The notes under the pieces were generated by a model. The model saw only the letters and a program-made list of their open reading frames with translations, did no database searches and had not been told where the DNA came from. A stretch of DNA of 64,000 nucleotides from positions 711,528 to 775,527 of the forward strand of contig CP011210.1 in assembly GCA_001029675.1 (NCBI GenBank), read 5' to 3'. This document shows positions 1 through 64,000 of the stretch, piece by piece (position 1 is the stretch's first letter; the number at the start of each line of letters is the position of its first letter). The translations under genes and the position numbers were made by a program. The DNA comes from Candidatus Beckwithbacteria bacterium GW2011_GWC1_49_16 (GTDB taxonomy: Bacteria > Patescibacteriota > Microgenomatia > UBA1400 > CG1-02-47-37).

Positions 1-91
1 TAAAGCTGGCGGCGCAGGAGGCCATCAAGGCTCCATAAAGTGGCAGCCAGCATGATCAGTAATGCCGAAAATCTTTTCATAGCGGCTTAGT

Positions 92-985
92 TTATTCCTG
101 TCTACCCAAGGATATTACCAGAATATCTACTAATAAAATAGCTCCGGCTAAGATTTGAACAAAGGTCAATCTTTCGCCCAAGAAAGAAAAGCCGATGATG
201 GCGGCGGTAAGCGGATAAGTCAGTTCGGCAAAAGTGGATACTTTGGCTTCGGTCTTTTGTAAGCCTTTGTAGTAGAGCATGAAGGAGGCAATGCCGCCAA
301 AAACGGCGATAAACAAAATCAGCCAAAACTGATTAGAGGTGATGGCGGCAAGAGAATAGGTTTGACCGGTAACTAGGCTGATCAGTAAGGCGGTGGGAGC
401 GGTGATGGCAAAACGTAAAATGGCGGTGGCCATGTAGCTTAAGCGCGACAACATTAACTTAGATAAAACCGTGCCCGAGCCCCAGGCGGCCGCTGCCCCA
501 AGAGCTAAAGCGGCGGCTGTTAACTCGCCGCCGTTACCTAAGAAAGTAGGTTTAAATTCGGGAAATGCCAGAAAATATGAAGCGGTTAAGGCGAGTATCC
601 CAAAGACAGCGAAACGTTTGGTGATTCTTTCTTTAAGAATTAAAACGGCCAGTAAAACGGCAAAAATGGGCTGGGTTTGCTGGAGTAAAGCTACCACCGA
701 GTAACTGATGTAGTCGACTCTTCCCAAGGCGGCGGTAAAAAGAGTGACGCCGATGGTGCCGGAGATTACCCCCACCCCCAGCATTACCCACCAATCTTTG
801 GCTTTCATTTTTTTGTACTCGGGGAGAAAACGCGGTACCCAAGGCAGAAGAATTAACAACCTGACACAATACTCGATAGTCACCAGGGCGGGGGCAGGAA
901 TGGCTCTTAACTCGCGGCGGACAAAGGCGTCGATGCTCCAGATGAGGGCGGCAATAATAATCAACAGCGAATAACGCTTTTTCAT
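92..985 (-). CDS. DMT-superfamily (EamA-like) permease
   Basis: 297 aa, ~10 TM segments, two EamA-like halves; hydrophobic profile typical of drug/metabolite transporter family. Confidence 0.65.
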   Translation of the reverse strand: MKKRYSLLIIIAALIWSIDAFVRRELRAIPAPALVTIEYCVRLLILLPWVPRFLPEYKKMKAKDWWVMLGVGVISGTIGVTLFTAALGRVDYISYSVVALLQQTQPIFAVLLAVLILKERITKRFAVFGILALTASYFLAFPEFKPTFLGNGGELTAAALALGAAAAWGSGTVLSKLMLSRLSYMATAILRFAITAPTALLISLVTGQTYSLAAITSNQFWLILFIAVFGGIASFMLYYKGLQKTEAKVSTFAELTYPLTAAIIGFSFLGERLTFVQILAGAILLVDILVISLGRQE

Positions 986-1046
986 AAACTCCAGCAGGCT
1001 GTTATATCAAAGTACACTAAATTGAAGGCCAGCTCAAGTTTTGGGT

Positions 1047-1367
1047 TTATTTGTCAAAAAAATCCTTCACTTCTCCTGTTTCTAAATCCACATAATACCA
1101 ATTAAAAGTAGCGGTGTGGTCAGATACCCACTCGTAAGCATGAACGGTGTAAATGTTTCCGTCAACACCATCAACTTCAATAATAGGTCTTCCGTCGGTT
1201 GACGCAGAGGTGCCGTCAGGGCCGGTAAATAGATTAAGCCATTCCTGTACTTCCGGTATGTCTTTTACAAGTGATACGGCCTTATCGTTTCTTTTGGATA
1301 ATTGATTAAAATAATATAAACCGCTTAGGATAATTAGAAGTAAAAGAATTTTGATTTTATTTGGCAT
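1047..1367 (-). CDS. hypothetical membrane-anchored/secreted protein
   Basis: 106 aa, N-terminal hydrophobic anchor (ILLLLIILSGLYYF), no recognisable domain. Confidence 0.35.
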   Translation of the reverse strand: MPNKIKILLLLIILSGLYYFNQLSKRNDKAVSLVKDIPEVQEWLNLFTGPDGTSASTDGRPIIEVDGVDGNIYTVHAYEWVSDHTATFNWYYVDLETGEVKDFFDK

Positions 1368-1797
1368 GCTAACGGGTAGAATAATTTTAGCATTTTTTCT
1401 GGCAGGCGATGGTGGCAGTGTATACTACAAGAGATAAAGATTAATAGGGACTAGTTTATTATCCTAGGGTAAGAAAGGGAAATCTAATTTAGGGTGTTTT
1501 AAATCTGAGCCTTCGAAAACTCCAGCGTCGATCTTGTCCTTTGCCGTTAGTTAAACGAGAACCTTCTAGTGAAATACCTTGTATATGACGGTGAAGGCTA
1601 CACATTGGATCCGAAGCGTGTAACACAGGCCAACCTCGACCCTTCCTTACGTCACTAGCTGAATCCGATCCTTGTATCGACCTTGGGTCGCTTTCATGGT
1701 ATCTGCCTGACATAGTAAATACTATATGTTATTCAACAAAGAGTGTCAAGTGTTGCTAAAATGATTCTTTTACGTATATGTAAGGTAAAATAAAGAT

Positions 1798-2463
1798 ATG
1801 AAGATTGATATTCTGACGATTTTTCCTGACATGTTTGCCGGGCCGTTTGCGGAGAGTATCCTTCGCCGCGCCCAAGATAAAAAGCTGGTGAAGATTAAAA
1901 TTCATAATCTGCGCCGCTGGGCCAAAGACCGGCATAAAACCGTTGACGACAGGCCTTTTGGCGGCGGGCCGGGCATGGTGATGCGGGTGGACATTATCGA
2001 CAAAGCCCTAACCGCGCTCGGGTCTGGACACAAAATCTTACTCACTCCTCAAGGGAAAACTTTTAACCAACAAGCGGTGGCTAGCTTAAGCCGCAAAAAA
2101 CATTTGATTTTGGTAGCCGGTCACTATGAAGGCTTTGACGAGCGCGTCCGCAACCTGGTGGACGAAGAAATCTCCATCGGCGACTATATTCTGACCGGAG
2201 GGGAACTGGCGGCGATGGTAGTAGTGGACGCGGTGGTGCGGCTAATTCCCGGCGTGGTGGGAGAAAAAGAGTCGGTCAAAGAAGAATCTTTCAGCCGCGC
2301 CTTGGGCGGCTTGGAGTATCCCCACTATACCCGCCCGGCGGACTATAAAGGCAAAAAGGTGCCTGAAGTTTTACTCTCCGGCGATCACACCGCTATCTCC
2401 AAATGGCGCGCCGAGCAGGCGAAAAAACGAACTAAACAGAGACGGCCGGATTTACTAAGATAA
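1798..2463 (+). CDS. trmD: tRNA (guanine37-N1)-methyltransferase TrmD
   Basis: 221 aa; MKIDILTIFPDMF...RPFGGGPGMVM...ILTGGELAAMV motifs characteristic of TrmD SPOUT fold. Confidence 0.9.
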   Translation: MKIDILTIFPDMFAGPFAESILRRAQDKKLVKIKIHNLRRWAKDRHKTVDDRPFGGGPGMVMRVDIIDKALTALGSGHKILLTPQGKTFNQQAVASLSRKKHLILVAGHYEGFDERVRNLVDEEISIGDYILTGGELAAMVVVDAVVRLIPGVVGEKESVKEESFSRALGGLEYPHYTRPADYKGKKVPEVLLSGDHTAISKWRAEQAKKRTKQRRPDLLR

Positions 2464-2478
2464 TTTAAATTATCTTAG
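2455..2478. promoter_or_regulatory. perfect 24-bp AT-rich palindrome CTAAGATAATTTAAATTATCTTAG spanning both convergent stop codons
   Basis: self-complementary; related copies at 11986..12010, 12448..12472, 56954..56976. Confidence 0.6.
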
Positions 2479-3373
2479 TGGATGAGGAGAGTTGTTGTTT
2501 CAAAGTAGAAAGGGCTTGGTCGATGGTAGACATGGTGACGCCAAGGTCACGCTTGAGCTTGGCGTTGGATAGCTTAAGATACTGTTGGCGGGGGCGGGTA
2601 TCGGTCTTGGCATAATCCTTAAAACTCCCCTGTTTAATCGTGCCGGGAAGATTAAAAGTAGTTTTAATTTTTTGAGCCAGATCAAAAGGGCTAAGCCCGC
2701 TTGAACCGACAAGGTGGTAGGTGCCGCTGGGTTTCTTGTCAAGAAAAACTTTGAGGGCGGTGGCGATGTCGTCGATAAAAGTCGGGATGATGGTTTGATC
2801 GGCAAACATGGGGTGGAGCGAATCGGTTTTCAGTTTGTCGATGATACTTCTGACCAAATCAAGTTTTGACGCAAAATGGCTTCGGAAAGGAAAGGCGATT
2901 CTGACGATGGCGGCTGGGGCGCCGGATTTTCTGACCGCTTCCTCGGCCATGAGCTTGGTCTGGCCGTACCATTCGATGGGATGGGTGGAGTCTTCTTCGG
3001 TGTACCCGCCAGGGGGCGGGTTTTTGCCGTCAAAAACAAAATCGGTGGAGACGTGGATAAGATAAAGCTTTCTCTCGGCGGCAACTCGAGCAATGTTTTG
3101 GCTGCCGACGACGTTGACCTGGTAAACCAATCCCTCCCTGTCACCTTTTTGCTGTGAAGCTTTAGAAACATCGGTAAAGGCAGCCAGGTGGATTAGGCCG
3201 TGGGCCTCGGGGTGGGCGGAAATGACTCTGTCTACTTGGCTTTTATCGGTAATGTCGATGCCGGTAGCAAGATCAAGGTTGACAAAGTCGTATTGAGAAG
3301 ACAAAAGTTCCACCACCCGGGAACCGACCAGACCGGAAAGGCCGGTGCCCAAGATAAGGGATTTGGCTGCCAT
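2465..3373 (-). CDS. rfbD: dTDP-4-dehydrorhamnose reductase (RmlD)
   Basis: 302 aa, N-terminal Rossmann GxxGxxG (ILGTGLSGLVGS), RmlD-like length; operon with rfbC/rfbB. Confidence 0.8.
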   Translation of the reverse strand: MAAKSLILGTGLSGLVGSRVVELLSSQYDFVNLDLATGIDITDKSQVDRVISAHPEAHGLIHLAAFTDVSKASQQKGDREGLVYQVNVVGSQNIARVAAERKLYLIHVSTDFVFDGKNPPPGGYTEEDSTHPIEWYGQTKLMAEEAVRKSGAPAAIVRIAFPFRSHFASKLDLVRSIIDKLKTDSLHPMFADQTIIPTFIDDIATALKVFLDKKPSGTYHLVGSSGLSPFDLAQKIKTTFNLPGTIKQGSFKDYAKTDTRPRQQYLKLSNAKLKRDLGVTMSTIDQALSTLKQQLSSSTKII

Positions 3374-3377
3374 CGGT

Positions 3378-3917
3378 TTACTCCCTCTTAAGTTGCCAAA
3401 AGTCTTCGCCTAAAAGATCCGAAGGGAGCCTCAACTCGTCGGGGTCTTTGGGGTTGAAGGCTTGGTTGGTGAAGTAAATCACCGAGCACGTCCCTTGCCA
3501 GAGGTTGGCAGCGCCGTGGGCGATGCCGGTGGGAACGTACAAGAGCTGGCTCGCGTGGGCGCCTAAAGTTAAACGCATCACTTGGTCCTTGGTGGGAGAA
3601 TCTTGGCGCAAATCTTTGAGCCCGACTAACAGCCGGTGGCGGGCCGGGACGTACCAAATGTCGTCTTGTTTTAAGTGAAGGTGAAAGGCTTTGACCGCGC
3701 CGGGCTGCATGTTGGAAATGCTAATTTGCCTGACTTCAAACTTAGGAAAGGTTTCCAGCGCGCCGGCTTTGATCCGCCCCAGTTCGGTAAAATCGCCGCC
3801 TTCGTCGTGGTAGAGCTTTAAGTCAATCAACTTGACGCCGTCGATGACCGGTTTGCCGCCGTACTCCTGGACGGTAATTTGGGGGTGGTACTGGGAAGAA
3901 ATGTTATCTAGTTTCAT
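3378..3917 (-). CDS. rfbC: dTDP-4-dehydrorhamnose 3,5-epimerase (RmlC)
   Basis: 179 aa cupin; ...QISISNMQPGAVKAFHLHLKQDDIWYV... matches RmlC core. Confidence 0.85.
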   Translation of the reverse strand: MKLDNISSQYHPQITVQEYGGKPVIDGVKLIDLKLYHDEGGDFTELGRIKAGALETFPKFEVRQISISNMQPGAVKAFHLHLKQDDIWYVPARHRLLVGLKDLRQDSPTKDQVMRLTLGAHASQLLYVPTGIAHGAANLWQGTCSVIYFTNQAFNPKDPDELRLPSDLLGEDFWQLKRE

Positions 3918-3923
3918 AATTTT

Positions 3924-4901
3924 CTATTTTACCATTTTTAAAGGCTGCCACCAGTCCCGATTGTTTCGGTACCAGTCAACGGTTTGTTTTAAGTAAATGT
4001 CAAAGCTGTAGCGGGGTTGGTAGTTTAACTTTCTTTGAGCTTTGGACCAATCCAGCGCATAGCGGCGATCATGAGCTGGGCGGTCTTTGACAAACTCTAT
4101 CTGTGACTCAGGCTCACCCATTATTTTTAAAATCTTTTTGACTACGGTTAGATTGTCCAGGTCTTCGGTCAGGCCGCCGATGCAGTAAGTGGCGCCGGCC
4201 TGACCTTTTTTTAACACCTGTTCGATGGCCCGGCAGTGGTCTTCGACGTAGAGCCAGTCTCTAACGTTTTTGCCGTCGCCGTAGACGGGGACTTTTTTGC
4301 CTTCGATGAGGTTGGTGACTGTTAAGGGAATGAGCTTTTCGGGAAACTGGTAGGGGCCGTAGTTGTTGGAGGTGTTGGTGATGGTGGTTTTTATACCAAA
4401 AGTTTTGTGGTAGGCCCGAATCAAGTGATCGGAAGCCGCCTTGGTGGCGGCATAGGGGCTGTTGGGGCGAAAGTGACTTTTTTCCGAGAATTTTTTGTTC
4501 GACCCCAGCGCCAGCGAGCCGTAGACTTCATCGGTGGAGATATGGTGAAAGTGGCTTAACTGGTGTTTAACGGCGGCAGCCAGTAGCACCTGGGTACCGA
4601 CGACGTTGGTGACCACAAAGACCGCCGGGTTGTCGATGGAGCGGTCGACGTGAGATTCAGCGGCAAAGTGGACGACGATGTCAACCCCGGCCATGGCCTG
4701 GTCGACAACTTTAGGGTCGGCAATATCGCCTTTGACAAACTGGTAGCGGGGGTTGCCCTCGAGCGCCTTGAGGTTGGCAAGATTACCGGCGTAAGTTAAT
4801 TTATCGAGATTAACTATCTGGTCATTAGGATGATTCTTAACCCAGTAGTGGATAAAGTTTGAACCGATAAAGCCAGCGCCACCGGTGACTAAAATTTTCA
4901 T
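3924..4901 (-). CDS. rfbB: dTDP-glucose 4,6-dehydratase (RmlB)
   Basis: 325 aa; MKILVTGGAGFIGSNF..., YAATKAASDHL (YxxxK) SDR-extended motifs. Confidence 0.9.
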   Translation of the reverse strand: MKILVTGGAGFIGSNFIHYWVKNHPNDQIVNLDKLTYAGNLANLKALEGNPRYQFVKGDIADPKVVDQAMAGVDIVVHFAAESHVDRSIDNPAVFVVTNVVGTQVLLAAAVKHQLSHFHHISTDEVYGSLALGSNKKFSEKSHFRPNSPYAATKAASDHLIRAYHKTFGIKTTITNTSNNYGPYQFPEKLIPLTVTNLIEGKKVPVYGDGKNVRDWLYVEDHCRAIEQVLKKGQAGATYCIGGLTEDLDNLTVVKKILKIMGEPESQIEFVKDRPAHDRRYALDWSKAQRKLNYQPRYSFDIYLKQTVDWYRNNRDWWQPLKMVK

Positions 4902-4910
4902 ATGCTTATT

Positions 4911-5768
4911 TTACCAGCTACCGGAGGCTCCGCCACCACCAGAAGAGCCGCCGCCAAAACCGCCGGAAGAACCCCCGGAAGAACCACCGGAAGAAAAACC
5001 GCCTCGGGAAGACCACCAAGAATTGGCCAGACCCCTTTTTTGTCGAGTGCGGTAGTTTTTGGACAAGATAAAGTCTAAAAGCAAACCCAAGAGGCCGATG
5101 AAAATTCCGCCGACTAGGGAAAAGAATAAAAGACCTAAGACAAAACCTAAAGCCCCACCGGGCCAAAAACGCTTAGTCCGGCCCAAAAAGGCCAAGGCAT
5201 AAAGCGACAAAATTATCAAAACTAAGGGCAAAAAGTTAAAAGTCGACGCACCCGCTTCGGCTGGCTCATCAAAAGCGCCAGGATCTTGGGATAAAACTTC
5301 AATGATGGCGGTAACTGCCGCAATGACTCCGGCGTCGTAGTCACCGACTTTAAATTGAGGGGTAATTTCGCTTCTTATGATATTTCCCGCCCGAGAGTCA
5401 GTTAAAATCGCCTCGGCGCCGTAGCCGACCTCGATTTTTAACTGTCGGTCGTCAACGGCAATTAAAAGCAAAACGCCGTTGTCTTGACCCTTTTTGCCGA
5501 TGCCCCATTGTTCAAAAAGCGCCACGGCTACGTTTTCGACCGTATCGCCTTCAAGGCTTTTGAGGGTTACCACCGCGATTTCGTAGCCGCTGGCGGCTTC
5601 AAAAGCCGTCAGGTCGTTTTCTAACGTGGCTTTGGTGTCTTCTGACAGGACTTGGGCAAAGTCGTTGACATAACCTGCTGGTTGGGGAAAATCCCTGGCC
5701 AAAACTTGCCCCGCCAGAATTACCCCGCCTAAGATCAAAGCCAAACTCACCTTTAATAGCTTTTTCAT
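4911..5768 (-). CDS. TPM-domain protein (YgcG-like) with Gly/Ser-rich C-terminus
   Basis: 285 aa; signal peptide, TPM phosphatase-like domain, TM, then GGSSGG repeats. Confidence 0.65.
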   Translation of the reverse strand: MKKLLKVSLALILGGVILAGQVLARDFPQPAGYVNDFAQVLSEDTKATLENDLTAFEAASGYEIAVVTLKSLEGDTVENVAVALFEQWGIGKKGQDNGVLLLIAVDDRQLKIEVGYGAEAILTDSRAGNIIRSEITPQFKVGDYDAGVIAAVTAIIEVLSQDPGAFDEPAEAGASTFNFLPLVLIILSLYALAFLGRTKRFWPGGALGFVLGLLFFSLVGGIFIGLLGLLLDFILSKNYRTRQKRGLANSWWSSRGGFSSGGSSGGSSGGFGGGSSGGGGASGSW

Positions 5769-5770
5769 GG

Positions 5771-6331
5771 TTATTGACCCAGATCTACTTGAGGAGCCTG
5801 CTCGGCCTCCGGGGTGGCCTCAAAATAGGCCCTGGCGTCAAAGTTAAAGCTGTTAGCAATCAGGTTGGTAGGAAAACGCTTGATAGTGGTGTTGTAGTCT
5901 CTTACTTGGTCGTTGTAGCGTTTTCTCTCGACGCTGACCCTGTTTTCAGTCCCGGCCAGTTCGTCCATGAGAGACAAAACGGCGGTGTTGGACTGGAGTT
6001 GGGGGTAGTTCTCGACTATGACCAGAAGCCTACCCAGGGCTGATTCTAGATCTGTAGCGGCTTGGGCCTTGGCGTCGATAGTGCCAGCGCCGGAATAGCG
6101 GGTTCTGGCCTCGGCTATAGCTCCAAATACCTCTTGTTCTTGGGTAAAAATGCCCTTAACTGAGTTAACCAGGTTAGGAATAAGGTCAAAACGCCTTTGG
6201 TATTGGGTTTCGACCTGGGCCCACTGATTGTCGATGTTTTGGGTTTTGGCGACTAGGGAGTTATAGGTAGAGACTAAAGAAAGGCCTACTAAGACGACTA
6301 AAACGCCTAACCCGAGTAAAAATTTTTTCAT
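5771..6331 (-). CDS. LemA family protein
   Basis: 186 aa; N-terminal TM + LemA-like conserved core (YNDQVRDYNTTIKRFPTNLIA). Confidence 0.75.
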   Translation of the reverse strand: MKKFLLGLGVLVVLVGLSLVSTYNSLVAKTQNIDNQWAQVETQYQRRFDLIPNLVNSVKGIFTQEQEVFGAIAEARTRYSGAGTIDAKAQAATDLESALGRLLVIVENYPQLQSNTAVLSLMDELAGTENRVSVERKRYNDQVRDYNTTIKRFPTNLIANSFNFDARAYFEATPEAEQAPQVDLGQ

Positions 6332-6370
6332 ATTTTTTCACCCCCTTTTCACTTGAACATCAATTTTGTT

Positions 6371-6886
6371 CTAAGTATGTTTGTCGGCCACCTTTGAGGC
6401 TCCGTATGATTCTGGTTTGGTCTTGGCGGTAAAACCGTTGCCGGTCACCATGCCAACGACTTCCCTGATCATGTCGCGGGTCTCGCCGGCGCGGCCGACG
6501 TCGATGTGAATTTCTAGTTCGTAATGGCCGTGGCCGTTGAGGCGGCGGTTTAGGCTGGGCAGAAAAATTTGGGCGGTCTCCAAAGACAAAAGGGTTTCCA
6601 GGTAAATTTTGTCGCGTAAGGACTTGGCGGCCTCTTCTAACTTGCCTTGCCAGAAATAACGACCGCCAAAACCGACCCGGTGGACGACGATGGCGGTAAC
6701 CAATTTGAGCTTAGAAATGCCGTTTTGGCCGCGCTTGTGAGAGTCGGAACCGATAATCAGCCGGTAGGTAGCGTTGGGCTCGGCTTCGATGAAGCTGGCG
6801 ACGGCCTCGATTAAATCATTTTGTTTGAGTTTCCCTAAGGTAGGACTGACAAACATACTAAAAAAGGGTGTAGATGAAGGGGGCAA
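6371..6886 (-). CDS. DUF458/YkuK-like RNase H-fold protein
   Basis: 171 aa; N-terminal ...TYRLIIGSDSH... resembles YkuK family signature (YKLIIGTDSQ). Confidence 0.5.
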   Translation of the reverse strand: MPPSSTPFFSMFVSPTLGKLKQNDLIEAVASFIEAEPNATYRLIIGSDSHKRGQNGISKLKLVTAIVVHRVGFGGRYFWQGKLEEAAKSLRDKIYLETLLSLETAQIFLPSLNRRLNGHGHYELEIHIDVGRAGETRDMIREVVGMVTGNGFTAKTKPESYGASKVADKHT

Positions 6887-7049
6887 AGGCAGAGCCTTCT
6901 GTAAAGATAATTAAAAGTCCAAACAAAAGAAACACCACCAGCATGGGAGCCAGCCACCAGAGTTTGGCCTGCCAAAGAAAGGCAAAAAGCTCACCGATAA
7001 TCGAACCCCTCTGTTTACCTTTTTGGGCGGCGGATTTAAGTTGGTTCAT
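6858..7049 (-). CDS. DUF5989 (SxtK-like) small membrane protein
   Basis: 63 aa, single TM, C-terminal ...GSAFAPFIYTLF typical of DUF5989 proteins that follow carbamoyltransferases. Confidence 0.55.
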   Translation of the reverse strand: MNQLKSAAQKGKQRGSIIGELFAFLWQAKLWWLAPMLVVFLLFGLLIIFTEGSAFAPFIYTLF

Positions 7050-7069
7050 AGGCTCAATTATACCGCTTT

Positions 7070-8809
7070 TTAATCCGGTTCGAAACGGTCGCGGTGCCGG
7101 CGGTTTCTGTCGGTGACGGTGACTTGTTCTTTTTCAACCAAGAAATTGCCTAAAACGACGTCATCAATGTTGGTTCCCATGAAGCAATTGTAAGCCTCCT
7201 CTGGGGTACAGACGATGGGTTCGCCCCGGACGTTAAACGAGGTGTTGATCAAGACGGCGCAGCCGGTAATCTTTTCAAACTTGTTGATGATGCCCCAGTA
7301 AAAGGGGTTTTGCCGGCGGTTGACCGACTGGATGCGGGCGGAGTTGTCGACGTGGGTGACGGCGGGAATATCTTTGGTTTTGACCTGGGCCACCAAAAGC
7401 ATGTAAGGGGTGGGGCGGTCGATGTCAAAATAATCGCTTAAGTATTCCTCCATTACCACCGGGGCAAAGGGACGGAAGTCTTCTCTGAATTTGATCTTCA
7501 GGTTGACCCGGTCTTGGTTTTCGGGGTTTCTGGCGTCGGCTAAAATCGAGCGGTTGCCCAAGGCCCGCGGGCCCCACTCCATCCGACCGGCAAAGATGCC
7601 GACGACGCGTTGGGCGACCAATTTGGCGGCTATGACCTGGAAAAGTTTTTGTTTATCGTTAAAGTGGCGGTAGGTGACGTCTTTGGCCTGAAGCATACTT
7701 TTGATGTCACTTTCGGAAAATTGGGGGCCAAAGTAAGCGGTGTCAAAGACAAAGTTCCTTTTTTTATTCAAGAGGCAATTTTCGATATAGTAGGCGACCC
7801 CCAAAGCGCCGCCGGCGTCACCGGCTGCCGGCTGGACAAAGAGGTTTTTGAAAGGGGTTTCCCTGATGATCCGGCCGTTGGCGACGCAGTTTAAGGCCAC
7901 GCCTCCTGCCAGACATAAATTTTCCTCCCCGGTTTCTTGACAAAGACTCTTGGCCATTTTGAGAATCACCTCTTCGGTGACCACCTGGATACTTTTGGCT
8001 ACATCTTCATAGTGTTGAGTTAAAGGGGCTTCGGGGTCGCGGACGCCTGACTTACCCAAAAGCTTGATGAAACGGTCGTTAATCATTCTCAAACCGTACT
8101 CATAGGAAAAATACTTAAGGTTCAACTTAAAACTGCCGTCGGCTTTGATGTCGATGAGCTTATCTTTGATCAGCTTAACGTAGCGAGGCTTACCGTAAGG
8201 AGACAGCCCCATGAGTTTGTACTCGCCGGAGTTAACCTTGAAGCCGCAATAGTAAGTGAAAGCGGTGTAAAGCAGGCCCAAAGAATGGGGAAAGTCGATC
8301 TGGTGGGTGAGACTGATTTTATTCCCCCGGCCGACTCCCTTAGTGGCGGTGGCCCACTCGCCGACGCCGTCGATGGTCAAAATGGCAGCGGATTTGAAAG
8401 GAGAAACCAGGAAAGCGCTGGCGGCGTGGGACAAGTGGTGAGGAATAAAAACGACGTCGCCATCCCAGTTTAACTCCTGCTGGATTAAATATTTGATCCA
8501 GAGTTTTTGCTTGAGCCAAATGGGCATGGCCTTAAGAAAAGAAAACAAACCCTTGGGAGCGGTAGCTAAATAGGTTTTTAACAAGCGCTCAAACTTGATA
8601 AAAGGCTTTTCGTAGAAACCGACATAATCAAGATCTTTGACCTTGATACCGGCTTCTTTGAGACAGTAATCGATGGCGTTTTTGGGAAAAGATTCATCGT
8701 GTTTAACCCGGGTGAAGCGTTCTTCCTGGGCGGCGGCTAAAATTTTGCCGTCTTTTAACAGAGCTGCGGCCGAGTCGTGGTAAAAACAGGAAATACCCAG
8801 GATGTACAT
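7070..8809 (-). CDS. carbamoyltransferase (NodU/CmcH family)
   Basis: 579 aa; MYILGISCFYHDSAAALLKDG... Kae1/HypF-like N-domain plus C-terminal carbamoyltransferase domain. Confidence 0.85.
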   Translation of the reverse strand: MYILGISCFYHDSAAALLKDGKILAAAQEERFTRVKHDESFPKNAIDYCLKEAGIKVKDLDYVGFYEKPFIKFERLLKTYLATAPKGLFSFLKAMPIWLKQKLWIKYLIQQELNWDGDVVFIPHHLSHAASAFLVSPFKSAAILTIDGVGEWATATKGVGRGNKISLTHQIDFPHSLGLLYTAFTYYCGFKVNSGEYKLMGLSPYGKPRYVKLIKDKLIDIKADGSFKLNLKYFSYEYGLRMINDRFIKLLGKSGVRDPEAPLTQHYEDVAKSIQVVTEEVILKMAKSLCQETGEENLCLAGGVALNCVANGRIIRETPFKNLFVQPAAGDAGGALGVAYYIENCLLNKKRNFVFDTAYFGPQFSESDIKSMLQAKDVTYRHFNDKQKLFQVIAAKLVAQRVVGIFAGRMEWGPRALGNRSILADARNPENQDRVNLKIKFREDFRPFAPVVMEEYLSDYFDIDRPTPYMLLVAQVKTKDIPAVTHVDNSARIQSVNRRQNPFYWGIINKFEKITGCAVLINTSFNVRGEPIVCTPEEAYNCFMGTNIDDVVLGNFLVEKEQVTVTDRNRRHRDRFEPD

Positions 8810-8812
8810 AAA

Positions 8813-9037
8813 TTAGAACTGCTGGTAGGCGTTTTTGATGTCGTCCTCTGGTTCGCGGGGCTGCCAGTAAGTGTCGGGGTTTTTGATAAACAACCTTTTA
8901 ATCCCGATAACCAGCTGAAACACCAACCCAAAAGGAGTGACCAAAAAATAATAGAAAATTCCCAGAATTAAAGTGGTCTGGATCTTACCTAAACCAGCCG
9001 CAAGTTTTTTTAACCAAGCTATAAGCGGTTTAACCAT
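8813..9037 (-). CDS. small 2-TM membrane protein (possibly SxtJ-like)
   Basis: 74 aa, hydrophobic core ILGIFYYFLVTPFGLVFQLVIGI; position immediately upstream of carbamoyltransferase. Confidence 0.35.
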   Translation of the reverse strand: MVKPLIAWLKKLAAGLGKIQTTLILGIFYYFLVTPFGLVFQLVIGIKRLFIKNPDTYWQPREPEDDIKNAYQQF

Positions 9038-10209
9038 GAGCGAATTGTACCATGGTTGAAAAGGGTTTCTGCCAGTTTTCTGTGGCCGGCGGGAGCGGGG
9101 TGGCCGTCTTGGGGGAAAAAATAACTCCGGTAGCTTTGATCCACCAAAAGCGGCAAAGGGTCAAGGAAAGAAATCGACTGGACGGCAAAAAGGTCTTTGA
9201 AGCGCTGTTGAGGCTCAAGGTCTTGGGGCAACTCGCCGGCTTGGCCCAAAGGAAAAGTCTGGCTGGGGGCGGGAATGATGTTGACCAGTAAGGGAATGTT
9301 TTCGGCGACAAGCAACTGGTTTAGCCCCAAAAGCACTTGGTCGAGTTTGTCCCAAAGCTCACCCATCTGCCTGCTGCAGTCTAAAACGTAGAGACAGGCT
9401 TCGGCCTCTTGGGCAGGGATGGTTTGAGGTTCAGTTAACCTCAACCATTTTTTGATGTTGGTGACGGTGGCGGGCGAGTTTTGCTCCAAATTAGTCATGG
9501 CTAAAATTGCCAGGTGAGAGTTTTTAAGTAAAGGCAGGCGGAATTTCCAATTGCTGGAAACTCTTTCCACATGGTAGCCGCCGCGGACGGCCCGGTCGGT
9601 AGACTCGATGGCGCTGGGTAAACCTTTGTCGTCGGTTTTGACCCAGACCATTTCGCGTAAATCGGCAATGTCGTTGTAAGGAAAAAGGTTTAAGATAATA
9701 AGGTCGGGTTTTAACTTTAAGCCTTCTTGGTTTAAATAAACGTAATAGCTGTCGGGGGCAAAGCCGTCGTGCCAGCCGGCGTTTATCACCTCGATGTTCC
9801 TACCTTGGGCTTCCTGAGTCAGTTTTTCCTCTAAAATATAAGAGAAAGTTTGCTCGTCGTCGACTCCCCAACCAAAAGTGACCGAGTCGCCGAGCATGAG
9901 CACGCGGTAGGTGTCAGCGGGTTTGTCGATGGCAAACTCTTTCCCCCGATAGCCCAAGGAATTGGTGGTGTAGTGGGCGGTAAACTCGTGAGTCAAGGCT
10001 TGGTGCTCGGCGTCGAGGTTGGGTAACAAGGTGGAGGGAAGACTCTGGCTTTTTTTAAACACCCGGGGGCTGACTGATTGAGCCTGACTAAGAGTGAGTT
10101 GGGGTTTGAATAAGCGGACGGCGGCTTCGGCAAGACTCAAGGCTAAAGCGGTAGAGACAACGACCAAGGCCAAGACGGCTAAAAATGATTTTTTCGGCGC
10201 CGGCCTCAT
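9019..10209 (-). CDS. SGNH/GDSL-family hydrolase, membrane-anchored
   Basis: 396 aa; GDS block (VLMLGDSVTFGWG) and C-terminal DGHPAPAGH catalytic Asp/His block; N-terminal TM anchor. Confidence 0.55.
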   Translation of the reverse strand: MRPAPKKSFLAVLALVVVSTALALSLAEAAVRLFKPQLTLSQAQSVSPRVFKKSQSLPSTLLPNLDAEHQALTHEFTAHYTTNSLGYRGKEFAIDKPADTYRVLMLGDSVTFGWGVDDEQTFSYILEEKLTQEAQGRNIEVINAGWHDGFAPDSYYVYLNQEGLKLKPDLIILNLFPYNDIADLREMVWVKTDDKGLPSAIESTDRAVRGGYHVERVSSNWKFRLPLLKNSHLAILAMTNLEQNSPATVTNIKKWLRLTEPQTIPAQEAEACLYVLDCSRQMGELWDKLDQVLLGLNQLLVAENIPLLVNIIPAPSQTFPLGQAGELPQDLEPQQRFKDLFAVQSISFLDPLPLLVDQSYRSYFFPQDGHPAPAGHRKLAETLFNHGTIRSWLNRL

Positions 10210-10227
10210 TTAACTATGATAGCACAC

Positions 10228-10707
10228 TCACCTGTCTTTGATCAGGCCGCCTATAATCCGATGAGAAAAAACAACTTTGCCTTTGAAGCGGATTTCCTCG
10301 TAGCCGGAAAACATTTTAATATCCCCTTGTTGTTGGTAACGGTATTGCCAATCGCCCCGAGTCAGACTTTTGGGGCCGCGAAAAGAGTGCCAAGTTTTGG
10401 GTTTGGTGGTAAGGCAAGTTTTAAGAAATTGAAAACAATCTTTTGACAGGTGATCAAGGCCATCGGCCATGCCGCCGCCGTAGAGAGCGTTCCAAACCGG
10501 TTTGCCTTTGAAACGCACCAACTCGGTGCCCCAGGAGCGGTAGTGGCCGGTGTAGGAATCGCGGTAGAACCAGTCGCCGTCTTTGAAAGTCAACTCGTAG
10601 TAGCCCGGCCTTTGGGATTTTTTCTCATAGCCTCCCCCGCCGGCGTAGGTAGCCGCAGTAGCTTTTTGAAGAAACTGGTCGAGGGTTTTGAGAGGAAAGC
10701 TAGGCAT
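10228..10707 (-). CDS. conserved hypothetical protein
   Basis: 159 aa, no TM, Gly/Tyr-rich; no confident family assignment. Confidence 0.4.
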   Translation of the reverse strand: MPSFPLKTLDQFLQKATAATYAGGGGYEKKSQRPGYYELTFKDGDWFYRDSYTGHYRSWGTELVRFKGKPVWNALYGGGMADGLDHLSKDCFQFLKTCLTTKPKTWHSFRGPKSLTRGDWQYRYQQQGDIKMFSGYEEIRFKGKVVFSHRIIGGLIKDR

Positions 10708-11269
10708 GATTCGATTTTAGAATAATTAGTAATGCCTTAACAGCATAATAGGCAGAGACGGCGGTGAGAATGTGCCAAGTAAAATGAGTGCCAACCGGAA
10801 AGTGGAGGCAGACTACCGGTTCAATCGTGCGAAAGAAAATGGCCAAAGAATAAATTATAAAGACGCTAAAAAATCCCCTCGCTTGCGGCCCAAACTTTTT
10901 GACCGCTACTAGTCCCATGCCTAAAAGAGTAGCCGCGTTGAAAAAGTGGCGGATAGAGCCGTTCAAGAATTCTCGAGGTGTAGCGATGGTGATGACTAGT
11001 AAAGTGGCGGCAAAGGTTGGGGTTGTGAATAAAGCTTTAGCAGAAGTTTTGACAAATTTTTTAATAAACAGGTAGAAGAAAACCAAAAAGAAAAGATAGA
11101 TGGGAGCAACATCCATAAGCATGGTATACGGGCTTCTAAAAGTGTGGTAGGTGGTGCTACCTACTGCTATCAGCAAAACAGATAAAGGCAAAAGCTTCAC
11201 TTTCCAGTCAGCGATTTGGTGTTTTTTGACTAATTGCCAAATGTAATAGGCAGAGATGAATAAAGCCAA
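10700..11269 (-). CDS. polytopic membrane protein with intramembrane His residues (possible hydrolase)
   Basis: 189 aa, 5-6 TM, His in TM helices (STTYHTF, HFF, HFTWH); N-terminus may be longer than ORF call. Confidence 0.4.
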   Translation of the reverse strand: MALFISAYYIWQLVKKHQIADWKVKLLPLSVLLIAVGSTTYHTFRSPYTMLMDVAPIYLFFLVFFYLFIKKFVKTSAKALFTTPTFAATLLVITIATPREFLNGSIRHFFNAATLLGMGLVAVKKFGPQARGFFSVFIIYSLAIFFRTIEPVVCLHFPVGTHFTWHILTAVSAYYAVKALLIILKSNHA

Positions 11270-11361
11270 GTTAGTAATGGCGTTAACCGGCTCGGCGTTC
11301 CAGGCACTTGAACCAGCTCTTTCTCAGTATTCGGTGTAGGGCAATAAAGATAAATAGTTAG

Positions 11362-11982
11362 TCATTTTTCCAGGCTGTGCCACAGGGCGATTGAGCCGTA
11401 TGATTTGTAGGGAGACCAAGGGGCGATGATTTTTTCAATGCGAGTCGGGCTGACGCGACGCAGGCGGTAGAGTTTAATTATGGCTTTTCTTAACCCCAAA
11501 TCGCCGTGAGAAAAAACGTCTTCGCGGCCCAGGGTAAAAATCAAAAACATTTCACTTGTCCAGGGTCCGATGCCTTTGACTTGGGTTAAGTGGTCAATAA
11601 CTTCGTCGTCGGCCATTTGCTCAAGCTTATTAAGCTTTAAGCTGCCGTCCAAAAACTTTTCAGCTAAATCTTTTATGTAGGAAACTTTGCCCCAGGACAT
11701 ACCTACCGAGCGAAGTTTAGCGTCGGCAATTTTAAGCGCCTGGTGCGGCGAAACCTTGCCGTCGGCAAATAAACCCTCCCAGCGACTGATAATGGCGTCA
11801 GCGGCTTTAGTGGAAAGTTGCTGGCTAATTAGCTCACGGCTCAAGGACCGAAAGTAGTCGGACAGGCGCCACTTTTTGACCCAAGGTTTGAGCCAAACGG
11901 CAAAATCCAGATCCTGCATCACCTGGTGGATTACCGGGTCGACTTTTTTAAAGTGATTTTTGACTCTTTTATAGTCGACCAT
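11362..11982 (-). CDS. HhH-GPD DNA glycosylase (AlkA / 3-methyladenine glycosylase II-like)
   Basis: 206 aa; helix-hairpin-helix plus Gly/Pro-Asp (VKGIGPWTSEMFLIF...D) motif. Confidence 0.75.
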   Translation of the reverse strand: MVDYKRVKNHFKKVDPVIHQVMQDLDFAVWLKPWVKKWRLSDYFRSLSRELISQQLSTKAADAIISRWEGLFADGKVSPHQALKIADAKLRSVGMSWGKVSYIKDLAEKFLDGSLKLNKLEQMADDEVIDHLTQVKGIGPWTSEMFLIFTLGREDVFSHGDLGLRKAIIKLYRLRRVSPTRIEKIIAPWSPYKSYGSIALWHSLEK

Positions 11983-11997
11983 TAATAGTTAAATAAT

Positions 11998-12447
11998 TTA
12001 AATTATCTTACTAGTGCTGGATTGCTGCTTTTTGGCTTTTATCTCACGCCAAAAACCTGTGCCTTTGCCGCGACCGACTGTTAAAGCATCTAGAGCAAAG
12101 TTTTCTATCTTGTCAAAGATCGACTTAATTTTTTGCTCCCTTAAAATCCTGTCTAAAACTTTATGATACCCCTGGCCGGAATACTTGAGTTTACGATTAA
12201 CGTCGGCAATGGTCGATTGACTAACTTTAATTAGTTTTTTGATCGCTTCGTAGTTGTAACCCTGTTTCAACATTAAAGCAATAGTGATTCGTTTTGATAA
12301 AACTATTCTCTCCGTAGGGGACAAAAAGTCTTTTAAAAAAAGTAAAATGTCCTCATGTTTATAAAGTAAGGAGAGAGTTTCTAGAAAAATTGAGTTTATT
12401 TCTTGCTTAACTTTATCGGCTAAGAAGTACCGGGAAACTTGTGACAT
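11998..12447 (-). CDS. TrpR/YerC-YecD-like HTH protein
   Basis: 149 aa; ...SPTERIVLSKRITIALMLKQGYNYEAIKKLIKVSQSTIADV... TrpR-like HTH; flanked on both sides by an AT palindrome. Confidence 0.5.
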   Translation of the reverse strand: MSQVSRYFLADKVKQEINSIFLETLSLLYKHEDILLFLKDFLSPTERIVLSKRITIALMLKQGYNYEAIKKLIKVSQSTIADVNRKLKYSGQGYHKVLDRILREQKIKSIFDKIENFALDALTVGRGKGTGFWREIKAKKQQSSTSKII

Positions 12448-12481
12448 AGTTAAATGATTTAAATTATCTAACTAACTAACT

Positions 12482-13666
12482 TTACTTATAATACTTCTTC
12501 TCTTTCAACTTGTCAGGCAGGAGCGAGTGACGGGGATATTTCTGGTAGCCTTGGCCGTAGCCTAAGTTTTTCATGAGGCTAGTGACCGGGTTTCTGATTG
12601 ACAGGGGCACGGGCAGGTTGCCGTGCTTTTTGACGTCGGCCAGGGCGGCCATGTAGGCGTCGTAGGCGGAGCGGTCTTTGGGGGCTTTGCTCAAATAAAC
12701 CACGCCGTGGGCTAAGTTTTCCTGACACTCGGGGTAGCCGATGGTTTCACAGGCTCTGAAGACTCCGTTGGCCACCACCAAGGCGGTGGGCTGGGCCATG
12801 CCGATGTCTTCGGAGGCAAAAACGACCATGCGCCGGGCGATAAACAAGGGGTCTTCGCCGGCGTCGACCATGCGGGCCAGATAATAAAGGGCGGCGTTGA
12901 CATCGGAAGCGCGCATGGATTTGATAAAGGCGGAAATGGTGTTGAAGTGCTCCTCGCCGGCTTTGTCGTAGCGTAAATGCTTAGACTGGAGGGCGGATTT
13001 AAGATTGGCGATAGTGATGGACCGATACAACTTATGGGTGGCTTCGAGCAAGTTTAAGGCCTGGCGGGCGTCGCCGTTGGCAAAAGTGATGACAAAGTCG
13101 CGGGCCGAGTTTGACAGTTTGACTTTTAAAGCTTTGGCGCCGCGAGTGGTAATTTTAACTAAGTCTTTTTCCGAAAGCTCATATAGGACAAACACCTGGC
13201 AGCGGGATAAAAGTGGGCCGATGACTTCAAAAGAGGGGTTTTCGGTAGTGGCGCCGATTAGAGTAATGGTGCCGTCTTCGACAAAGGGCAAAAGAAAGTC
13301 CTGCTGGGCCTTGTTGAAACGGTGGATTTCGTCGAGGAAGACAACGGTTTTTGGTTCACTCCGGGAGAGTCCCTTCGGCCACTCCCGGAGTGTGGGACGG
13401 TTGGCTTCTTCGACCACTTTTTTGACGTCGGCTTTGCCGGCAGACACGGCCGAGAGGTGGTGAAACTGGGAGTCGGTTTCGTGGGCGATAATGCGAGCCA
13501 GCGTAGTTTTGCCGCAGCCGGGCGGGCCCCAAAAAATCATCGAGTGGATTTGGTTTAAACCTATCGCTTGGGCGATAGGTTTGCCTTTACCGACCAAGTG
13601 GTCCTGGCCGATGAAGTCTTTTAAGCGTTGAGGTCTTAGCCTGTCCGCCAGAGGAGCTTTTGACAT
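12482..13666 (-). CDS. rarA: replication-associated recombination protein A (AAA+ ATPase)
   Basis: 394 aa; Walker A GPPGCGKTT, LDEIHRFNK, MgsA C-terminal domain. Confidence 0.9.
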   Translation of the reverse strand: MSKAPLADRLRPQRLKDFIGQDHLVGKGKPIAQAIGLNQIHSMIFWGPPGCGKTTLARIIAHETDSQFHHLSAVSAGKADVKKVVEEANRPTLREWPKGLSRSEPKTVVFLDEIHRFNKAQQDFLLPFVEDGTITLIGATTENPSFEVIGPLLSRCQVFVLYELSEKDLVKITTRGAKALKVKLSNSARDFVITFANGDARQALNLLEATHKLYRSITIANLKSALQSKHLRYDKAGEEHFNTISAFIKSMRASDVNAALYYLARMVDAGEDPLFIARRMVVFASEDIGMAQPTALVVANGVFRACETIGYPECQENLAHGVVYLSKAPKDRSAYDAYMAALADVKKHGNLPVPLSIRNPVTSLMKNLGYGQGYQKYPRHSLLPDKLKEKKYYK

Positions 13667-13704
13667 AATACCAAACTAAACCCAAAGAGAAACTTTGTCA
13701 ACCT

Positions 13705-14475
13705 TTATTTACCGGGAATGGCGATGCCTTTAACCACTTGCTGGTACTGGTCGCCCAGCTTTTTCTTGGCCCAGTAGCGGTTAGAACGGTAAAGGGAATA
13801 AAAGGTGCCGGCGTCGGACCAGAAGCCGGAAAGCTCGGCCCAGTTTAGCCGGCCCTTTTTAAGGTAAGCGTTGTTGATGTCGGTGACCTCGAGCTCTCCC
13901 CTGCCGGAAGGTTTGAGGGATTTGATGATATCAAAAACGGTAGTGTCGTAGATATACAGGCCGGTGACGGCGTAAGGGGAAACGGCTTTTGGGGGCTTTT
14001 CGTGGATGGTGATTATTTTTTGCGGGTCGTTTTTATCAAACTCCGGATTGCCGAAGCGTTCGGGGTCGGGGACTTTTTTTAAGAAAATGGTAGCGCCCTG
14101 CTTAAAATTCTTGACCGGACTACTAATGTCGGCGTCGGTGGTGTTGTCGCCTAAGATGATGGTGACGGGGCCGTGGTCGGCAAAGTCCTCGGCGTAGCTT
14201 AAAGCGTCGGCGATGCCTTTGGAACCGCCTTCCTGGTAGGCGTACTCTAAATGGTCAAGGCCGAACTGCTTGCCGTTTTTTAAGACGCTGACGAACTGGC
14301 CGGCGTGGATTTCTCCGGCGATGACCAGGATGTTTTTTATGCCGGCTTTGACCAGGGTCTGAATGGGGTAAAAAATCATCGGCTGGTCGTAGACTGGGAG
14401 CAAGTGTTTGTTGGTGGGTAAAGTCAGGGGCTCGAGTCTGGTGCCTTTGCCGCCGGCTAAAATGACGCCTTTCAT
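13705..14475 (-). CDS. rfbA: glucose-1-phosphate thymidylyl/nucleotidyltransferase (RmlA-like, short form)
   Basis: 256 aa; MKGVILAGGKGTRLEPLT...K motif of sugar-nucleotidyltransferases. Confidence 0.75.
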   Translation of the reverse strand: MKGVILAGGKGTRLEPLTLPTNKHLLPVYDQPMIFYPIQTLVKAGIKNILVIAGEIHAGQFVSVLKNGKQFGLDHLEYAYQEGGSKGIADALSYAEDFADHGPVTIILGDNTTDADISSPVKNFKQGATIFLKKVPDPERFGNPEFDKNDPQKIITIHEKPPKAVSPYAVTGLYIYDTTVFDIIKSLKPSGRGELEVTDINNAYLKKGRLNWAELSGFWSDAGTFYSLYRSNRYWAKKKLGDQYQQVVKGIAIPGK

Positions 14476-14488
14476 AACTTTTCCTTTT

Positions 14489-14719
14489 TTAAGCTCGGTA
14501 ACTTATAAAAATTAAGATCGCGGTGCCTAAGAAACTTAAGAATAAATATTCTAGCACAACCAGAAGGTGGAGGCTTTTGTCGGTAAGATGGATGATAATG
14601 CCGTAGAGAAAATAAACCAGGCCGATGACCACGGCGGTAACCAGGCGCAAGTCCGGCAGGGTTAGGTAAACTACTGCCAAGACGGCCAAAATCAGGGCTA
14701 ACCACAGGTTTTGCCTCAT
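14489..14719 (-). CDS. small 2-TM membrane protein
   Basis: 76 aa, hydrophobic; overlaps stop of upstream gene by 4 nt (operon-like). Confidence 0.3.
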   Translation of the reverse strand: MRQNLWLALILAVLAVVYLTLPDLRLVTAVVIGLVYFLYGIIIHLTDKSLHLLVVLEYLFLSFLGTAILIFISYRA

Positions 14720-15642
14720 AGGATCAAGCCTTGTTTAACAAACAAGAGGATCAAAAGTAGTATACCTAAAAAGATAAAGTGAGCCAAACTCTTGCCGGAA
14801 AGGCGGGTGATTTTCTTCCTGGTGATGACAACGGCGTCGATGACGATTAACGCCAAAAGCAGTAAAGTTAAGCTCAATGACATGGCCCGGGTCAATTGAA
14901 ATGAGTTTAAGAAGGGAAAACGGTCATAAAGACCGGCGACCCGGGGTTGGTCGATCAGGGCAACGGTGACCTGCTCGGGGGTGGCGATTTCTTCGGTAGG
15001 CTCGGCCCCGACGCTGGCGATCGGGGTGGCCGTTTCTTCGGCGGCCACTTCGGCCACGGCGACTTGGGCCACTTGAGCCGAAGCCGGGGTACCAAACATT
15101 TGGACGACTAAAGTGGTTTCTTGACCCATGAAGTTGCCGCTGACCACGGCGATGCCGATGTCGTGGTAGCGGGGGGAAACGATGTTGGCTTTATGGGTGG
15201 GCGAGTTCATCCAGGCGGAGACGACCGAACCAGAATCCATAAAATCGCGGGCGAGGTTTTCGCCGGCGTAAAGATAAGAGTAGCCGGAGGCACCAAAAAA
15301 GTACCAAGGGGTAGTGCCGTCGGGTGAAGTGTGCGACCAGTAGTTTTTAGCCATCATGTCGGAGGCTTTTAATGAGGCGGCGTTGGCTAATGCCTGGTTG
15401 ACGGATAGCGTCGGCAATCCCAGCTCGGCGCGTTTGGCGTTGGTAAGATTGACCAAATCGGCCGCGCTGATCGAGGAAGCAATGCCTAAAACTCCAGGGA
15501 CTGCCCGGCCGACCACGGTGATTAACAGCTGGCCGACGATAATCAAGAGCAAAAAAGAGCTTAACGAAGATAGCTGGAGGGCTTTGGCTTTGTAGTTGTT
15601 TGACCCACGCGGGGTAAACAAATGGGCAAGCATTTCACGCAT
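14716..15642 (-). CDS. CAP/SCP/PR1-domain protein with N- and C-terminal TM segments
   Basis: 308 aa; ...YWSHTSPDG...GENLARDF...WMNSPTHKANI... CAP-domain signature blocks. Confidence 0.7.
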   Translation of the reverse strand: MREMLAHLFTPRGSNNYKAKALQLSSLSSFLLLIIVGQLLITVVGRAVPGVLGIASSISAADLVNLTNAKRAELGLPTLSVNQALANAASLKASDMMAKNYWSHTSPDGTTPWYFFGASGYSYLYAGENLARDFMDSGSVVSAWMNSPTHKANIVSPRYHDIGIAVVSGNFMGQETTLVVQMFGTPASAQVAQVAVAEVAAEETATPIASVGAEPTEEIATPEQVTVALIDQPRVAGLYDRFPFLNSFQLTRAMSLSLTLLLLALIVIDAVVITRKKITRLSGKSLAHFIFLGILLLILLFVKQGLIL

Positions 15643-15705
15643 ATGATCATTCTAGATAATGGTCGATTGTTTCACAAGTGGAAAGGCAATAAATATTATG
15701 CTAGC

Positions 15706-17085
15706 ATGGACGAGATGTTGAGACGGGTAACAAATTTGATTCTGGCTTTGATTTTTGGTTTGTTGGTTTCGGTTGTTCCCGCCCACGCTGCCGAAGCCAC
15801 CCAAAGGGTAATTGTTAAATTCAAACCCGCAGTCCCCCAAGTGATCCAAAATCGGCTTAATGACCAGCTTAGGGTGAGGTTAATCGAGTCGCTTTTGACA
15901 GCCAGAACATTCGTGGTAGCCGTCCCGGCAGGTTTAGAAGAAACAGTGGCCAACTTCTATCAAAGGAGCCGGTTGGTAGATTACGCCGAGCCGGACGGTT
16001 TCGCCCAAGCGGTGGAAATCCCCAACGACCCGGAGTTTGCCAACCAGTGGGGCCAGACAAAAATCGAAACGCCCCAAGCTTGGGATACGACTAGCGGCGG
16101 CCCCGGCGTGCAGGTGGCTATTTTAGATACGGGGATTACTGATAATCACACCGATTTAACCGGCAAAGTCGATTCTTGGGTGAACTTTACCGACGCGGCT
16201 TCAAGCTACGACAACAACAGTCACGGCACGCATGTGGCTGGCATCGTGGCGGCAATGACCAACAACAACTTAGGGGTAGCCGGCACCGGCAGGGACAGCC
16301 GACTTCAATCAGTTAAAGTATTGAATGACTCTGGCAGCGGCTATTATTCCTGGGTAGCCAATGGCATTTACTGGGCAGCGGATAACGGCGCCGAGGTGAT
16401 CAACATGAGCTTGGGAGGCACCAGCCGGTCAACGGCTCTGGAACAGGCAGTCAATTACGCCTGGAGCAAAGGAGTAGTCTTGGCGGCGGCGGCGGGCAAC
16501 AACGGCTCAAGTTCAAGACTTTATCCGGCCTATTACGCCAACAACATCGCCGTGGCGGCGACAGACCAAAACGACCGCAAAGCCAGCTGGTCTAACTATG
16601 GCTCGTGGGTGGATGTGGCTGCTCCCGGAGTGAGCATCGTCTCGACTACGCCAGACGAAAATTACGCTTACTACTCGGGTACAAGCATGGCCACGCCGCA
16701 CGTGGCCGGAGTGGCGGCTTTGATCTTTGACGCTTTCCCGGGCTACACCAACCAACAGGTTCGCGACCGCCTCGAGTCAACCGCCGACAATATTTCAGGC
16801 ACCGGCTGGTACTGGCAGTACGGCCGAATCAATGCCGCCACCGCTGTCAGCGGGGCGGCAGCCTCACCCAGCCCCTCGCCGTCACCGTCTCCGAGTCCGT
16901 TACCGTCACCGAGCCCATCCCCGTCTCCCTCACCCAACCCCAGTCCTTCGCCGTCTCCAAGCCCGTCGCCTTCGCCCAGCCCGAGTCCGGTGCCATCACC
17001 ATCATCGTCACCAAGCCCCAGCCCTTCACCGTCTCCGTCACCCTGGTGGTGTATATATGCACCTCGACACCGCCTGTGTCAGTAA
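15706..17085 (+). CDS. subtilisin-like S8 serine protease with C-terminal Pro-Ser linker
   Basis: Asp/His/Ser blocks (DTGI..., HGTHVAGIVAA, GTSMATPHVAG); start moved to the Met preceding the signal peptide (MDEMLRRVTNLILALIFGLLVSVVPAHA); ORF-track start 15622 overlaps divergent gene. Confidence 0.85.
   Translation: MDEMLRRVTNLILALIFGLLVSVVPAHAAEATQRVIVKFKPAVPQVIQNRLNDQLRVRLIESLLTARTFVVAVPAGLEETVANFYQRSRLVDYAEPDGFAQAVEIPNDPEFANQWGQTKIETPQAWDTTSGGPGVQVAILDTGITDNHTDLTGKVDSWVNFTDAASSYDNNSHGTHVAGIVAAMTNNNLGVAGTGRDSRLQSVKVLNDSGSGYYSWVANGIYWAADNGAEVINMSLGGTSRSTALEQAVNYAWSKGVVLAAAAGNNGSSSRLYPAYYANNIAVAATDQNDRKASWSNYGSWVDVAAPGVSIVSTTPDENYAYYSGTSMATPHVAGVAALIFDAFPGYTNQQVRDRLESTADNISGTGWYWQYGRINAATAVSGAAASPSPSPSPSPSPLPSPSPSPSPSPNPSPSPSPSPSPSPSPSPVPSPSSSPSPSPSPSPSPWWCIYAPRHRLCQ
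16861..17040 (+). repeat. (SPSP)n-encoding low-complexity repeat (Pro-Ser linker)
   Basis: ~60 codons of SP dipeptide repeats (agcccgtcgcc-type units) inside the protease gene. Confidence 0.9.
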
Positions 17086-17094
17086 CCTAAACTC

Positions 17095-17439
17095 ATGAAA
17101 CCCTTTTTATTTAGCCTTGGTTTGCTGGCGGCGGTAACCACCGGCGACAGTTACTCCAAGACCGAAGTGACTACTCAAATCGAAGGCGAAGGCCAGGTTT
17201 ATACCCGGATCGAACAGGAAGTTAACGGGGAAAAACAGGTGCTGGAAGCGAATGAGCCCGGGACTTATAAACTCGAGTTCGGCAGTCCACCCCAAGAAAT
17301 GGTAGTTGAGGCCAGCGATTCGGCCGAGGCGGACCAGATCCCAGAACCGGAAACTGTAAGGCAAAAAACAAAGAGTTTTCTCTTGAGGATACTTCAGTCA
17401 ATTAAATCGCTGCTTGACAAAATTCTACCAAGTCGGTAG
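17095..17439 (+). CDS. hypothetical secreted protein
   Basis: 114 aa with signal peptide, acidic. Confidence 0.4.
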   Translation: MKPFLFSLGLLAAVTTGDSYSKTEVTTQIEGEGQVYTRIEQEVNGEKQVLEANEPGTYKLEFGSPPQEMVVEASDSAEADQIPEPETVRQKTKSFLLRILQSIKSLLDKILPSR

Positions 17440-17584
17440 AACTATATATTTAGTCAATTAAACTGGCGCTTGACAGCACCAGGAAAAGTTTCTAGACTAC
17501 TTTAACACTTGCCTGCCCAGTAAAGTGTCAGGTTTTTATGACCGACAACCAAACTGGCTGGCTAACAATTTCGTTTAATATCAA

Positions 17585-17613
17585 CCGACCGAATTCTGGG
17601 TCGGTTTTTTTGT
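17585..17613 (+). terminator. rho-independent terminator
   Basis: caaccgaccgaattctgggtcggttttttt: 8-bp GC stem followed by U-tract. Confidence 0.7.
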
Positions 17614-17667
17614 TGCCTACTATCCCTCTCTAACTAAGTTGAACCCTTGAAAGGGGGTGAAAAATAA

Positions 17668-18123
17668 ATGGTAAAGAAATTAATTGCAGCAGGTGCCGGC
17701 GCTTTGATGCTGGCTTCCGTCGCCACCCCGGCTTTTGCTTGGCACTGGTGGGGCGGATCTGATGATCTGACCGTCAGCAACCACGCCTGGGTGAAAAATA
17801 CAGTCATCACCACAGCCGATACCGGAGACAACAGTATTCACGGTAAATACGTCTTCGGCGGTGACATTGACACTGGTGACGCGTTAGCTGGAGCTGACGT
17901 GCTCAACCAGGTCAACTACACTGAAGTTGCTGGCTGTGACTGTTTTGATGATGTCACCATCAGAAACCGAGCCGGCGTGAGAAACTTTGTCTACACCTCG
18001 GCCGATACCGGAGACAACAGCATCCACGGAAAACTGGTCTTCGGCGGTGACATTGACACTGGTGACGCGTTAGCTGGAGCCTTCGTCACGAACGTGGTCA
18101 ACACCAACATTGTTGGTGAGTAA
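17668..18123 (+). CDS. secreted protein with two copies of a TGDN/DTGDA repeat
   Basis: 151 aa; signal peptide; internal duplication ADTGDNSIHGK.VFGGDIDTGDALAGA x2; strong SD AAGGGGGTGA. Confidence 0.55.
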   Translation: MVKKLIAAGAGALMLASVATPAFAWHWWGGSDDLTVSNHAWVKNTVITTADTGDNSIHGKYVFGGDIDTGDALAGADVLNQVNYTEVAGCDCFDDVTIRNRAGVRNFVYTSADTGDNSIHGKLVFGGDIDTGDALAGAFVTNVVNTNIVGE

Positions 18124-18195
18124 ACCCTACTTTATTGTCCCGCGAAGGGGGGTAAACGCCTCCCTTCCGGGGCAAGGGTAGAAAGAAGTTTTTAA

Positions 18196-20193
18196 ATGAA
18201 AAAATTATTAGCCATTATCTTAATATTACTTTTGACCGTCGGCCCGATGCTGGGGCCGATGGCGGTTTATGCCGACGAGGCCGTGCCGTCGGCAGAGACC
18301 GAAGAGACGGTCGAACCTGAGTCCTCGCCCGAACCGGAATCATCGACTACAGTTGAAAACGAGGCCGAGGTGACCAACGAGGTCGAATCGACGGCCAATA
18401 CGGGCGAGAACACGATTGAGCAGACAGATCCTTCACCCTCACCTTCCCCTAGCGCAGAGCCTTCCACTGAAGCTACTCCCTCGGCAATCACTACCGGCGA
18501 CTCGGTGGCGGTAACCGAAGTCGAAAATCAAGTCAACTCGACCGAGGTCAACTCCCAAGTGATTCAACTGACCATCAATATTTTCTCTGCCGGGGACGTG
18601 GATTTGTCCGACCCGGCGATAATTCAGCAAATCGCCGAACAGGCGGTAGCAGACAACAGCGGAGAAACGGAAATCAACGTGGTGGCCTTTAGCGTCGACA
18701 ACCTGGCCTATGTGTCTAACGAGATTGTGTCGACAGCCAACACGGGTGACAACACGATTGAGGCAACGGGGTCGGCGGAAATTAACACCGGCGACGCCTA
18801 CAGCGTGGTGTCTTTGTTAAACCAGTTAAATACCACCATCGTCGACTCGACCCTCTACCTGGTGACCATCAACGTTTTCGGCGAGCTTGACGGAAATATT
18901 ATCCTGCCGGAGCTTACCGGCGCCAACAGTTCATCTGGCTGCTGTGACGGTGATACTCAAATCAACAACCAGGCGGTGGTGGAAAACCAGGTAGCAAGTA
19001 ACGCCAACTCCGGCGGCAACGCGGTGGCGGCTCAAGAAGAAGCCGAGATCACCACCGGCGAAGCCACCAGCGTGGTCAATGTAGTCAACATAGTCAACCA
19101 AACCTGGATCAATGTTTTGTTTCATTACTTAGTGGTCAACACCTTTGGCAGCTGGACCGGCAGTTTCCTGGGCTGGGACGACTTTTTGGCTCAAGCGGCG
19201 GGAGATTTAACCTTAACCTCAAGCAGTCAAAATCAGGGAGATGCCGACTGTGATGGCTGTATCGGCGACGTTGATGTTACCAACCAGGCATACCTTTCAA
19301 ACCAAATCAGCTCTTCTGCCAACACGGGCGGGAACCAGGCAAGCGGCAACTCGGGGCAAATTAACAGCGGCAATGCTTACAGCGTGGTATCGCTTTTTAA
19401 CCTGGTCAACACCACTATCTTGCGCTCGACCGGCTTTTTCGGCTTTATTAACATCTTTGGCAACCTGACCGGCAACATCGGCGGGGCGAGTTTGTTTATT
19501 GAAGAAGAAGCAATTGAAGCGACTCCGGAAGAAGACGCAGCCGAAGGTGAAGGCCCGGCTCCCAGAGAAACGGGCGGAGTCCTAGAGGTAAGCCAAGCCC
19601 ACAACGTCGGCGACTATGTTTTGCCCGGCGACACGGTTACCTTTGTGGTGGAAGTGAAAAACCCCGGCGGGGGCACGGTCTATGACCCGGTCTTGACCAT
19701 TGATCTAGTTTCCGGTGGCGAGTTTTTGGGCGGAGCCGAGTTTAATCTTGCCGACATCGGCGCCAAGAAAAAACTAACTATCACCACCGGCTTGGTGCTG
19801 TCGGATCTGGCCCCCTTTGGCGACTATACGGCGGTGGCCACGGTAACAGGCAAGGTCGGCCCCGATGACGAAGAAATCGTCGCTTCGGCCGACAGCTTCT
19901 TTAGCATTTTGGGCTTTACTCCAATTGGGGCTACCGACTTAGTTCCTCCTGCCCAAGCGGCCGAGGAAACAGGAGAAGTTTTGGGGACAACCTCGACTAC
20001 TTTAGGCCTGACCCAGGAGCAGCTGACCCGGCTCTTCTGGATTTTGCTGGTGTTGTATCTTATAGCCAAGGCGGTTGAAGAAAGAGAAAAGCTGGCTTTG
20101 GCCTGGAACAAAAACAAGGGCTTTCTGGTTGACAAGGCTTTAGCTTTGAAGTCACTGTTGATGGCTCTGATCGCTTTGATTAAATCCTCTTGA
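18196..20193 (+). CDS. large cell-surface repeat protein (ANTG-N-I / NTGDAYSVV repeats) with C-terminal TM anchor
   Basis: 665 aa; signal peptide; >=5 copies of S.ANTG(D/E/G)N.I...TG.A(Y/T)SVV..(N/L)..NTT motif; C-terminal ETGEVLG...hydrophobic...K/E-rich tail. Confidence 0.6.
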   Translation: MKKLLAIILILLLTVGPMLGPMAVYADEAVPSAETEETVEPESSPEPESSTTVENEAEVTNEVESTANTGENTIEQTDPSPSPSPSAEPSTEATPSAITTGDSVAVTEVENQVNSTEVNSQVIQLTINIFSAGDVDLSDPAIIQQIAEQAVADNSGETEINVVAFSVDNLAYVSNEIVSTANTGDNTIEATGSAEINTGDAYSVVSLLNQLNTTIVDSTLYLVTINVFGELDGNIILPELTGANSSSGCCDGDTQINNQAVVENQVASNANSGGNAVAAQEEAEITTGEATSVVNVVNIVNQTWINVLFHYLVVNTFGSWTGSFLGWDDFLAQAAGDLTLTSSSQNQGDADCDGCIGDVDVTNQAYLSNQISSSANTGGNQASGNSGQINSGNAYSVVSLFNLVNTTILRSTGFFGFINIFGNLTGNIGGASLFIEEEAIEATPEEDAAEGEGPAPRETGGVLEVSQAHNVGDYVLPGDTVTFVVEVKNPGGGTVYDPVLTIDLVSGGEFLGGAEFNLADIGAKKKLTITTGLVLSDLAPFGDYTAVATVTGKVGPDDEEIVASADSFFSILGFTPIGATDLVPPAQAAEETGEVLGTTSTTLGLTQEQLTRLFWILLVLYLIAKAVEEREKLALAWNKNKGFLVDKALALKSLLMALIALIKSS

Positions 20194-20235
20194 CAATAGG
20201 CTATAGGCTGATATACTAGCCCCCGCTCAATCAAA

Positions 20236-20266
20236 AGTTCCTGCTATATAGAGGAACTTTTTTTTG
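20236..20266 (+). terminator. rho-independent terminator
   Basis: agttcct-gctatatag-aggaact + T8. Confidence 0.6.
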
Positions 20267-20321
20267 GCCAAGGGCCAATCAGCCTTTGGCTGATATAAGC
20301 ACGAAAGGGGGTGAAAAATAA

Positions 20322-21083
20322 ATGAAACTGAAATTAATTATTTTAGGATTGGTTTTGGCGGGAGCGTTTACAGCTGGGGCTATCAAATCCAACACTAATC
20401 GTTCTGCTTATGCTTGCGGTGGCGATTGTAATGGGGACCACGAAGATGAAGTGACTATCTGTCAATGTAGGGTAAGGGAAGATGTGCTTCAGTGTCGCAC
20501 TATTGAAGTTGACGAGGAAGATGTTGAGGATATTTTTGAGGCATACCCACGCTCTTACCTTGGAGCATGCACGTCACCATCCCCCAGCCCTTCTCCATCA
20601 CCGGAGCCAAGCGAAGAACCTTCGCCTAGTCCATCGCCGAGCCCAACTCCGGAAACAGAAGTCGGTTTAGGAGTTAACGGCCCGTCATGTACCAGCAACA
20701 GCTTTAGCGCCAACATCTCTGTTTTGGTAGGGGGTGTGGGTCAAGAAGGAGTTGAAGTCAAGTTCAACTACCAGGACCAAGAAAAAAGCGCCACCACCAA
20801 CGACAAAGGTGAGGCCAGCGTCGACTTTGAATTCAAAGGCAATGGTGAAGTCAAAGCCACTTCTGCCGGTTACCCGGAGCAGAAAGCTGGTGTCGAAGCC
20901 GTCAGGGAAGATTGTCCCAGCACGGGAGGCACAGGCGAAGTCCTGGGAGCAGCTACCGGTGGACAAGTCCTAGGTGCTATGGCCGATACCGGTGACCCGG
21001 TAACCGATCTCATGTTAGTATTATTTACCATGGGATCAACCCTCGCGGGAACCGGATTGAGGCTGTATAGCAAGAAAAGCTAG
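20322..21083 (+). CDS. secreted Cys-rich/PS-linker protein with prealbumin-like C-domain and sorting-signal-like C-terminus
   Basis: 253 aa; signal peptide, Cys-containing N-domain, SPSP linker, C-terminal 125 aa identical to paralog 21202..22113, then ...GTGEVLG...AMADTG + TM + KKS. Confidence 0.6.
   Translation: MKLKLIILGLVLAGAFTAGAIKSNTNRSAYACGGDCNGDHEDEVTICQCRVREDVLQCRTIEVDEEDVEDIFEAYPRSYLGACTSPSPSPSPSPEPSEEPSPSPSPSPTPETEVGLGVNGPSCTSNSFSANISVLVGGVGQEGVEVKFNYQDQEKSATTNDKGEASVDFEFKGNGEVKATSAGYPEQKAGVEAVREDCPSTGGTGEVLGAATGGQVLGAMADTGDPVTDLMLVLFTMGSTLAGTGLRLYSKKS
20622..20992 (+). repeat. 371-bp perfect direct repeat, copy 1
   Basis: identical to 21640..22010 (offset 1018 bp) by direct inspection. 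Confidence 0.9.
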
Positions 21084-21201
21084 CGGATAGGATAAGAATT
21101 GGACAGAGATCGCCCTGCCCCAGAAACTGGGGCAGGGCTAAGGTTGACAAACTAGAATTATCTGTTAAACTACCGAAAAGCCTGTCACAAAGGCGTTTTT
21201 T

Positions 21202-22113
21202 ATGAAAAAGATTTTTGCTTTAATCTTCCTAATAACCATTTCCCTATTTTTAGGGTCTAGGATGCGCGTATTGGCCCAACAACAGCTGGTGACTATTTGT
21301 CACGCTACCAGTAGCCAGACTAATCCCTATGTCCAAATTACTGCCGCTTACCCAGCTATTTATGGACCAGCTGGTCACTTCAGCGAACCCGGCACTACCA
21401 ATGCCGGCCATGAAGAAGATTACGAAGGACCCTGCACTTGTGAAGATCTACCAGCTAACTGCCCTAGCCCTTCACCAAGCCCGTCTCCGTCACCAAGTCA
21501 TTCACCCTCGCCATCTCCATCTCCTAGCCCGAGTCCGTCGCCATCTCCCAGCCCATCGGTATCTCCTTCACCATCGCCCAGCCCCTCACCATCGCCGAGT
21601 CCGGAAGTTTCTCCCAGCCCAAGCCCAAGGGTGAGCCCGTCGCCTAGTCCATCGCCGAGCCCAACTCCGGAAACAGAAGTCGGTTTAGGAGTTAACGGCC
21701 CGTCATGTACCAGCAACAGCTTTAGCGCCAACATCTCTGTTTTGGTAGGGGGTGTGGGTCAAGAAGGAGTTGAAGTCAAGTTCAACTACCAGGACCAAGA
21801 AAAAAGCGCCACCACCAACGACAAAGGTGAGGCCAGCGTCGACTTTGAATTCAAAGGCAATGGTGAAGTCAAAGCCACTTCTGCCGGTTACCCGGAGCAG
21901 AAAGCTGGTGTCGAAGCCGTCAGGGAAGATTGTCCCAGCACGGGAGGCACAGGCGAAGTCCTGGGAGCAGCTACCGGTGGACAAGTCCTAGGTGCTATGG
22001 CCGATACCGGAACCGCTGTCGAGAGTGCATTTCAGTTAATTTTCAGCCTGGGAGCATTAATGCTAGGATGGGGTATCGGGATTTATGCCAAAAAAGAAAA
22101 CTTGGTGGAATAA
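21202..22113 (+). CDS. paralogous secreted Cys-rich/PS-linker protein with sorting-signal-like C-terminus
   Basis: 303 aa; different N-domain, long SPSP linker, identical C-domain, ...AMADTG + TM + KKENLVE. Confidence 0.6.
21640..22010 (+). repeat. 371-bp perfect direct repeat, copy 2
   Basis: identical to 20622..20992. Confidence 0.9.
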
Positions 22114-22690
22114 AAAACTTAAGTTCGGACAGAAATTTTGGCGGGGTTTTACCAGGCAACAAAAACACGGCATTTATTTAATCTTTAGCGGCGTCTTACT
22201 GGTATTGGTTTTTGCCAGCTGGAGGTGGCACGAGTCAAGAATTTTGGCTTTTAACCGGCAGTTTGAAGTGGTGGAGACAAGCGGGGTGGCTCCAGTAGCA
22301 ATCAAGATCCCTAAGGTAAATATTGATTTGGCGGTGACAGAGGCGACGATTACCGACAATACCTGGGAGATATCGGCAACCGGCGCCAGTCACTGGGACA
22401 ACTCTGCCAATCCGGGCGAGGGCGGCAACATTGTCATTTACGGCCACAACAAAACCAATCTTTTCGGACCAATCAGGTGGGTCAGCCCGGGCGAAATCAT
22501 TGAAGTAACCGGCGCCGACGGTAAAGTTTATGAGTATAAAATTACGGAAACAGTGATTACCGAACCCAACGACGTGGCCTATGTTTTACCTAAAGACAAA
22601 GAAACCCTGACCCTTTATACCTGCACCGGGCTGTTTGACAGTAAGCGCTATATCGTGGTGGCCGAGCCTTACAACGAACCCCTAAACTGA
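22085..22690 (+). CDS. sortase (transpeptidase), membrane-anchored
   Basis: 201 aa; N-terminal TM; catalytic His (NIVIYGHN) and TLxTC Cys (TLTLYTCTG) plus Arg (KRYIVVAEP). Confidence 0.8.
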
Positions 22691-23895
22691 AACTTCTTGT
22701 CGCCAAGATAACCGTTGGCTTCGGGCTTAACGATCTGGCCGAAAAGCAAACTTGCCGGGTGGACGGCGTAGTCACCATAGGTCAGGTTGACTCGGTCGAT
22801 CGCCTCGGTAAGACGTTGGCTTCTTTGCTCGGCGGTAAATAAAGGCAGGGACAAGTTGTCTTTGACGGCGAGTAACCCCACCCAGACGCCCAAGAAGCGA
22901 ACCGGATAGCGCCAGCGCCAACTACTATATATAGTATAGACCCGGTCGAAGATGTCACGGCCCGAGTCAGTAAAAGTCTTGCCGGTGACGTGGCCGACGC
23001 GAGACCTGCCCCCGCCGCGTAAGCTCAAGCCAAACTGGCGGCCAGTCAGTCCCATCTGGCGCAGTTTAAAAGCGGCCTCTTCGACTAAGTTTCTTAAAAC
23101 GCCTTTGATTTGCCGGGGGTTGGTGGTATCGGCAAATAAGGTAAAAGTGCGCGAAACCGATTTGGCGTCGCCAAGTTCCTTGAGGGTGACCACAGGGCTA
23201 TAGTCCTCTCCCCGGGCGATCTGCTTTAACCTCGGCCCCCAAAAGGGACCGAAAGCGGCGTCAAGCAACCGATCAGGAGTGGCGGCAATTTGAGGTAAAG
23301 AGTAAATGCCTAAAGCGTGGAGTCTGGCGGTCAAGCGGTAGCCAATGCCGCAGACGGCGTCAAAAGGAGCTTGGGCTAAAAGCCGGGCTTGATTTTGCTC
23401 GGTTATTTCCAAAATCCCCTTGCGGGGAGCCAGGTTTGAAGCCAGTTTGGCGAGTAACTTGTTTTTAGCAATGCCAATGGAGCAGCCTAAGGCTTCGCCC
23501 AGCTCAAGACTAACCCGCCGCTGAATGTCGCGGGCGACTTCTTGTGGAGAGTAAAGCCTGTGGGTATGAGTCAGGTCCAAGAAAACTTCGTCTAAGGAAA
23601 AAACCTCGACCCTGTCGGTGTAGCGGCTGACCAGGTCAAGAAACTGCCGGGTGTAGAAAAAGTAGCGATCAAAGTTTGCCGGAACCAGAATAATCTCGGG
23701 GCAAAGGCTTTCAACGTCAGTGAGGCTCATACCGGTTGCCACACCTTGGGTTTTGGCCTCGTCGGAGCAGGCGATGACGCAAGACCGGCCGGCGGCTTTT
23801 AAAATGCCGACGGGTTGGCCGCGCAGGGTAGGATTTTCTTGCTGCTCGACTGAAGCAAAAAAGCTGTTAAGGTCGGCATGGAGGATGACGAGCAT
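22669..23895 (-). CDS. dinB: DNA polymerase IV (Y-family)
   Basis: start placed at MLVILHADLNSFFASVEQQ (canonical DinB N-terminus); the ORF-track upstream extension to 24135 would overlap the divergent coaBC. Confidence 0.85.
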   Translation of the reverse strand: MLVILHADLNSFFASVEQQENPTLRGQPVGILKAAGRSCVIACSDEAKTQGVATGMSLTDVESLCPEIILVPANFDRYFFYTRQFLDLVSRYTDRVEVFSLDEVFLDLTHTHRLYSPQEVARDIQRRVSLELGEALGCSIGIAKNKLLAKLASNLAPRKGILEITEQNQARLLAQAPFDAVCGIGYRLTARLHALGIYSLPQIAATPDRLLDAAFGPFWGPRLKQIARGEDYSPVVTLKELGDAKSVSRTFTLFADTTNPRQIKGVLRNLVEEAAFKLRQMGLTGRQFGLSLRGGGRSRVGHVTGKTFTDSGRDIFDRVYTIYSSWRWRYPVRFLGVWVGLLAVKDNLSLPLFTAEQRSQRLTEAIDRVNLTYGDYAVHPASLLFGQIVKPEANGYLGDKKFQFRGSL

Positions 23896-23964
23896 AGTTT
23901 GAGTAAAAACGAATAAAGCCCGAATGTCAAGAGCCTTCCTACCCATTTGGTACAATCTAGTGGT

Positions 23965-25176
23965 ATGAAAAAACAACCAAGGGTAATAGTCGGCGTCACC
24001 AGCGGGATTGCGGCCTTTAAGACCGTGGAGCTGGTGCGCAGGTTGAAGCGGGCCGGAATGGCAGTTAGAGTAATAGTTAGCCCATACACCTTCAAGATGG
24101 TGGCGGGGGAAGATTTGGCCAAAGCCTCGGGCCATAAAGTTTATGGCAAGTTATTTGAGGCCAATTTTGACTACAAAAAGGTTCTAAAAACCCGGGTGGT
24201 AGACCATATTAAACTGGCGGATGAAGCGGACTTAATTGTGGTAGTGCCGGCGACGGCCAACACCATGGCCAAACTGGCCTATGGTCTGGCGGATAACTTT
24301 TTGACCACGACAGTGCTGGCGGCGACCTGCCCGGTGCTGGTGTGCCCGTCGATGAACGTTAACATGTGGCAGCACCCGGCAGTTAAGAATAATGTCAAAC
24401 GCTTAAAAGATTTAGGTTATCTTATTCTGGGGCCAGCCGAAGGCAGGCTGGCTTGCGGCTGGCAGGGCAAAGGCAGGTTGGAAAACATCGTGGCCGTAGT
24501 TAAGGAGGTTGACAGGTTGCTCAATGCCTCTCAAAGGCTCAAAGGCAAAAAAGTCTTGGTGACTTATGGGGCGACCAGGGAGCCGATTGACCGGGTGCGG
24601 GCAATAACCAACCCAAGTTCGGGGAAGATGGGGGCGGCGGTGGCCGAAACGCTGTATCGGCGCGGGGCCGAGGTAAGCGTATTTCGGGCAGAAAACGCGG
24701 TGGAGCCCAGATACCGGATGAAGCAGGCAACCTTTGTTGAAGCCCGTGATTTGGATAGGCTGATTAGCCGGGAGATAACCAAGTTTGATATCTGTTTCCA
24801 AGTGGCGGCGGTGGGAGACTTTATGCCGAAAACAACCTACCCGGGCAAGCTTGACAGCGCCAAACCGTTGAAGCTAACTCTGACGCCCGGCCAAAAAATC
24901 GTCACCAAAATCAAACGGCTGGCGCCGAAAATAAAATTGATCGCTTTTAAGGCCGAATATGGCTTAAACCCTAGAGAAATGGCAGCGGTGGGTAAGGTAA
25001 AATTAAAACAAACTAGAGCCTACGCAGTGGCGGTCAATGATGTCAGCCGGCCGGATCGAGGGTTTGGGACGGAGACGAACGAGCTGGTAGTGGTGCTTAA
25101 ATCCGGCAAGATCAAAAAGATTCCCCTGGCCGGAAAAAACGAAGTGGCAGAGAAACTGGTAGATATGGTATTGTAG
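23965..25176 (+). CDS. coaBC: bifunctional phosphopantothenoylcysteine decarboxylase / phosphopantothenate-cysteine ligase
   Basis: flavoprotein N-domain (VIVGVTSGIAAFKTVELVRRL) + CoaB C-domain; start could be 23947. Confidence 0.85.
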   Translation: MKKQPRVIVGVTSGIAAFKTVELVRRLKRAGMAVRVIVSPYTFKMVAGEDLAKASGHKVYGKLFEANFDYKKVLKTRVVDHIKLADEADLIVVVPATANTMAKLAYGLADNFLTTTVLAATCPVLVCPSMNVNMWQHPAVKNNVKRLKDLGYLILGPAEGRLACGWQGKGRLENIVAVVKEVDRLLNASQRLKGKKVLVTYGATREPIDRVRAITNPSSGKMGAAVAETLYRRGAEVSVFRAENAVEPRYRMKQATFVEARDLDRLISREITKFDICFQVAAVGDFMPKTTYPGKLDSAKPLKLTLTPGQKIVTKIKRLAPKIKLIAFKAEYGLNPREMAAVGKVKLKQTRAYAVAVNDVSRPDRGFGTETNELVVVLKSGKIKKIPLAGKNEVAEKLVDMVL

Positions 25177-25180
25177 GTTT

Positions 25181-25468
25181 ATGTTAACCAAAACAGACAT
25201 AACCAAAATTAGAAAAGTGGTTAGGGACGAAACAGAGTCTGAAGCCAAAACTACCAGAAGGGAATTACAGGGAGAAATCAAACTGTTAAGAATAGAGCTA
25301 CAAAAAGAGCTGAAAACTATTACGGGCAGGATTAAGGACTTAGAGGGTCAGACTAGAAAGGTTCGCAAAGACATTGAGCTGATGTTGGGATTTTTTGATC
25401 GGGAGTACTTGGATTTACAGAAAAGGGTTGATAAGGTCGAAGAGCGCCTGGGAATTGCTTCGGCGTAA
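25181..25468 (+). CDS. small coiled-coil protein
   Basis: 95 aa, heptad-rich (ELQGEIKLLRIELQKELKTITGRIKDLEG). Confidence 0.35.
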   Translation: MLTKTDITKIRKVVRDETESEAKTTRRELQGEIKLLRIELQKELKTITGRIKDLEGQTRKVRKDIELMLGFFDREYLDLQKRVDKVEERLGIASA

Positions 25469-25691
25469 AAGTGGCGAAGACAACGGTAAAGTTATTGTTG
25501 CCAAGCTAGACAACCAAGCCGTCGGCTATGTAACTGCCGAATTTGCCCCATGGAATAAATTAGCCAGAATTCATGGATTGATTATTCACCAGGAACTAAG
25601 AAGAAAAAAGCTTGCCTCAAAATTAGTTACTGAAGATGAAAATCTCCATGGGGTTACCTACTTAAAACTCTTCAAGTGGTCTGAAGTTTAA
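25395..25691 (+). pseudogene. GNAT acetyltransferase C-terminal remnant
   Basis: motif A-like HQELRRKKLASKLV present but motifs C/D absent; overlaps previous ORF in another frame. Confidence 0.3.
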
Positions 25692-25717
25692 ACGAGGTTG
25701 GTGCTTTAACGGCCAGT

Positions 25718-25757
25718 AAAACCTCCTCCCTAAAAAAGAGCGGAGGAGGTTTTTTGA
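25718..25757. terminator. bidirectional intrinsic terminator
   Basis: aaacctcctccc-taaaaaagagc-ggaggaggtttttt between convergent genes. Confidence 0.7.
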
Positions 25758-25765
25758 CGACACTT

Positions 25766-25987
25766 TTACATTGAAGGTTCTGTAGCAGTGTCTTCGGCTG
25801 CCTCACCGGGCAAAGTTGGTTCAGGTGTTTCAGGCTGAGGTTCGCTTGCCGGAGGCGGCGGCGGCTTGGGCATACCAGGGTCAGGCGCCGGCCCACCAGG
25901 AGTCGGCATAGGAGGTGTTGGAGGAGGCGTATCGCTTCCCCCAGATGGCGGGGTAGACCCCGTTGGGTTTTGGGTATCATCCATCAT
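25766..25987 (-). CDS. small proline-rich (disordered) protein
   Basis: 73 aa, ~35% Pro; strong SD AAGGGGGTGA 8 nt upstream; TTCGAA repeats in its promoter. Confidence 0.35.
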   Translation of the reverse strand: MMDDTQNPTGSTPPSGGSDTPPPTPPMPTPGGPAPDPGMPKPPPPPASEPQPETPEPTLPGEAAEDTATEPSM

Positions 25988-26007
25988 GTCCTGTCACCCC
26001 CTTTCAT

Positions 26008-26039
26008 AAATTCGAAATTCGAAGCACGAAATTCGAAAC
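26008..26039. promoter_or_regulatory. three AAATTCGAA(A) direct repeats (palindromic TTCGAA cores)
   Basis: aaattcgaaattcgaagcacgaaattcgaaac in divergent intergenic region. Confidence 0.5.
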
Positions 26040-26122
26040 TTTTTTATACCTCTACACTATAAGAGAATTTTTCCCAGAGCGCAAGTTTAAATTAGCTATT
26101 GACAAGCAGCCAGTTTTGTTAT

Positions 26123-26140
26123 ATTCATATATTCGAATAT
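26123..26140. promoter_or_regulatory. perfect 18-bp palindrome CATATATTCGAATATATG (candidate ArsR-family operator)
   Basis: self-complementary by inspection; abuts the start codon of the ArsR-YHS regulator. Confidence 0.55.
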
Positions 26141-26629
26141 ATGTATAAACAGATTTTCGAGCTTCACGCCGACACCTATAAGGCTTTAGCGGCGGCGAAG
26201 CGCTTGGAAATCGTCCAGCTGTTGCGCGACCAGGAATTGACGGTAACTAAAATCCAGCAGATGTTGGGTCTCCCCCAACCCAACCTGTCGCAGCACTTGC
26301 AGGTGTTGCGCGAACATAAGCTGGTTAATACTAAAAGAAACGGCCAACACGTTTATTACAAACTCTCCCACCCCAATGTGGTCAAGTCTGTCGATTTGGT
26401 GCGGGAGATGCTGGTGGAGCAAAACCGCGGTGACGACAAACTCACCGAAGAGCTGCGGCTGAAAATGAAAGACTTAGTGCCTTTGAGCATCGACCCTGTC
26501 TGTCACATGCGGGTCAGCCCCAAGACGGCGGCGGAAGCGACGGGCTACAAGGGCAGAACTTATTACTTTTGCGCTTCGGGCTGCAAAAAAACTTTTAAAA
26601 AAAGCCCGCAAAAATATGTCCGGCAATAA
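26141..26629 (+). CDS. ArsR/SmtB-family metalloregulator with C-terminal YHS/TRASH metal-binding domain
   Basis: HTH (LTVTKIQQMLGLPQPNLSQHLQVLREHKLV); C-term DPVCHM...YYFCASGCKKTF; start moved to internal Met (ORF track 26099). Confidence 0.7.
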   Translation: MYKQIFELHADTYKALAAAKRLEIVQLLRDQELTVTKIQQMLGLPQPNLSQHLQVLREHKLVNTKRNGQHVYYKLSHPNVVKSVDLVREMLVEQNRGDDKLTEELRLKMKDLVPLSIDPVCHMRVSPKTAAEATGYKGRTYYFCASGCKKTFKKSPQKYVRQ

Positions 26630-27107
26630 ACTGGTGATTTTGATGATCGCGACGACTTTACTTTTGATCGGCGGCGGCGCCTACCTTTTAGGCAAAACGA
26701 GTCAACCGGAACTTAAGGTCAGCGGGGAAGTTAAGACAGAAGTGACGGAGACAAGTTTCGACTGGGGCGAGATACCGATAAACGGCGGTAATGTCAGCCA
26801 TGATTTTATTATTGCTAACTCCGGCCCAGGGGCACTCAAGCTGGCAAGTGTGGCCACTTCGTGTATGTGTACCACAGCAAAAGTTACTATCGGTGATAGC
26901 CAAAGTCCCTTTTTCAGCATGCATTCAAATTCCACTTGGACGGGAGAAGTTGAACCGAAGGGTGAGGCAAGGCTGACCGTAGAGTTTGATCCGGCCTACC
27001 ACGGGCCGAGCGGCTTGGGGGCGATTACCCGCCAAGTGGTGGTAGAGACTAATGATGGTAACCTTCCCCAATTAACCTTTAACTTAACGGCTAATGTGGT
27101 TAACTAA
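26616..27107 (+). CDS. secreted hypothetical protein (Ig-like?)
   Basis: 163 aa, signal anchor; SCMC motif. Confidence 0.4.
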   Translation: MSGNKLVILMIATTLLLIGGGAYLLGKTSQPELKVSGEVKTEVTETSFDWGEIPINGGNVSHDFIIANSGPGALKLASVATSCMCTTAKVTIGDSQSPFFSMHSNSTWTGEVEPKGEARLTVEFDPAYHGPSGLGAITRQVVVETNDGNLPQLTFNLTANVVN

Positions 27108-28008
27108 GCTAAACAAAAAAACCATCAGCTTGAGCCTGGCGTTACTTTTGATGCTGGACGCGGCAGCGGCGGTGGGGCTGGCGGAATACTTTTTACTCAA
27201 AAGGTATTACACCGGCAGGGCTTCGGGCCAGCAGGCGGAACCTCAATTGGAAGAAATTACCCGCCAGGTGCTGCCGGCCGGAGGTTACACCACGAGTATT
27301 TCCTGGGGAGATTTGGGTAAAAAGCTGGTCGAGGCGGGAGCGATTGACGAGAATAAATACCAGCAAACTTTTACCAGCAAGGCCGACGGCCAAGAGGAAT
27401 TGGGCTTGCTTGAGGGCAACTCGGATAAAAAAATTGCCGTCAGCGAGAATAACTCCCGGTTTTTGGTCAATACCCTGTGGGCTTTGGGACTGACTAACAA
27501 ATCCAAGGTTCTTGATGAAGGGCCGATGGCAACCTACGACGTGCCCACGGAAAACTTTGCTTCGACCGCCGGCTGGACTTTGGGTAAAAAACAAGCTATG
27601 GAACTTTATAGTAGCCAGGAGATAATCCCCTTAACCGAGGCTCAACAGGAGCAGGTGAAAAAAATTGCCGAAAATGTTTACCGGCCCTGCTGCGGCAACC
27701 ACACCGCTTTTCCGGACTGCAACCACGGCATGGCGGCTTTGGGCTACATTGAACTGGCGGTGGCCAACGGTCTATCGGAAAAACAAATTTATCAGGATTT
27801 GTTGGCTTTTAACTCTTTCTGGTTCCCGCAAACATATGTGGAGATGGCGGTTTATTTTGAAACGGAAAAAGGAGTCAGCTGGAACAAGGTTGACGCCAAG
27901 TTGGCTTTGTCGAATGAGTATTCCTCGGCCCAAGGGGCGCAAAAAATTCGCCAGGCGGTGCAAAATGTAGAGGGCCTGAAAAGCCAAGGAGGCAGCTGTG
28001 GGGCTTGA
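27094..28008 (+). CDS. membrane-anchored hypothetical protein with CCGNH...C.H Cys/His cluster
   Basis: 304 aa; N-terminal TM; VYRPCCGNHTAFPDCNHGM motif. Confidence 0.4.
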   Translation: MWLTKLNKKTISLSLALLLMLDAAAAVGLAEYFLLKRYYTGRASGQQAEPQLEEITRQVLPAGGYTTSISWGDLGKKLVEAGAIDENKYQQTFTSKADGQEELGLLEGNSDKKIAVSENNSRFLVNTLWALGLTNKSKVLDEGPMATYDVPTENFASTAGWTLGKKQAMELYSSQEIIPLTEAQQEQVKKIAENVYRPCCGNHTAFPDCNHGMAALGYIELAVANGLSEKQIYQDLLAFNSFWFPQTYVEMAVYFETEKGVSWNKVDAKLALSNEYSSAQGAQKIRQAVQNVEGLKSQGGSCGA

Positions 28009-28417
28009 AGCACGAGACGCACACCAGTTGACGTTGGAGCAGGCGGTCAGCGAAATAAAGGACCTTGACTGCGACCAAGTAAGCGAGACACAGTGGGAAG
28101 ATTTGGGCGAGGCCTGGATGGGGCAAATCCATTTTGACCCGGGAGTCCACGAGCGGATGGACCAAATGATGGGCGGCGAGGGTTCGGAATCTTTACGTCA
28201 AGCCCACATGCGCATGGGCCAAAATTATTTGGGCTGCGGGTCAAAAAATTTAGGCATGGCGGGCATGATGAGAACAGGAATGATGGGCTGGGGCGGCGGC
28301 TGGCAACCGTGGTATCAGCCAGCAGGAATTTTGTCTTCAATCACCTGGCTGGCGGTGATAGCGGCGCTAATAGCCATTACCAGATATTTTTGGAAAAAAG
28401 GGGGTGAGAAGAAATGA
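27998..28417 (+). CDS. Met-rich (candidate Cu(I)-binding) membrane-anchored protein
   Basis: 139 aa; MDQMMGGEG, HMRMGQ, MAGMMRTGMMGWGGGW Met-motifs; C-terminal TM. Confidence 0.5.
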   Translation: MGLEARDAHQLTLEQAVSEIKDLDCDQVSETQWEDLGEAWMGQIHFDPGVHERMDQMMGGEGSESLRQAHMRMGQNYLGCGSKNLGMAGMMRTGMMGWGGGWQPWYQPAGILSSITWLAVIAALIAITRYFWKKGGEKK

Positions 28418-28680
28418 AGCTTGACAAGATGGTGCTGGCCAACGCTTTCGGGCTGGCGACCGCCATTTTATGGGTGGTTTGCTCCCTAATGGTGGCCTTG
28501 CTGCCCAATTTTAGCTGGGAAGTGATGCGCTGGTGGATGCACGGCATGGATGTCGATGCCATGGGCGGCTGGAACCTAAACTTATTTAATTTCCTAGCCG
28601 GCGGGTTGACCTTGGTGATTACCGCTTGGGTAACCGGCTATATTTTTGGCTGGTCCTGGGAAAAAGTGAGTAGAAAGTAA
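28414..28680 (+). CDS. small 3-TM membrane protein
   Basis: 88 aa hydrophobic; SD AAGGGGGTGA upstream. Confidence 0.4.
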   Translation: MKLDKMVLANAFGLATAILWVVCSLMVALLPNFSWEVMRWWMHGMDVDAMGGWNLNLFNFLAGGLTLVITAWVTGYIFGWSWEKVSRK

Positions 28681-28687
28681 ATTTGAA

Positions 28688-29497
28688 ATGTTTAACCAAA
28701 TTTCTTTAATCGCCGCTTTTATTGCCGGCATGGTGGCTTTGTTTGCTCCCTGCTGTTTTTCTTATTTGCTGCCAGCCTACTTTGGCAATATTTTTAAGGA
28801 AAAAAAACGAGTGATACTGATGACTCTGATTTACTCTTTGGGAATTTTTGTGGTGATGCTGCCGGTGGTTTTGGGCGCCCGGGTTTTATCCGGTTTGATT
28901 TTTCAAGTTCACGATCAAACCTATATTTTAGGCAGTTTGTTTATGATTTTGGTGGCGATTCTGGCCTTTTTGGGAATTAAACTGCCTATGCCCCAGATTG
29001 CCCAAAGACAGCCGGGACGGCCCGATGTTGTCTCCACTTTTACTTTAGGTTTGTTTTCCGGCATCACTTCAGCCTGCTGTGCGCCTGTGTTATTAGGTGT
29101 GATTACTTTAAGCGCTTTAACGCCGGGGATACTAACCAGCTTGTTAATCGGAGCGGTTTATGTCTTAGGCATGGTTGCGCCGCTATACGTAGCTTCAGCT
29201 TTTATTGAGAGTCAAAAACTTTTGGAGAAACCAATTATGAGACGGCAAATCACCAGTTTGATGTTAGGCGGAAAGACCTACCCGATTTTTGTTTCCAACT
29301 TAATTGCCGGAGTTACTTTTGCTGTTACCGGTCTGTTGCTACTTTATCTGACTTTAACTGGAAAATTGGGCATGCCCGAGCCGGCCAAAATTAGTTTTGA
29401 ACTTAATCAATTTACCCAAAGTCCGCTGACTAACTTAATTTTTGTCATAATTGGCTTATATCTGCTTTATAAATTTGTCAGACGGGGGGTCAAATGA
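28688..29497 (+). CDS. DsbD/CcdA-like transmembrane protein (Cys pairs in TM helices)
   Basis: 269 aa, 6-8 TM; APCCFSYLLP and SACCAPVLLG. Confidence 0.45.
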   Translation: MFNQISLIAAFIAGMVALFAPCCFSYLLPAYFGNIFKEKKRVILMTLIYSLGIFVVMLPVVLGARVLSGLIFQVHDQTYILGSLFMILVAILAFLGIKLPMPQIAQRQPGRPDVVSTFTLGLFSGITSACCAPVLLGVITLSALTPGILTSLLIGAVYVLGMVAPLYVASAFIESQKLLEKPIMRRQITSLMLGGKTYPIFVSNLIAGVTFAVTGLLLLYLTLTGKLGMPEPAKISFELNQFTQSPLTNLIFVIIGLYLLYKFVRRGVK

Positions 29498-31542
29498 CTT
29501 ATACCTGTCCGATGCACCCGGAGGTCAAAGAACCAGAATCCGGCCGCTGTCCTAAGTGCGGCATGGACCTGGTACCGGCCGATGGTGATGATCATGCCCC
29601 GGAGGACCACTCCGGGCATGATCATGCTGACCACGACCACGCCAGCATGATGGCTGATCCTTCGGCGGCCAAAGAATTTTTGACCAGGTTTATTATTGTC
29701 ACGGTACTACTTATTCCTTTGGGGCTACTTAAACTGTTTGGCGGACCAGCCTATCTTGAATTTGCAGTAGCTTCGATTATTTTCTATTTTGGCTTAATCT
29801 TCTTTGAACACGCCCGCCACGAAGTGATGATGCGCCAGTACGGCATGATGACTTTGGTGTCGGTCGCTGTCGGCTCGGGCTATCTTTTTTCTGCCGCCGG
29901 CACGTTTATTCCGGCCATTGGGGTGGAGTTTTACTTGGAAATCTCGACTTTAATCTGGGTGCTACTCTTTGGCCATTTTTTGGAAGCCAAAAGCTCGTCG
30001 GCTGCCGGCAATGCTCTACAAGAAGTGGCTAAACTCTTACCCAAGGAGGCACACTTTTTGACAGGAGACCAAGTGAAAGACGTTAGTTTGAGTGAGCTTA
30101 AAACCGGGGATATGGTTCGGGTTCTGCCGGGAGAAAAAGTGCCCGCCGACGGAGTCATCGTTCGCGGCCAGGCTAACTTTAGCGAGGCTCACATTACCGG
30201 CGAATCCAAGCCTGTGGAAAAAGGTAAAACCAACCGGGTGGTGGCCGGGGCGATCTGCCTGGATGGGTCGGTTGAAGTTAGACTCGATCGCGTGGGTGAA
30301 TCTTCCACCATTGGCCAGATTCAAAAATTAATCGCTACGGCTCAAAACACCAAGCCGTCGGCCCAGCGGCTGGCCGATAAAGCCTCCAGCTGGTTGACAC
30401 TCATTGCCTTGATTGTTGCCTTGCTGGCGGTGGCGATTTGGTGGCTTTTAATCGGCCAGCCGTTTGTTTTTAGCTTGACCTTGGCAATTACGGTTTTGGT
30501 GATCGCCTGCCCCCACGCTTTGGGTTTGGCGATTCCGACCGTAACCACAATTGCCACGAAACTAGCGGTTAATAACGGAGTGTTTATCAAAGACATGGCC
30601 AAACTCGAAGTGGTCAAAAAAGCCGACTATGTGGTTTTTGACAAAACCGGAACTTTGACTCGCGGCGAGTTTGGGGTTACCAAAGTTGAAGCGGTTGATA
30701 AAGACGAAAGAAAGCTTCTGGCCATTGTCGCCGGCCTGGAGGTCCATTCGTCACATGTCATCGGTCAGTCGATTGTGAAGTTTGCTAAACAACAGGGAGT
30801 TAAACCGGCGCGGGTAACCGAATTTAAAAACCTCGCCGGTAAAGGCATAAGAGGCGAGGTTGACGGTCGCACCTACTTTGTTGGCTCGAGCGCCATGATG
30901 AAATCCATGAGCCTAAAACCGAACCCTTTGGCCAGCGTCTTCATCGCTACTCAAACAGAAATTCTCGGCAGTATTACCCTCGCCGATGAAGTTAAGCCCG
31001 AAGCCAAAACCGCGATTGACAAACTTCACCGTTTGGGCGTTAAAGTGGCGATGTTGACCGGAGACAGCCGCAAGATTGCCGAGGTGGTGGGAAAAAAACT
31101 TAATATCGACACTATCTTTGCCGAGGTTATGCCGCGAAACAAATACGAGCATATTAAAAGTTTGCAGGATAAAGGTCGAGTAGTAATTATGGTCGGCGAC
31201 GGGGTTAATGACGCGCCGGCTTTGACTCAAGCCAATGTTGGTATTGCTGTCGGCGCCGGGACTGACGTGGCGGTAGAAGCCGGCGATATAGTCTTAACCC
31301 GCTCCAACCCGGAAGACATCAGCCGTTTAGTGATGCTTTCGCGCCGGGTTTATCGGAAAATGATTGAAAATCTGGTCTGGGCTTTGGGTTACAACACTTT
31401 GGCGATTCCGGCAGCGGCCGGTCTGTTTATGCCTTGGGGAATCCAGCTAAAACCTGAATACGGCGCCATTTTGATGAGCCTGTCGAGTGTGATTGTGGTG
31501 ATTAACGCCATGAGTTTAAGAAAGGCAAAGCTGGCGATATGA
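29494..31542 (+). CDS. P1B-type copper ATPase, CopB-like (CPH motif)
   Basis: 682 aa; DKTGTLT, GDGVNDAP, TM6 CPH (VIACPHALG); N-terminal TCPMHPE...CPKCGM metal-binding module + His-rich stretch (HSGHDHADHDH). Confidence 0.9.
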   Translation: MTYTCPMHPEVKEPESGRCPKCGMDLVPADGDDHAPEDHSGHDHADHDHASMMADPSAAKEFLTRFIIVTVLLIPLGLLKLFGGPAYLEFAVASIIFYFGLIFFEHARHEVMMRQYGMMTLVSVAVGSGYLFSAAGTFIPAIGVEFYLEISTLIWVLLFGHFLEAKSSSAAGNALQEVAKLLPKEAHFLTGDQVKDVSLSELKTGDMVRVLPGEKVPADGVIVRGQANFSEAHITGESKPVEKGKTNRVVAGAICLDGSVEVRLDRVGESSTIGQIQKLIATAQNTKPSAQRLADKASSWLTLIALIVALLAVAIWWLLIGQPFVFSLTLAITVLVIACPHALGLAIPTVTTIATKLAVNNGVFIKDMAKLEVVKKADYVVFDKTGTLTRGEFGVTKVEAVDKDERKLLAIVAGLEVHSSHVIGQSIVKFAKQQGVKPARVTEFKNLAGKGIRGEVDGRTYFVGSSAMMKSMSLKPNPLASVFIATQTEILGSITLADEVKPEAKTAIDKLHRLGVKVAMLTGDSRKIAEVVGKKLNIDTIFAEVMPRNKYEHIKSLQDKGRVVIMVGDGVNDAPALTQANVGIAVGAGTDVAVEAGDIVLTRSNPEDISRLVMLSRRVYRKMIENLVWALGYNTLAIPAAAGLFMPWGIQLKPEYGAILMSLSSVIVVINAMSLRKAKLAI

Positions 31543-31937
31543 TCGTTGCCGGTTTGCTGGCAAGCTTGGGTTTAAGCGCTTTTTACTACTTAGTTTTGTT
31601 TTTGTTAAGTCAAGATCCGTTTTATCCACTACAACAATTTTTGAGCCTTTGGCCCTGGATGAGTCTATTAATCATCGGCTTCGGAGTCCAGTGGTCAATA
31701 TTTGTCAAATTACGCCAGGGGAAAATGATGGTCGGCGGCACGAGTGCTATTTCCGGCACGGCGATGGTAGCTTGCTGTGCCCACCATGTCAGCGACTTGT
31801 TGCCCTTTTTGGGTTTGGCTGGAGCGGCCATCTTTTTAGTTAACTATCAGAAAGAGTTATTAATTGTCGGTATTGTCAGCAACTTAGCCGGCGTGGGTTT
31901 TATGGCCTGGAGACTGTGGCGGCAAAGCCAGATATGA
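31539..31937 (+). CDS. membrane protein with ACCAHH motif
   Basis: 132 aa, 4 TM. Confidence 0.4.
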   Translation: MIVAGLLASLGLSAFYYLVLFLLSQDPFYPLQQFLSLWPWMSLLIIGFGVQWSIFVKLRQGKMMVGGTSAISGTAMVACCAHHVSDLLPFLGLAGAAIFLVNYQKELLIVGIVSNLAGVGFMAWRLWRQSQI

Positions 31938-32353
31938 AGAAAATCTTGGTCATTTTTAGCCTGGCTTTGTTCTTGACTCTGGGGATTTTGGTCTTAAAAG
32001 GCCAGGCGAAAACTGACGCGACCCGGGCTTACGAAACCAAACAACAAACCATGGGCGCCGTGGAGGTGGTAGTGGTGCCGGAGCAGCTTGAGACAAACTC
32101 CCCCGCCGTCTTCAGCTTAAGCTTAAATACTCACTCTGTTGAGCTAAATTATGACTATACTAAAATTGCCAAACTTACTGACGATCGGGGTAGTAACTAC
32201 CAAGCTCTTTCTTGGGAAGGCGGCAGCGGCGGCCATCATCTTGAGGGTAAACTGACTTTTGAGCCTTTAGAAAAGAGGGCTGACTCTATCACCCTGACTT
32301 TATCGGGCATTGACGGTCAAACTAAAGACTTCACTTGGCTAATTCTGCCCTAA
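31916..32353 (+). CDS. secreted hypothetical protein
   Basis: 145 aa, signal peptide. Confidence 0.4.
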   Translation: MAAKPDMKKILVIFSLALFLTLGILVLKGQAKTDATRAYETKQQTMGAVEVVVVPEQLETNSPAVFSLSLNTHSVELNYDYTKIAKLTDDRGSNYQALSWEGGSGGHHLEGKLTFEPLEKRADSITLTLSGIDGQTKDFTWLILP

Positions 32354-32410
32354 AACTTGCTAAAAGTTGCCAAAAAATGATATGGTAAACGGACTTAAAG
32401 GGGGTGATAA

Positions 32411-32794
32411 GTGATGAAAAAACTTGGACTGTTGATTATTGCTTTAATCGTAGTGGCCGGGGTGGTAATTGCGGCAAAGAACAAACCCAGCCAAGAAACA
32501 AGCATAACCGAAGAGGTGATGCCGGCCGGGAGTGAAGCCACAAGCCAAGAGGTTAAATCAGGCAGTTATTTCTTTGACCCCTTTGAGATCACCGCTAAGG
32601 CAGGAACGGTAACTATCACCAACACCGAAAACCAAGGCTTTCATACCTTTGTCATCGACGAGTTAGGCGTCAAAGAAACTTTGGCCGCGGGCACGAGCTT
32701 TAGTTTTGAAGCCGAACCGGGCACTTATGCCTTTTACTGCGACGTCGGCAACCACCGTGAACTAGGTATGGAGGGTGTGTTAACCGTGGAGTGA
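32411..32794 (+). CDS. cupredoxin (plastocyanin/amicyanin-like blue copper protein)
   Basis: 127 aa; signal anchor; ligands H (GFHTF), C-x2-H-x4-M (YCDVGNHRELGM). Confidence 0.75.
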   Translation: MMKKLGLLIIALIVVAGVVIAAKNKPSQETSITEEVMPAGSEATSQEVKSGSYFFDPFEITAKAGTVTITNTENQGFHTFVIDELGVKETLAAGTSFSFEAEPGTYAFYCDVGNHRELGMEGVLTVE

Positions 32795-33652
32795 GGCGGC
32801 GGCGGCTTTGAGTCGTTTGACTTTGTCCGAGCTTAGGCCCAGGTCGGAGAGGCGCTGGTCTGTGGCAGTGGTAATATCTCGACACAAAACCAAGTCGTTT
32901 TGGAGCAGGCTTTGGCGGTCGCGAAGGTCAAGAAAAGTAAAACAGGTCAGGGGGTGAAGGTTATTGGCTTCGATTAGTTGTTCCAGGCTACCCTTTTCCG
33001 GATAACGCCAAGCGAGTAACTTCATGCCCTTGCAGCGGCCGTATTTGACGGCGTTTGAGGTCAGCTTGGTGTTGGTAACCAGCCACGCTTGGTGAAACTT
33101 ATTGACGTGATTTGAGTTTGACTTGTAGCCGGCGACGACGTCCTCGAATCTGGCCTGGGTGTAGAGGGCGTCGCGGGATCTAGATTTGGTACCCGGGCGG
33201 TTGTGATATTTACACTCGATTAAAAAATGCTGGTCGTCTTTCAGGGCGGAAACGTCGATCTCGTGCTCGATACACTGGCCTTGAACCGTGACTTGGGTTT
33301 GGGTGGTAAAACCCAAGTGGTCAAGTAAACGGGCGACAAATTTTTCAAAAGGGTATCCCGAAGGCCCCAGTTTCATGATGGCGTCTTTTAAAGAGTAGCG
33401 GTGGTGAATTCCTTCTTGGAATTGAGCCAGTGAATCAAAGACCTGACGGTAGATGGCGCGGGTGGTAATACCATCGTAGAGCTTGCCGGTAAGAGAAACC
33501 AAGACTTTGTCGATTATCTCCGGCTTGGCGCCGGCGCGCTTGAGTGAACTTCTAACCTTAGCTTCGGAAAAGGGCTCACTAACTCCCGAGGCTTTGGTAA
33601 CAGAAATGGCCATAAAATTATTATAGCCCAAAAAGGCTGTCCTGAAGGTCAA
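32780..33652 (-). CDS. ATP-cone domain fused to Mrr-like restriction-endonuclease domain
   Basis: N-term ISVTKASGVSEPFSEAKVRSSLKRAG (ATP-cone); D...E.K nuclease core (IEHEIDVSAL...FLIECKYH). Confidence 0.55.
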   Translation of the reverse strand: MTFRTAFLGYNNFMAISVTKASGVSEPFSEAKVRSSLKRAGAKPEIIDKVLVSLTGKLYDGITTRAIYRQVFDSLAQFQEGIHHRYSLKDAIMKLGPSGYPFEKFVARLLDHLGFTTQTQVTVQGQCIEHEIDVSALKDDQHFLIECKYHNRPGTKSRSRDALYTQARFEDVVAGYKSNSNHVNKFHQAWLVTNTKLTSNAVKYGRCKGMKLLAWRYPEKGSLEQLIEANNLHPLTCFTFLDLRDRQSLLQNDLVLCRDITTATDQRLSDLGLSSDKVKRLKAAAASLHG

Positions 33653-34355
33653 AAGTAAAATCTAAAATTCCGCTGCGGGTGAAAACCGGCGCCAAGCCGA
33701 AACTGCCCTGGTACTTGATAAAAACATAACCTAAGAAGAAAAACAAAATAGCGGCGGCGAGGTTGACCAGGTGGACCTTCCGACCGAAAAGGGTTACCGC
33801 CCGACCGCGAAGAATTTTTTGAGCCGTGGTGGGTCGCCTCTGCCACAGCCAAGCTAGTAAAAACAAGGGTAAAACCAACCCCAGGCTATAAGCCAGAATT
33901 AAGTTTAGGGCAGCGGCAAGCGAACGGCTGTTGGCGGCCAAGGTAATGATCGCCCCCAAGATCGGGCCGACGCAGGAAGAGGCGCCCAGGCCGGAAAAAG
34001 CCCCGAGCCAAAAAGTGGCCATGAGGTTAGGGTTTTTGGGCAATCGGTGGTTAAAAGAAAAAAGAAACAGCGACCGGCCAAAAAGTTGAAGCAGGCCTTC
34101 GCCAATTAAAATCAGACCGATAACTAGAGTAATCAACTGACGGTAGCTATTAAACAGGGTAAAAAGAAACAAAAAACCCAAGCCTAAGGGCACCATTAAG
34201 CTTAAGACCCCCAAGGAAAAAACTGCCGTGGCCAAGATTAGCCGCCGTCGCTGATGAAAGGCTGTAGCCAAAAAACCGGGCAAAATCAGGGCTGAACAAG
34301 GAGACAAGAGTGAGATGATGCCGCCTAAAAAAGCAGCTAGTAGGCTAATAGTCAT
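33621..34355 (-). CDS. ccdA: cytochrome c-type biogenesis protein CcdA-like (DsbD family TM)
   Basis: 244 aa; SPCSALILPGFL and CVGPILGAI Cys motifs in TM1/TM4. Confidence 0.7.
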   Translation of the reverse strand: MTISLLAAFLGGIISLLSPCSALILPGFLATAFHQRRRLILATAVFSLGVLSLMVPLGLGFLFLFTLFNSYRQLITLVIGLILIGEGLLQLFGRSLFLFSFNHRLPKNPNLMATFWLGAFSGLGASSCVGPILGAIITLAANSRSLAAALNLILAYSLGLVLPLFLLAWLWQRRPTTAQKILRGRAVTLFGRKVHLVNLAAAILFFFLGYVFIKYQGSFGLAPVFTRSGILDFTFDLQDSLFGL

Positions 34356-35094
34356 GACCTAAACTATAGGGGACGTGGCGCTTAAAGTCTACGGCCGTTA
34401 ACCGATCGGTGATTTTTTCCACCAATTTTTGGTCAAAGCCTAACTTTACCACCTCGTCGGGGTCAAGCTTTTTGTCGGCGAGTAAATGTAAAATCGGGTC
34501 GGCGGCTTGGTAGGAAAAGCCCAGCTCTGCCTCATCGGTTTGGCCGGCCCAAAGGCCGGCGGTGGGCGGCTGGTTGATGATCGATCGGGGAATCTTTAAA
34601 CTTGCCGCTAGCTTGATCACTTGGGTTTTGTAGAGGTGCTTTAGGGGCTCTAAATCACTCGCCTCGTCGCCAAAGCGGGTGTAGTAACCAAGCAAGGCTT
34701 CGGAGCGGTTCTCGGTGCCGACGACTAGGGCGGTTGCCTCTTTGGCCTGGTCGTAAACATAAATCATTCTGGTTCGGGCGATGATGTTGCCTAACCTAAC
34801 CTGACTGCCCTCGGCCTTGAGCTTGTTGGCGGCGGCGGCAACGGCAGCAGTAATATCAAACCTGAAAAAGTTTTTTTTCGGCAGCTTGACCCGCTTGACC
34901 ATGGTTTCGGCTTGGGTGATATTTTGGCCGGCGTAGGGCAAAGACAGGGCAATAACTTTTCCGGGACCTAGAGCTTTGACGGTTAAAGCCAGGGCGACGG
35001 CTGAATCGACGCCGCCGGAAACGGCCACCACTGCTCGGCTAAAACCTTGCTCCACTAAGGTAGATTTGATAAAGGCGGTGATTTTTTTAACCAT
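34345..35094 (-). CDS. nadE: NH3-dependent NAD+ synthetase
   Basis: 249 aa; PP-loop SGGVDSAV. Confidence 0.85.
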   Translation of the reverse strand: MVKKITAFIKSTLVEQGFSRAVVAVSGGVDSAVALALTVKALGPGKVIALSLPYAGQNITQAETMVKRVKLPKKNFFRFDITAAVAAAANKLKAEGSQVRLGNIIARTRMIYVYDQAKEATALVVGTENRSEALLGYYTRFGDEASDLEPLKHLYKTQVIKLAASLKIPRSIINQPPTAGLWAGQTDEAELGFSYQAADPILHLLADKKLDPDEVVKLGFDQKLVEKITDRLTAVDFKRHVPYSLGHDY

Positions 35095-35112
35095 GGTCCC
35101 CTATTATAACCT

Positions 35113-35718
35113 TTAGCCTAGCGACTTTTGGAACAGGCCGTTGAAGTCGTGTTCGTCTTCGGAGGCAAAAACCGGGCCGACAAAAGCAAACTGGCGAAAC
35201 CCAAGCCGCTCGATTAACTGGTCGGGGTATAAAAGGTCTTGGTCCAGGCGCAAGGGGTCGGGGTTTGAAGTTTGAGAACTGTTGGGCGAGCCGGGGTAGA
35301 TTGACTCGATATAGAGGTAATCGCGAGCCAGTTTGGTAAGCTGGTCTACGGTCGCTTCGGCTTTGGGCTGGGGAAGATAACAGAGAACGTCGATGCAAGT
35401 GACTACTTCAAAGCTATGGGGCGGGTAAGGTAGGTCAGGGAGTTTGGCGTACTTGAGCCAGGCTTTGGCCGGCGAGTGGCTTAAACAATAAGCCGAGGCT
35501 TCGGTACCAAAAGCGGTAAAGCCCATGCGCCTTAAGGCTAAAGTCAAGCCGCCCATGCCGGCGCCGACATCAAGAAAACGCCACTGGGGCAAAGGGTTGA
35601 TGCGGGCCAGTAAGGCCCGGGCATTCTCCCAACCTTCTTGTCTAAAACGGGTAAGATAGTCGTCGTAGCTACCCGAGGTGTAGTAGCTTTTGTCAAAGGG
35701 GCTACTTCTCATAAACAT
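35113..35718 (-). CDS. class I SAM-dependent methyltransferase
   Basis: motif I FLDVGAGMGGLTLAL. Confidence 0.7.
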   Translation of the reverse strand: MFMRSSPFDKSYYTSGSYDDYLTRFRQEGWENARALLARINPLPQWRFLDVGAGMGGLTLALRRMGFTAFGTEASAYCLSHSPAKAWLKYAKLPDLPYPPHSFEVVTCIDVLCYLPQPKAEATVDQLTKLARDYLYIESIYPGSPNSSQTSNPDPLRLDQDLLYPDQLIERLGFRQFAFVGPVFASEDEHDFNGLFQKSLG

Positions 35719-36745
35719 ATAAAGGCACTTCGGTAAACCACTTGTGCTTCCAGCCGTAGTCGATTTCCAGGAAGTCCATCTTTTTCATGCCCAAGTTAAG
35801 CGCGTCTTCGATTTCGAGTAAATTAAAATAGTTGCCGATGCCGGGGAAACGGGCGACGTCGTAACCGCATTTGACCGGGAAGTAGCAGTTTTGGTAAAGG
35901 GCGATTAAATCGACGCCGGCAATTCTGCCGCCGATTTTGACGCTGACCATCCTGACTTGGTAGCTAACCGACTTTTTGCCCAAGGCGATGACGTGGCGAA
36001 AGGCGGCCACTCGGCGGGGGTCTTCCCAGTCGGTGTCCTCGCCTTTTTGGCGGAAACGCTCTTGGCTTAAAGCCACCAGGTGCTTAAAGTCGCCAAAGCG
36101 GTCAAAAATGATTTGGGGGTTTTGGGCTTCGATAATCCGTTTGTCGCGGCGCAAATTATAGCGGCGTTTCTTTTTTAACCGGGCCAAAAAGTCGTCGAGG
36201 CTGGTAATATCGGTTAAGTCGAGAACGTACTTGGGGTCGTCGGAGGCGAGCTCAAATAGTTGCCCCGGGGCGTTTAAAGCATCGGCGGCGATGGCATTTA
36301 AGTGAAGCGGGCTGGGAGCGGCAGCAAGAAGCAAAGGAATAAAAATGGGGTCTTTGACTAAAAGCTTGCTTTCCTCCTGCCACCAGCTGCCAAACCAAAA
36401 ATATTTTTTCTTTTCTGCCTCGTACCATAAAGGCAAAACCGCCACCGTTTGCTCGTTTGATTTGAGGGTAAGAAAATAAGGCTGGTGGTGGTAACCGCGG
36501 TAAAAAGCCAAACGAAACTCCCAGGTGTCAAATAGGGTTTTTTGAGGCGAAAATTCTTGCCATAAAGCCTGGCAAGTACCAAGGTCGGAGACGACTTCAA
36601 CGGTGAGGTTTTTAAGCGCCCGGGCGTTGCCGTTGGTGCGATAGAAGCGGCTAAACTGGGGAGAAAGTTTCAGTTGATCCAGTAAAAAAGCCCCCGATTG
36701 AGGGCGTATACCCGGAGGTTCAAGATTAGACTTAGCAGGCTCCAT
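35702..36745 (-). CDS. GNAT-fold acyltransferase of FemAB/BioF2/CelD-like family
   Basis: 347 aa; C-terminal half resembles Acetyltransf_6-type fold; assignment approximate. Confidence 0.45.
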   Translation of the reverse strand: MEPAKSNLEPPGIRPQSGAFLLDQLKLSPQFSRFYRTNGNARALKNLTVEVVSDLGTCQALWQEFSPQKTLFDTWEFRLAFYRGYHHQPYFLTLKSNEQTVAVLPLWYEAEKKKYFWFGSWWQEESKLLVKDPIFIPLLLAAAPSPLHLNAIAADALNAPGQLFELASDDPKYVLDLTDITSLDDFLARLKKKRRYNLRRDKRIIEAQNPQIIFDRFGDFKHLVALSQERFRQKGEDTDWEDPRRVAAFRHVIALGKKSVSYQVRMVSVKIGGRIAGVDLIALYQNCYFPVKCGYDVARFPGIGNYFNLLEIEDALNLGMKKMDFLEIDYGWKHKWFTEVPLYVYEK

Positions 36746-36830
36746 TTATTTTAAACGTACTCAAATAATAAATTGTTTTGAACGATTGTCAATGATTAAT
36801 TTTGATCGTGGTAAACTATAATCCTAGCAT

Positions 36831-37631
36831 ATGTTTAAAGGCAAAAAAGTGTCGGCGGTGGTGCCGGTATACAACGAGCAAAAAACGGTAGCCAGCGTCG
36901 TCTGGGCGCTGATACTCACCCGGGCTGTCGACGAAGTGGTGGTGGTCAACGACGGCTCGACTGATAAAAGTTTGACTATCCTGGATGGCTTTGGGGAGAA
37001 AATTAAGCTAATTAACCTCAAAAAAAACCGGGGGAAAGGCGGGGCGGTGGCCGAAGGGATAAAGGCTTCAACCGGGGAAATAATCGTCATGGCAGACGCG
37101 GACCTGGTGACCATGGAAGAAAAACAGATTAAAAAGCTGTTGGCGCCCTTGAGCAACCCTCAAGTCGACGGGGTGATCGGCCAGCGGTTTAAAGGCTTGT
37201 TGCCGATGACCATGGTGGCGATTGCCGGAGAAAGAGCCTATTACAAAAATGACCTTATCCTCCATCTTGAGCCAATGAAAAAAACCCGCTTTGGGCTGGA
37301 GATGTATTTAAACCAAGTTTACAAAAATAAACGCGTCGAGGTGGTGGCTTTGAAAGGACTGTGGGGCTTGTTTAAGTACCAAAAACGGGGCCAAAAGGGG
37401 TTTAAGGAGATGTGGGAAGAGTTTAAAGAGGTGGCGGCGGAACTTAAACGGCAAGGCAAGCTACCGTCGACGGATATCAAGCTGATTAAAAAAATCCGCC
37501 AAACTACCAGTTGGGAAGAAATAGAAGACAAGGTGGCAGAAATTGACAACCGCGATTTGAGAGAATTTTTGCAAAAGTATGTTTTGACCTACCTGAAAAG
37601 GGCAAGAAGGTGGCTAAATGAAGTGGTTTAA
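36831..37631 (+). CDS. family 2 glycosyltransferase
   Basis: VSAVVPVYNEQ...VVVVNDGSTDKS...DAD GT-A motifs. Confidence 0.75.
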   Translation: MFKGKKVSAVVPVYNEQKTVASVVWALILTRAVDEVVVVNDGSTDKSLTILDGFGEKIKLINLKKNRGKGGAVAEGIKASTGEIIVMADADLVTMEEKQIKKLLAPLSNPQVDGVIGQRFKGLLPMTMVAIAGERAYYKNDLILHLEPMKKTRFGLEMYLNQVYKNKRVEVVALKGLWGLFKYQKRGQKGFKEMWEEFKEVAAELKRQGKLPSTDIKLIKKIRQTTSWEEIEDKVAEIDNRDLREFLQKYVLTYLKRARRWLNEVV

Positions 37632-38280
37632 AGCCGAGGTGGCAGTTTTTTTGGCGTTGCTGTTGGCGACGGTAGGCTGGTTGTGGTACAGATTAAACTT
37701 GACCCAGGAGGAGTTGACGGCTTTAAAAAATCAAGAGCAGACGGCTGAAACGATCCAAGCGGCAGCGGCGGATATTTTTCCCGACGGCCAGATAGAGTCC
37801 TTAAACATCGAGGTGCTTGAAGTAATGCTGGCGAGCCTGTCGGCCAGACTTGAAGTTTTAGAAGCCGGCGGCGGTCAAAGCGGTCAAGGCGGTCCGGCCC
37901 CGGCCCCGGCAACCACGACCACGGTTTCATTTCAACCCCAAGTGATTTATCTGGGTGCGGCCAGCACCCAAAACCGCGACTGGACCGAAACGGGGCAGGC
38001 AGTGACCATCAACTCCGGCGACTACCCTGCTGACGTTTCGGCTACTTTTGAGGCCGGGTTGTCGATTGTCGGCGGCGAAGCCTGGGCAAGGCTTAAGAAC
38101 AAAACCACCGGAGCGGTGTTGTCGGTCACCGAAGTGATGCATAATAATAGTAGTACCACCTGGAAAACTTCCCCTGCCTTTAAACTTCATTCCGGCTACA
38201 ACAATTACGTGGTGGAATTAAAATCGTCAAGCGGCGAGACCGTCAATCTTGCCGGAGCCAGAATCAGGATTAGTCGATGA
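37618..38280 (+). CDS. membrane-anchored hypothetical protein
   Basis: 220 aa; TM + coiled region + beta-rich C-term. Confidence 0.4.
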   Translation: MKWFKAEVAVFLALLLATVGWLWYRLNLTQEELTALKNQEQTAETIQAAAADIFPDGQIESLNIEVLEVMLASLSARLEVLEAGGGQSGQGGPAPAPATTTTVSFQPQVIYLGAASTQNRDWTETGQAVTINSGDYPADVSATFEAGLSIVGGEAWARLKNKTTGAVLSVTEVMHNNSSTTWKTSPAFKLHSGYNNYVVELKSSSGETVNLAGARIRISR

Positions 38281-38630
38281 AAAACAAGTTCGGCTTAACC
38301 AAAGTCTGGAAGAAGTGGCTGACGGTAGTTTTTGTAGTGGCGGTTTATCACCTGCTGCGTGACATCTTCCAGGAGTTTTTTAAGCTAAGCTTCTGGTTTA
38401 CCGATTTTTTACACTTTGTGCCGGACAAAAACGCGCTCCCCCGGAAACTCCAGTGGCTGCTACTTGACGGCTACAGCCAGTGGTTGACCTTTCCGGTGGA
38501 GATCTTTTTAATCTGGGCCGTTCCCAAGGCGTGGAAAAAGGAATACTTCGCTACTATTGACGCGCTGGTGTTGACGACGGTAATGGTAACCGAAACCTGG
38601 TGGCTGTTGACGGTGATAAACTACAGCTAG
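38277..38630 (+). CDS. membrane hypothetical protein
   Basis: 117 aa, 3 TM, Trp-rich. Confidence 0.35.
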   Translation: MKNKFGLTKVWKKWLTVVFVVAVYHLLRDIFQEFFKLSFWFTDFLHFVPDKNALPRKLQWLLLDGYSQWLTFPVEIFLIWAVPKAWKKEYFATIDALVLTTVMVTETWWLLTVINYS

Positions 38631-38818
38631 CCCTTCGACAGACTCAGGGTTATAACCCCCTCTCGTGGTAAAATACACATGCCTTGCCGCGTGCGAGCGG
38701 AGCGAGCTTTACGCGGCCCCATCGTTCCCGGTCCGATCGCGACATTAGTGGGATCGTGACCGAGGATCCTCGACCTCGATTTCATCGAGTCGGGACTAAC
38801 GATTAAGATAATTAATTA

Positions 38819-39073
38819 ATGAATAATGTTTATATCTTACAGTCTTTAAAAAATGGTAGATATTACATTGGTTGCACAAGTGACTTAAAGTCTCGGCTGG
38901 TTAAACACAACAAAGGGCATGTTCTATCAACTAGGCCTTACAGGCCGTGGCGTCTGGTCTATCAAGAAAGGTATAATACATTATCAGCCGCAAGGAAAAG
39001 AGAGAATCAAATAAAGTCTTGGCACAAACGAGCGGCTATTGAAAAGTTAATACGCGGTCCCGATCACGGCTAA
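38819..39073 (+). CDS. GIY-YIG nuclease-domain protein
   Basis: 84 aa; VYILQS..GRYYIGCTSDLKSRLVKHN...RPWRLVY GIY-YIG signature. Confidence 0.7.
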   Translation: MNNVYILQSLKNGRYYIGCTSDLKSRLVKHNKGHVLSTRPYRPWRLVYQERYNTLSAARKRENQIKSWHKRAAIEKLIRGPDHG

Positions 39074-39091
39074 TAGCCTGATCGAAATCGG

Positions 39092-39166
39092 GGCCCCATC
39101 GTCTAACGGTTAGGACGCAAGGTTCTCAACCTTGTAATCCGGGTTCGATTCCCGGTGGGGTCACCA
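39092..39166 (+). tRNA. tRNA-Glu (anticodon CTC)
   Basis: cloverleaf folded by hand: acceptor GGCCCCA/TGGGGTC, D-stem GTCT/GGAC, anticodon stem CAAGG/CCTTG, loop TTCTCAA, T-stem CCGGG/CCCGG with TTCGATT loop, encoded CCA. Confidence 0.85.
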
Positions 39167-40661
39167 TTTTGGAAATGGCAGCAGAATTGGGGGCAGCGCT
39201 GGCTGCGCCCCCCTCCGCAGACAGCGCTGCAAAGGGATATTTTAAGTCCGGCCGGAGGTGCCGATTAAATAAAGAATAGTTCGAGCCGACAGTTTTTGCC
39301 ATGATTGCCAAATCATGGCACTCATTTTTTGCGCGCGCGATTTTTTGCGCCTGCAAGGCGCTAATTACGAATTCCCTCATAAGTTCGAGCCAAGAAGAAC
39401 CACTTTTTGAAACTCTGGCAATTTGCTCCGCAATTTTTAACTTCTCGTCAAATAGTTCGTTTTTCTTTTGTTTATAAACTTCCGGTTCCACTACTTGATC
39501 TAAATAGCCATCCAATAAACGGTTTAATTTTGTTTCAATTTCTTTTTGGTTCTCGCCAAGCCTTTGTAATTCCGTTTCAGAATTTGCCTGATCTTTTAAT
39601 TCGTCTGCCGCCATCCACTTTTCAAAATATGGCTCCCAATCTTGGTGCAAGCCGCAATCACCCACAACTTTTTTTAGTTGTTGCTCAATTTCATCTTCGG
39701 GAGCATATTTTTGCAAACAAGGTTTCAGCTTTTTAGTACAGCGATAATAGATAAAAGTTTGCGAAGTTCCATTTTTATACTTTTTAATATGTTGTTCGGC
39801 GGTGATTGCGGCGCCGCACTCGCCACAAGTGGCTAAACCGGAAAAAGCAAAATCATGGCCATGTTGTCGTGGACGTAAGATTTTTTCCACTTGCTTTTGT
39901 ACTTCCTTAAATAGTTGTTTGGAGATGAAGCATTTGTGGGAACCCTCGTAATATTCGTTAGCATATTTTAAAATCCCCACATAAAACTTGTTTGATAACA
40001 TTCGCTTTATTTGGTCAACTTTAATAGGTTTCCCACAACTTTCCCGATTCATCCCAAACCTAAAACAAAAGTTTGAAATTTCCGTAAAAGATTTATTGCC
40101 TTCGGCAAAAAGTTGAAAAGCTTTTTTAACAACTTTAGAAAGTTCGGGGTCAACATCAACGGCTCTGGTTTTAGGATTATTAATGTAACCATAAGGCGCT
40201 TTACTCGGCCACTCACCACGCCGAAGTTTTTGCCGATTGCCCCGTTTTACATTTTCCGATAAATTATCCACATAATATTTTGACTGGCCGAAGGCAATTG
40301 ATAACATAAATTTTCCTTGGGGAGTATTTTCAAACCAAAAAGACGGAAATTTCAAATCCAAAAGTTTTCCGGTATCCAGTAAATAGATTACTTTCCCGCC
40401 ATCAACTGAATTTCTAGCCAATCTGTCTGGATGCCAGGAAATTATGCCCTGCGCTTCGCCTTTCTCAATTTTCTTCAACACTAGCGCAAATTGCTCACGA
40501 CCTGGCATTTTGGCGGTTTTGGCTTCGGTAATAAATTCAGTTATTTCTAAATGGTCACGTTTGGCAAATTCTTTTAATTCTGCAATTTGCGCTTCAATAG
40601 ATAAAACTTGTTTATCTTTTTCATCAGTTGATTTTCGGCAATATGCTATGTATTTATTCAT
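39126..40661 (-). CDS. large serine recombinase (resolvase N-domain + recombinase domain + Zn ribbon)
   Basis: 511 aa; catalytic N-domain YCRKSTDEKDKQVLSIEAQ..., long C-terminal recombinase/coiled-coil region with Cys cluster (CGECGAA...C); 3' end overlaps tRNA-Glu antisense. Confidence 0.9.
   Translation of the reverse strand: MNKYIAYCRKSTDEKDKQVLSIEAQIAELKEFAKRDHLEITEFITEAKTAKMPGREQFALVLKKIEKGEAQGIISWHPDRLARNSVDGGKVIYLLDTGKLLDLKFPSFWFENTPQGKFMLSIAFGQSKYYVDNLSENVKRGNRQKLRRGEWPSKAPYGYINNPKTRAVDVDPELSKVVKKAFQLFAEGNKSFTEISNFCFRFGMNRESCGKPIKVDQIKRMLSNKFYVGILKYANEYYEGSHKCFISKQLFKEVQKQVEKILRPRQHGHDFAFSGLATCGECGAAITAEQHIKKYKNGTSQTFIYYRCTKKLKPCLQKYAPEDEIEQQLKKVVGDCGLHQDWEPYFEKWMAADELKDQANSETELQRLGENQKEIETKLNRLLDGYLDQVVEPEVYKQKKNELFDEKLKIAEQIARVSKSGSSWLELMREFVISALQAQKIARAKNECHDLAIMAKTVGSNYSLFNRHLRPDLKYPFAALSAEGGAASAAPNSAAISKMVTPPGIEPGLQG
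39161..39262. repeat. inverted repeat IR-A (~95-100 bp), left boundary of recombinase segment; begins in tRNA 3' end TCACCA
   Basis: reverse complement of 40767..40870 with 1-2 mismatches, compared by hand. Confidence 0.85.
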
Positions 40662-40766
40662 ACTTTGCTTTTGTACTCTTGTAACATATTGTAACTTGTT
40701 CTTTTAAAAAGTTCTTTAAATATCTACCTTATTAATTTTTGCGTTTTTTCTTCTGTTCTTTTTTTA

Positions 40767-40870
40767 CGGCAACTCCGACCGGACTTAAAATATCCCTTTG
40801 CAGCGCTGTCTGCGGAGGGGGGCGCAGCCAGCGCTGCCCCCAATTCTGCTGCCATTTCCAAAATGGTGAG
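40767..40870. repeat. inverted repeat IR-B, partner of IR-A
   Basis: ...ggcagcgctggctgcgcccccctccgcagacagcgctgcaaagggatattttaagtccgg... in opposite orientation. Confidence 0.85.
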
Positions 40871-40996
40871 CGTTTACGAAAAAATTCGAACCTTTTTTAA
40901 AAATTGTTAACGCATTGCGTCAGCTCCTCGCTCGCCTTCGGCTCGCTTCGTCGCTATTCGCGTTCTGCGCGGCGCCCCCACCCGCCGCGCCTCCGA
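40865..40996. repeat. inverted repeat IR-C (~131 bp), left boundary of cargo segment
   Basis: reverse complement of 48364..48495 essentially identical. Confidence 0.85.
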
Positions 40997-41316
40997 AAAC
41001 TGTCGGCTCGAATCCTAAAGAAAAAACGCAAAAATTTTAAAGAACTTTTTCAATGTCCTATAACTTAAATGGCCGTTCTGGTTGTACTCAACTCGGATTG
41101 CTCCAAATTGTCCAAAACGGCCATTAAAAAAAGCAATCCGAAAAAAGTTGAGTACAATTAAAATATACAAAGTTTCAACATCAAAAACAAGAGTCTCTTG
41201 CATTTGTTTTTTAGCGTGGTATTTGATATAAATATCATAGTACAATAAATCTAGATTTTCGATGATTAAAGTATGATATGCTTAAAGAAAATGCTGTCAA
41301 AATTGGGAGCGCCAAC

Positions 41317-41335
41317 GAGAGAGAGAGAGAGAGAG
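41317..41335 (+). repeat. (GA)9G dinucleotide tract
   Basis: gagagagagagagagagag between an upstream ATG (41273/41291, frame 2) and the in-frame signal peptide of the giant ORF (frame 0). Confidence 0.9.
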
Positions 41336-41636
41336 TAAACGGCTTCGCCGTTTTGTAACAACTTTCCTTCTAATTTTATCTTTACTTCTTCAAAATTTTT
41401 TATTCCTTATTAATCCTGTCTACGCCGCAACTAATTCTTGGGATTTTTCAACTTCGTCTAATTACACTTATGATGATACAAAAATTGAATTTTCTTCGGG
41501 TCAAGCGCAACTAAAAGCAACTTCAAATTGGTACAACACTTCATGGTCAAGGCGTAAAGCAATTACAGTTACAGGTTCTACGGCGGGTGCACAAACAAAT
41601 TATCAACTTAAACTTACAGTACCTTATGATTCGGAC

Positions 41637-44600
41637 ATGCAAGCAGATTTTGATGATATAAGGTTTACATCTTCTGATGGGACTACTTTAATTGATCACT
41701 GGCTAGAGTCGAAAACGGATTCAACTACTGCTGACTTTTGGGTAGAGATTCCATCAATTCCAGCCTCTCCAAATACCACAATGATATACATATATTACGG
41801 AAATTCCAGTGCGAGCAGTGCTTCAAATGGAGACAACACATTTCTTCTTTTTGATAATTTTGATGGGGTATCTATGGATGGCTTTTCTCGGGTAAGCCAA
41901 CAAACACTTTTTTCTGGAAGTGGAAGTGAAGATTGGTTAGGGAGAACTGTTTTTGTTGATGATGGATCGAAGTGGGTATTGGTTTATAGACAAGCTGCTA
42001 ATCATTGCTGTGATACTGCAGCAGTCATGCATATTCGGTTTTCGACAAATGAAGGTGCTTCATGGACAAATGCTGATACATTTACGAATGGCTCGGCTGT
42101 TACTGGAGCACCCTTCAGTCGACACTCAACAAATGCCGTTGCTGATCCTGTCCTTATGAAAGCACCAAACGGCGACTTGCTACTTCATGTAGGAGAGGTG
42201 AACAGCGGAGGAAATCCTATGGGTGCATACCAATATCGTAGCACTGATGGTGGCGCAACATGGACTGACGAAGGTTTAATAAACAATGACACTGAGATAT
42301 ATAGCGGCCAGGATTATACAACTGTAGATAATGATCTCTATGCTATCTTTTGGAAAGATGCAGGATCGGATGGTGCTCCTTACCAAACCTTACTTTATAA
42401 ATCAACTGACAACGGAATAACATGGGCACTAGTGAGCCCGATAACAACAAGCGGTACTGATGAAGGGGGGATTGAATACGTTGGAAGTAATACATTGCTG
42501 GTTGTTCTTAGGGACACGCCAGCAAGCAAAACTTATCAGAGAATTTCAACAGACTTAGGACAAACATGGGGTACACAAACAGATATTTCATCTTCGGTTG
42601 GAGTATTGCAGCGACCAAGAATGAGAATATTTTCTGATGAGCCTAACAGAGTGTATCTATATGGACGTGATCAATTGGCTGGAAATGACTATACGGTTCT
42701 TTACTACACTGATAATAATGGTTCAACATGGAGTTTAAAATTTTATCCAGATACAACATCATATGCGGATACCGGCTATTCAGATGTTTTAAAACAGACA
42801 GACGGTGATTTTTATATGCTTTCTTATGGAGGAACTAGTGGTACATCAAGTATTAAAGAATACATTTTCAATAAGAGCGCGACATTACAAATAGATACAA
42901 CAAAGTGGACAACTGATAATGCTACTACGTCAATTTCTAACTCCCAGTTAACATATCAAGAAACAGATACAAATATTACGTGGGGCGTCGTTAAATCAGT
43001 AAATTCAGTTTCTCGCCCATTTATTGCTGAAATTGACTATACGTTAACAAGCGGTGAATATGCACATTTTATGTACGGACCTAATCCTGATTCTGCTCAA
43101 TCTACTGCGAATGGTTATGTTTGGTGGATCGACATTAATGACCCAACAAACCCAATGCAGGACTTGACCAGAGTTGAAGACGGCACTTTTAATGACATTC
43201 AACGCAATGTTCAAGTTTCCCCGGATATTGCCAATAACGAAACTTTTAATCAAAAATTTATATTTCATAGCACTGGAGAAACGGCTTTAACAAACGGGAC
43301 ACAATATATTTCGGGAAGCGATACAACCTATTCGTCGGGAAAAATAGCATTAGGAACTGATAGTGGATCAGTTGTAAAAGTAAATACAATTAAAGTCCGC
43401 GTGTATGCAAATCCCGAACCCACAAGCTCAATAGGCTCAGAAGCTACTTTGTATGATACTTCTAACCCTACAGTACAACCAACTTCTGCAAACTCACTGA
43501 CTTTTGTATCATTATCTGCGTTTTCAGAAACAGCGACAAAAAATGGAGGACAAATTAAGTACCAGGTTTCTAATGATAGTGGCACCACTTGGTGCTGGTA
43601 CAGCTCTGGATGGACAACAACGAGTTCCGGTTATTCAGAATCCAACACTGCGAGTGATGTTAATACAAATATTTCTACGTTTCCCGTCGGAAGCGGATCG
43701 TTTTTATTCAAAGCTTATCTGAATTCTGATGGTTCTCAACTTGTTCAACTTGATGCCATAGGGGTAACTTATGTAGCCGACAATACGCCGCCATCTATTT
43801 CTTTAACGGCACTGAGTCCTGATCCAAATACTGACACCACACCTACTCTTTCCGGGACAGCCACAGACACTCAAGGGACAGTGTCTAATGTCCAGTTTCA
43901 AATGGACTCAACTTCCGGTTCGTGGACTGCTTGTACTGCAGGTGATGGAAGTTTTGATGAGACAACGGAAACTTTTACCTGTACTCCTTCGGCATTATCT
44001 GACGGAAGTCATACTATGTATGTCCGTGCAACAGATAGTAACAGCAACACGACTTCTAATGCCAATGCGTCCACCGATAGTTTTACGATTGATATTACTA
44101 CTCCCGCCTCTTTTGATTTAGATTCGCCCGGAGATAATTCGTATACTAATTCCGAAAGACCAACTTTTAAGTGGAAAGCGACAACAGATGCAACCGCCGG
44201 ACTTTCTAAATATGTTTTGGAAATAGACAATCCTTCGATCGGCTCTGGCCAACCTTCTGGTGACTTCACTATTGATAGTATTCCCACCAGTAGAACAACT
44301 GATTACGAAACAAATAAATATACCATCCATTACGAAAACTTCTCGGATTCTGATTCCACAAATAATTATATTTCTGTCTATACCAAATCACACAATGATT
44401 GGGGTTCATCTGAAAATGACGGAAAACTTAGAGAAGGAAAAGTAAGTTGGAAAGTAAAAGCAGTTGATAATGCCGGTAATGAAAGATCTTCTTCTCGAAC
44501 TATGTTTATGGACAAGACTTCCCCATCTGTAGTATTCACTCAAATAAACAGTACGCCTTACACAACTAATAATTTCTTGACCACAGATAAAACACCAACT

Positions 44601-45725
44601 ATCTTTGGAAAAATAACTGATTCATTATCCGGTGGCGATTCGTCACAAACTCAAGATGAAAACGGGCCAAAAGTTGCCAGTGCTCCTAAAGAAGTAAATA
44701 TTAAGGTGGAGAAAAAAGAAGGATTAACTTACAAGCTTGTAACATTGTACAAGATCAATATGGATAATCCATACTATACTTGCGACCTAAACAAAACTAT
44801 AGATAACTCAAAACAAAAATGCGATAAATATTTGCCTTTTGAATACACACCAAAAGAGATCTTAAATTTAGGGACTTATAAAATAACTCTTTCTGGAAAA
44901 GATAAGGCAGATAACACGTCGTCAGAAACAAGCTTTACTTTAAATATCACCACCCTAGCTCAAATCACTACACCTGAAGAAAAAGAAATTATTGAGGAAG
45001 GAATAAAAGAGTTACCCAAGGAAGAACAGGAAAAAGTAAAAGAAGAACTAGAAATCACTAAACCATCTGAAACACCACAACCAAATATTTTAGAAAAGGC
45101 TAGTCAGGGAGTTGTTAACATAAGCAAAAACATTATTCATGGAGCTGGTAACTTAATTACTACAATATTTACTGGAATTGGTAACGGAATAAGCTTTGTA
45201 TTTAATGGTGTTGGTTCAGGCCTAGCGTTTATGGGTAATACTATTGGGAACAGCTATAGTACTCTTGTTGATCATGCGCCTGGTGTTACCAAAAATATTT
45301 TGTTAGCGGTAGGAACTAATGTTAATAATGCAATCAATGAAGCAAGAAATGGAATCGCAAACCTCGCCTTTAGTATTGGCGAAAAAACAGATGATGTTTC
45401 TCATGGTGTAGGAACCGCGATTATTAAGATCGGTTATCTGTTCGTACCGGAAGCCACCAAAATATCTAACGTTACAGCAGTTGCGCTATCTCCCATGTCA
45501 GTCAGGATAACATGGGAAACAAATCATCCAGCAAACGGCAAAGTAAACTGGGGGTTTGAAGATGGAATATATGAATTTGAGGATCAAACACACAAAAGAA
45601 CCAGTAAGCATGAATTTGTTCTTGAAAATCTCAAACCCGATACTGAATATCATTATGAAGTCATGAGCCAAAACAGAAATTATGTATATGACGCTAACCG
45701 GAAATTTAAAACTCCGGCAAAATAA
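41637..45725 (+). CDS. giant secreted surface protein: DUF2341-like N-region, 5x Asp-box (BNR) sialidase-like propeller, Ig/FN3-like C-terminal domains
   Basis: 1362 aa from first in-frame ATG; open frame extends upstream to 41286 and encodes a signal peptide (FLLILSLLLQNFLFLINPVYA/AT) with no in-frame start: see (GA)n finding; Asp-boxes STNEGASW, STDGGATW, STDNGITW, STDLGQTW, TDNNGSTW. Confidence 0.8.
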   Translation: MQADFDDIRFTSSDGTTLIDHWLESKTDSTTADFWVEIPSIPASPNTTMIYIYYGNSSASSASNGDNTFLLFDNFDGVSMDGFSRVSQQTLFSGSGSEDWLGRTVFVDDGSKWVLVYRQAANHCCDTAAVMHIRFSTNEGASWTNADTFTNGSAVTGAPFSRHSTNAVADPVLMKAPNGDLLLHVGEVNSGGNPMGAYQYRSTDGGATWTDEGLINNDTEIYSGQDYTTVDNDLYAIFWKDAGSDGAPYQTLLYKSTDNGITWALVSPITTSGTDEGGIEYVGSNTLLVVLRDTPASKTYQRISTDLGQTWGTQTDISSSVGVLQRPRMRIFSDEPNRVYLYGRDQLAGNDYTVLYYTDNNGSTWSLKFYPDTTSYADTGYSDVLKQTDGDFYMLSYGGTSGTSSIKEYIFNKSATLQIDTTKWTTDNATTSISNSQLTYQETDTNITWGVVKSVNSVSRPFIAEIDYTLTSGEYAHFMYGPNPDSAQSTANGYVWWIDINDPTNPMQDLTRVEDGTFNDIQRNVQVSPDIANNETFNQKFIFHSTGETALTNGTQYISGSDTTYSSGKIALGTDSGSVVKVNTIKVRVYANPEPTSSIGSEATLYDTSNPTVQPTSANSLTFVSLSAFSETATKNGGQIKYQVSNDSGTTWCWYSSGWTTTSSGYSESNTASDVNTNISTFPVGSGSFLFKAYLNSDGSQLVQLDAIGVTYVADNTPPSISLTALSPDPNTDTTPTLSGTATDTQGTVSNVQFQMDSTSGSWTACTAGDGSFDETTETFTCTPSALSDGSHTMYVRATDSNSNTTSNANASTDSFTIDITTPASFDLDSPGDNSYTNSERPTFKWKATTDATAGLSKYVLEIDNPSIGSGQPSGDFTIDSIPTSRTTDYETNKYTIHYENFSDSDSTNNYISVYTKSHNDWGSSENDGKLREGKVSWKVKAVDNAGNERSSSRTMFMDKTSPSVVFTQINSTPYTTNNFLTTDKTPTIFGKITDSLSGGDSSQTQDENGPKVASAPKEVNIKVEKKEGLTYKLVTLYKINMDNPYYTCDLNKTIDNSKQKCDKYLPFEYTPKEILNLGTYKITLSGKDKADNTSSETSFTLNITTLAQITTPEEKEIIEEGIKELPKEEQEKVKEELEITKPSETPQPNILEKASQGVVNISKNIIHGAGNLITTIFTGIGNGISFVFNGVGSGLAFMGNTIGNSYSTLVDHAPGVTKNILLAVGTNVNNAINEARNGIANLAFSIGEKTDDVSHGVGTAIIKIGYLFVPEATKISNVTAVALSPMSVRITWETNHPANGKVNWGFEDGIYEFEDQTHKRTSKHEFVLENLKPDTEYHYEVMSQNRNYVYDANRKFKTPAK

Positions 45726-45727
45726 AT

Positions 45728-46057
45728 ATGGATAAAATTAATTTAAACAAAGATCAAAAGTTAGTTGTGGACTCTTTCTATAAAGTTAGGACCAAGAAAG
45801 GTTTAAACAGTTTTATTGAGGATTTATTTTCACCGGAAGAAACATTAGATTTAGCCCAACGACTAAAAATCGCTAAGTTAATTCTTGACGGAAAAACTTA
45901 CGAAGAAATTGCGGCAGAAATTCCTGTCAGTACCTCAACCATTTCAAAAATAGGCCAAGTAATTAAATTCGGAAAAGGTGGTTTTATTCTCTTGCAGAAT
46001 AATACAAAAGCACAAAAAGCTAAAAAGCAAAACGGAAAGGAGGTATCAAAAATATGA
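45728..46057 (+). CDS. TrpR/YerC-like HTH protein
   Basis: 109 aa; ...SPEETLDLAQRLKIAKLILDGKTYEEIAAEIPVSTSTISK... Confidence 0.5.
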   Translation: MDKINLNKDQKLVVDSFYKVRTKKGLNSFIEDLFSPEETLDLAQRLKIAKLILDGKTYEEIAAEIPVSTSTISKIGQVIKFGKGGFILLQNNTKAQKAKKQNGKEVSKI

Positions 46058-46428
46058 TTAACTTAGAATTTCAAATTTATCATTTACTAACAGGGCTTGC
46101 CGGAGGATTAGTTCGTGGATTAGTTGGAATAATGAAACAAACCCAGAAACCGGACGAGTTTAAAATTCATTGGAAATATTTTGGTTTAACCATGTTAGTT
46201 TCAGGAGTTGTTGGGGTAGTGTCAGGAATTATTGCTGATGGCGATTGGAGAATATCGTTACTTGCCGGATACGCTGGCACTGATTTTCTGGAAAGTCTTT
46301 ACAGATTAAGATTCCCTCAAATGTTCAGTATTGCTCAAACCGTTAAAACGGTAACAGAAGAAAGTAACACCGGAAAAGTAACAACACAAACAACTACGCC
46401 AGTAACAGCACCAGTAGTGACAAAATAA
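46054..46428 (+). CDS. small 2-TM membrane protein (holin-like topology)
   Basis: 124 aa; two TM helices, Thr/Val-rich tail. Confidence 0.35.
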   Translation: MINLEFQIYHLLTGLAGGLVRGLVGIMKQTQKPDEFKIHWKYFGLTMLVSGVVGVVSGIIADGDWRISLLAGYAGTDFLESLYRLRFPQMFSIAQTVKTVTEESNTGKVTTQTTTPVTAPVVTK

Positions 46429-46433
46429 AAAAA

Positions 46434-47585
46434 CTAGAAGTGGTAGATAGTGGCTTTGCCTTTTCCTTCAGTTTTGATTGTTCCTCGTTCTACTAAATCT
46501 TCTAGGTAATTAGTCGCGGTGCTTTGGGAAACATGAAGTAATTCTCTTACATCATCATTGTTGATTTGTTTTTTCACTTCAATTAGTTTTTCGATCTTCA
46601 TTAAATTTTCTTCCCGCTTTGTTTGTCTGGCGTGATTAGCTTTTAATCTTCTAGCTTCCAACTCTGTATTTAATTTGTCATCAACCCGTTGTTGAATTTC
46701 CTCATCACTGACCTGTGGAGCTTGAGGAACTTGGGGTTTTTCTGCTGGTTTTTCCGGCTCAATGTTGATTGTTGGTTCTGGTTGCGGAATAACTGGTTCC
46801 GGTTTTGTTTCTTCTGGCAGTTTTTGTTCTTCAATTGGCGGAGTTTGAACAGGTGGTGTCTCTGTCGTTTCTTGTTTTGGTTCCTCTTTTTGAGATGGTA
46901 AAGAAAGATAAGGAGAAGGATCAATAAAACCAAGGTAACCATTTGCTAAATCGGGATTGTTTGGTTTGATTGCAAAATGTAAATGTTCGCCAAAAGCGGC
47001 ACCCGATGAACCGGATAAACCAATAACTTTGTTAATTCCAATCTCATCGCCTTCTTTGACTTTTGTTTCTTGAAGATGTCCATAAATTGATTGTCCCCAG
47101 GAATGTTGAATTGTGATTGATGTTCCAAAATCGCCATTATCTCCAGACTGAATAACTTTTCCAGAATCACAAGGAAAAACTTCATTTCCGGCAGATAAAC
47201 CAAAATCTAAACCGTTATGTCCAACAATTCCCCACTCCTGAAGTTTCTTTTTAATTTTTTCGTTGGCTGATTGCTGGCCAAAAGAAAAAGTAACCGGAAA
47301 ATTACCGGAGAACGGATAATGTAAAGCGGGAATGTTAATAATCGGCGGAGAAACAGGAGGTACGCTTTCTGTCGGTGGTGTTTCTGTTATTGTTTCGGCG
47401 GGTTGTGGCATTTCTGCTGTTGGTGTTACAGTCGGGGGTGTTTGTGTTTGCTCTGGTGTTGCTTGTACCGGTGGAGTTTTCATCGGCGGATGGTCAGTCG
47501 AAGGAATCACTGGATTTGTTGTTTCCGTTGTTGTTTGGTTTTGGTCTTGGGGAATATCATCAGCCATATATAAACAGTGTATCAA
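46434..47585 (-). CDS. M23 (LytM-type) metallopeptidase with Pro/Thr/Glu linkers and C-terminal winged-HTH
   Basis: HNGLDFG...HLHF M23 His motifs; C-terminal ...DVRELLHVSQSTATNYLEDLVERGTI... wHTH; no obvious signal peptide. Confidence 0.75.
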   Translation of the reverse strand: MIHCLYMADDIPQDQNQTTTETTNPVIPSTDHPPMKTPPVQATPEQTQTPPTVTPTAEMPQPAETITETPPTESVPPVSPPIINIPALHYPFSGNFPVTFSFGQQSANEKIKKKLQEWGIVGHNGLDFGLSAGNEVFPCDSGKVIQSGDNGDFGTSITIQHSWGQSIYGHLQETKVKEGDEIGINKVIGLSGSSGAAFGEHLHFAIKPNNPDLANGYLGFIDPSPYLSLPSQKEEPKQETTETPPVQTPPIEEQKLPEETKPEPVIPQPEPTINIEPEKPAEKPQVPQAPQVSDEEIQQRVDDKLNTELEARRLKANHARQTKREENLMKIEKLIEVKKQINNDDVRELLHVSQSTATNYLEDLVERGTIKTEGKGKATIYHF

Positions 47586-48363
47586 AATGGGACAAGGAAA
47601 TCTTTTGTCTTCTTCTCTTGTTTTTCTTTTTGTTGTTGGCGGCTCCCCCGCCCCCGCCCCGTTGAGAACACAAAGCTAAAAAGGAGGGAACGCGACAGAA
47701 AACCATCGAAGGAGTACAGCCTTTCAAAGAGCGTTCCCGACTAACGCGAGCCCGCAAAGATTTACTTTGTTTTAAAAGAAACCAGCGGGCGAGCCCATCG
47801 AGAGTCATCGCGCAGGGCGCTAAAATAAAAAAGCGCGAAGCGCTTAACCTTAAGCGGGCGCGCAAGCCCTGATAAAACAGGAAGGGGTACAAATAAAGAA
47901 GGCGGGGGCGAAAAAGCGGATACCCCAGAACGCGCGAGCCTTAAAAGTCAAAACAAAAGATGAGCCCCGCTCGCAAGCGGGGCGAGGGACGCGCAGTAGG
48001 AACTCTTAGAAAAGTAAAGCCGTTGTCGCAACCCGCCCCTAGGCGGGTCAGCGCGCGATGAATGGGGTCGCCGCCAACAATTAATCGGGAGGGTGGGTTG
48101 ATACGGAATACAGAATAACCATTTAAACTTTAGTCATGTAGTCTTGTACACTTCTACAAAAGCAAAGTATCTACAGAGGGGCGGGAAACCGCCGGAAGGA
48201 ATTTTGATCTTGTTCTTCCGTTTGGCTTGGCGAGAACCAAAAAAGTGGTGGAACCGGAAGTTTTGTGCTTGGAATCGGCCAATTTCCACCATTTTGGCCG
48301 ATTCATTTGTGGTATTATAGGGAAAGCGGAAGCTTTCCAAAAATCGCGCGCGCAAAAAATGAG

Positions 48364-48495
48364 CGGAGGCGCGGCGGGTGGGGGCGCCGCGCAGAACGCG
48401 AATAGCGACGAAGCGAGCCGAAGGCGAGCGAGGAGCTGACGCAATGCGTTAACAATTTTTAAAAAAGGTTCGAATTTTTTCGTAAACGCTCACCA
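48364..48495. repeat. inverted repeat IR-C', partner of IR-C; ends in TCACCA core (attR-like)
   Basis: as above; followed by aattttgcc resembling sequence after tRNA. Confidence 0.85.
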
Positions 48496-48562
48496 AATTT
48501 TGCCACTAAAAAATCCCCTGCTTTTTTAAACCAATGGTGATTTAAGGGTATGAAGCTAAAAG

Positions 48563-48847
48563 TTATTGCTGTTGACCGAAGCCTCCGCCGTCTTGTCTGG
48601 GAGGCCGGGCGACGTCGACCCTTAAGGGCCGGCCGTCGAGATCCTGGCCGTCAAACATTTCTTTAGCTTTTTGCATTTCCTCGGGGGTTGACATGGTTAC
48701 GAAACCAAAACCCTTGGAACGCCCGGAGGCTTTGTCGGTGATGACGATAGCATCAGTGACAGTACCGGCCTGGGAAAAATGCTGCTTTAATTGATCGGTG
48801 GTAACTGTGTAGGATAAGTTGCCTACGTAAAGTTTGTTGTTGTCCAT
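48563..48847 (-). CDS. RRM-type RNA-binding protein (glycine-rich tail)
   Basis: 94 aa; RNP2 LYVGNL, RNP1 KGFGFVTM. Confidence 0.8.
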   Translation of the reverse strand: MDNNKLYVGNLSYTVTTDQLKQHFSQAGTVTDAIVITDKASGRSKGFGFVTMSTPEEMQKAKEMFDGQDLDGRPLRVDVARPPRQDGGGFGQQQ

Positions 48848-48975
48848 TAATTAATTCACCACCCTTCAAGAGGGTAAATATTAGAGGAAATTAGAGCAAA
48901 ATGGGAAGGGTGCATGAGGTGGAAGAAGTGGGGGTTTTTTAATCTGTCCTTCTGATTATAAAGCAAACTCAAAAA

Positions 48976-50385
48976 CTAGCAAGAGGCAGTTGGGCAGTAG
49001 AGGTTAAAGGTGGCTACCGGGTGGAGAAAGGCGTCCAAGAAGCTGGGGCGGGAGACGACGGTGAAATGGGTGACAAACTTGTCGCCGAAAACTAGCCCGT
49101 CTTTTTGAAGCTGAAGCGACAGGTTATATTCGCCGGGAACGTCCGGAGTAGCGACAACCAAGTTAAGCTTGGCTTCCGCAAATGGTTCGGTAACGGGTAG
49201 AGGGCTGACGGAGATTGACCCTGCCGGCAAGTTGGTGGCAAAATTCAAGCTATAGTTTTCTTTATCCCAGATCGACTGACCCAAGTTTTTTATTTTGAAG
49301 GAAAAGGCGTAGTGGTAGTCGACGACCAACTTGTCGGGCAAGACGGCGTCGGCAAATTGACCGTAGTGGATTTGTTCCGGGTCGCCGGCGGGTTTGTCTA
49401 AGTTTTTGACGGCCTCAAACTGGGGGTAAAAACTTCCCTCCGGCTTTTGCCAGGAAAACCGACCAAAAGGATCCTGGGGGTAATTTAAAACAAAAGGGGT
49501 GACGGCGACGACCCGAGGATCCTGCCAGATTTGAGTGAAGGCGGTGGTAAAGTAGTCGGCGACGGCCTGGGGGGTGTGGGCGCCCAAGACTTTTTCCTGG
49601 TTGTGGGCCCAGCCGGTTTCGGTGATAAAAACCGGTAAGTTGGGGCCGACGCCGAAACGGGAGAGATAGTTTAGCTCGGATTTAAAACTCTCGACCGAAC
49701 CAAGACCGGTAGCGGCGGGCGAGCCGGAAAAATCAGGGTTGGGGTAAGAATGGGAGGTCCAGCCGTCAAAATGGGTAAAAAAATTGGGGTCGTAATCAAA
49801 CGCCCAGGAAAGGTAGGTAAGTAAAGTCATGGTCGAGGCGGAGTCGGGGGCGGCGGCGTCTAGCCCCGCCGGCAGAACGAAAAAATCATCAGAGGCGGCT
49901 TTAAGCTCCCGGCTAAAGGCGGCGGCCACGGCCACGTATTCTTCGGGTTTGACTTCCCCGCCCCATTCTTGGGCGTGGTTGGGCTCGTTGAATAAAACAA
50001 CGTAGCGATTCTTGACCACCCAGTTTAAGGAGTTTAAAAACTGGCTCCAGGCGACGGCATCTTCGGGACGGGGTTTGGCCCAGCCGCCGTCTTCGGCGTG
50101 GGTAGCCAGCCTTACCAGAGGGATGAGGCGGTAGCGACGGAGAGAATCAAAGATTTCCTGCCACTTGGCAACATCTCTATCGCCGTCCTCGATGACTAAG
50201 GTGACGTAACCCCAAGTGCCGCCGGAGCTGTTGACCAGCTTGGCGGCGGCGGGGATGTCACCTTCACTCAAGATGTGAATGCCGTAAAGGTTGTTGGGAG
50301 AAGACAAAGGCGAGACGACGGCGTGGGCGCCAGCCGGAAAGAAAATGAGGGCCAGGGCAATAAAAAACAAGATAAGCTTTTTCAT
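48976..50385 (-). CDS. secreted clan GH-A glycoside hydrolase (GH5-like)
   Basis: start set at MKKLILFFIALALIFFPAGAHA signal peptide; NEP (VVLFNEPNH) acid/base and ITETGW nucleophile motifs. Confidence 0.6.
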   Translation of the reverse strand: MKKLILFFIALALIFFPAGAHAVVSPLSSPNNLYGIHILSEGDIPAAAKLVNSSGGTWGYVTLVIEDGDRDVAKWQEIFDSLRRYRLIPLVRLATHAEDGGWAKPRPEDAVAWSQFLNSLNWVVKNRYVVLFNEPNHAQEWGGEVKPEEYVAVAAAFSRELKAASDDFFVLPAGLDAAAPDSASTMTLLTYLSWAFDYDPNFFTHFDGWTSHSYPNPDFSGSPAATGLGSVESFKSELNYLSRFGVGPNLPVFITETGWAHNQEKVLGAHTPQAVADYFTTAFTQIWQDPRVVAVTPFVLNYPQDPFGRFSWQKPEGSFYPQFEAVKNLDKPAGDPEQIHYGQFADAVLPDKLVVDYHYAFSFKIKNLGQSIWDKENYSLNFATNLPAGSISVSPLPVTEPFAEAKLNLVVATPDVPGEYNLSLQLQKDGLVFGDKFVTHFTVVSRPSFLDAFLHPVATFNLYCPTASC

Positions 50386-50496
50386 CGGAAAGGCAATTAT
50401 AACACCTTGTGGACCGGCTTGATTTTCAAGGGGGTTGCGGTATAATGCGGCTTTACTGATTTTAAATTGCCCGGTGAGGCGTATCCGGCGATTTTT

Positions 50497-50961
50497 ATGG
50501 TTCAAGTAAATTTTCATTTCACCAGCGAAGGCTTAAAAGAGCTTAAAAACGAGCTGAGGAAGTTAACCGAAGAGAAACGGCCGCGGCTGATTAAACGAGT
50601 CACCGTGGCCAGAAGCCACGGGGATTTGTCGGAAAACAGCGAGTACTCGGCGGCACGCGAGGACTTGGCGTTTGTGGACGGCAGGATCGAGGAACTTGAG
50701 GGTCTGATTGCCAAAGCCAAAATAATCAGAAACAAAGGCGGCAACCACGAAGTCAAACTCGGGTGCCGGGTAACGCTTAAAGTGGGCCGGAAAGAGGAAA
50801 CCTTTGAAGTGGTGGGCGAATGGGAAGCCGACCCTTTGAAACAAAAAATCTCCCACACCTCGCCTTTGGGCCAAGCCTTACTGGGCAAGAAGAAGGGTGA
50901 CAGGGTGGAAATTGACGCCCCGGCCGGGAAGCTGACTTATCACATTCAAAAGGTCCACTGA
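50497..50961 (+). CDS. greA: transcription elongation factor GreA
   Basis: coiled-coil N-domain + FKBP-like C-domain (GDRVEIDAPAGKLTYHI); start set at MVQVNF... Confidence 0.85.
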   Translation: MVQVNFHFTSEGLKELKNELRKLTEEKRPRLIKRVTVARSHGDLSENSEYSAAREDLAFVDGRIEELEGLIAKAKIIRNKGGNHEVKLGCRVTLKVGRKEETFEVVGEWEADPLKQKISHTSPLGQALLGKKKGDRVEIDAPAGKLTYHIQKVH

Positions 50962-50962
50962 T

Positions 50963-50990
50963 TTGACAGCGGCGTTTTAATTGCTATAAT
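50963..50990 (+). promoter_or_regulatory. sigma70-like promoter (TTGACA-16-TATAAT)
   Basis: ttgacagcggcgttttaattgctataat, consensus hexamers. Confidence 0.55.
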
Positions 50991-50999
50991 TCCCTCAAC

Positions 51000-51065
51000 A
51001 TGAACTGGCAAACAGCAGACACCAAGAAAAAGACAACCGCTCAAAGGAGGGGTGTGTCTGCGTAG
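51000..51065 (+). CDS. putative 21-codon leader peptide MNWQTADTKKKTTAQRRGVSA
   Basis: short ORF immediately after promoter, three consecutive Lys codons, followed by terminator; hypothetical. Confidence 0.25.
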   Translation: MNWQTADTKKKTTAQRRGVSA

Positions 51066-51086
51066 TGTTTTAAATTTAAACAAAAT

Positions 51087-51113
51087 GCAAACCCCTCCAA
51101 CGAGGGGTTTTTT
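51087..51113 (+). terminator. intrinsic terminator / attenuator hairpin
   Basis: caaacccctc-caac-gaggggtttttt; alternative pairing with ggagggg at 51046..51052. Confidence 0.6.
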
Positions 51114-51124
51114 AGTGGTGAAAT

Positions 51125-51919
51125 ATGTCCAATAACAACTTAATGCGAATGTTTGAAAATCGGTTTTTGCCGATTGCTGCTATGTTAGTTAATAATCACT
51201 CTCTGTCTGTGGATATTATTAATAAACCCAAGTTTGTAGATAGCATTAAAAATCTAGAAGAGTTGGTGCTGGATCGTAGATTTGATGCCATAGCAACTGA
51301 AGTATTTTCGCGGAAAAATTACCAGTCAATGGCGGAAAAAATAAGGTCGATAGACACTTTGTACGAAATTTTTCTAGAAACAAAGGCAGTGCTTGATTTG
51401 CTTGAGAACAAACAAGAGTTAAAAAACAATTTCCATCTGATGAGAGACTACCAAACTGCAAAAATGGAGGGGGAAATGGGGAGTTTTGACCGACACTCAA
51501 AAGTGGCTTTTGTGGGTAGTGGCCCATTTCCTTCAACCGCGATTGCCTACCATCGAACCTTTGGCTGTCAGATAACTGGCGTTGATTACAATCCTGAAGC
51601 AGTAATGCTGGCTGATAAAATGTTAAATCGTCTTGGACTCGAAGGATCGATTTGGTCAGTTTCCTGTGCTGGAGAAGATTTTGACTACTCCGGATTTAGT
51701 CATGTGGTTTTAGCAGGGATTGCCGAACCTAAAGAAGAAATTCTTGAGCAAATTTATCAAACCACCAATAGCAACATAAGAGTTGTGTCCAGAACCACAG
51801 ATGGGCTAAGACAGTTCTTCTACAAACCAGTAAAAGAAACAGGAAATTTTATACAGGTAGATAAAGTTGTAGACGAAAATAATATTTTCTACTCGATACT
51901 ACTAGTACCTAAAAATTAG
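51125..51919 (+). CDS. nicotianamine-synthase-like (NAS/CntL-family) protein
   Basis: 264 aa; KVAFVGSGPFPSTAI matches NAS signature (KVAFIGSGPLPLT). Confidence 0.6.
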   Translation: MSNNNLMRMFENRFLPIAAMLVNNHSLSVDIINKPKFVDSIKNLEELVLDRRFDAIATEVFSRKNYQSMAEKIRSIDTLYEIFLETKAVLDLLENKQELKNNFHLMRDYQTAKMEGEMGSFDRHSKVAFVGSGPFPSTAIAYHRTFGCQITGVDYNPEAVMLADKMLNRLGLEGSIWSVSCAGEDFDYSGFSHVVLAGIAEPKEEILEQIYQTTNSNIRVVSRTTDGLRQFFYKPVKETGNFIQVDKVVDENNIFYSILLVPKN

Positions 51920-51923
51920 CGTT

Positions 51924-52961
51924 ATGAACAGGTTAAAAGTGGTGATTATTTTTGGCGGCAGATCAGTGGAACATGAGGCTTCGGTAATCTCTACTAGGTC
52001 AATCATGAAGTTTATTAATAGGCAAAAATATGAGGTGATCCCGATTGGTATTACTGTTGGGGGTCTCTGGGTGGAGACTAACGAGGCCGATAAGTTTTTA
52101 AACTCTAAGAAAAAGCTTCTGGTTGATAGAGGTAGTCGATTTAATCAGATTCCGAAAATATTACAGAGTCTACCTAAAAATACTGTAGTTCTCCCTTTAA
52201 TGGAGTGTACTACAGGTGAAGATGGGGTGATTCAGGGATTTCTAGAGCTTGATGGGCTGCCTTATGTCGGCACCGGCGTTTTTGGTTCGGCTTTGTGTAT
52301 TGATAAAGTTAAACTCAAAGAAATTCTTCAGTTTCATAATCTACCGGTAGCGCCGTTTTACTGGTTTAGAACTACAGACAAGCTAGATACTAAATTAGTA
52401 AATAACTTTCCATTATTTGTAAAACCAGCTAGATTAGGGGGCAGCATAGGGATTTCGAGAGTGAACAACAATGATGAACTTCAAATAGCTGTTAGGCTGG
52501 CTAGCCAATATGATAATAAAATCATTGTTGAAAACGGTCTGGATGATATTCGCGAAATAGAGGTTTTAGTGGTGGGCAACAACTCCCCTAGGTGCTTTAT
52601 TATTGGTGAGGCTATAACTAACAACAAATTTCAAGATTATGAAGCAAAAAGCCAAGAACAAAGACAACTAGTAGCGCCGGCAAAATTAAGCACCAAAATT
52701 AAAAACAGAATTAAAAGAGCGGCGATAAAAGCTTATCAAGTTAGCAACTGCGCTGGTTATGCTAGAGTTGATATCTTTCTACGAAAAGAGGGGGATAAGT
52801 TTTGGGTTGGTGAAATAACTACTAAGCCAAGCTTTAATAAAACTGAAAGCTACCTAAAGGCTGCCGGGAGGTTAGATGAATATCAGGGATTAATTAACCA
52901 GCTAATCCAACTGGCTGTTGAAATGTGGCAGAAAAAACAGCGGCTAAAAACTAGTTTATAA
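51924..52961 (+). CDS. ddl: D-alanine--D-alanine ligase (ATP-grasp)
   Basis: 345 aa; KVVIIFGGRSVEHEASVISTRSI N-terminus and ATP-grasp core. Confidence 0.75.
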   Translation: MNRLKVVIIFGGRSVEHEASVISTRSIMKFINRQKYEVIPIGITVGGLWVETNEADKFLNSKKKLLVDRGSRFNQIPKILQSLPKNTVVLPLMECTTGEDGVIQGFLELDGLPYVGTGVFGSALCIDKVKLKEILQFHNLPVAPFYWFRTTDKLDTKLVNNFPLFVKPARLGGSIGISRVNNNDELQIAVRLASQYDNKIIVENGLDDIREIEVLVVGNNSPRCFIIGEAITNNKFQDYEAKSQEQRQLVAPAKLSTKIKNRIKRAAIKAYQVSNCAGYARVDIFLRKEGDKFWVGEITTKPSFNKTESYLKAAGRLDEYQGLINQLIQLAVEMWQKKQRLKTSL

Positions 52962-52968
52962 TAAGATT

Positions 52969-55275
52969 ATGTTCTGGGCGGATAAACTGGCTAGCGACAT
53001 CGTCAAATCGGGCAAACATAAACCCTTGTGGGTGGACGACATGAAGACGCCCTCGGGAAGAGTCCACGTGGGGGCGTTGCGCGGGGTGGTGGTTCATGGT
53101 CTTGTTTACCAGGCTTTGATCAAAGAAGGGCAAAAAGCGACTTATTCGTATGTCATCAACGACATGGACCCGATGGATGGCTTTCCTAACTATCTGCCGA
53201 TTAAGTTTAAAAAGCACATGGGAGAACCGTTGTTTAAAATCCCCTCTCCGGAAAAGGGTTACCAGTCAATGGGACAAGCTTACGGCCAGCAGTTTATCGA
53301 CACTTTTAACCGGTTGGGATTTAAACCCAAGATTATCTGGTCGAGCCAGTGGTATAAGCAGGGCAAGTTTGACGCGGTGATTAGACAGGTGCTTGATCGG
53401 GTGGATTTGGTCAGAAAACTTTACCATGATATCTCCGGCTACGATAAGCCGAAAAGTTGGTATCCGTATCAGGTGATTTGTCCCCAGTGCGGCAAGGTGG
53501 GGACGACCATCGCCACCTCCTGGGACGGGAAAAAGGTCGGCTACGAGTGCAAAAAGGATTTGGTCGTCTGGGCCGAAGGCTGCGGCCACAAAGGCGAGGT
53601 CGAGCCGAAGGGACTAGCCGGCAAACTGATGTGGAAAGTAGACTGGGCGGCTCACTGGAAGGTAATCGGGGTGACGGTTGAGGGCGCCGGCAAAGACCAC
53701 ATGAGTCAAGGTGGTTCGTATGATTTATCCAGCGCCATTTGCGAAAAAGTTTTAGATTATCCCAAACCGTTTGCCTTTCTTTATGAGTGGTTTTTGGCTA
53801 AAGGCGGCAGTAAGATGAGCTCGTCGCGGGGCATCGGGGTGTCGGCGAGCCAAATGGCCGAGACTCTGCCGCCGGAAATCTTGCGCTTTTTGCTGGTCAA
53901 AACTCCCTACCGTAAAGCGATTATCTTTGATCCGAATAACAACGAGACGGTGCTCAATCTCTTTGACGCCTATGACCAGGCGGCTGAAGCCTACTTTAAC
54001 AAGAGCGACCCGCTACTCGCCCGGGTATTTGAGTTGTCTCAACCGAGCGGCAAGACCCCCAAAAAAATATTTTTACCTCGCTTTCGCGACGTGGTTAAGT
54101 TGTTGCAAGACCCGAAAGTGGACGAAAAAGAAAAGTTTGCCGAGATTAAAGGAGGCAAGTTGACGCCGGCAGAAGAGCGCGAACTTGAAAGGCGAGTTAA
54201 GTACGCCAAGATTTGGCTTAGTGAGTACGCGCCGGAAGAACAAGTGTTTCAGATGACCAAAATTCTGCCGGAGACGACAGCCACGCTCTCGGCTGAACAA
54301 AAAACCTACCTTCAAACCATCGTCAAAGTTTTAGATAAGGACTGGCAGGACGCTGACCAGTTGCAACAGGAGCTGTATCAAACAGCCAAAAAAATGAAAC
54401 TGGTCGCTGGTGACGCTTTCGGAGCGATCTATATTTCCCTTCTCAATAAAAGCCACGGCCCCAAAGCCGCCTGGCTGATTTTAGACGAAGGAAAAGACAA
54501 GGTTGCCAACAGGCTTAAGCAGGCAGCCGAGTACCAAGTCGCAGAGGTAAGGGTCGCCGAGTCCAAATACCCGGTAATCAAAGCGCCTAAGTTTGTCAGC
54601 ATTAATCCTGACATGGCCAAGGCTTACCCGTCGATTAAAGTGGCTATGGCTGTCATCCGGGGAGTTAATAATAAGGTCGATAACGACCGGTTCGTCACTT
54701 ACCGCAATCAAGTAGTTGATAGCCTTAACGGGATTACCTTAGACGACATTAGCGCTTCAAGGAAAATCAGCTCCTACCGCAAAGCGATTCGGGAAAGCGG
54801 CATCGACTGGCACAAAAGAAGGCCGACGATGGAGGCGTTACTGCGGCGCGTGGCCCAAGGGAAGCAGCTTTACTGGATTAATCCCCTGGTGGATATCGGC
54901 AACTTGATGGCGATGAAACACCAAGCCAGCCAGGGAGTCTTTGACCTTGACCAAGTTAAACTACCGGCGATAATGAGAAAATCAGGAGGCGGCGAAAAGG
55001 TTTTGATGCTGGGAGATACCAAACCGATCACTTTGCAAAAAGGCGAGATTTGTTATTTTGATAGACAAGGCCCGTTTATCGTCGATCTGTGCTGGCGCGA
55101 CGCTAAGCGGACCGGGGCGACCGAAAAAACCCGCGACGTGATGTTTTTATCCGAGGCGGTTTATGACATCAGCCGGAAAGACCTTGATGACGTTCTGGAC
55201 GATCTTATCGCCACGGTGACCCGCTACTTGGGAGGTAAAGTCGAAACAGCTGGTATTGTTACGGCAAACAAGTAA
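52969..55275 (+). CDS. lysK: class I lysyl-tRNA synthetase fused to C-terminal B3/4-like domain
   Basis: HIGH-like HVGALRG, KMSKS-like KMSSSRG, Zn-binding CPQCG...C; C-terminal ~230 aa with VDIGN...FDLD...GE...D..GP pattern of PheT B3/4 domain. Confidence 0.8.
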   Translation: MFWADKLASDIVKSGKHKPLWVDDMKTPSGRVHVGALRGVVVHGLVYQALIKEGQKATYSYVINDMDPMDGFPNYLPIKFKKHMGEPLFKIPSPEKGYQSMGQAYGQQFIDTFNRLGFKPKIIWSSQWYKQGKFDAVIRQVLDRVDLVRKLYHDISGYDKPKSWYPYQVICPQCGKVGTTIATSWDGKKVGYECKKDLVVWAEGCGHKGEVEPKGLAGKLMWKVDWAAHWKVIGVTVEGAGKDHMSQGGSYDLSSAICEKVLDYPKPFAFLYEWFLAKGGSKMSSSRGIGVSASQMAETLPPEILRFLLVKTPYRKAIIFDPNNNETVLNLFDAYDQAAEAYFNKSDPLLARVFELSQPSGKTPKKIFLPRFRDVVKLLQDPKVDEKEKFAEIKGGKLTPAEERELERRVKYAKIWLSEYAPEEQVFQMTKILPETTATLSAEQKTYLQTIVKVLDKDWQDADQLQQELYQTAKKMKLVAGDAFGAIYISLLNKSHGPKAAWLILDEGKDKVANRLKQAAEYQVAEVRVAESKYPVIKAPKFVSINPDMAKAYPSIKVAMAVIRGVNNKVDNDRFVTYRNQVVDSLNGITLDDISASRKISSYRKAIRESGIDWHKRRPTMEALLRRVAQGKQLYWINPLVDIGNLMAMKHQASQGVFDLDQVKLPAIMRKSGGGEKVLMLGDTKPITLQKGEICYFDRQGPFIVDLCWRDAKRTGATEKTRDVMFLSEAVYDISRKDLDDVLDDLIATVTRYLGGKVETAGIVTANK

Positions 55276-55558
55276 GTTTATGTTTCCGATTTTGTTTTTT
55301 ATCAGTCTAGGAATTTTTTTAGGAGTTTTTCTCCAGTTTAAACGCCGGCGGATTATTGCCTGGGTAGATAAAGTGGTAGTATTTACCGTTTACATTTTAT
55401 TGTTTCTTCTAGGAATAAACATAGGTGGTAACGAAGAAATTGTTGCCAGCCTAGGCACTATTGGATTTCAGGCACTGCTAATAGCATTGGCGGGAGTCGC
55501 TGGTAGCATACTCTCTGCCTATATTTTGAGTAGGCTTATATTCAACCATGAAAACTAG
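55256..55558 (+). CDS. LysO/YbjE (DUF340) family membrane protein, N-terminal piece
   Basis: 100 aa, 3 TM. Confidence 0.5.
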   Translation: MLRQTSKFMFPILFFISLGIFLGVFLQFKRRRIIAWVDKVVVFTVYILLFLLGINIGGNEEIVASLGTIGFQALLIALAGVAGSILSAYILSRLIFNHEN

Positions 55559-56153
55559 CTTGCAGTTGTTTGCCGTTTTTATTCTTGGTCTAATTTTAGG
55601 TTATTACGAATTGGCTCCGGAATTTTTAATCAACAATGGCCTAGTGGAATACGTTTTATACGTGATGCTGTTTTTTGTGGGCGTATCTATGGGGCAAGAT
55701 AAAAAAGCTTGGGGTGTTGTAAAAAAACTTAAGGCAAAAATTTTCTTGGTACCGGCAGGTACTGTATTAGGCACATTTATAGGGGCAGTTGTGGTAAACA
55801 CTTTGATTAAGGACTTGCGGTTTATCGAGGTGGTAACCGTTGCCGCTGGCATGGGTTACTATAGTCTACCTAGCGTAATTTTAAATCAGCTTGGATTTGA
55901 AGTTTTGGGCGTTTTGGCACTACTGACTAACTTATTCAGAGAAACTATTACTTTATTAACCACGCCAATTCTGGCTAAATATTTTGGTAAGCTTTCCCCT
56001 ATCGCGGCAGGAGGGGCAACTACATCTGATGTAACACTACCGGTAATTGTTGAATTTACTGGTAAGCAATACGGGGTAATCGCTATTTTTAACGGAGTGG
56101 TGATAACTATTTTAGTACCGTTTATGGTTACGGCTTTGGCTTCATTGCTGTAA
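55548..56153 (+). CDS. LysO/YbjE (DUF340) family lysine-exporter-like membrane protein
   Basis: 201 aa, 6 TM, DUF340-like. Confidence 0.55.
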   Translation: MKTSLQLFAVFILGLILGYYELAPEFLINNGLVEYVLYVMLFFVGVSMGQDKKAWGVVKKLKAKIFLVPAGTVLGTFIGAVVVNTLIKDLRFIEVVTVAAGMGYYSLPSVILNQLGFEVLGVLALLTNLFRETITLLTTPILAKYFGKLSPIAAGGATTSDVTLPVIVEFTGKQYGVIAIFNGVVITILVPFMVTALASLL

Positions 56154-56167
56154 AATATTTTATATAC

Positions 56168-56944
56168 ATGATTAAACGCGACGAGCTGACGAAGTTTATT
56201 TACCAAACCATCGGCGAGGGATTGATGACCAAGGCCTTGGAAAAAGACGAGGTGGCCAACGGGGTGCAGTTTTTGGGTGGCGAGGAAGTAAAGAAGGTAG
56301 CCCTGGGAGTAAGCTTGAATGAAGATTGGTTGAAAGAGGCGGCCAAAGCAGGCGCCCAGTATTGTGTTTTTCATCACGGCTTTGACACCAGAACCTGGAA
56401 GTCGCGCTTCCCCACCTTTGGCCAAAAAAGATTGAGACTGATGGTTAAAAATAACTTCACTATCGCCGGATTTCACTACACTCTTGACGCCCACCCGACG
56501 CTGGGAAACAACGCCACCATCATCCGCGAGCTCGGCGCCGAGATCGACCAGCCTTTGTACGACGAGTGGGGTTATACGGCCACTTTTAACCACCCCCAAG
56601 ACGTCAAAGAGTTACAGCAAAAGTGCGCTAGGCTTTTTAGCCACGATATTTTGGCGGTACTATCCGGACCCGAAAAAGTGACCACCATCGGCGTCGTCTC
56701 CGGTGCCGGCAAACCGGCAATGGCCGAGATTGCCGAGATGGAAGCCAAAGGAGTGGAGCTTTATATCTCTGGTGAAACCAGCGAGTGGCTGATCCACCAA
56801 ATGAAAGAGTCGGAAATTAACTATTTTTGCGGCGGGCATTACGCCACCGAGGTCTTTGGGGTGCAGGAGCTGGGCAAGTCGATCAAAAAGAATTATCAGG
56901 ACAAACTGGAAGTCGAATTCATCGACATCCCAAACCCGATCTAA
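56168..56944 (+). CDS. Nif3-family dinuclear-metal-centre protein
   Basis: 258 aa; VFHHG, TLDAHP, GGHYATE motifs. Confidence 0.8.
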   Translation: MIKRDELTKFIYQTIGEGLMTKALEKDEVANGVQFLGGEEVKKVALGVSLNEDWLKEAAKAGAQYCVFHHGFDTRTWKSRFPTFGQKRLRLMVKNNFTIAGFHYTLDAHPTLGNNATIIRELGAEIDQPLYDEWGYTATFNHPQDVKELQQKCARLFSHDILAVLSGPEKVTTIGVVSGAGKPAMAEIAEMEAKGVELYISGETSEWLIHQMKESEINYFCGGHYATEVFGVQELGKSIKKNYQDKLEVEFIDIPNPI

Positions 56945-56987
56945 TACAATACTAAGATAATTTAAATTATTTAAGTAAGGAGGAGTT

Positions 56988-57266
56988 ATGAAAAAGGTAA
57001 CTGCCGACGAAATGCGCTGGCAAGTTAGCCAGCTGAAGAAAGATAAATTAGTTTACGCGGTGGAGTCGGCCGCGGTGTCTCTGGTGGTGATGGTCTTGAT
57101 CTTCGGACTGGGCATCGCCCTGCCGATTGTCGGCCTTTACGCCCAAACGGTGATGAGGCTACTTTTGATCATTGCCGTGGGCTACTTTTTGTACATGGCG
57201 GCGGGTAACACCAAAAGGTGTTTAAAAATCCGCAAGCTCGAGAGAATGCTTGATGACCAGGGATGA
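56988..57266 (+). CDS. small 2-TM membrane protein
   Basis: 92 aa; preceded by AT palindrome and AAGGAGG SD. Confidence 0.35.
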   Translation: MKKVTADEMRWQVSQLKKDKLVYAVESAAVSLVVMVLIFGLGIALPIVGLYAQTVMRLLLIIAVGYFLYMAAGNTKRCLKIRKLERMLDDQG

Positions 57267-57807
57267 AGCTTTAGCGCTGGTCAGCGGCTGGACCAAGAAC
57301 CAGAACTTAATCAAGCACATGCTGGCGGTAGAGGCCCAGATGCGGGCTTTGGCCAAGCATTTTAGGGAAGACCCGGAGCAGTGGGGCTTGGCAGGGCTAA
57401 TCCACGACGCCGACTATGACCAGTGGCCCGAATCACACCCCCAAAAAACTCTGGACGAACTTCAGAAACGGGGCGAGCCTGGTTGGCTGACCGACGCGGT
57501 CCGAAGACACGCTTGGGGCTATCACGGTTTTAAAGAAGAGCCGGAAACTAAACTTGAGTGGTCGCTTTACTGCTGTGACGAGCTCTCTGGCCTGATTATC
57601 GCCTGTGCCCTGGTAAGACCCGATAAAAAGTTAGCCTCGGTTGAGGTCGATTCTGTGTTAAAGAAATGGAAGAAAAAAGACTTTGCCGCCGGCGTCCATC
57701 GGGAACAGATCGAGTTGTGCGAAGAGAAACTTGGGATTAAGCTTAATGATTTTATCGGTATTTGTCTTCAGGCTTTACAGGGGATAGCGGGTGATTTAGG
57801 GTTATAA
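57250..57807 (+). CDS. HD-domain phosphohydrolase
   Basis: H...HD (GLIHDADY) metal-binding motifs. Confidence 0.7.
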   Translation: MMTRDEALALVSGWTKNQNLIKHMLAVEAQMRALAKHFREDPEQWGLAGLIHDADYDQWPESHPQKTLDELQKRGEPGWLTDAVRRHAWGYHGFKEEPETKLEWSLYCCDELSGLIIACALVRPDKKLASVEVDSVLKKWKKKDFAAGVHREQIELCEEKLGIKLNDFIGICLQALQGIAGDLGL

Positions 57808-57817
57808 TAAGGAATCT

Positions 57818-59083
57818 ATGTTAGACATTGCTTTTATTCGCGACAATGCAGCGGCAGTCAAAAAAGCGGCTAAAGACAAAGGGCTTGAGCCGGCGCTGGT
57901 TGATAAGGTACTTGAGGCTGACAAGAAGAGGCGTGAGTTAATCGGTAAAGTTGATGAGTTACGGCAGGAAAAAAACCAGCTGACCGAGAAAGATAGAGAC
58001 AAGGGAAAGAAAATCAAAGCAGAACTCAAGAAGCTTGAACCGGACTTAAGAAAAGCAGAGGCCGAGTTTGAAACGACGCTAAAACAAATCCCCAATCCGG
58101 CGGCTGACGACGTCAAGGTGGGCAAAGACGAAAATGACAACGAGGTGGTTAGAAATTGGGGTGAAAAAACAAAATTTGACTTTAAAGCCAAAGAACACCT
58201 GGAATTGGGTGAGGCTTTGGGGATGATCGATACTAAGAGAGCGGCTAAAGTGTCCGGAGCCAGGTTTGCCTATTTGACCGGGGACGCGGTGCTGTTGGAA
58301 CTGGCCTTGGTGAATTTGGCTATGGAAACTCTGATCAAAGAGGGCTTTACGCCGATAGTCCCGCCGGTTCTAATGAAAGTGCCGGTATTTCATGACTTGG
58401 GCTATTCGGAACATTTAGGTAACGAAAACTACTATTATGTCGCCGGCGACCCGGATAAGAAAAACCAAGGCGAGGAGGAAGAAGGTTACTATTTGGTGGG
58501 TACGGCTGAACACTCGATCGTGCCTTTTTACAAAGACGAGGTCCTGTCTGCTTTTGACCTACCCAAAAGATTTGTCGGTTTTTCCTCGGCCTTTCGGCGC
58601 GAGGCCGGCTCCTACGGCAAAGACACCAAGGGAATTTTGCGAGTCCACCAGTTTGACAAAGTGGAAATGGTGTCTTTTGCCCGCGCCAGCGAAAGCGACA
58701 AGGAACACGAATTTCTTTTGGGTTTAGAAGAAAAGCTTTTTCAGGCCTTAAAAATCCCCTATCAGGTAGTGAAGATGTGTACCGGAGATTTGGGAGCGCC
58801 GGCGGCCAGAAAGTATGACCTCGAAGCCTGGCTGCCGGGACAAGGAAAATACCGCGAAGTCACCTCAACTTCAACTTGTACCGATTTTCAAGCCAGAAGA
58901 CTAAACATTAAATATCGAGAGGGCGATAAACTAAAGTACGCTCACACTCTAAACGGCACCGCTTTGGCCATCGGCCGGACGATAATTGCCATCATGGAAA
59001 ACTACCAGGCTAGTGACGGGTCGGTTGAAGTGCCTGAAGTGTTAAAAAAATATCTCAATAAAGATGTTATTTCAAAAGGTTAA
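57818..59083 (+). CDS. serS: seryl-tRNA synthetase
   Basis: 421 aa; N-terminal coiled-coil arm, class II motifs (FRREAGS, GTALAIGRTI). Confidence 0.9.
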   Translation: MLDIAFIRDNAAAVKKAAKDKGLEPALVDKVLEADKKRRELIGKVDELRQEKNQLTEKDRDKGKKIKAELKKLEPDLRKAEAEFETTLKQIPNPAADDVKVGKDENDNEVVRNWGEKTKFDFKAKEHLELGEALGMIDTKRAAKVSGARFAYLTGDAVLLELALVNLAMETLIKEGFTPIVPPVLMKVPVFHDLGYSEHLGNENYYYVAGDPDKKNQGEEEEGYYLVGTAEHSIVPFYKDEVLSAFDLPKRFVGFSSAFRREAGSYGKDTKGILRVHQFDKVEMVSFARASESDKEHEFLLGLEEKLFQALKIPYQVVKMCTGDLGAPAARKYDLEAWLPGQGKYREVTSTSTCTDFQARRLNIKYREGDKLKYAHTLNGTALAIGRTIIAIMENYQASDGSVEVPEVLKKYLNKDVISKG

Positions 59084-59714
59084 AGAAGAAATCCTCTCCC
59101 CCATCAGTGGCTTGATTAAAGTGGTAACGGTGTTCAACCGGCCGCGGCTGATGGTGGGCAACATGGTTCAGTCCGGCGGCATGGTCAAGGCGATTTGGGA
59201 CAAAGCCTTAGCCAAGCTTGACCGCGAGGGGCAAAAAGTAAACAAGGCCCTGGTGTTGGGCCTAGGCTGCGGCGACTGCGTTTTTAGCATCAATAGACAT
59301 TACCCATACGCTCGCGTCACCGGGGTGGAGCTTGATCCGGAAGTGATCAATATGGCCGAATGTTATTTTAACCTGGCGACGGCAAAGAACCTGAAGGTAG
59401 CCATTAGCGAGGGGGCTGACTATGTAGCCAAAAAGACTTCTGCCAAAGGCGGAGCGGCCGCTGACCAAAAGTTTGATCTGATTATCGTCGACGTCTATTT
59501 GGGCCAAGTGATGCCCAAAAAGTTTAAGGAGAAAAAGTTTCTGGCTAACCTGGCTAAACTTGTGGCCAAAAACGGGGTGGTGGTGATCAATCATTTGTTT
59601 TTCGGCGGCCACAAAAAGGAAGCGGAAAGATTTATTAAAGACTTAGAAAAAATCTGGCCGCAAATAACTCTACAGAGAACGGCCAGCAACCTGGTAATTT
59701 TTGCCAGAAAATAG
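59064..59714 (+). CDS. spermidine-synthase-fold methyltransferase-like protein
   Basis: LVLGLGCGDCV...VTGVELDPEVI...DLIIVDVY. Confidence 0.55.
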   Translation: MLFQKVKEEILSPISGLIKVVTVFNRPRLMVGNMVQSGGMVKAIWDKALAKLDREGQKVNKALVLGLGCGDCVFSINRHYPYARVTGVELDPEVINMAECYFNLATAKNLKVAISEGADYVAKKTSAKGGAAADQKFDLIIVDVYLGQVMPKKFKEKKFLANLAKLVAKNGVVVINHLFFGGHKKEAERFIKDLEKIWPQITLQRTASNLVIFARK

Positions 59715-62409
59715 GCTTATGGTATTTAAGTTTTTGGGTAAGTTGGTCGATACCAACCAAAGAGAAGTTAATCGGCTAACTCAAGTGGTGGGGAAGATCA
59801 ATGGCTTGGCCGACAAGGCAAAAAAGCTTGCCAAAAAAGACTTTTCCCAAAAAACGGCCGAGTTTAAGGAGCGTTTAAAAAAAGGCGAGAGCTTGGATGA
59901 GTTGCTGCCTGAAGTTTATGCCGTAACCCGGGAGGCGGCAGAGCAGGCCACAGGCTTGCGGCCGTTTGACGAGCAGCTGATGGCAGCGATTGTCTTCCAC
60001 CAAGGTAAAATTGCCGAACAAAAAACCGGCGAAGGCAAAACCTTGTCGGCGGTGGCGGCGTTGTACCTTAATGCTCTTGCCGGCCGCGGCTGTCATTTGG
60101 TGACGGTCAACGACTATTTAGCCCGGCGCGATACCGGCTGGATGGGGCCGATATACAGGCTCTTGGGGCTGTCGGTCGGAGTGGTCTATGCGGGCCGCGG
60201 CGACCAGCCGGCAGAAATATATGACCCGGAATACACCGACGAGGCGGCCACGGACGAACGCTTGCGCTACCTGAAGCCCGTGTCGCGGCAAGAGGCTTAT
60301 CGGGCGGACATTACTTACGGCACTAACAACGAGCTTGGCTTTGACTATTTGCGCGACAACATGGTAGCGGCTTTACCCCAAATGGTGCAACGGGGACACA
60401 AATTTGCCATTGTCGACGAGGTGGACTCGATTTTAGTAGACGAAGCCAGAACCCCGCTGATTATCTCGGCGCCTGATACCGAGCCGACGGACAAGTACTT
60501 TAAATTCGCCGGTTTGGTCAATGAGCTGTCGGCCGCGACCGACTATGAAAGCGACGAAAAGCACAAGACGGTTAACTTAACCGAGCACGGAATCAAAAAA
60601 GTAGAAAAGAAGCTAAATGTTGATAACCTGTACGAAAAAGACTTTGATACCATCCATCACTTAGAACAGGCTTTAAAAGCCCGGGAGCATTTCAAAAAAG
60701 ACCGCGACTACGTGATCAAGGACGGCGAGATTATTATCGTTGACGAGTTTACCGGCAGATTGATGTTTGGCCGGCGCTACTCGGAAGGGCTACACCAGGC
60801 GATCGAGGCTAAAGAGAATGTGACTATCAAACAGGAGTCAAAGACGCTGGCGACGATTTCGTTTCAGAATTATTTTAGGATGTATGACAAACTGGCCGGC
60901 ATGACCGGGACGGCGGCGACCGAGGCGGAAGAGTTTAAGAAAATCTATAACCTGGAGACGGTGGTGATCCCCACCCACGAACCGATGGTGCGATCCGACC
61001 ACCCGGACTTGGTCTACAAAACGGCCCGGGCCAAGTACGCGGCCATCGGCCGCGAGGTAGAAGAAAGACACCAAAAGGGCCAGCCGGTGTTGATCGGCAC
61101 CTCGTCGATTGACAAAAACCAGATCGTGGCCGAACTTTTGAAAAGAAAAAAAATCCCCCACCAGGTCTTAAACGCCAAAAACCACGAAAAAGAAGCCCAG
61201 ATTATCTCCCAAGCGGGCAAGGTGGGCGGAGTGACGGTGGCGACCAACCTGGCCGGCCGGGGCGTAGACATTGTTTTGGGGGGCGATAGCCGCGAGTTTG
61301 AGAGCAAAAAAATCTGGCAGAAACAGCACGACAAGGTAGTCAGTCTCGGCGGGCTTCACGTCATTGGCGTCGAGCGGCACGAATCGAGAAGAATCGATAA
61401 CCAGCTTCGGGGTCGCTCCGGCAGGCAGGGGGATCCGGGCTCATCGCGGTTTTATGTCTCATTGGAAGACGACATCATGCGCATTTTTGGCGGGGAACAA
61501 ATAAGTAAGTTAATGACCACGTTTAAGATGCCGGAAGACGTGCCCTTGGAACACGCCATGGTGAGCCGGGCCATCGAACAGGCCCAAGTCAAAGTGGAAA
61601 GCTTTCACTTTGATGCCAGAAAACATTTGGTCGAGTACGACGACGTGATGAACAAGCAAAGGGAAATTATTTATCAAAGGCGCAAGGCGATATTGACTAA
61701 TTTTGACGACGAGAAGACCCGGGGCAAATTGAAGACTAGGCTGGGTGAGATTTTGGACCAGCAGATTGAGCAGATGGTTAACCTTAGAGTCAATCCACAA
61801 ACACAAGCCATAGACTATGAAACTTTGGTAAAGGACTTGGTGATGGTGGTGCCGTTTGACCCGGCTTCGCAAAAAAGGATCACCGACCAACTGGAAAAGG
61901 CGGAGGGTCAAGAAAAAGTGGCGGAATTGGTTAAGGGCTTAGTGGAGAGGACTTACGAGCAGAGAGAGAAAGAGCTAGGTGAGGGGTTAATGCGGGAGAT
62001 AGAAAAATTTGTGCTGCTGTCTACCATTGACAAGCTGTGGATGGATCATTTGGACGCGGTGGACGATTTGCGCGAAGGCATCGGCTTGAGAGGCTACGCC
62101 CAACGCGACCCCCTGGTGGAATACAAAGGCGAAGCCTTTTCGATGTTTGAGAAGCTGGTGGCGACGATCGACTATGAGGTAGCCAGAAGGGTGTTCAGAG
62201 TCCAGGTGGGTCAGAGGCCAACTCCGCCACAGGCTGATCGGCCTATGGCCGAAACTCCGCCGCCCCCGCCGCAAGCTGACGCAAGCAGGCGGGCAGGCCC
62301 TTCACCGGCTGACGCCGGCAAACACAAACTAGGCCGGAATGATCCGTGTTGGTGTGGGTCGGGTAAAAAATGGAAAAAGTGTCACTACCCGGAGCTGCCG
62401 GCGAACTAA
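59701..62409 (+). CDS. secA: preprotein translocase ATPase SecA
   Basis: 902 aa; DEAD-like motor, C-terminal Zn finger CWCGSGKKWKKCH; start may be 59719. Confidence 0.9.
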   Translation: MPENRLMVFKFLGKLVDTNQREVNRLTQVVGKINGLADKAKKLAKKDFSQKTAEFKERLKKGESLDELLPEVYAVTREAAEQATGLRPFDEQLMAAIVFHQGKIAEQKTGEGKTLSAVAALYLNALAGRGCHLVTVNDYLARRDTGWMGPIYRLLGLSVGVVYAGRGDQPAEIYDPEYTDEAATDERLRYLKPVSRQEAYRADITYGTNNELGFDYLRDNMVAALPQMVQRGHKFAIVDEVDSILVDEARTPLIISAPDTEPTDKYFKFAGLVNELSAATDYESDEKHKTVNLTEHGIKKVEKKLNVDNLYEKDFDTIHHLEQALKAREHFKKDRDYVIKDGEIIIVDEFTGRLMFGRRYSEGLHQAIEAKENVTIKQESKTLATISFQNYFRMYDKLAGMTGTAATEAEEFKKIYNLETVVIPTHEPMVRSDHPDLVYKTARAKYAAIGREVEERHQKGQPVLIGTSSIDKNQIVAELLKRKKIPHQVLNAKNHEKEAQIISQAGKVGGVTVATNLAGRGVDIVLGGDSREFESKKIWQKQHDKVVSLGGLHVIGVERHESRRIDNQLRGRSGRQGDPGSSRFYVSLEDDIMRIFGGEQISKLMTTFKMPEDVPLEHAMVSRAIEQAQVKVESFHFDARKHLVEYDDVMNKQREIIYQRRKAILTNFDDEKTRGKLKTRLGEILDQQIEQMVNLRVNPQTQAIDYETLVKDLVMVVPFDPASQKRITDQLEKAEGQEKVAELVKGLVERTYEQREKELGEGLMREIEKFVLLSTIDKLWMDHLDAVDDLREGIGLRGYAQRDPLVEYKGEAFSMFEKLVATIDYEVARRVFRVQVGQRPTPPQADRPMAETPPPPPQADASRRAGPSPADAGKHKLGRNDPCWCGSGKKWKKCHYPELPAN

Positions 62410-64000
62410 CCGAAAGTAAAAGCGAAAAGCTGTAAACCGGAATCGAGAAATTCTAAAGTAAGGGTGTGGTCGCCGGGAGTGGCTAGCTCCACCAAATTGT
62501 AAAGGCGGGCCGAATCGACGCTGACGATTGATATCTCCCGACCATCGAGAAAGACCCTGACCCGCCCGGAGGCGGCGGCGGTGTCCATAACTAGGTTAAC
62601 CTGTTTGGCGTCAAAGCGAAGGCTAAGGCGAGCGCCTGGCTCGGGCTCGGCGTGTTCTTCGGCAATTAACCACTGCCCGGAAAAGGCCACTTGGTTTAAT
62701 TGAAGGCTATCGGGAGCAGTATAAGCGGTGGTTTGGTCGGGACGCAAATCTTCGAGCGAGGCGTAGCCTGACAGCCGGCCGTAACCCAAATAGGTTTCGG
62801 GGGTGCGGCTGGCAGATTGATACTCTTGAAGATCGACCATGGGAGTATCGGTTTCGCCCAAAAGCAACTGGATGTTTTTTTCGGTTTCGGCGTACTGGCC
62901 TTCGCCGAAATGGGTGTAGCGGACACGGCCCTGTTTGTCGATTAAGTATTTGGCCGGCCAGTAACGATTATTGTAGGCGCGCCAAATGTTAAAGTCATTA
63001 TCCTGGACCACCGGATAAGTGACGCCAAAGTCCTCCATCGCTTCGATTACGTTTTGGGTGTCTTTTTCGAACTCAAACTCGGGGCTGTGGACGCCGATGA
63101 TCACCAAACCAGAATCGGCGTATTTTTGATACCAAGAGGTCAGATAGGGCAGGGTGCGGATACAGTTGATACAGGAATAAGTCCAGAAATCAACTAAAAC
63201 CACTTTACCCCGGAGGCCGGCCAAAGTTAGGGGTTCGGAGTTAACCCAGTGAGTCCAACCATCAAGCTCGGGGGCAGGACCAAAATTTTTTAAGTTGATC
63301 CCCTGCTTTTTCTCCTCCGTTTCTTCCTGGAGCCTCTTCAACTCTTTTTCGACCATAGGATTGTCCTCTAGGGAAGTTAGGCCGGTACCGTAGCCCGGGA
63401 AACGATTTAAAACCCAAGCTTGAAACTGACGATCGAGGTTGAGGTAAATTGCCAGAGCGGTGGCGATCATAAGCAGGCCGAAAACTTTTTGGATGAGAAC
63501 GGTTTTGTCGGTGAGTTTCATTAGGCGCCTGCTGCCCATAACGATGGCTAGCAGAGGAATGGCCGTGCCCAAAGAATAGGCTAAAACTATTGGCACAGAC
63601 GAGGCTGAAGTTTGGCCGGTGGCAGCCAAAGTAATGATGGCAGCCATAATCGGGCCGACGCAAGGAGTCCAAACCAAACCCAAGCTGATGCCAACCAAAA
63701 GGCCGGCGCTAAAGCCGTCGCCGGTGACCCTGCTGCCGCCGCGAGAGGCAAGGCGGGAAACCAACCTTTCCCAAAGTAGATTTAATTGGGGGACGACCAA
63801 AACCAGACCAAAGGCTAAAATGACCAAGGCGGCCAAGGTGCGCAAGAAGTCGGCGGAAAGACCAGTGGCTTTGACGATGGCAGTCAGAAATAAGGTAAAG
63901 AGAGTGAAACTAACTACAAAACCGGTAACCACACCCAGGGGCTTTTTCTTGCCGCCGGTGACTCCGGTCGATAAGACAATCGGTAGAAGCGGCAGGATGC
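62406..64000 (-). CDS. CcdA/DsbD-like TM domain fused to TlpA/ResA-like thioredoxin domain (partial; N-terminus beyond window)
   Basis: TPCVGPIMAAI (second CcdA Cys motif) and thioredoxin WTYSCINCIRTLP CxxC; first TM helices/Cys expected upstream of 63932. Confidence 0.7.
   Translation of the reverse strand, partial: ILPLLPIVLSTGVTGGKKKPLGVVTGFVVSFTLFTLFLTAIVKATGLSADFLRTLAALVILAFGLVLVVPQLNLLWERLVSRLASRGGSRVTGDGFSAGLLVGISLGLVWTPCVGPIMAAIITLAATGQTSASSVPIVLAYSLGTAIPLLAIVMGSRRLMKLTDKTVLIQKVFGLLMIATALAIYLNLDRQFQAWVLNRFPGYGTGLTSLEDNPMVEKELKRLQEETEEKKQGINLKNFGPAPELDGWTHWVNSEPLTLAGLRGKVVLVDFWTYSCINCIRTLPYLTSWYQKYADSGLVIIGVHSPEFEFEKDTQNVIEAMEDFGVTYPVVQDNDFNIWRAYNNRYWPAKYLIDKQGRVRYTHFGEGQYAETEKNIQLLLGETDTPMVDLQEYQSASRTPETYLGYGRLSGYASLEDLRPDQTTAYTAPDSLQLNQVAFSGQWLIAEEHAEPEPGARLSLRFDAKQVNLVMDTAAASGRVRVFLDGREISIVSVDSARLYNLVELATPGDHTLTLEFLDSGLQLFAFTFG

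Follow-up and report, generated by a model that had tools for sequence, protein, structure and literature searches.

A (GA)n tract between start codons and signal peptide as a probable phase-variation switch of giant surface proteins in CPR bacteria

Introduction

The gene for a giant surface protein of Candidatus Beckwithbacteria bacterium GW2011_GWC1_49_16 carries a (GA)9G tract between its possible start codons and its signal peptide, and the locus is very probably a repeat-mediated translational phase-variation switch, in which a simple sequence repeat acts by the textbook mechanism. The strongest evidence for the switch is a homologous locus in Curtissbacteria. CPR bacteria are ultra-small, uncultured and probably attached to other cells, and contingency loci have been described mostly from host-adapted pathogens. 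The protein family analyzed here indicates that contingency loci probably operate in groundwater episymbionts, too.

Results

Start codons, repeat tract and reading frames

Throughout, the window means the whole stretch of 64,000 nucleotides that was analyzed. Its features around the giant gene are as follows, all on the plus strand:
41195..41262, upstream conserved block with a putative promoter, kept in six of seven related loci
41204-41209 and 41224-41232, putative promoter elements TTGTTT and TGaTATAAA with a 17-nt spacer, read from the sequence
41273..41275, ATG "alpha", start of frame A, which currently opens MICLKKMLSKLGAPT-(RE)3 and then meets a stop
41278..41280, ATG "gamma", start of frame B, which reads MLKENAVKIGSAN-ERERER.. 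and currently ends at TAA 41356
41283..41285, TAA closing the giant ORF's own frame upstream, the next in-frame start being 41637
41291..41293, ATG "beta", second start of frame A
41317..41335, (GA)9G tract, predicted to be hypermutable and to set the reading frame, coding for alternating Arg-Glu in the signal peptide n-region
41336..41338, TAA ending frame A right behind the tract in the nine-unit state
41337..41353, possible hairpin AAACGGC-TTC-GCCGTTT directly 3' of the tract, overlapping the KRLRRF codons
41337..41426, Sec signal peptide KRLRRFVTTFLLILSLLLQNFLFLINPVYA, predicted to be cleaved ahead of ATNSW
41427..45725, mature part of the giant surface protein, containing DUF2341, a BNR/sialidase-like propeller, Big_13 and, at the C-terminus, an fn3-like domain
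45728..46428, two small genes right behind the giant gene, for a 109-aa Trp-repressor-like HTH protein and a 124-aa protein

Checked directly, the sequence at 41317-41335 is G(AG)9, equivalent to (GA)9G, a perfect short repeat in the 5' coding region that lies between the ATGs and the signal peptide and whose unit is not a multiple of three. It is the only dinucleotide repeat of at least five units in the 64-kb window, and none of 100 dinucleotide-preserving shuffles contained a match to the tract even when two mismatches were tolerated. The tract is therefore not a chance feature.

The alpha and beta ATGs share one frame, which reads MICLKKMLSKLGAPTRERERE before it ends at the TAA behind the tract. 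The frame of the 1362-aa ORF is open from 41286, immediately after its closing TAA, and contains no ATG, GTG or TTG between that position and ATG 41637. The gamma ATG lies in the remaining frame, which is likewise open into the tract. Start codons upstream of the tract are present in two of the three frames, and the third frame holds TAA 41283 and no start. The gain of one GA unit or the loss of two would fuse alpha and beta to the ORF, for products of 1484 or 1478 aa, and the loss of one unit or the gain of two would fuse gamma to it, giving 1481 aa. Behind the tract, the ORF is uninterrupted for 1,462 codons. The original prediction had described the tract, the ATGs at 41273 and 41291, TAA 41336, the frame open from 41286, the Sec signal peptide, an upstream stretch free of start codons and the fusion by +1 or -2 units, all of which agreed with the window, the lack of start codons holding as far as 41637. 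It rightly placed its two ATGs in one frame, but it overlooked ATG 41278 in the other, with which two of the three length classes, and not one, are ON.

In the mechanism that we propose, three 5' ATGs (41273 and 41291 in one frame, 41278 in a second) would be followed by (GA)n and then by the coding sequence of a secreted surface protein of ~1,480 aa, first its signal peptide and then its body. Slipped-strand mispairing at replication would add or remove GA units, and each one-unit change would shift the body to the next frame relative to the ATGs. For a tract written as G(AG)k in the window lineage, the gene would be ON from 41273/41291 when k mod 3 is 1, ON from 41278 when it is 2, and OFF when it is 0. 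Because the ATGs occupy two frames, two of three repeat-length classes would be ON, and k mod 3 = 0, which includes nine units, would be the sole OFF class; the window, with k = 9, would thus be OFF. Arg and Glu would alternate in all frames of the tract, adding no net charge ahead of the KRLRR n-region, so that length changes should spare the signal peptide. We infer that such changes result from slippage during replication and can be reversed at a high rate within a clone, and that the giant protein is made in ON states only.

Two objections had been anticipated, namely a functional non-canonical start in the ORF's own frame and a poorly conserved upstream extension. The non-canonical start was rejected, since in two related loci, L009 and L011, this frame is open for just 18 nt ahead of the signal peptide, a stretch made up of GAG, AGA and AGT codons alone. 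The extension is conserved as protein.

The putative promoter elements at 41204-41232 score under the threshold of the consensus scan, and their assignment is a reading of the sequence only. The hairpin was also considered as an intrinsic terminator and as a structure under selection via the Arg codons CGG, CGC and CGT. Both ideas were rejected, the former because the scan gave no terminator-like site and the latter because these codons are not rare enough in the giant gene.

Signal peptide and downstream genes

At 41337-41441, the giant ORF frame codes for KRLRRFVTTFLLILSLLLQNFLFLINPVYA|ATNSW. Codon comparison shows the signal peptide to be under purifying selection: among all pairs of seven lineages, 166 synonymous differences were counted versus 86 nonsynonymous ones, and the window and L013 differ by 12 synonymous and 1 nonsynonymous changes. 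A SecA gene is also encoded in the window (59701-62409). The public record AKM79550.1 starts the protein at ATG 41637, giving 1362 aa. This start removes the true N-terminus and hides the signal peptide, as does the annotation of OFF-state homologues.

The first of the two small genes follows the giant gene after a gap of 3 nt, and the small genes overlap each other. Both probably share a transcript with the giant gene, and the OFF state may, via polarity, also reduce their expression.

Tract length and frame at the homologous Curtissbacteria locus

In Curtissbacteria, eight contigs (L015-L022) cover the homologous locus and agree without a single mismatch over 250 nt ahead of the tract and 2,500 nt behind it. 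Over these 2,750 flanking bases, the tract is the sole variable site, with 12, 15, 16 or 17 units. The states are as follows:
k = 17 (L015, L016), no start in frame; on 7 contigs, an internal Met serves as the called start, 754 aa
k = 16 (L021), ON in frame B, 918 aa
k = 15 (L017-L020), ON in frame A, 913 aa
k = 12 (L022), ON in frame A, 911 aa

At the level of sequence, all three frame states are thereby shown to exist in nature. The original prediction of slipped-strand phase variation with the window allele OFF gains its support here, as the gene is ON or OFF according to the 12, 15, 16 or 17 units of the tract. Tract-length polymorphism at homologous loci, which had been proposed as a check, was found at this locus as well as in the differing Arg-Glu repeat numbers of other relatives.

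Dinucleotide repeats are prone to stutter, and some related records come from error-prone assemblies with fragmented genes, such as L010, an assembly with many broken genes whose tract count we do not trust. It is nevertheless extremely unlikely that the out-of-frame tract of the window is a sequencing or assembly artefact and that the real tract is in frame. The tract of 19 nt fits well inside single Illumina reads, and its nine units are agreed upon by eleven contigs from different assemblers and projects. Moreover, the Curtissbacteria lengths each recur on several independent contigs (7, 6 and 2 contigs).

The same leader in other relatives

Homologous tracts have 6-17 units as read from DNA and about 4-16 when deduced from protein sequences. 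About 20 further relatives with the same leader have about 4 to 16 units and are ON in some cases and OFF in others, and some 15 further in-frame leaders contain 1 to 5 Arg-Glu pairs. Among the loci found without relying on gene calls, the window, L009/L008, L011 and L012 are OFF, and L013 and L014 are ON. Each of the six distinct related leaders that were examined carries its ATGs in two frames. Both frames are used: leaders in frame and called as a gene use frame A in L017-L020, L022, P0001, P0020 and P0021, and frame B in P0002, P0009, P0019, P0023, P0117/L021 and P0127. Of these, P0001 and P0002 have no contig on record and look like read-level translations, because P0002 ends in adapter-derived residues.

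The protein P0019 is more than 99% identical to the mature protein of the window, and its leader, MSKDNATKTGGVN-ERERERERE-S, implies 14 units and an ON state from frame B, albeit in a record from a protein-level assembly that could be chimeric. A search of metagenome contigs by a variable-gap DNA pattern around the tract gave no match, and a plain 26-nt pattern matched only two contigs there, both from one diverged relative.

The nine-unit allele in the lineage of the window

Within the lineage of the window, nine units were counted in 11 of 11 distinct contigs checked, many of the assemblies being from one aquifer and hence not independent populations. Contigs reached via a neighboring gene had an OFF-type gene call in 23 of 23 cases. 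No tract-length variation was found among the 11 distinct contigs, and no exact ON version, whether started at either frame-A ATG with 10 units or at the frame-B ATG with 8, occurs in the protein collection. Since every assembly checked has nine units, switching is demonstrated for the family, and not for this strain as the original prediction had it. Nine units were also found in three other lineages (L009, L011 and L014), suggesting that the tract may mutate less at nine units than at 12-17.

The uniform nine units, the OFF-type calls and the missing ON versions are what would be expected if the tract were a stable null allele, that is, a recent inactivating frameshift fixed in this Beckwithbacteria lineage with no useful reversion, and nine units should indeed slip more rarely than 12-17. 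We consider such an allele improbable, however. The ORF is whole over the 1,462 codons behind the tract and identical across assemblies, the signal peptide is intact and conserved, and either neighboring length class would restore expression. Furthermore, the homologous locus does switch, and the near-identical P0019 is ON with 14 units.

Even less probable is that the nine-unit allele is still expressed by recoding, through a slip of RNA polymerase by one GA unit or a -2 (= +1) shift of the ribosome, perhaps assisted by the hairpin. Three diverged lineages (the window, L009 and L011) share nine units, the out-of-frame state and a TAA right behind the tract; the 7-bp hairpin begins one base past the tract and is present in the centroid fold; and a slip of 2 nt on (GA)n would leave both tRNAs fully paired. 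However, tract length (4-17 units) and frame relation vary among relatives, many of which are in frame in their DNA, which is the opposite of a programmed recoding site. The hairpin region (41337-41353) folds no better than shuffled sequence (z = -1.0), its stem is unchanged among relatives and hence offers no covariation, and the stem-forming Arg codons are ordinary for the giant gene. No observation requires recoding, albeit it could coexist with DNA-level switching. We thus retain the switching of frames by changes of repeat number in the DNA as the preferred reading.

A recombinase, inverted repeats and exchangeable cargo

The giant gene lies within a low-GC island next to a large serine recombinase gene, with these features:
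39092..39166, plus strand, tRNA-Glu(CTC), left edge of the low-GC island
39126..40661, minus strand, large serine recombinase (Resolvase, Recombinase, Zn_ribbon_recom), divergent from the giant gene
40864..40995, no strand assigned, left arm of an inverted repeat, 132 nt
48364..48495, no strand assigned, right arm of the inverted repeat, 132 nt

The two arms are 100% complementary and enclose 7,368 nt, in which an M23 peptidase gene accompanies the giant gene and the two small ones. The segment thus combines flanking inverted repeats with an adjoining site-specific recombinase gene, two features expected of an invertible segment. In L006 (the same as contig L028, 263 kb), the segment is joined to the flank in the other orientation, but this contig ends inside the second repeat arm, so that the join may stem from the path of the assembly through the repeat; many contigs break at the 132-nt repeats. 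The possible invertibility named in the original prediction is thus based on the perfect inverted repeats and on the other orientation in one assembly, which could reflect such a path.

The recombinase adjoins the leader also in L009, L011 and L013, and homologous recombinases accompany the leader in differing settings, namely tRNA-Glu in the window and rpoC-rpsL-rpsG in L009. At about 85-90% DNA identity, the same leader stands ahead of three or more unrelated mature N-termini (ATNSWDFSTSS.., ASSPWTQTDW.. and ATGKVYFQ..). The contig L030, which could be chimeric, represents the window's own chromosome with an identical recombinase, but its cargo gene is another one, ON at 10 units; the search for homologues of its cargo protein found none beyond the shared leader. 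Tentatively, and as a possibility that we do not favor over its opposite, the leader, consisting of the promoter block, three ATGs in two frames, (GA)n and the KRLRRF signal peptide, might be a portable, recombinase-linked module that is joined to unrelated giant bodies and moves between CPR lineages. If so, surface variation would act on two levels, cargo exchange or inversion and an on/off switch by repeat length, and the locus would resemble the expression sites of antigenic variation.

Discussion

By analogy with pathogens, a repeat-switched gene would point to selection that fluctuates at the cell surface and that could arise from host attachment, recognition by phages or predators, or the cost of expression. 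The likely benefit of the switch would be that an episymbiotic cell can vary whether it exposes a surface protein resembling an adhesin or phage receptor. Such fluctuating selection would make the protein family a concrete candidate for experiments. Moreover, GA units per read can be counted in existing metagenome time series, so that switching could be followed.

Comparison with known systems

In the literature searched, the only repeat-linked hypervariation of a CPR surface protein that we found is the hypervariable PTD-repeat of a surface protein in Gracilibacteria (BD1-5) (PMC6851277). Unlike the GA tract, this is an in-frame 9-nt repeat with synonymous variation and no frame switching, and no on/off switch was proposed for it (PMC6851277). 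For CPR, Patescibacteria, Saccharibacteria or Beckwithbacteria, no previous account of phase variation or of slipped-strand repeats came up, in a literature coverage that is incomplete and thus no proof of absence.

The opa genes resemble the window locus in having a repeat inside the signal-peptide coding sequence of an adhesin, a frame switched by slippage and a 5' module common to a gene family. They differ in that their repeat is a pentanucleotide and their products are small beta-barrels of a multi-copy family in one genome, whereas the window locus is present in one copy in 64 kb.

In oipA and sabA of Helicobacter pylori, the CT repeat lies within the hydrophobic part of the signal peptide, and to our knowledge these genes use a single start frame. 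These dinucleotide (CT) repeats in signal-peptide coding regions of hop-family genes switch the genes, the repeat number setting the on or off state via slipped-strand mispairing as we propose for the window locus (PMC4225565; PMC5371856). In contrast, the tract of the window codes for Arg-Glu in the n-region before the positive charges, and the phylum and the protein family are different.

The licA (lic1A) gene of Haemophilus influenzae differs from the window locus in its tetranucleotide repeat, in its product, a cytoplasmic choline kinase, and in its host-adapted proteobacterial background, and there is no sequence homology between the two. Yet ahead of its (CAAT)n repeat, licA also has three ATGs, of which two share a frame and one lies in a second, so that the third frame has no start (PMC2212159). 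As in the window locus, the tract separates the starts from the ORF body, the frame depends on slipped-strand mispairing, and two of three length classes are ON (PMC2212159).

Repeat Tract and Start Codons

The giant gene, encoding a surface protein of about 1,480 aa, is separated from its candidate start codons by a dinucleotide repeat:

41317-41335, plus strand: (GA)9G tract, equivalent to G(AG)9, read in the sequence

The original prediction had described the tract, two ATGs, TAA 41336, an open frame and a signal peptide, and every detail of this layout proved correct on rechecking. The frame shared by ATG 41273 and ATG 41291 reads MICLKKMLSKLGAPT, then RERERE across the tract, and terminates at TAA 41336. 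The large-ORF frame is closed at its upstream end by TAA 41283, is open from 41286 and, as had been claimed, contains no ATG, GTG or TTG between 41286 and ATG 41637. The remaining frame holds a third ATG, at 41278, from which an uninterrupted reading, MLKENAVKIGSAN-ERERER, enters the tract. No other dinucleotide repeat in the window reaches five units, and nothing like the tract was found in shuffled versions of the window.

Frame state of the giant gene by unit number k in G(AG)k

k mod 3 = 1: ON, start at 41273 or 41291 (first start frame)
k mod 3 = 2: ON, start at 41278 (second start frame)
k mod 3 = 0: OFF, no start codon in frame

With k = 9, the window falls into the sole OFF class, and either gain or loss of one unit turns the giant gene ON. 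The original prediction gave the routes through ATGs 41273 and 41291 correctly and missed ATG 41278, and with it the ON state reached by single-unit loss. All seven aligned leaders, even that of L011, which is diverged elsewhere, have the same pair of ATGs at five-base spacing (ATGnTATG). A strong promoter-like match on the minus strand (window 41300-41273; TTGACA, 16-nt spacer, TATCAT; 11/12 positions) overlaps the ATG cluster and is directed at a 76-aa ORF and the recombinase gene. This match may be incidental, since the conserved ATGATA, read on the opposite strand, supplies its -10 element.

We consider it highly probable that slipped-strand mispairing in the GA tract acts as a three-state translational switch, in which changes in GA-unit number would place the giant ORF in or out of frame with the ATGs.

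Tract Length Variation at a Homologous Locus

One cluster from Candidatus Curtissbacteria comprises proteins of 913, 911, 918 and 754 aa that are identical except at the N-terminus. Eight contigs from different samples had no mismatch in the 250 nt before and the 2,500 nt after the tract, while the tracts differed, so that the repeat was the sole variable site over the 250 + 2,500 nt compared.

Tract length and frame state at the Curtissbacteria locus

17 units (L015, L016): OFF, called from an internal Met, 754 aa; call on 7 contigs
15 units (L017-L020): ON, first start frame, 913 aa; call on 6 contigs
16 units (L021): ON, second start frame, 918 aa; call on 2 contigs
12 units (L022): ON, first start frame, 911 aa; call on 1 contig

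All three predicted frame states were found at this locus, and at the level of sequence this pattern is what defines a contingency locus. The GA-length polymorphism expected at homologous loci was thus present (12/15/16/17 units). A sequencing or assembly artefact is hardly credible, as assemblers agree on tract length and the lengths of 17, 15 and 16 units were replicated on 7, 6 and 2 contigs, respectively. A further Curtissbacteria allele, protein P0119, reads ..RERERERERERKRL.. instead of ..RERERERERESKRL..; the difference is AGT to AGA at the 3' boundary of the tract, which lengthens the purine run.

Tract Length in the Lineage of the Window

Nine units were present in 7/7 contigs reached via the exact 1362-aa product. 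Because this look-up is biased to OFF alleles, it was repeated via the neighbouring 109-aa gene; the 1362-aa call was then seen on all 23 contigs read, and nine units in 7/7 loci displayed among them. No exact ON version of the window protein was found in the protein collection. The consensus of the Beckwithbacteria lineage is uniformly OFF at nine units in the assemblies examined, many of which come from one aquifer, so that the populations are not independent. The prediction of phase variation with the window allele OFF was therefore borne out for the OFF state and for ON/OFF variation in a homologue, while the window's own lineage had nine units throughout. This monomorphism would suit a stable null allele in the window strain, an explanation we regard as unlikely given that the gene is intact and that the homologue's tract does vary between ON and OFF.

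Frame State in Relatives

A gene-call-independent search, combining a DNA pattern of the signal-peptide region with a peptide-pattern scan of species-representative genomes, yielded five further distinct lineages.

Tract length, other upstream changes and frame state in relatives

L009/L008: 9 units, no other change, OFF
L011: 9 units, no other change, OFF
L012: 8 units, 1-nt deletion upstream, OFF
L013: 6 units, about 1 nt fewer upstream, ON
L014: 9 units, 1-nt deletion upstream, ON

For L009 and L011, the open part of the ORF frame reaches just 18 nt upstream of the signal peptide, which rules out a hidden start codon in the ORF frame as a route of expression.

An OFF allele could also be expressed if RNA polymerase slipped or the ribosome shifted by -2. 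Pairing stays complete when a GA repeat slips by 2 nt, and a hairpin lies 3' of the tract:

41337-41353: perfect 7-bp hairpin, AAACGGC-TTC-GCCGTTT, beginning one base past the tract and overlapping the KRLRRF codons

The hairpin is present in all relatives, with variation confined to the loop (T or C). However, its region folds no better than shuffled sequence (z = -1.0) and lacks covariation, and the frame relation varies among relatives, arguing against a programmed site; we judge such recoding very improbable.

Protein searches against 1.84 billion representatives, with the reconstructed ON N-terminus, the full protein or only the signal peptide as query, together returned about 20 proteins with an in-frame leader, in either start frame, carrying 1-5 Arg-Glu pairs, SKRLRRF and the signal peptide. 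These leaders equal tracts of about 4, 7, 8, 10, 11, 14 and 16 units. One of them, P0019, is >99% identical to the window mature protein and reads ERERERERE, equal to 14 units and ON in the second start frame, although it stems from protein-level assembly and may be chimeric. Arg-Glu repeats at the very N-terminus also occur in DUF2341 surface proteins whose signal peptides differ (P0048, P0003 and P0032), for example MRNPERERERVKRFSLKK.. and MSTNRERESKSS.., and 5' GA tracts may be more widespread in the DUF2341 family than the leader studied here.

The Giant Protein and Its Signal Peptide

Directly 3' of the tract, the large-ORF frame encodes a Sec-type signal peptide, KRLRRFVTTFLLILSLLLQNFLFLINPVYA, followed by ATNSW; DUF2341, BNR propeller, Big_13 and fn3-like domains lie downstream, and a SecA gene is present in the window. 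The 1362-aa product from ATG 41637 is identical to the public record AKM79550.1, named 'Serine-rich adhesin, platelet-type' and assigned to Candidatus Beckwithbacteria within the candidate phyla radiation (CPR); the longest contig that carries it measures 1.05 Mb. As its start is placed at an internal Met, the signal peptide and about 100 mature N-terminal residues are missing from databases. The Curtissbacteria OFF allele is likewise shortened in annotation (754 aa vs 913 aa).

The 30 signal-peptide codons showed 166 synonymous vs 86 nonsynonymous codon differences over all pairs of seven lineages (12 vs 1 between the window and L013), and the ORF after the tract is open for 1,462 codons. This synonymous excess and the open ORF indicate that both the signal peptide and the gene body of OFF lineages remain translatable and under selection, in keeping with a coding upstream extension. 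In any frame the tract contains only GAG and AGA codons, so every ON allele has a charge-neutral (Arg-Glu)n ahead of the positive KRLRR, which would let the signal peptide tolerate changes in length. Two small genes, at most 3 nt after the giant gene, might be co-switched through polarity.

The Leader and Its Genomic Setting

The same leader and signal peptide, at about 85-90% DNA identity, precede unrelated mature proteins, and leader copies adjoin homologous recombinases in differing chromosomal settings. In L009 (1-7600; contig Ga0075660_102), recombinase and leader directly follow rpoC, rpsL and rpsG rather than lying beside tRNA-Glu. Its mature protein has a different N-terminal region, ASSPWTQTDWVGGSGQTSW.., which is of DUF2341/LamG type according to Pfam records of relatives that share this N-terminus. 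Similarity to the window at the DNA level ends right after the signal peptide and picks up again, weakly, about 2.6 kb into the gene. L030 (ENA ERZ27254847 k141_225015) corresponds to window 35280-41382: the flank and the repeat region are shared, and the 511-aa recombinase is identical. From about 41233 it carries a different leader variant with an in-frame (GA)10G tract (ON). The signal-peptide core also differs, and the mature protein (..VYA followed by ATGKVYFQYSTAVH..) is unrelated; our search found no homologue of it. L030 represents either cargo exchange behind a shared leader or a chimeric contig. Taken together, the shared leader, its varied cargo and settings, and L030 suggest that the leader may be a portable expression module.

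Local GC content around the giant gene is 35-43%, against about 50% for the genome; the gene adjoins tRNA-Glu(CTC) and is divergent from a large serine recombinase gene. Two inverted-repeat pairs are present:

40864-40995 and 48364-48495: perfect 132-nt inverted repeats, enclosing a 7.4-kb segment with the giant gene, two small downstream genes and an M23 peptidase gene
39161-39263 and 40767-40869: 103-nt inverted repeats, 98% complementary, enclosing the recombinase gene

The left arm of the 103-nt pair, which begins in the final bases of tRNA-Glu, also overlaps the recombinase ORF at its 3' end. The stretch 39280-39562 recurs as shorter inverted copies at 40996-41012 and 48224-48363, and the repeat region looks reshuffled.

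The element had been called mobile or invertible. On a 263-kb contig (L006/L028; JGI 3300009285), the segment meets the right-hand flank in reverse orientation; this contig terminates within the second repeat arm, and many contigs also break at the 132-nt repeats. The orientation stems either from a genuine inversion or from the route that the assembly took through the repeat, and the inverted repeats with this one flipped contig are suggestive of inversion of the 7.4-kb segment. L001, L005 and L007, otherwise 100% identical to the window, are missing stretches of about 35-123 nt at several island sites (39306-39428, 39975-40047, 40968-41071, 45989-46107, 47950-48066 and 48463-48581). Through one of these gaps, the 109-aa HTH gene of L001 becomes part of a 193-aa call. 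The gaps may be indels between strains, or may result from collapse or trimming in older assemblies.

Comparison with Known Systems

Our literature searches found no earlier description of a frame switch of this type in CPR bacteria; what came closest was a surface protein of Gracilibacteria with a 9-nt repeat that stays in frame (PMC6851277). In licA of H. influenzae, the repeat is positioned between the ATGs and the gene body, and of the three ATGs two share one frame, one lies in another and the third frame has none (PMC2212159). The layout of the GA-tract leader agrees with that of licA point for point. As there is no sequence homology to the known switch systems compared, the likeness lies in the operation of the switch.

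What the first reader, a model, noticed from the sequence alone, without database searches (positions are those of the whole stretch)
41637..45725. Element-borne giant secreted protein combining DUF2341-like, sialidase-type Asp-box propeller and FN3/Ig-like modules
Seen directly:
- Five Asp-box (S/T-x-D-x-G-x-T-W) repeats between ~aa 140 and 420 indicate a BNR/sialidase-like beta-propeller.
- The N-terminal NYQLKLTV...DFDDIRFTS...DFWVEIPSIP block resembles DUF2341-type surface-protein heads.
- The C-terminal end (...VTAVALSPMSVRITWETNHPANGKVNW...DTEYHYEV) is FN3-like.
- The gene is markedly AT-richer than its flanks.

A horizontally acquired, switchable lectin/glycosidase-like adhesin is a plausible host-interaction or epibiont-attachment factor.
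Basis: partly seen in the sequence, partly recalled or inferred. Interest (0 to 1): 0.5.

Follow-up and report, generated by a model that had tools for sequence, protein, structure and literature searches.

The report
Phase-variable surface protein on CPR element
The flagged gene is a real secreted multi-domain protein with a sialidase-type propeller, carried on a small mobile element in a Candidatus Beckwithbacteria genome; its translation depends on the length of an (AG)n repeat, and in this sequence the repeat leaves the gene switched off.

Summary
The ORF carries DUF2341, a six-bladed Asp-box propeller with a sialidase-type fold (AF2 pLDDT 92.7), Big_13 Ig-like and FN3-like modules. Its GC is 0.385 against about 0.50 for the host.

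The given start (41637) is an internal Met. The frame is open from 41286 and encodes a Sec signal peptide, but it has no start codon. The ATGs at 41273, 41278 and 41291 lie in the other two frames, upstream of an (AG)9 tract (41318-41335). (AG)8 or (AG)10 would restore translation.

Thirty-two related loci carry tracts of 4-18 units; 19 are in frame and 11 are out of frame. Two loci identical over 3.4 kb differ only by (AG)17 versus (AG)18. This is the same logic as the H. influenzae licA switch.

The gene is the swappable cargo of a 9.3-kb element integrated at tRNA-Glu. The element has a large serine recombinase, an internal inverted attP-like site, perfect 132-nt inverted repeats around the cargo, TrpR-like, holin-like and M23 genes, and a conserved structured non-coding block.

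All 14 sequences of this strain's locus (this window and 13 retrieved loci) read (AG)9, so fast switching at this particular locus is inferred, not shown. The adhesin/glycosidase function is also inferred.

The parts
39092..39166 (+). tRNA-Glu(CTC), the integration target. Its 3' end ...GGGGTCACCA is the left junction (attL-like site 1).
   Evidence: ARAGORN; Rfam tRNA 64 bits; junction alignment.
39126..40661 (-). Large serine recombinase, 511 aa. Its last 13 codons (41 nt) overlap tRNA-Glu antisense, and the residues after ...SKMV (TPPGIEPGLQG) would differ in an excised form.
   Evidence: Pfam Resolvase 4e-20, Recombinase 2.4e-10, Zn_ribbon_recom 1.2e-9; PHROG integrase 1.9e-71; weak CcrB/XisF matches, all below their cut-offs.
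39161..39263 (.). Inverted repeat arm A. Its partner A' is at 40767-40869 (103 nt, 98% complementary). The pair brackets the recombinase gene.
   Evidence: the repeat finder I2. The same arrangement is seen in L002, L010, L027, L008 and L024.
40767..40869 (.). Inverted repeat arm A'. Together with B it forms an internal, inverted, attP-like site (site 2).
40864..40995 (.). Inverted repeat arm B (132 nt, 100% complementary to 48364-48495). It overlaps A' by the 6-nt core TGGTGA and contains a degenerate tRNA T-arm/acceptor mimic.
   Evidence: the repeat finder I1; alignment A1.
48364..48495 (.). Inverted repeat arm B', ending in the core TCACCA at the right junction with the chromosome (attR-like site 3).
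41273..41293 (+). Three start codons: ATG 41273 and ATG 41291 share one frame, and ATG 41278 is in a second frame. The third frame (the ORF frame) is closed by TAA at 41283.
   Evidence: Sequence; frame analysis.
41318..41335 (+). (AG)9 tract, the proposed slipped-strand switch. (AG)10 puts ATG 41291/41273 in frame, (AG)8 puts ATG 41278 in frame, and (AG)9 is OFF.
   Evidence: It is the only (AG)>=6 tract in 64 kb, against 0.01 expected by chance. Related loci carry tracts of 4-18 units. L008 and L028 are identical apart from the tract.
41334..41426 (+). Signal peptide coding region: SKRLRRF VTTFLLILSLLLQNFLFLI NPVYA|A.
   Evidence: Translation; the only hydrophobic segment, KD 2.25; the same leader is seen in ON homologues P0002-P0005, P0009 and P0152.
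41334..45725 (+). Main open reading frame of the secreted protein (1463 codons from AGT 41334 to stop 45723-45725). It is annotated in GenBank only from the internal ATG 41637 (AKM79550.1, 1362 aa).
41646..41879 (+). DUF2341 domain.
   Evidence: Pfam PF10102 E=5e-22.
41889..42896 (+). Six-bladed Asp-box beta-propeller with a sialidase (GH33)-type fold.
   Evidence: Pfam BNR_2; AF2 pLDDT 92.7; Foldseek; PDB profile search 4e-19 to 7lbu.
43833..44093 (+). Big_13 bacterial Ig-like domain (best of two stretches).
   Evidence: Pfam PF19077 E=1.2e-6.
45462..45713 (+). C-terminal FN3-like domain.
   Evidence: Pur_ac_phosph_N E=7.8e-8; fn3 E=1.1e-4.
45728..46057 (+). TrpR-like HTH protein, 109 aa. It is a conserved backbone gene of the element; a role as regulator or recombination directionality factor is a guess.
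   Evidence: Pfam Trp_repressor 4.4e-14; 76-93% identical in 15 other loci.
46054..46428 (+). 124-aa membrane protein, a backbone gene, possibly holin-like.
   Evidence: No Pfam hit. It has 175 cluster-level relatives, and the named ones are all Patescibacteria. One relative carries Phage_holin_3_3.
46434..47567 (-). M23 peptidoglycan peptidase with a C-terminal wHTH-like tail and no signal peptide. It is a backbone gene.
   Evidence: Pfam Peptidase_M23 1.9e-19; PHROG endolysin/metallo-endopeptidase matches.
47640..48110 (-). Conserved GC-rich non-coding block of the backbone. It is a candidate ~450-nt structured RNA (or an origin of replication).
   Evidence: 85-88% nucleotide identity over ~570 nt in other elements; compensatory pairs in three helices and many conserved G-U pairs on this strand; folding z-score -4.4; no Rfam match.
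48339..48363 (.). 25-nt subterminal repeat, a perfect inverted copy of 39321-39345 inside the recombinase 3' region. Fragments of a decayed second recombinase copy lie at 48155-48263.
   Evidence: the repeat finder I4, I8, I9; blastn; also present in L002 and L010.

Best explanation
The region is the cargo gene of a 9.3-kb integrative element (39167-48495) in Candidatus Beckwithbacteria bacterium GW2011_GWC1_49_16, a member of the CPR/Patescibacteria.

What the gene encodes: a protein of about 1,480 aa exported through a Sec signal peptide. Its modules are DUF2341, a sialidase-fold six-bladed propeller, an unassigned beta-rich region, Big_13 Ig-like domains and a C-terminal FN3-like domain.

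How it is switched: three ATGs sit upstream of the tract in two of the three reading frames. The third frame, which is the ORF frame, is closed by a conserved stop. An (AG)n tract lies between these ATGs and the signal peptide. Slipped-strand gain or loss of AG units therefore cycles the gene through ON (ATG 41278), OFF, and ON (ATG 41273/41291). This window carries (AG)9, so it is OFF. One unit more or one unit fewer would restore a full secreted product.

What is shown: the domain content and fold; the missing in-frame start; tract-length polymorphism and the ON/OFF distribution across the family; integration at the tRNA; the conserved backbone; and cargo replacement between elements.

What is inferred: that the tract mutates quickly within populations; that the protein binds or cleaves nonulosonic-acid-type glycans on a host cell surface; and that switching serves host-range or immune/phage evasion.
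For: Frame and tract in this window:
- The frame is open from 41286 with a signal peptide but no ATG/GTG/TTG. The ATGs at 41273/41291 and 41278 are in the other two frames.
- The (AG)9 tract is unique in 64 kb, with 0.01 expected by chance.

Family-level evidence for a switch:
- A pattern search found 4 genome loci and 27 metagenome loci; one more came from a contig look-up (L043). All have the tract at the 5' end of long signal-peptide ORFs, with tract lengths of 4-18 units. The tally is 19 ON by ATG, 11 OFF, 2 with only GTG/TTG and 1 at a contig edge. OFF is therefore about one third, the value expected if phase is unconstrained.
- Most OFF alleles with a complete ORF keep it open for 895-1605 codons; L005 has only 490.
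- L008 (AG)17 OFF and L028 (AG)18 ON are 100% identical over 437 nt upstream and 3000 nt downstream.
- ON homologues begin M...RERERESKRLRRF.
- P0152 is an ON allele of this very protein, with 1456/1462 identities from KRLRRF onward.
- The two-of-three-frames ATG layout matches the licA switch (PMC2212159). H. pylori oipA uses CT dinucleotide repeats in its 5' region in the same way (PMC10564699).

Element:
- tRNA-Glu, the recombinase and the three junctions sharing TCACCA.
- The same backbone in more than 15 loci.
- The same double inverted-repeat layout in L024, whose recombinase is only 46% identical and which targets tRNA-Gly.
- The composition shift relative to the host.

Protein:
- Domain, fold and residue evidence.
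- Other cargos are also glycan or cell-wall directed: SASA esterase plus LysM, LamG plus phosphatase plus LysM, FG-GAP, BNR.
Against: - All 14 sequences of this strain's locus (this window, L001, L035, L039, L049-L054, L056-L058, L062; some are re-assemblies of the same samples) read (AG)9. Only the OFF consensus is seen here, and no within-population heterogeneity could be examined because there is no access to reads.
- The recombinase is truncated or split in some strains (L049, L052, L055). This fits a decaying, domesticated element.
- The 20 nt after the tract are conserved by construction of my search pattern, so the set is ascertained.
- No sigma-70-like promoter or Shine-Dalgarno sequence was recognised upstream of the ATGs.
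- The acid/base Asp (D42) is conserved in only about half of the propeller family. The catalytic geometry could not be inspected.
- No expression or binding data exist.
Confidence: 0.7

Rival explanations
1. Silenced cargo in a decaying element. The (AG)9 frameshift is a fixed inactivating mutation in this lineage. Tract-length differences between elements are ordinary slow indels, not a rapid reversible switch.
For: All 14 sequences of this strain's locus are (AG)9/OFF. The recombinase is truncated in some strains. No empty site and no excised circle were found.
Against: The 1463-codon frame is intact at 38% GC, and most other OFF alleles keep 895-1605 codons open. L008 and L028 differ only in the tract. 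The OFF fraction of about one third equals the unconstrained expectation, rather than being near 0 (selection on a stable gene) or accompanied by other lesions. The conserved dual-frame ATG design is hard to explain without switching.
Confidence: 0.2
2. The operative switch is DNA inversion. The recombinase (or RecA) flips the 7.4-kb cargo between the perfect 132-nt repeats B/B'. This changes which cargo genes receive read-through transcription, for example from the RRM gene at 48563-48847.
For: The repeats are perfect here and in L024 (260 nt), and the double-repeat layout is conserved. Contig Ga0103680_10000002 (L035/L063) carries an exact flip of 40996-48363. The k141 contig L047 has 4 nt of the flipped junction on the recombinase side. 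Many assemblies break exactly at B.
Against: About 24 other contigs have the window orientation. A 132-nt inverted repeat is an assembly ambiguity for k<132, so the single flipped contig may be an artefact. The gene's own conserved upstream block (41195-41290) moves with it, so inversion does not separate gene from promoter. Large serine recombinases normally pair attP only with attB (established knowledge).
Confidence: 0.15
3. The GenBank model is right. Translation starts at ATG 41637 and gives a 1362-aa protein without a signal peptide.
For: It is the first canonical start in the frame, and it is what gene callers and NCBI annotate. The Pfam DUF2341 match starts just after it.
Against: One hundred upstream in-frame codons encode a textbook signal peptide and conserved N-terminal sequence, shared with homologues that have in-frame starts. 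BNR, Big_13 and FN3 modules are extracytoplasmic-type domains.
Confidence: 0.05
4. The protein is mainly a secreted exo-sialidase-type hydrolase used for nutrient scavenging or host-surface remodelling, rather than an adhesin.
For: R19, D42, E192, R208, R260 and Y297 are present. HMMER aligns the E-x15-RD motif (E192...R208-D209, 16 positions apart) to the same motif of solved sialidases. Stand-alone ~340-370-aa homologues are annotated exo-alpha-sialidase. A sister element carries a SASA sialate-esterase-type cargo.
Against: The canonical RIP motif reads GRT here. D42 is variable across the family. The long Ig/FN3 stalk architecture is typical of adhesins. No activity data exist.
Confidence: 0.3
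5. The out-of-frame tract is a sequencing or assembly error.
For: Dinucleotide repeats can stutter in library PCR.
Against: The identical (AG)9 appears in all 14 sequences of this locus, produced by different assemblers and pipelines (JGI, MEGAHIT contigs, ANAN16 scaffolds and NCBI MAGs).
Confidence: 0.02

Closest known systems
Haemophilus influenzae licA (lic1) CAAT-repeat translational switch
   Same: The repeat tract lies just downstream of three initiation codons that occupy only two of the three frames. Changes in repeat number therefore give ON / ON / OFF states (PMC2212159). The layout here is identical: ATG 41273 and 41291 share one frame, 41278 is in another, and the third frame is closed.
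   Different: The repeat is a dinucleotide rather than a tetranucleotide. The product is a secreted multi-domain protein, not a cytoplasmic kinase. The organism is a CPR bacterium. The gene is cargo of a mobile element. The switching rate has not been measured.
Helicobacter pylori oipA (and other outer-membrane-protein genes) CT-dinucleotide phase variation
   Same: A CT/AG dinucleotide tract in the 5' part of a surface adhesin gene, with frame-dependent on/off status that differs between strains (PMC10564699).
   Different: Here two frames are productive. The tract precedes the positively charged n-region of the signal peptide and encodes (Arg-Glu)n. The same leader is attached to many unrelated cargo proteins.
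GH33 exo-alpha-sialidases (e.g. Micromonospora viridifaciens 1eur/1eus, P. acnes 7lbu, T. forsythia NanH 7qy9)
   Same: Six-bladed propeller, TM-score 0.73-0.77. Asp-boxes. The E-x15-RD motif (Glu and Arg 16 positions apart), a first-blade Arg, a GYSD Tyr and an Arg in the next blade.
   Different: Only about 16% identity. There is no RIP motif (GRT here, GRP in the family). The acid/base Asp is not family-wide. The substrate is unknown. The top structural hit is a protein of unknown function (5hx0).
tRNA-targeting integrative elements with large serine recombinases (phage-type integrases, SCC Ccr, XisF/SpoIVCA-type)
   Same: A recombinase with Resolvase, Recombinase and Zn-ribbon domains next to the junction; a short shared core; the tRNA 3' end regenerated on insertion.
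   Different: The integrated element keeps a complete attP-like site in inverted orientation between the recombinase and the cargo. Both arcs are therefore bracketed by long (87-260 nt) near-perfect inverted repeats. This layout is conserved in relatives with only 46% identical recombinases. I know of no described counterpart. There are no capsid or conjugation genes, and the element is absent from IMG/VR.
Giant DUF2341/FhaB-type exoproteins of Patescibacteria
   Same: Large secreted DUF2341-containing proteins proposed to mediate adhesion or host interaction in ultrasmall episymbionts (PMC11809585).
   Different: This protein is mid-sized (~1.5 kaa). It sits on a mobile element and has a repeat-based translational switch. 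Neither feature is mentioned in that work.
Mycoplasma variable surface protein systems (Vlp, Vsa, Vsp; recalled knowledge)
   Same: Reduced-genome, host-dependent bacteria that vary large surface proteins through repeat slippage and/or site-specific inversion, with conserved 5' leader and signal-peptide regions joined to variable bodies.
   Different: There is no array of silent copies here. Diversity comes from exchange of cargo between mobile elements (L043 versus the window).

Membership tests
DUF2341 (PF10102) domain proteins | Match to the Pfam model above its gathering score. | tested here: met
   78.6 bits against a cut-off of 23.4, E=5e-22.
BNR/Asp-box six-bladed propeller (Pfam BNR_2; sialidase fold) | Repeated S-x-D-x-G-x-T-W boxes and a six-bladed propeller fold. 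| tested here: met
   Five boxes; BNR_2 47.8 bits against 31.4; AF2 pLDDT 92.7; Foldseek probability 1.00 and TM-score up to 0.77.
GH33 exo-alpha-sialidase (enzyme) | Arginine triad that binds the sialate carboxylate. | tested here: inconclusive
   R19 (23/25), R208 (22/25) and R260 (20/25) or R242 (22/25) are conserved at positions consistent with the triad. Their spatial arrangement was not inspected.
GH33 exo-alpha-sialidase (enzyme) | Tyr nucleophile with its partner Glu. | tested here: inconclusive
   E192 is invariant and HMMER aligns it to the Glu of the E...RD motif in 7qy9 and 7lbu. Y297 in the GYSD motif is conserved in 24/25 sequences. The assignment rests on motif similarity only.
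GH33 exo-alpha-sialidase (enzyme) | (F/Y)RIP motif and the acid/base Asp about 24 residues after it. | tested here: inconclusive
   The motif reads GRT here and GRP in the family. D42 is present here and in the closest relatives, but in only about half of the family.
GH33 exo-alpha-sialidase (enzyme) | Sialidase activity. | not testable with these tools
   Requires an enzyme assay.
Simple-sequence-repeat contingency locus (slipped-strand phase variation) | Repeat tract positioned so that unit changes shift the ORF relative to its start codon. | tested here: met
   The (AG)9 tract lies between the ATGs and the signal peptide. Adding or removing one unit restores the frame.
Simple-sequence-repeat contingency locus (slipped-strand phase variation) | Tract-length polymorphism between otherwise identical alleles. 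| tested here: met
   L008 (AG)17 and L028 (AG)18 have 100% identical flanks over 3.4 kb. For this specific locus only (AG)9 was seen, in all 14 sequences. The ON allele P0152 has a diverged leader.
Simple-sequence-repeat contingency locus (slipped-strand phase variation) | High, reversible mutation rate within a clonal population. | not testable with these tools
   Needs raw reads or cultures. Only consensus assemblies are available.
Simple-sequence-repeat contingency locus (slipped-strand phase variation) | Expression follows the repeat phase. | not testable with these tools
   There is no transcriptome or proteome access.
Large-serine-recombinase integrative element | Recombinase with Resolvase catalytic domain, Recombinase domain and Zn ribbon. 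| tested here: met
   All three Pfam domains score above their cut-offs.
Large-serine-recombinase integrative element | attL and attR junctions that can be resolved into attB (tRNA|flank) and attP. | tested here: met
   Site 1 is tRNA|A, site 3 is B'|flank, and an intact B'|A (attP-like) copy is present. All share the core TCACCA. The same logic holds with the core GCTCCA in L024.
Large-serine-recombinase integrative element | Unoccupied attB in related genomes, or an excised circular form. | tested here: not met
   All contigs carrying the flanking GIY-YIG or RRM genes also carry the element. No circle junction was seen. The search was limited to exact-protein look-ups.
Invertible DNA switch (inverton) | Inverted repeats flanking a segment found in both orientations. 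| tested here: inconclusive
   The repeats are perfect. One contig is flipped and a 4-nt tip supports the other junction, against about 24 contigs in the window orientation. Assembly ambiguity cannot be excluded.
Invertible DNA switch (inverton) | Inversion uncouples a promoter from its gene. | tested here: not met
   The whole gene, together with its conserved upstream block, lies inside the segment.

The most novel reading that the evidence does not exclude
This is one member of an undescribed family of ~9-10-kb tRNA-integrating elements specific to Patescibacteria, and their purpose would be to deliver, exchange and stochastically gate surface exoproteins. The family combines four features:
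- a recombinase arc and a cargo arc separated by an internal inverted attP copy, which would allow flipping or cassette exchange;
- a licA-like (AG)n three-state translational switch placed in front of interchangeable glycan- or cell-wall-directed cargo proteins;
- a holin-like / M23 / TrpR-like backbone;
- a ~450-nt structured RNA.
If correct, this would be the first contingency-locus system reported in CPR episymbionts and possibly a new class of mobile element.
Probability: 0.35. Interest if true: 0.8.

Novelty: new variant of a known kind. Interest (0 to 1): 0.62.

Why it matters
CPR/Patescibacteria are thought to live attached to other microbes, yet how they choose hosts and change their surface is largely unknown, and they cannot be manipulated genetically. 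A mobile, swappable exoprotein slot with a built-in stochastic on/off switch would give these minimal genomes a cheap way to vary host attachment, glycan attack or phage exposure.

It also has a practical consequence. Standard gene callers and GenBank truncate such genes at an internal Met (AKM79550.1), which removes the signal peptide. Secretome and adhesin surveys of CPR genomes therefore miss or mis-classify them.

The hypothesis can be tested directly with existing metagenome reads. The recombinase and its att sites, and the conserved structured RNA, are additional concrete objects for experiments.

Tried and rejected
- Alternative starts: I looked for GTG, TTG or near-cognate starts in the ORF frame between the stop at 41283 and the signal peptide. 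There are none.
- Sequencing error: all 14 sequences of this locus agree on (AG)9.
- Known RNA families: an Rfam scan at E<=1 over 37-50 kb found only the tRNA.
- Viral origin: neither the leader pattern nor the conserved non-coding motif occurs in IMG/VR. PHROGs recognises only the integrase and the M23 peptidase.
- Empty attB: exact look-ups of both flanking genes returned only occupied sites.
- Contig for the ON allele P0152: it is not on record.
- Sigma-70 promoter upstream of the leader on the + strand: none passed the scan.
- C-terminal membrane anchor: there is no hydrophobic segment besides the signal peptide.
- Literature: searches for phase variation or slipped-strand repeats in CPR, Patescibacteria or Saccharibacteria, and for serine-recombinase elements in Patescibacteria, found nothing relevant.
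- Leader conservation: I considered the conserved 20 nt after the tract as evidence for a recombination cassette boundary. I rejected it as evidence because my search pattern imposes it.
- Assembly artefact: I considered the double inverted-repeat structure an artefact. I rejected that because it recurs in independent assemblies and in a distant relative with different sequences.

Full report
**1. The observation**

The ORF 41637-45725 (+) exists. Pfam finds the following on the extended translation 41337-45725:
- DUF2341: E=5e-22.
- BNR_2: E=1.6e-12.
- BNR: E=1e-6.
- Big_13: E=1.2e-6.
- Pur_ac_phosph_N, an FN3-like fold: E=7.8e-8.
- fn3: E=1.1e-4, below its cut-off.

Five Asp-boxes lie at aa 236-465 of that translation. 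The gene has GC 0.385 and GC3 0.28. Host genes in the window have GC 0.50-0.56 and GC3 about 0.6, and no 4.4-kb stretch outside the island falls below GC 0.447.

**2. The real 5' end and the switch**

The reading frame stays open upstream to 41286. It encodes a classical Sec signal peptide (KRLRR / FVTTFLLILSLLLQNFLFLI / NPVYA|A), but that stretch contains no ATG, GTG or TTG.
- ATG 41273 and ATG 41291 share one frame.
- ATG 41278 is in a second frame.
- The ORF frame is closed by TAA at 41283.
- An (AG)9 tract lies at 41318-41335, between the ATGs and the signal peptide. It is the only such tract in 64 kb (0.01 expected).
- (AG)10 would join ATG 41291/41273 to the ORF.
- (AG)8 would join ATG 41278 to the ORF.
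- (AG)9 joins none of them.

The gene as assembled is therefore OFF. The GenBank model (AKM79550.1, 'Serine-rich adhesin, platelet-type', 1362 aa) starts at an internal Met.

**3. Is this a switch or an accident?**

Homologues with in-frame starts begin M...(RE)n-SKRLRRF (P0002-P0005, P0009). A DNA pattern anchored on the tract and the signal-peptide n-region retrieved 4 genome loci and 27 metagenome loci, and L043 came from a contig look-up.
- In all of them the tract sits at the 5' end of a long ORF with a signal peptide.
- Tract length ranges from 4 to 18 units.
- Nineteen loci are in frame with an ATG, 11 are out of frame, 2 have only a GTG or TTG, and 1 is at a contig edge.
- The OFF fraction is about one third. 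That is what an unconstrained tract gives when one of three frames is closed. It is far from what selection on a stable gene would leave.
- Most OFF alleles with a complete ORF keep it open for 895-1605 codons; L005 has only 490.
- L008 (AG)17 OFF and L028 (AG)18 ON are 100% identical over 437 nt upstream and 3000 nt downstream.
- P0152 is an ON allele of this very protein, with 1456/1462 identities.

Three ATGs occupying two of three frames is exactly the licA CAAT switch of H. influenzae (PMC2212159). CT/AG dinucleotide tracts in the 5' region of adhesin genes are the H. pylori oipA mechanism (PMC10564699).

Two caveats apply.
- All 14 sequences of this strain's locus (this window plus 13 retrieved loci) show (AG)9, and I cannot see reads. 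Rapid switching at this locus is therefore inferred from the family.
- The 20 nt after the tract are conserved by construction of the search pattern.

**4. The element**

tRNA-Glu(CTC) lies at 39092-39166. It is followed by a 511-aa large serine recombinase on the minus strand (39126-40661). Three junctions share the core TCACCA:
- Site 1 is tRNA|A.
- Site 2, inverted, is B'|A, a complete attP-like site.
- Site 3 is B'|flank.

As a result, arms A/A' (103 nt, 98%) bracket the recombinase, and arms B/B' (132 nt, 100%) bracket the 7.4-kb cargo.

The backbone consists of the recombinase, the leader with its tract, a TrpR-like gene, a 124-aa membrane protein, an M23 peptidase and a ~570-nt GC-rich non-coding block. 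It recurs in more than 15 loci with 60-93% protein identity, while the large exoprotein differs between them.

The double inverted-repeat layout, including the 6-nt overlap at the tRNA CCA end, is also found in L024. That element's recombinase is only 46% identical and it targets tRNA-Gly(CCC). The layout is therefore a family feature, not an assembly artefact.

Other points about the element:
- Other targets include tRNA-Glu(TTC) and tRNA-Gly(GCC), and probably tRNA-Val.
- The organism is Candidatus Beckwithbacteria bacterium GW2011_GWC1_49_16.
- Named relatives of the backbone membrane protein are all Patescibacteria.
- The element is absent from IMG/VR.
- In L043 the same species, insertion site, recombinase arc and first ~240 nt of the cargo segment are joined to a different leader, an (AG)10 tract and an unrelated exoprotein. 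Cargo is therefore exchanged between elements.
- No empty site was found.
- In some strains the recombinase is truncated.

**5. Inversion**

One contig (Ga0103680_10000002; L035/L063) shows an exact flip of 40996-48363. A k141 contig (L047) carries 4 nt of the complementary junction. About 24 other contigs have the window orientation. Several assemblies break precisely at B, including the 7416-nt JGI contig L001, which equals 40996-48411.

Inversion is possible but weakly supported. Because the gene's own upstream block moves with it, inversion is not the obvious on/off mechanism. Why the element keeps an inverted attP copy remains unexplained. Ideas considered are flip-flop recombination, cassette exchange and 2-micron-like amplification. 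None was tested.

**6. The protein**

The propeller (aa 185-520) models at pLDDT 92.7. It matches GH33 sialidases and the uncharacterised protein 5hx0 with TM-scores of 0.73-0.77. A family profile hits PDB sialidases down to 4e-19.

Residue evidence:
- Conserved non-Asp-box residues are R19, Y33, H39, E192, R208, R242, R260, D294, Y297 and Y313.
- HMMER aligns E192-x15-R208-D209 with the Glu...Arg-Asp motif of T. forsythia NanH and of the P. acnes sialidase.
- 'TGYSDVL' resembles the nucleophile-Tyr motif; this comparison is from memory.
- D42 lies at the expected distance for the acid/base residue, but it is conserved only in the closest relatives.

A catalytically competent enzyme acting on nonulosonic acids is therefore plausible but not demonstrated. 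The only strongly hydrophobic segment is the signal peptide.

Sister elements carry these cargos:
- SASA esterase plus LysM.
- LamG plus metallophosphatase plus LysM.
- FG-GAP.
- BNR plus DUF2341.

All of these are directed at glycans or cell walls. DUF2341-containing giant proteins have been proposed as adhesion or host-interaction factors in Patescibacteria (PMC11809585).

**7. Comparison and novelty**

Each ingredient is a known kind: a repeat-based translational switch, a tRNA-targeting serine-recombinase element and a sialidase-fold surface protein. I found three things undescribed in the searchable literature:
- the use of such a switch in CPR bacteria;
- its placement as a conserved leader in front of interchangeable cargo on a dedicated mobile element;
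- the internal inverted attP architecture.

I rate this a new variant of a known kind with moderately high interest. The specific claims of fast switching, inversion and glycan targeting need reads or experiments.

**8. Verdict**

- The best explanation is an element-borne, (AG)n phase-variable secreted protein with a sialidase-fold propeller, currently in the OFF phase (confidence 0.7).

Noticed in passing
window 47640-48110 (minus strand); L004 7160-7680, L024 640-1170, L028 7090-7600, L010 8330-8830: A GC-rich (0.50) non-coding block upstream of the M23 gene is 85-88% identical over ~570 nt between elements. Its conservation is comparable to or higher than that of the flanking protein-coding genes. 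It folds with z=-4.4. It has a long-range closing helix (TTGTTGGCGGCGACCCC / GGGG.GGAGCCGCCAACAA), compensatory changes in three helices and many conserved G-U pairs on the minus strand. L025 lacks a central ~175-nt insert. There is no Rfam match. It is a candidate large structured RNA of the element, or its origin of replication.
   Followed up: partly
window 39161-39263 / 40767-40869 and 40864-40995 / 48364-48495; L024 122-381 / 8666-8925 and 8920-9006 / 10681-10767: The integrated element retains a complete attP-like site in inverted orientation between the recombinase and the cargo. This gives two abutting pairs of near-perfect inverted repeats with a 6-nt overlap at the tRNA CCA end. The layout is conserved between elements whose recombinases are only 46% identical. 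Its purpose is unexplained.
   Followed up: partly
window 39321-39345 and 48339-48363; also 48155-48170, 48224-48263: A perfect 25-nt inverted repeat (AAAAATCGCGCGCGCAAAAAATGAG) lies about 130-180 nt inside each element end. Short fragments matching the recombinase start and 3' region lie at the right end of the cargo. These could be the remains of a second, inverted recombinase copy, or accessory binding sites. The 25-mer is also conserved in L002 and L010.
   Followed up: no
L043 (ERZ27254847 k141_225015) and L045, compared with window 35280-41232: The same species, insertion site, recombinase arc, arm B and first ~240 nt of the cargo segment are joined to a different leader, an (AG)10 tract (ON) and an unrelated exoprotein. 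This indicates cargo replacement by recombination within the conserved backbone.
   Followed up: partly
L035/L063 (JGI 3300009285 Ga0103680_10000002) and L047 (ERZ27254750 k141_137811): The 7.4-kb cargo appears exactly inverted in one public contig. Four nucleotides of the complementary junction appear at the tip of a k141 contig. About 24 other contigs have the window orientation.
   Followed up: partly
window 39126-39166: The last 13 codons (41 nt) of the recombinase gene overlap tRNA-Glu antisense. The residues after ...SKMV read TPPGIEPGLQG when integrated. Reading through the inverted copy A'|B gives ...SVYEKIRTFFKNC, the tail expected for the excised form.
   Followed up: no
L049, L052, L055, L051/L057 (same species, other samples): In several assemblies the recombinase gene is truncated, split or not called, while the 1463-codon cargo ORF and the (AG)9 tract are unchanged. 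This may indicate domestication of the element.
   Followed up: no
window 51149-52961: A second low-GC patch (about 0.39) covers a NAS-like gene and the D-Ala-D-Ala ligase gene (51924-52961, GC 0.387, GC3 0.35). It is possibly another horizontally acquired segment.
   Followed up: no
L023 2445-6200; L010 2278-6228; L030 251-2935: Sister elements carry other cargos behind the same (AG)n leader: SASA (sialate O-acetylesterase-type) plus FN3 plus LysM; LamG plus metallophosphatase plus LysM; and FG-GAP repeats.
   Followed up: partly
window 46054-46428 and 46434-47567: The backbone pairs a small multi-pass membrane protein (one relative carries a phage holin domain) with an M23 peptidase that lacks a signal peptide but has a C-terminal winged-helix-like tail. 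This looks like a lysis-cassette arrangement in an element without structural phage genes.
   Followed up: no

Follow-up and report, generated by a model that had tools for sequence, protein, structure and literature searches.

The window analyzed here is a 64,000-nt stretch of the genome of Candidatus Beckwithbacteria bacterium GW2011_GWC1_49_16. Within it, the gene greA, whose product carries Pfam GreA_GreB_N/C domains, ends with a TGA stop codon at 50959-50961. Beyond it lies a leader of only about 115 nt, which contains a promoter, a short open reading frame (ORF) with a cluster of Lys codons, and several RNA segments that can pair in more than one way. The genes that follow encode a nicotianamine-synthase (NAS)/CntL-like protein, a D-Ala-D-Ala ligase (Ddl) family protein, a class I lysyl-tRNA synthetase (LysRS), and LysO-family membrane proteins (Table 1). 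The LysO ORFs overlap or abut the LysRS gene (lysK), and so probably belong to the same operon.

A preliminary description of this DNA had proposed that these features constitute ribosome-mediated attenuation at the Lys codons. The elements on which that proposal was built are present in the sequence: the consensus promoter after greA; the 21-codon ORF with AAG AAA AAG, whose start codon had been put about 10 nt past the -10 element and lies 9 nt past it; the segment GGAGGGG, which is the exact reverse complement of CCCCTCC in the 5' arm of the terminator; and the terminator hairpin itself, which ends 12 nt ahead of the first gene. The class I LysRS and LysO-type assignments made there are likewise borne out by profile matches (TIGR00467 and PF03956, respectively). 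A further hairpin between GGAGGGG and the terminator, which we call P2, was absent from that account.

Table 1. Features of the leader and of the operon behind it (window coordinates)
Feature	Position	Strand	Details
Sigma-70-type promoter	50963..50990	+	TTGACA 50963-50968; 16-nt spacer; extended -10, with TG at 50982-50983; TATAAT 50985-50990
Leader ORF, 21 codons	51000..51065	+	MNWQTADTKKKTTAQRRGVSA, then stop; ATG 51000; TAG 51063-51065
Putative regulatory Lys codons, AAG AAA AAG	51024..51032	+	Codons 9-11; in-frame KK in 17/17 leaders
Region 1	51031..51042	+	AGACAACCGCUC; C-rich; pairs with region 2 in minimum-energy fold
Region 2 (predicted antiterminator 5' strand)	51046..51052	+	GGAGGGG; complementary to 51092-51098
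Hairpin P2	51060..51088	+	GCGU..GUUUU / AAAC..AUGC; enclosed by 2:3 helix
Intrinsic terminator	51089..51113	+	Region 3, loop CAAC, region 4, U6; stem extends to AAACCCCUC/GAGGGGUUU (51089-51110)
Region 3	51092-51098	+	CCCCUCC; CCCCUC (51092-51097) pairs with region 4 in the terminator core
Region 4	51102-51107	+	GAGGGG
U tract	51108-51113	+	U6
Mini-ORF, 6 codons	51115..51135	+	GUG start; MVKYVQ, then stop; start 8 nt past region 4; overlaps first-gene ATG
First structural gene, NAS/CntL-like, 264 aa	51125..51919	+	ATG 51125
D-Ala-D-Ala ligase family gene	51924..52961	+	NF002528, 287.5 bits (cutoff 262)
Class I LysRS fused to B3_4 domain, 768 aa	52969..55275	+	TIGR00467, 353.5 bits (cutoff 147.55)
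Two overlapping LysO-family membrane protein ORFs	55256-55558, 55548-56153	+	PF03956 (Pfam match)

The promoter is exceptional in its surroundings. A perfect TTGACA-N16-18-TATAAT arrangement occurs once in the 64-kb window, against 0.04 occurrences expected, and the leader promoter is the sole 12/12 match within the 46-64 kb part of the window. The terminator is also singular: it is the only one in the window that stands directly before a gene, has a perfect stem followed by a U run, and has the sequence of its 3' arm repeated farther upstream. When folded, the leader RNA is more stable than its dinucleotide shuffles (z = -4.3).

Comparison with other genomes brought the number of distinct homologous leaders to at least 17, spread over about 11 CPR/Microgenomates lineages, including Beckwith-, Davies-, Woese- and Gottesmanbacteria. 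All share a promoter, an AUG without a Shine-Dalgarno (SD) sequence, an open ORF, an in-frame Lys-Lys pair, a G-rich segment, a variable hairpin and a terminator, and the -35/-10 pair is found at the equivalent position in every member. The arrangement thus goes beyond chance, because it recurs entire in unrelated contigs. Leaders L001 and L002 were found through their protein neighbors, a DNA pattern search yielded L019, L023, L024, L025, L028 and L029, and a similar search of metagenome DNA yielded L044, L091, L106, L111 and L129. The metagenome pattern allowed R/Y degeneracy and therefore produced many poly-G/poly-C matches; 6 of about 119 loci among the matches listed were true members, and the family is certainly under-sampled. 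Five further sequences (L149-L153) were reached without any pattern, through homologues of a downstream gene, and here the leader was present at all three distinct loci. Homologues of the NAS-like protein number five, too few for wide sampling of leaders, and ten contigs with an identical NAS-like protein carry an identical leader, which is uninformative.

The genes behind the leaders have lysine in common. Class I LysRS follows the leader in the window, L023, L044 and L152, and class II LysRS in L028, L149 and L151 (TIGR00499, 544-555 bits, cutoff 428). Since these two LysRS classes are unrelated, the common factor is lysine and not a protein family. Other members precede genes for aspartate kinase (L029 and L024), DapF-like proteins (L019, L028 and L025) or DapE/ArgE-like M20 proteins (L023, L044, L129 and L149-153). 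The preliminary description had suggested looking in relatives for a Lys-rich upstream ORF and hairpin before lysK, and this comparison was positive: LysRS-containing operons lie behind the leader in Woese-, Gottesman- and other Microgenomates. The leader is always on the same strand as the lysine-related operon and 12-35 nt upstream of it, with one copy per locus, and no operon promoter was found between the terminator and the start codon at the family loci.

The element is not a fixed companion of these genes. It is absent at two NAS-like loci (L003 and L004; 50% and 46% protein identity) and at three loci that encode homologues of the 220-aa FamB protein together with DapF-like proteins (L154-156); the latter absence indicates that the element is lineage-restricted and not obligatory for these genes. 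A search with a covariance model detected neither a further copy in the window nor any copy in L003, L004 or L154-156, and its reverse-strand matches are echoes of the quasi-palindromic design of the leader. Viral contigs gave no leader match.

Several observations are signs that the leader ORF is coding. The family ORFs have 21-37 codons, and in all 17 leaders the frame is open from an ATG that is invariant across the family despite indels. Among the 14 leaders tabulated, frame 0 contains no stops, compared with 31 and 20 in frames +1 and +2, and the later leaders L149, L151 and L152 are also open in frame 0. The Lys-Lys pair that every leader carries in frame is found in the other two frames of only 6 and 1 of the 17. 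Between L001 and L002, all five differences are synonymous, and between L019 and L029 one stop codon is exchanged for another (TAG to TAA). Lys is the commonest residue of the leader peptides (13.8%); part of this enrichment arises because the A-rich tract gives Lys codons in every frame (47, 31 and 25 in frames 0, +1 and +2). Outside the Lys cluster, the peptide sequence is not conserved.

How this ORF would be translated is unusual. The distance from the -10 element to the AUG is 8-14 nt in all members, none of which has an SD sequence, so the 5' UTR should be 0-7 nt long. In the window, with its AUG 9 nt past the -10 element and no SD, the leader ORF must therefore use leaderless or near-leaderless translation, if, as we infer, it is translated at all.

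The RNA segments complete the classical four-segment scheme, because the C-rich region 1, which comes immediately behind the Lys codons, is able to pair with GGAGGGG (region 2). A C/U-rich segment precedes region 2 in every member, and becomes UCCC where region 2 is GGGAGAGG. Region 1 may serve as an anti-antiterminator, and would be covered by a ribosome stalled on the Lys codons. Across the family, region 2 is found in each of the three codon phases, so it is conserved there as RNA and not as peptide. The terminator has a 6-9 bp GC stem, a 4-nt loop and an invariant tract of 6-7 U in the family, and all seven of its stem pairs are kept in each of 16 aligned members. P2 is free to vary in sequence and length; a hairpin nevertheless occupies its position in 17/17 members, with unrelated sequences and a mean z-score of -2.2 (per-sequence folds compared with shuffles). 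In the window, the leader stop codon falls within the 5' arm of P2.

The spacing of these parts is also maintained. Every member has its last Lys codon 12-19 nt ahead of region 2, and the stop codon follows region 2 by 7-15 nt. This geometry fits a design in which a stalled ribosome would free region 2 and a ribosome at the stop codon would cover it.

Folding in both conformations had been recommended in the preliminary description, and constrained folds do yield a 1:2/3:4 state and a 2:3 state, with the same logic in every member. When nascent RNA is masked from the 5' end to position +13 from the last Lys codon, 2:3 forms in 14/14 members, as well as in L149 and L152. With region 1 masked in full-length RNA, the terminator and antiterminator states lie within 0-4.5 kcal/mol of each other. 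In several members, the nascent fold without a ribosome is already 2:3, so termination of untranslated RNA depends there on a 1:4 helix, which is less certain.

Formal covariation was not observed for either 2:3 or 3:4 when 16 leaders were analyzed with MAFFT and RNAalifold, because regions 2, 3 and 4 are near-invariant and are partly fixed by the search pattern. This analysis recovers the terminator only, since the P2 sequences defy alignment and the stems do not vary; per-sequence folds and shuffle z-scores were used in place of covariation statistics. The only compensatory variants that support the alternative pairing are register-shifted changes in L149 and L151, where region 2 is GGAGAGG and pairs with a CCUCUCC created by an altered terminator loop, and where region 1 is UCCC.

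We consider it likely that the leader works like those of trp, his and pheST, as a transcription attenuator that is ribosome-mediated and specific for lysine. Ribosome-mediated attenuation at the Lys codons had been proposed in the preliminary description, and conservation, geometry and the constrained folds all lend support to it. The case draws on sequence features, conservation, lysine-related gene content and thermodynamic feasibility. A switch that responds to lysine starvation is the most likely function because the leader recurs before lysine genes in related uncultured lineages.

According to this model, transcription would start at the AUG of the 21-codon leader or a few bases before it, and translation would begin without an SD sequence. 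The outcome would be set by the place of the leading ribosome when RNA polymerase arrives at the terminator. If charged tRNA-Lys is plentiful, the ribosome should reach the stop codon at 51063 and cover region 2, in which case region 3 would pair with region 4 before the U6 tract and transcription would end at about 51113. If charged tRNA-Lys is scarce, the ribosome would stall on AAG AAA AAG and cover region 1, leaving region 2 free just beyond its footprint. Region 2 could then pair with region 3 once the latter has been made, the two being brought together by P2, and region 4 would remain unpaired, so that polymerase reads into the NAS-like, ddl and lysK genes. If there is no translation, either 1:2 and 3:4 would form, or a nested 1:4/2:3 fold; in both, region 4 would be held in a helix beside the U tract, and termination is expected. 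Stalling and termination are thus predictions of the model, as is an SD role for region 4, considered next.

Downstream of the terminator, a RUG triplet lies 7-8 nt after region 4 in 16 of the 17 members. In 4 members it shares the reading frame of the first gene, and in most others it opens a mini-ORF that ends at or over the ATG of the gene. Region 4 is therefore probably an SD sequence for the RUG that follows it, sequestered by pairing in the terminator state; when unpaired, it would probably serve the GUG or AUG 7-8 nt on, and read-through and translation of the first gene would be switched together. The UGG conserved after the U tract was also considered as a T-box-like contact with a tRNA acceptor end, and this was rejected, given its wrong position and the lack of a Stem I and of an Rfam match; it is better explained as the start codon plus a G.

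These data raise the question of whether attenuation is translational only, as in ermC or the mycobacterial Cys small ORFs (sORFs) discussed below, with 3:4 hiding the SD sequence GAGGGG, Lys stalling opening it, and termination minor or absent. The conserved RUG, which shares the frame of the first gene or is coupled to it, would suit such a mechanism, as would the mycobacterial precedent and the fact that the first gene of the window has no good SD sequence of its own. The hairpin is, however, a textbook intrinsic terminator, and sequestration of an SD sequence needs no U tract of fixed length. We regard a purely translational mechanism as unlikely; it is not exclusive with transcription attenuation, and we include it as one part of the explanation that we favor.

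A ligand- or protein-binding RNA switch is more doubtful still. In this scheme, a small lysine riboswitch or a LysRS-binding leader would choose between 2:3 and 3:4 without translation, and the ORF would be incidental. Some aminoacyl-tRNA synthetase (aaRS) genes, such as thrS, are indeed autoregulated through leaders, the ORF lacks an SD sequence, and the conservation of segments 1-4 and of P2 is at the RNA level. Yet it would be hard to explain why about 11 lineages should all keep an open frame behind an invariant AUG, together with its Lys-Lys pair, almost no conserved unpaired nucleotides are available for a binding pocket, and P2 varies freely. A LysRS-binding operator is further disfavored by the occurrence of the same leader before class I LysRS, before class II LysRS and before operons with no LysRS in the DNA examined (L029 and L019). 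Rfam searches of 50700-51400 at E<=10 detected neither the lysine riboswitch (RF00168) nor the T-box (RF00230), and at gathering threshold the whole window contained one tRNA only. The tRNA/tmRNA scan likewise gave a single tRNA-Glu, distant from the leader. The best Rfam match to the leader is Phe_leader (17.6 bits, E=3.6, gathering threshold 55), aligned to the terminator only; this match and those to rli38 and rimP were dismissed as terminator-only alignments far below threshold.

We find it very improbable that the leader is an independent small RNA (sRNA) gene whose product, of about 115 nt, works in trans and whose location ahead of the operon is secondary. The perfect promoter and efficient-looking terminator would be expected of such a gene, and terminated attenuator RNAs can act in trans, as is described for rnTrpL (PMC6614838). 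Against this, the element always lies on the same strand a short distance ahead of a lysine-related operon, which lacks a separate promoter between terminator and start codon, it occurs once per locus, and an sRNA needs neither the alternative pairing nor the ORF. A role of the terminated product in trans is possible in addition, and would not replace a role in cis.

The explanation with the least to recommend it, which we judge close to negligible, is that a greA terminator, the promoter of the operon and a short ORF without meaning came together by chance. The hairpin is the sole terminator of greA and will thus stop greA transcripts as well, and greA is upstream in L023, L028, L149 and L151 too, but the element also lies behind other genes (L001, L002, L019, L025, L044 and L091), its promoter is upstream of the terminator and cannot drive the operon without read-through, all of its sub-features are conserved, and the comparative data already refute this explanation. 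Likewise, the hairpin as a mere greA terminator was rejected because many members have no greA upstream.

One aspect of gene content counts against the lysine attenuator that we prefer. Ddl, the NAS-like gene and LysO fall outside an explanation based on lysine metabolism, and why lysine starvation should induce Ddl and an exporter of the LysO type is not readily apparent.

We found no lysine leader peptide, and no earlier description of this leader family, in Rfam or in the literature searched. On balance, and with less confidence than we place in the mechanism, we suggest that this is the first recognized amino-acid attenuator in the CPR and the first lysine-specific leader-peptide attenuator. 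It would combine a leaderless or near-leaderless sensory ORF with a terminator that sequesters an SD sequence, and would define a lysine "ribulon" that links uncharacterized cassettes to lysine acquisition or salvage. In the cassettes of such a ribulon, a 350-aa protein (with a GNAT domain in two homologues) would precede an M20 deacylase, a 220-aa protein would precede a DapF-like one (with GGACT present as well at one locus), and the NAS/CntL-like protein would precede Ddl; a protein with a CX3CX2C motif would be a further component. Its hosts would be organisms thought to lack amino-acid biosynthesis.

To our knowledge, almost nothing is known of gene regulation in the CPR/Patescibacteria, which are uncultured and have few recognizable regulators in their genomes, and a conserved lysine sensor that can be read from sequence would provide a direct handle on it. 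For control by lysine, we know only of riboswitches and T-boxes; the present family would extend leader-peptide attenuation to lysine and to a deep bacterial radiation, and it suggests that leaderless translation works in the CPR. The leader may also be used as a functional label, in that the genes behind it are predicted to serve lysine supply. The genes labeled in this way include several families assigned by neither Pfam nor NCBIfam, together with the window's unusual NAS-like/Ddl pair, and they offer a set of testable candidates for the lysine or DAP supply of reduced-genome CPR cells. In addition, the interchange of class I and class II LysRS behind the leader documents non-homologous displacement within a conserved regulatory and syntenic frame.

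Among known systems, the leader most resembles the trpL, hisL, pheL, leuL, thrL and ilvL attenuators. Like them, it has a promoter-proximal short ORF with a cluster of cognate codons, four segments that can form a 1:2/3:4 terminator or a 2:3 antiterminator, an intrinsic terminator just before the first gene, and genes of the cognate pathway behind it. Those attenuators occur in Proteobacteria, Actinobacteria and Firmicutes, whereas the Beckwithbacteria leader belongs to CPR/Microgenomates. It also differs from them in that it would sense lysine, has no SD sequence and places its AUG 8-14 nt past the -10 element, has an extra hairpin (P2) inside the antiterminator, and has regions 1/3 and 2/4 that are near-repeats. 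It has no sequence similarity to the leader families of Rfam, among them Trp_leader, His_leader, Phe_leader, Leu_leader, Thr_leader and leu/phe-leader.

Amino acid-specific leaders of aaRS genes offer a second parallel. The pheST genes of E. coli are controlled by the pheM leader, and hisS/hisZ in Bacilli also have leader peptides. The latter are His-leader peptides (PMC2965389). In each case an aaRS gene is induced by a ribosome stalled at leader codons for its own amino acid, as we propose here. The present family concerns another amino acid and another phylum, its aaRS gene comes third in the operon, after a two-gene cassette that varies, and both non-homologous LysRS classes occur behind it.

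The L-box (RF00168) and the lysK T-box are functional analogues, as cis-acting RNA leaders. In L-box and T-box leaders, lysine or uncharged tRNA-Lys decides whether a terminator forms, and the genes under control are lysC, dap genes or those for LysRS; in Bacillus cereus, class I lysK has a T-box in front of it. Both kinds of leader lack an ORF and depend on large conserved aptamers or on Stem I and T-box elements. The lysine riboswitch model is a five-helix junction of about 180 nt, compared with the 115 nt or so of the present leader, which has no room for a T-box Stem I, and its conserved UGG comes after the terminator and not in an antiterminator bulge.

The leaders closest in their manner of translation are the mycobacterial leaderless poly-Cys sORFs, in which stalled ribosomes report on cysteine and expose the ribosome-binding site (RBS) that lies downstream (Canestrari et al., bioRxiv 10.1101/834739). 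The present family probably shares with them a leaderless sensory first cistron; a run of cognate codons and a design common to several loci (hence "ribulon") occur in both, and here, too, a stalled ribosome may block an RBS-sequestering structure. Here, however, the codons are Lys and not Cys, the phylum is different, the hairpin is also a canonical terminator with U6-7, and the leaders are known from sequence. In ermC/ermB attenuation, too, an SD-hiding hairpin is rearranged when a ribosome stalls within the leader ORF, but that stalling depends on a drug and on the peptide, not on codons and tRNA, whereas the present peptide is conserved only at its Lys cluster. The mechanism class is thus already known, and what appears to be new is its Lys specificity and its leaderless or near-leaderless ORF.

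The gene run that begins with the NAS-like, ddl and LysRS genes is preceded by a leader that, judging from its sequence and that of its relatives, is likely to be a lysine-specific ribosome-mediated attenuator. The preliminary description had proposed attenuation at the Lys codons of a short ORF, and this proposal is supported and extended by the conservation, predicted folds and regulon described here. Reading of positions 50400-51600 located the promoter just after greA, the ORF with its three Lys codons and the complementarity between GGAGGGG and the terminator arm as they had been described; the last of these is exact (CCCCTCC at 51092-98). The promoter is the sole site with a 12/12 score in 46-64 kb of the window, and a perfect TTGACA-N16-18-TATAAT occurs once in the whole 64-kb window, compared with 0.04 expected. 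Two further features were absent from that description: hairpin P2, and the lack of a Shine-Dalgarno sequence before the leader ATG, which is only 9 nt past the -10 element. The leader ORF is thus predicted to be leaderless, or nearly so, with transcription presumably starting just upstream of or at its ATG.

Features of the leader, its downstream operon and selected relatives (window positions, unless a locus handle of the form L001 is given for another contig)
Feature	Position	Strand	Basis or remark
greA	ends 50961		upstream gene; Pfam GreA_GreB_N/C
Promoter	TTGACA 50963-68, 16-nt spacer, TG-extended TATAAT 50985-90	+	12/12 match
Leader ORF, 21 codons, MNWQTADTKKKTTAQRRGVSA	ATG 51000, stop 51063-65	+	sequence reading
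Lys codons AAG AAA AAG	51024-32	+	in leader ORF
Region 1, C/U-rich	51031-42	+	directly 3' of Lys codons
Region 2, GGAGGGG	51046-52	+	sequence reading
Hairpin P2	51060-88	+	between GGAGGGG and terminator
Terminator hairpin, AAACCCCUC-CAAC-GAGGGGUUU + U6	51089-51113	+	regions 3, CCCCUC(C), and 4, GAGGGG
GUG mini-ORF	GUG 51115 to TAA 51135	+	overlaps ATG 51125
First gene, NAS/CntL-like	51125-51919	+	homology
Ddl	51924-52961	+	homology
Class I LysRS + B3_4 domain (PF03483), 768 aa	52969-55275	+	TIGR00467, 353.5 bits (cutoff 147.55)
LysO family (PF03956), two overlapping ORFs, 100 and 201 aa	55256-55558, 55548-56153	+	Pfam
NIF3, HD, SerRS	further downstream
FamA, ~350 aa	L023 690-1751, L129 391-1452, L044 2118-3203, L149 6001-7041, L151 6001-7053, L152 698-1741		first gene after Lys leader
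FamB, ~220 aa	L019 4741-5400 (-), L028 1572-2288, L025 807-1613 (-), L154 4568-5230
Lysine/aspartate-family genes of L154 (CPR contig)	394-1869, 1866-2903 (-), 3043-4512, 7206-8561

The same leader lies upstream of two sets of NAS-like and Ddl proteins that are 60% identical to those of the window (L001 and L002), where it comprises a promoter, an ATG 9 nt past the -10, MNLIVLDTKKKNNHSMEGLVFSV, GGAGGGG and CCCCUCCAAGGAGGGG-U6, and where the upstream gene is not greA. A DNA pattern scan of species-representative genomes gave 15 matches, of which six are clear homologues from Davies-, Woese- and Gottesmanbacteria and from further bins of Patescibacteria (L019, L023, L024, L025, L028 and L029). 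Scanning metagenomes contributed L044, L091, L106, L111 and L129 among the matches listed. Homologues of FamA, a protein family found behind the leader, were also looked up by using the protein of L023, L129 and L044 as query and no DNA pattern, and the leader was present in all three distinct loci sampled (L149/L150, L151 and L152/L153). The conserved Lys-rich ORF and hairpin upstream of LysRS that the preliminary description would expect in relatives therefore exist, and the family as a whole comprises at least 17 distinct leaders in about 11 lineages. When searched with a covariance model, each leader locus yields exactly one copy, as does the window. The distribution is patchy rather than universal: the element is absent from two loci with NAS-like homologues (L003 and L004) and from three with FamB homologues (L154-156).

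Several observations suggest that the ORF is coding. Its ATG is invariant in the family alignment, and the 14 tabulated leaders have no stops in the ATG frame, compared with 31 and 20 in the other two; this frame is open in L149, L151 and L152 as well. Given a stop rate of ~0.076 per codon in the other frames, a 22-codon open run has a probability of ~0.18 per lineage. The five positions that differ between the L001 and L002 ORFs are all synonymous, and the stop codon is TAG in L019 and TAA in L029. Lys is the commonest residue of the leader peptides (13.8%), and all 17 peptides have an in-frame Lys-Lys (compared with 6/17 and 1/17 for the other two frames), in clusters that include KKK, KKAKK, KKSKK, KKEKK and KQTKK. 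The enrichment is weakened by the A-rich tract, which yields Lys in every frame (47, 31 and 25 codons in frames 0, +1 and +2 of the 14 leaders). Outside the Lys cluster, the peptides show little conservation. Across the family, GGAGGGG occurs in all three codon phases relative to the ATG, and therefore it is the RNA that is conserved past the Lys cluster; the frame is nonetheless open as far as a stop codon 7-15 nt 3' of the G-rich segment.

The RNA has four recurring segments: region 1 (C/U-rich), region 2 (GGAGGGG), region 3 (CCCCUC(C)) and region 4 (GAGGGG followed by U6-7). Region 1 can pair with region 2, pairing of 3 with 4 forms the terminator, and pairing of 2 with 3 forms the antiterminator. 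All 17 members have a P2 hairpin between regions 2 and 3, with unrelated sequences and a mean z of -2.2. Both conformations called for by the preliminary description were obtained with ViennaRNA: the unconstrained minimum-energy fold of the 120-nt window leader contains 1:2, P2 and 3:4 (-37.1 kcal/mol, z = -4.3), and the antiterminator state has -34.5 kcal/mol. A stalled ribosome was mimicked by masking the 5' part to 13 nt past the last Lys codon, which corresponds to this codon in the A site. The masked nascent transcript through region 3 forms 2:3 around P2 in 14/14 pattern-type members, as it does in L149 and L152. We propose that, when charged tRNA-Lys is scarce, a ribosome stalled at the Lys codons would allow the antiterminator to form around P2, whereas one that reaches the stop codon, where it covers region 2, would permit termination. 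With region 1 masked, the two states are only 0-4.5 kcal/mol apart, so the choice would be set by kinetic order. Termination without translation is plausible but less certain, because the unmasked fold of several members is a nested 1:4/2:3 helix whose 3' strand still adjoins the U tract.

RNAalifold detected no covariation, a consequence of the near-invariance of regions 2-4, which stems partly from the search design. Informative exceptions are L149 and L151, where a region 2 of sequence GGAGAGG base-pairs with a CCUCUCC that arises from another terminator loop (CCCCUC-UCCG), and where region 1 reads UCCC and pairs with GGGA; L152 has the variant GAGGGCG. The L152 leader (518-686, equal to L153) is longer, with 37 codons and two KK pairs split by an inserted GC-rich hairpin. 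Its 1:2 hairpin (ACCCUCUUGAGGGCG) is itself trailed by U6, so there may be two tandem terminators. The element is quasi-palindromic (regions 1 and 3 C-rich, 2 and 4 G-rich), and with the covariance model every member also receives 22-46 bits on its reverse strand. The window's terminator stem (51089-51110) is flanked by A3 on its 5' side and U6 on its 3' side, and hence is also flagged on the minus strand.

In 16 of the 17 members, the U tract is followed after 0-1 nt by an RUG (usually GUG-G), which thus lies 7-8 nt past GAGGGG. In four loci this RUG shares the frame of the first gene, and in most other members it opens an ORF of 2-13 codons that ends at or over the first gene's ATG, with ATGA overlaps in L091, L044 and L151. 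The ATG of the first gene in the window (51125) has no good Shine-Dalgarno sequence of its own. We infer that region 4 doubles as a Shine-Dalgarno sequence that is masked in the terminator conformation and becomes accessible upon antitermination, and a coupled translational switch on top of attenuation is probable.

The class I LysRS and LysO genes named previously were verified by domain and profile matches. Because gaps are at most 8 nt or genes overlap, the NAS-like through LysO genes probably form one operon, which lacks its own promoter past the terminator. A 10/12 promoter-like site within lysK (54947-54974) might allow separate LysO expression. The match of the short LysO ORF to the PF03956 profile is confined to its N-terminal 80 positions. 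The model predicts that lysine starvation induces Ddl, for which there is no obvious reason, and a LysO-type exporter, which runs against expectation. The B3_4 domain, which has the same fold as the editing region of the PheRS beta subunit, is at the C-terminus of class I LysRS in the window and in L152 (2885-5191).

Class I LysRS is behind the leader in the window, L023, L044 and L152/153, and bona fide class II LysRS in L028, L149 and L151 (TIGR00499, 544-555 bits, cutoff 427.6); in L149 the enzyme is a 703-aa fusion with an HDIG domain. That two non-homologous synthetases share one leader family indicates that the common signal is lysine, not any one protein. Other genes in this position encode aspartate kinase (L029, L024), DapF-like proteins (L019, L028, L025) and DapE/ArgE-family M20 deacylases (L023, L129, L044, L149-153). 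The window and Woese- and Gottesman-type contigs have a common frame, greA - leader - two-gene cassette - LysRS - HD - (Ham1) - SerRS - methyltransferase - SecA, in which only the cassette and LysRS class differ. The cassette in relatives is FamA+M20 or FamB+DapF-like. In the window, GC content is 37-40% in the NAS-like/ddl pair and in the LysO genes, compared with ~50% for the flanks, including greA and lysK. The cassettes and LysO genes resemble interchangeable insertions within a conserved frame.

FamA, always first after the leader and followed by the M20 deacylase, had no Pfam or NCBIfam match in profile scans of these loci; PF13527 (GNAT) is annotated on two database homologues. The pair could form a pathway for acyl-lysine or acyl-DAP. 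The FamA gene of L023 is split into ORFs of 177 and 154 aa. FamB, which received no domain assignment, always precedes a divergent DapF-like protein whose score does not reach the TIGR00652 cutoff. A GGACT-fold gamma-glutamyl(amine) cyclotransferase-like gene comes next in L019; FamB and the genes that accompany it are candidates for lysine salvage. L154 carries FamB, DapF-like, two aspartate kinases, homoserine dehydrogenase and class II LysRS, each with a plain TTGACA promoter only and no Lys leader, so lysine/aspartate-family genes are clustered even without the attenuator. The L091 leader is nearly identical to that of L001, yet its first gene (4273-5310) encodes a different, 345-aa protein with a radical-SAM-like CX3CX2C motif (CAANCSFC) and no Pfam or NCBIfam match.

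The leader belongs to no Rfam leader family: none was detected at the gathering threshold in the whole window, or locally at E<=10 apart from terminator-only alignments far below threshold; lysine riboswitches and T-boxes also gave no match at E<=10. The resemblance to the lysine riboswitch and the lysK T-box is one of function alone. A literature search of incomplete coverage found no lysine leader peptide and no CPR/Patescibacteria attenuator, and an earlier description is possible. The element exhibits every testable characteristic of the trp/his/phe-type attenuator class, and synthetase genes are likewise under leader-peptide control in pheST and hisS (PMC2965389 for hisS). In its putatively leaderless sensory ORF and predicted masking of a ribosome-binding site, the element most closely resembles the mycobacterial poly-Cys sORFs (bioRxiv 10.1101/834739), to which the Lys leader adds a canonical terminator.
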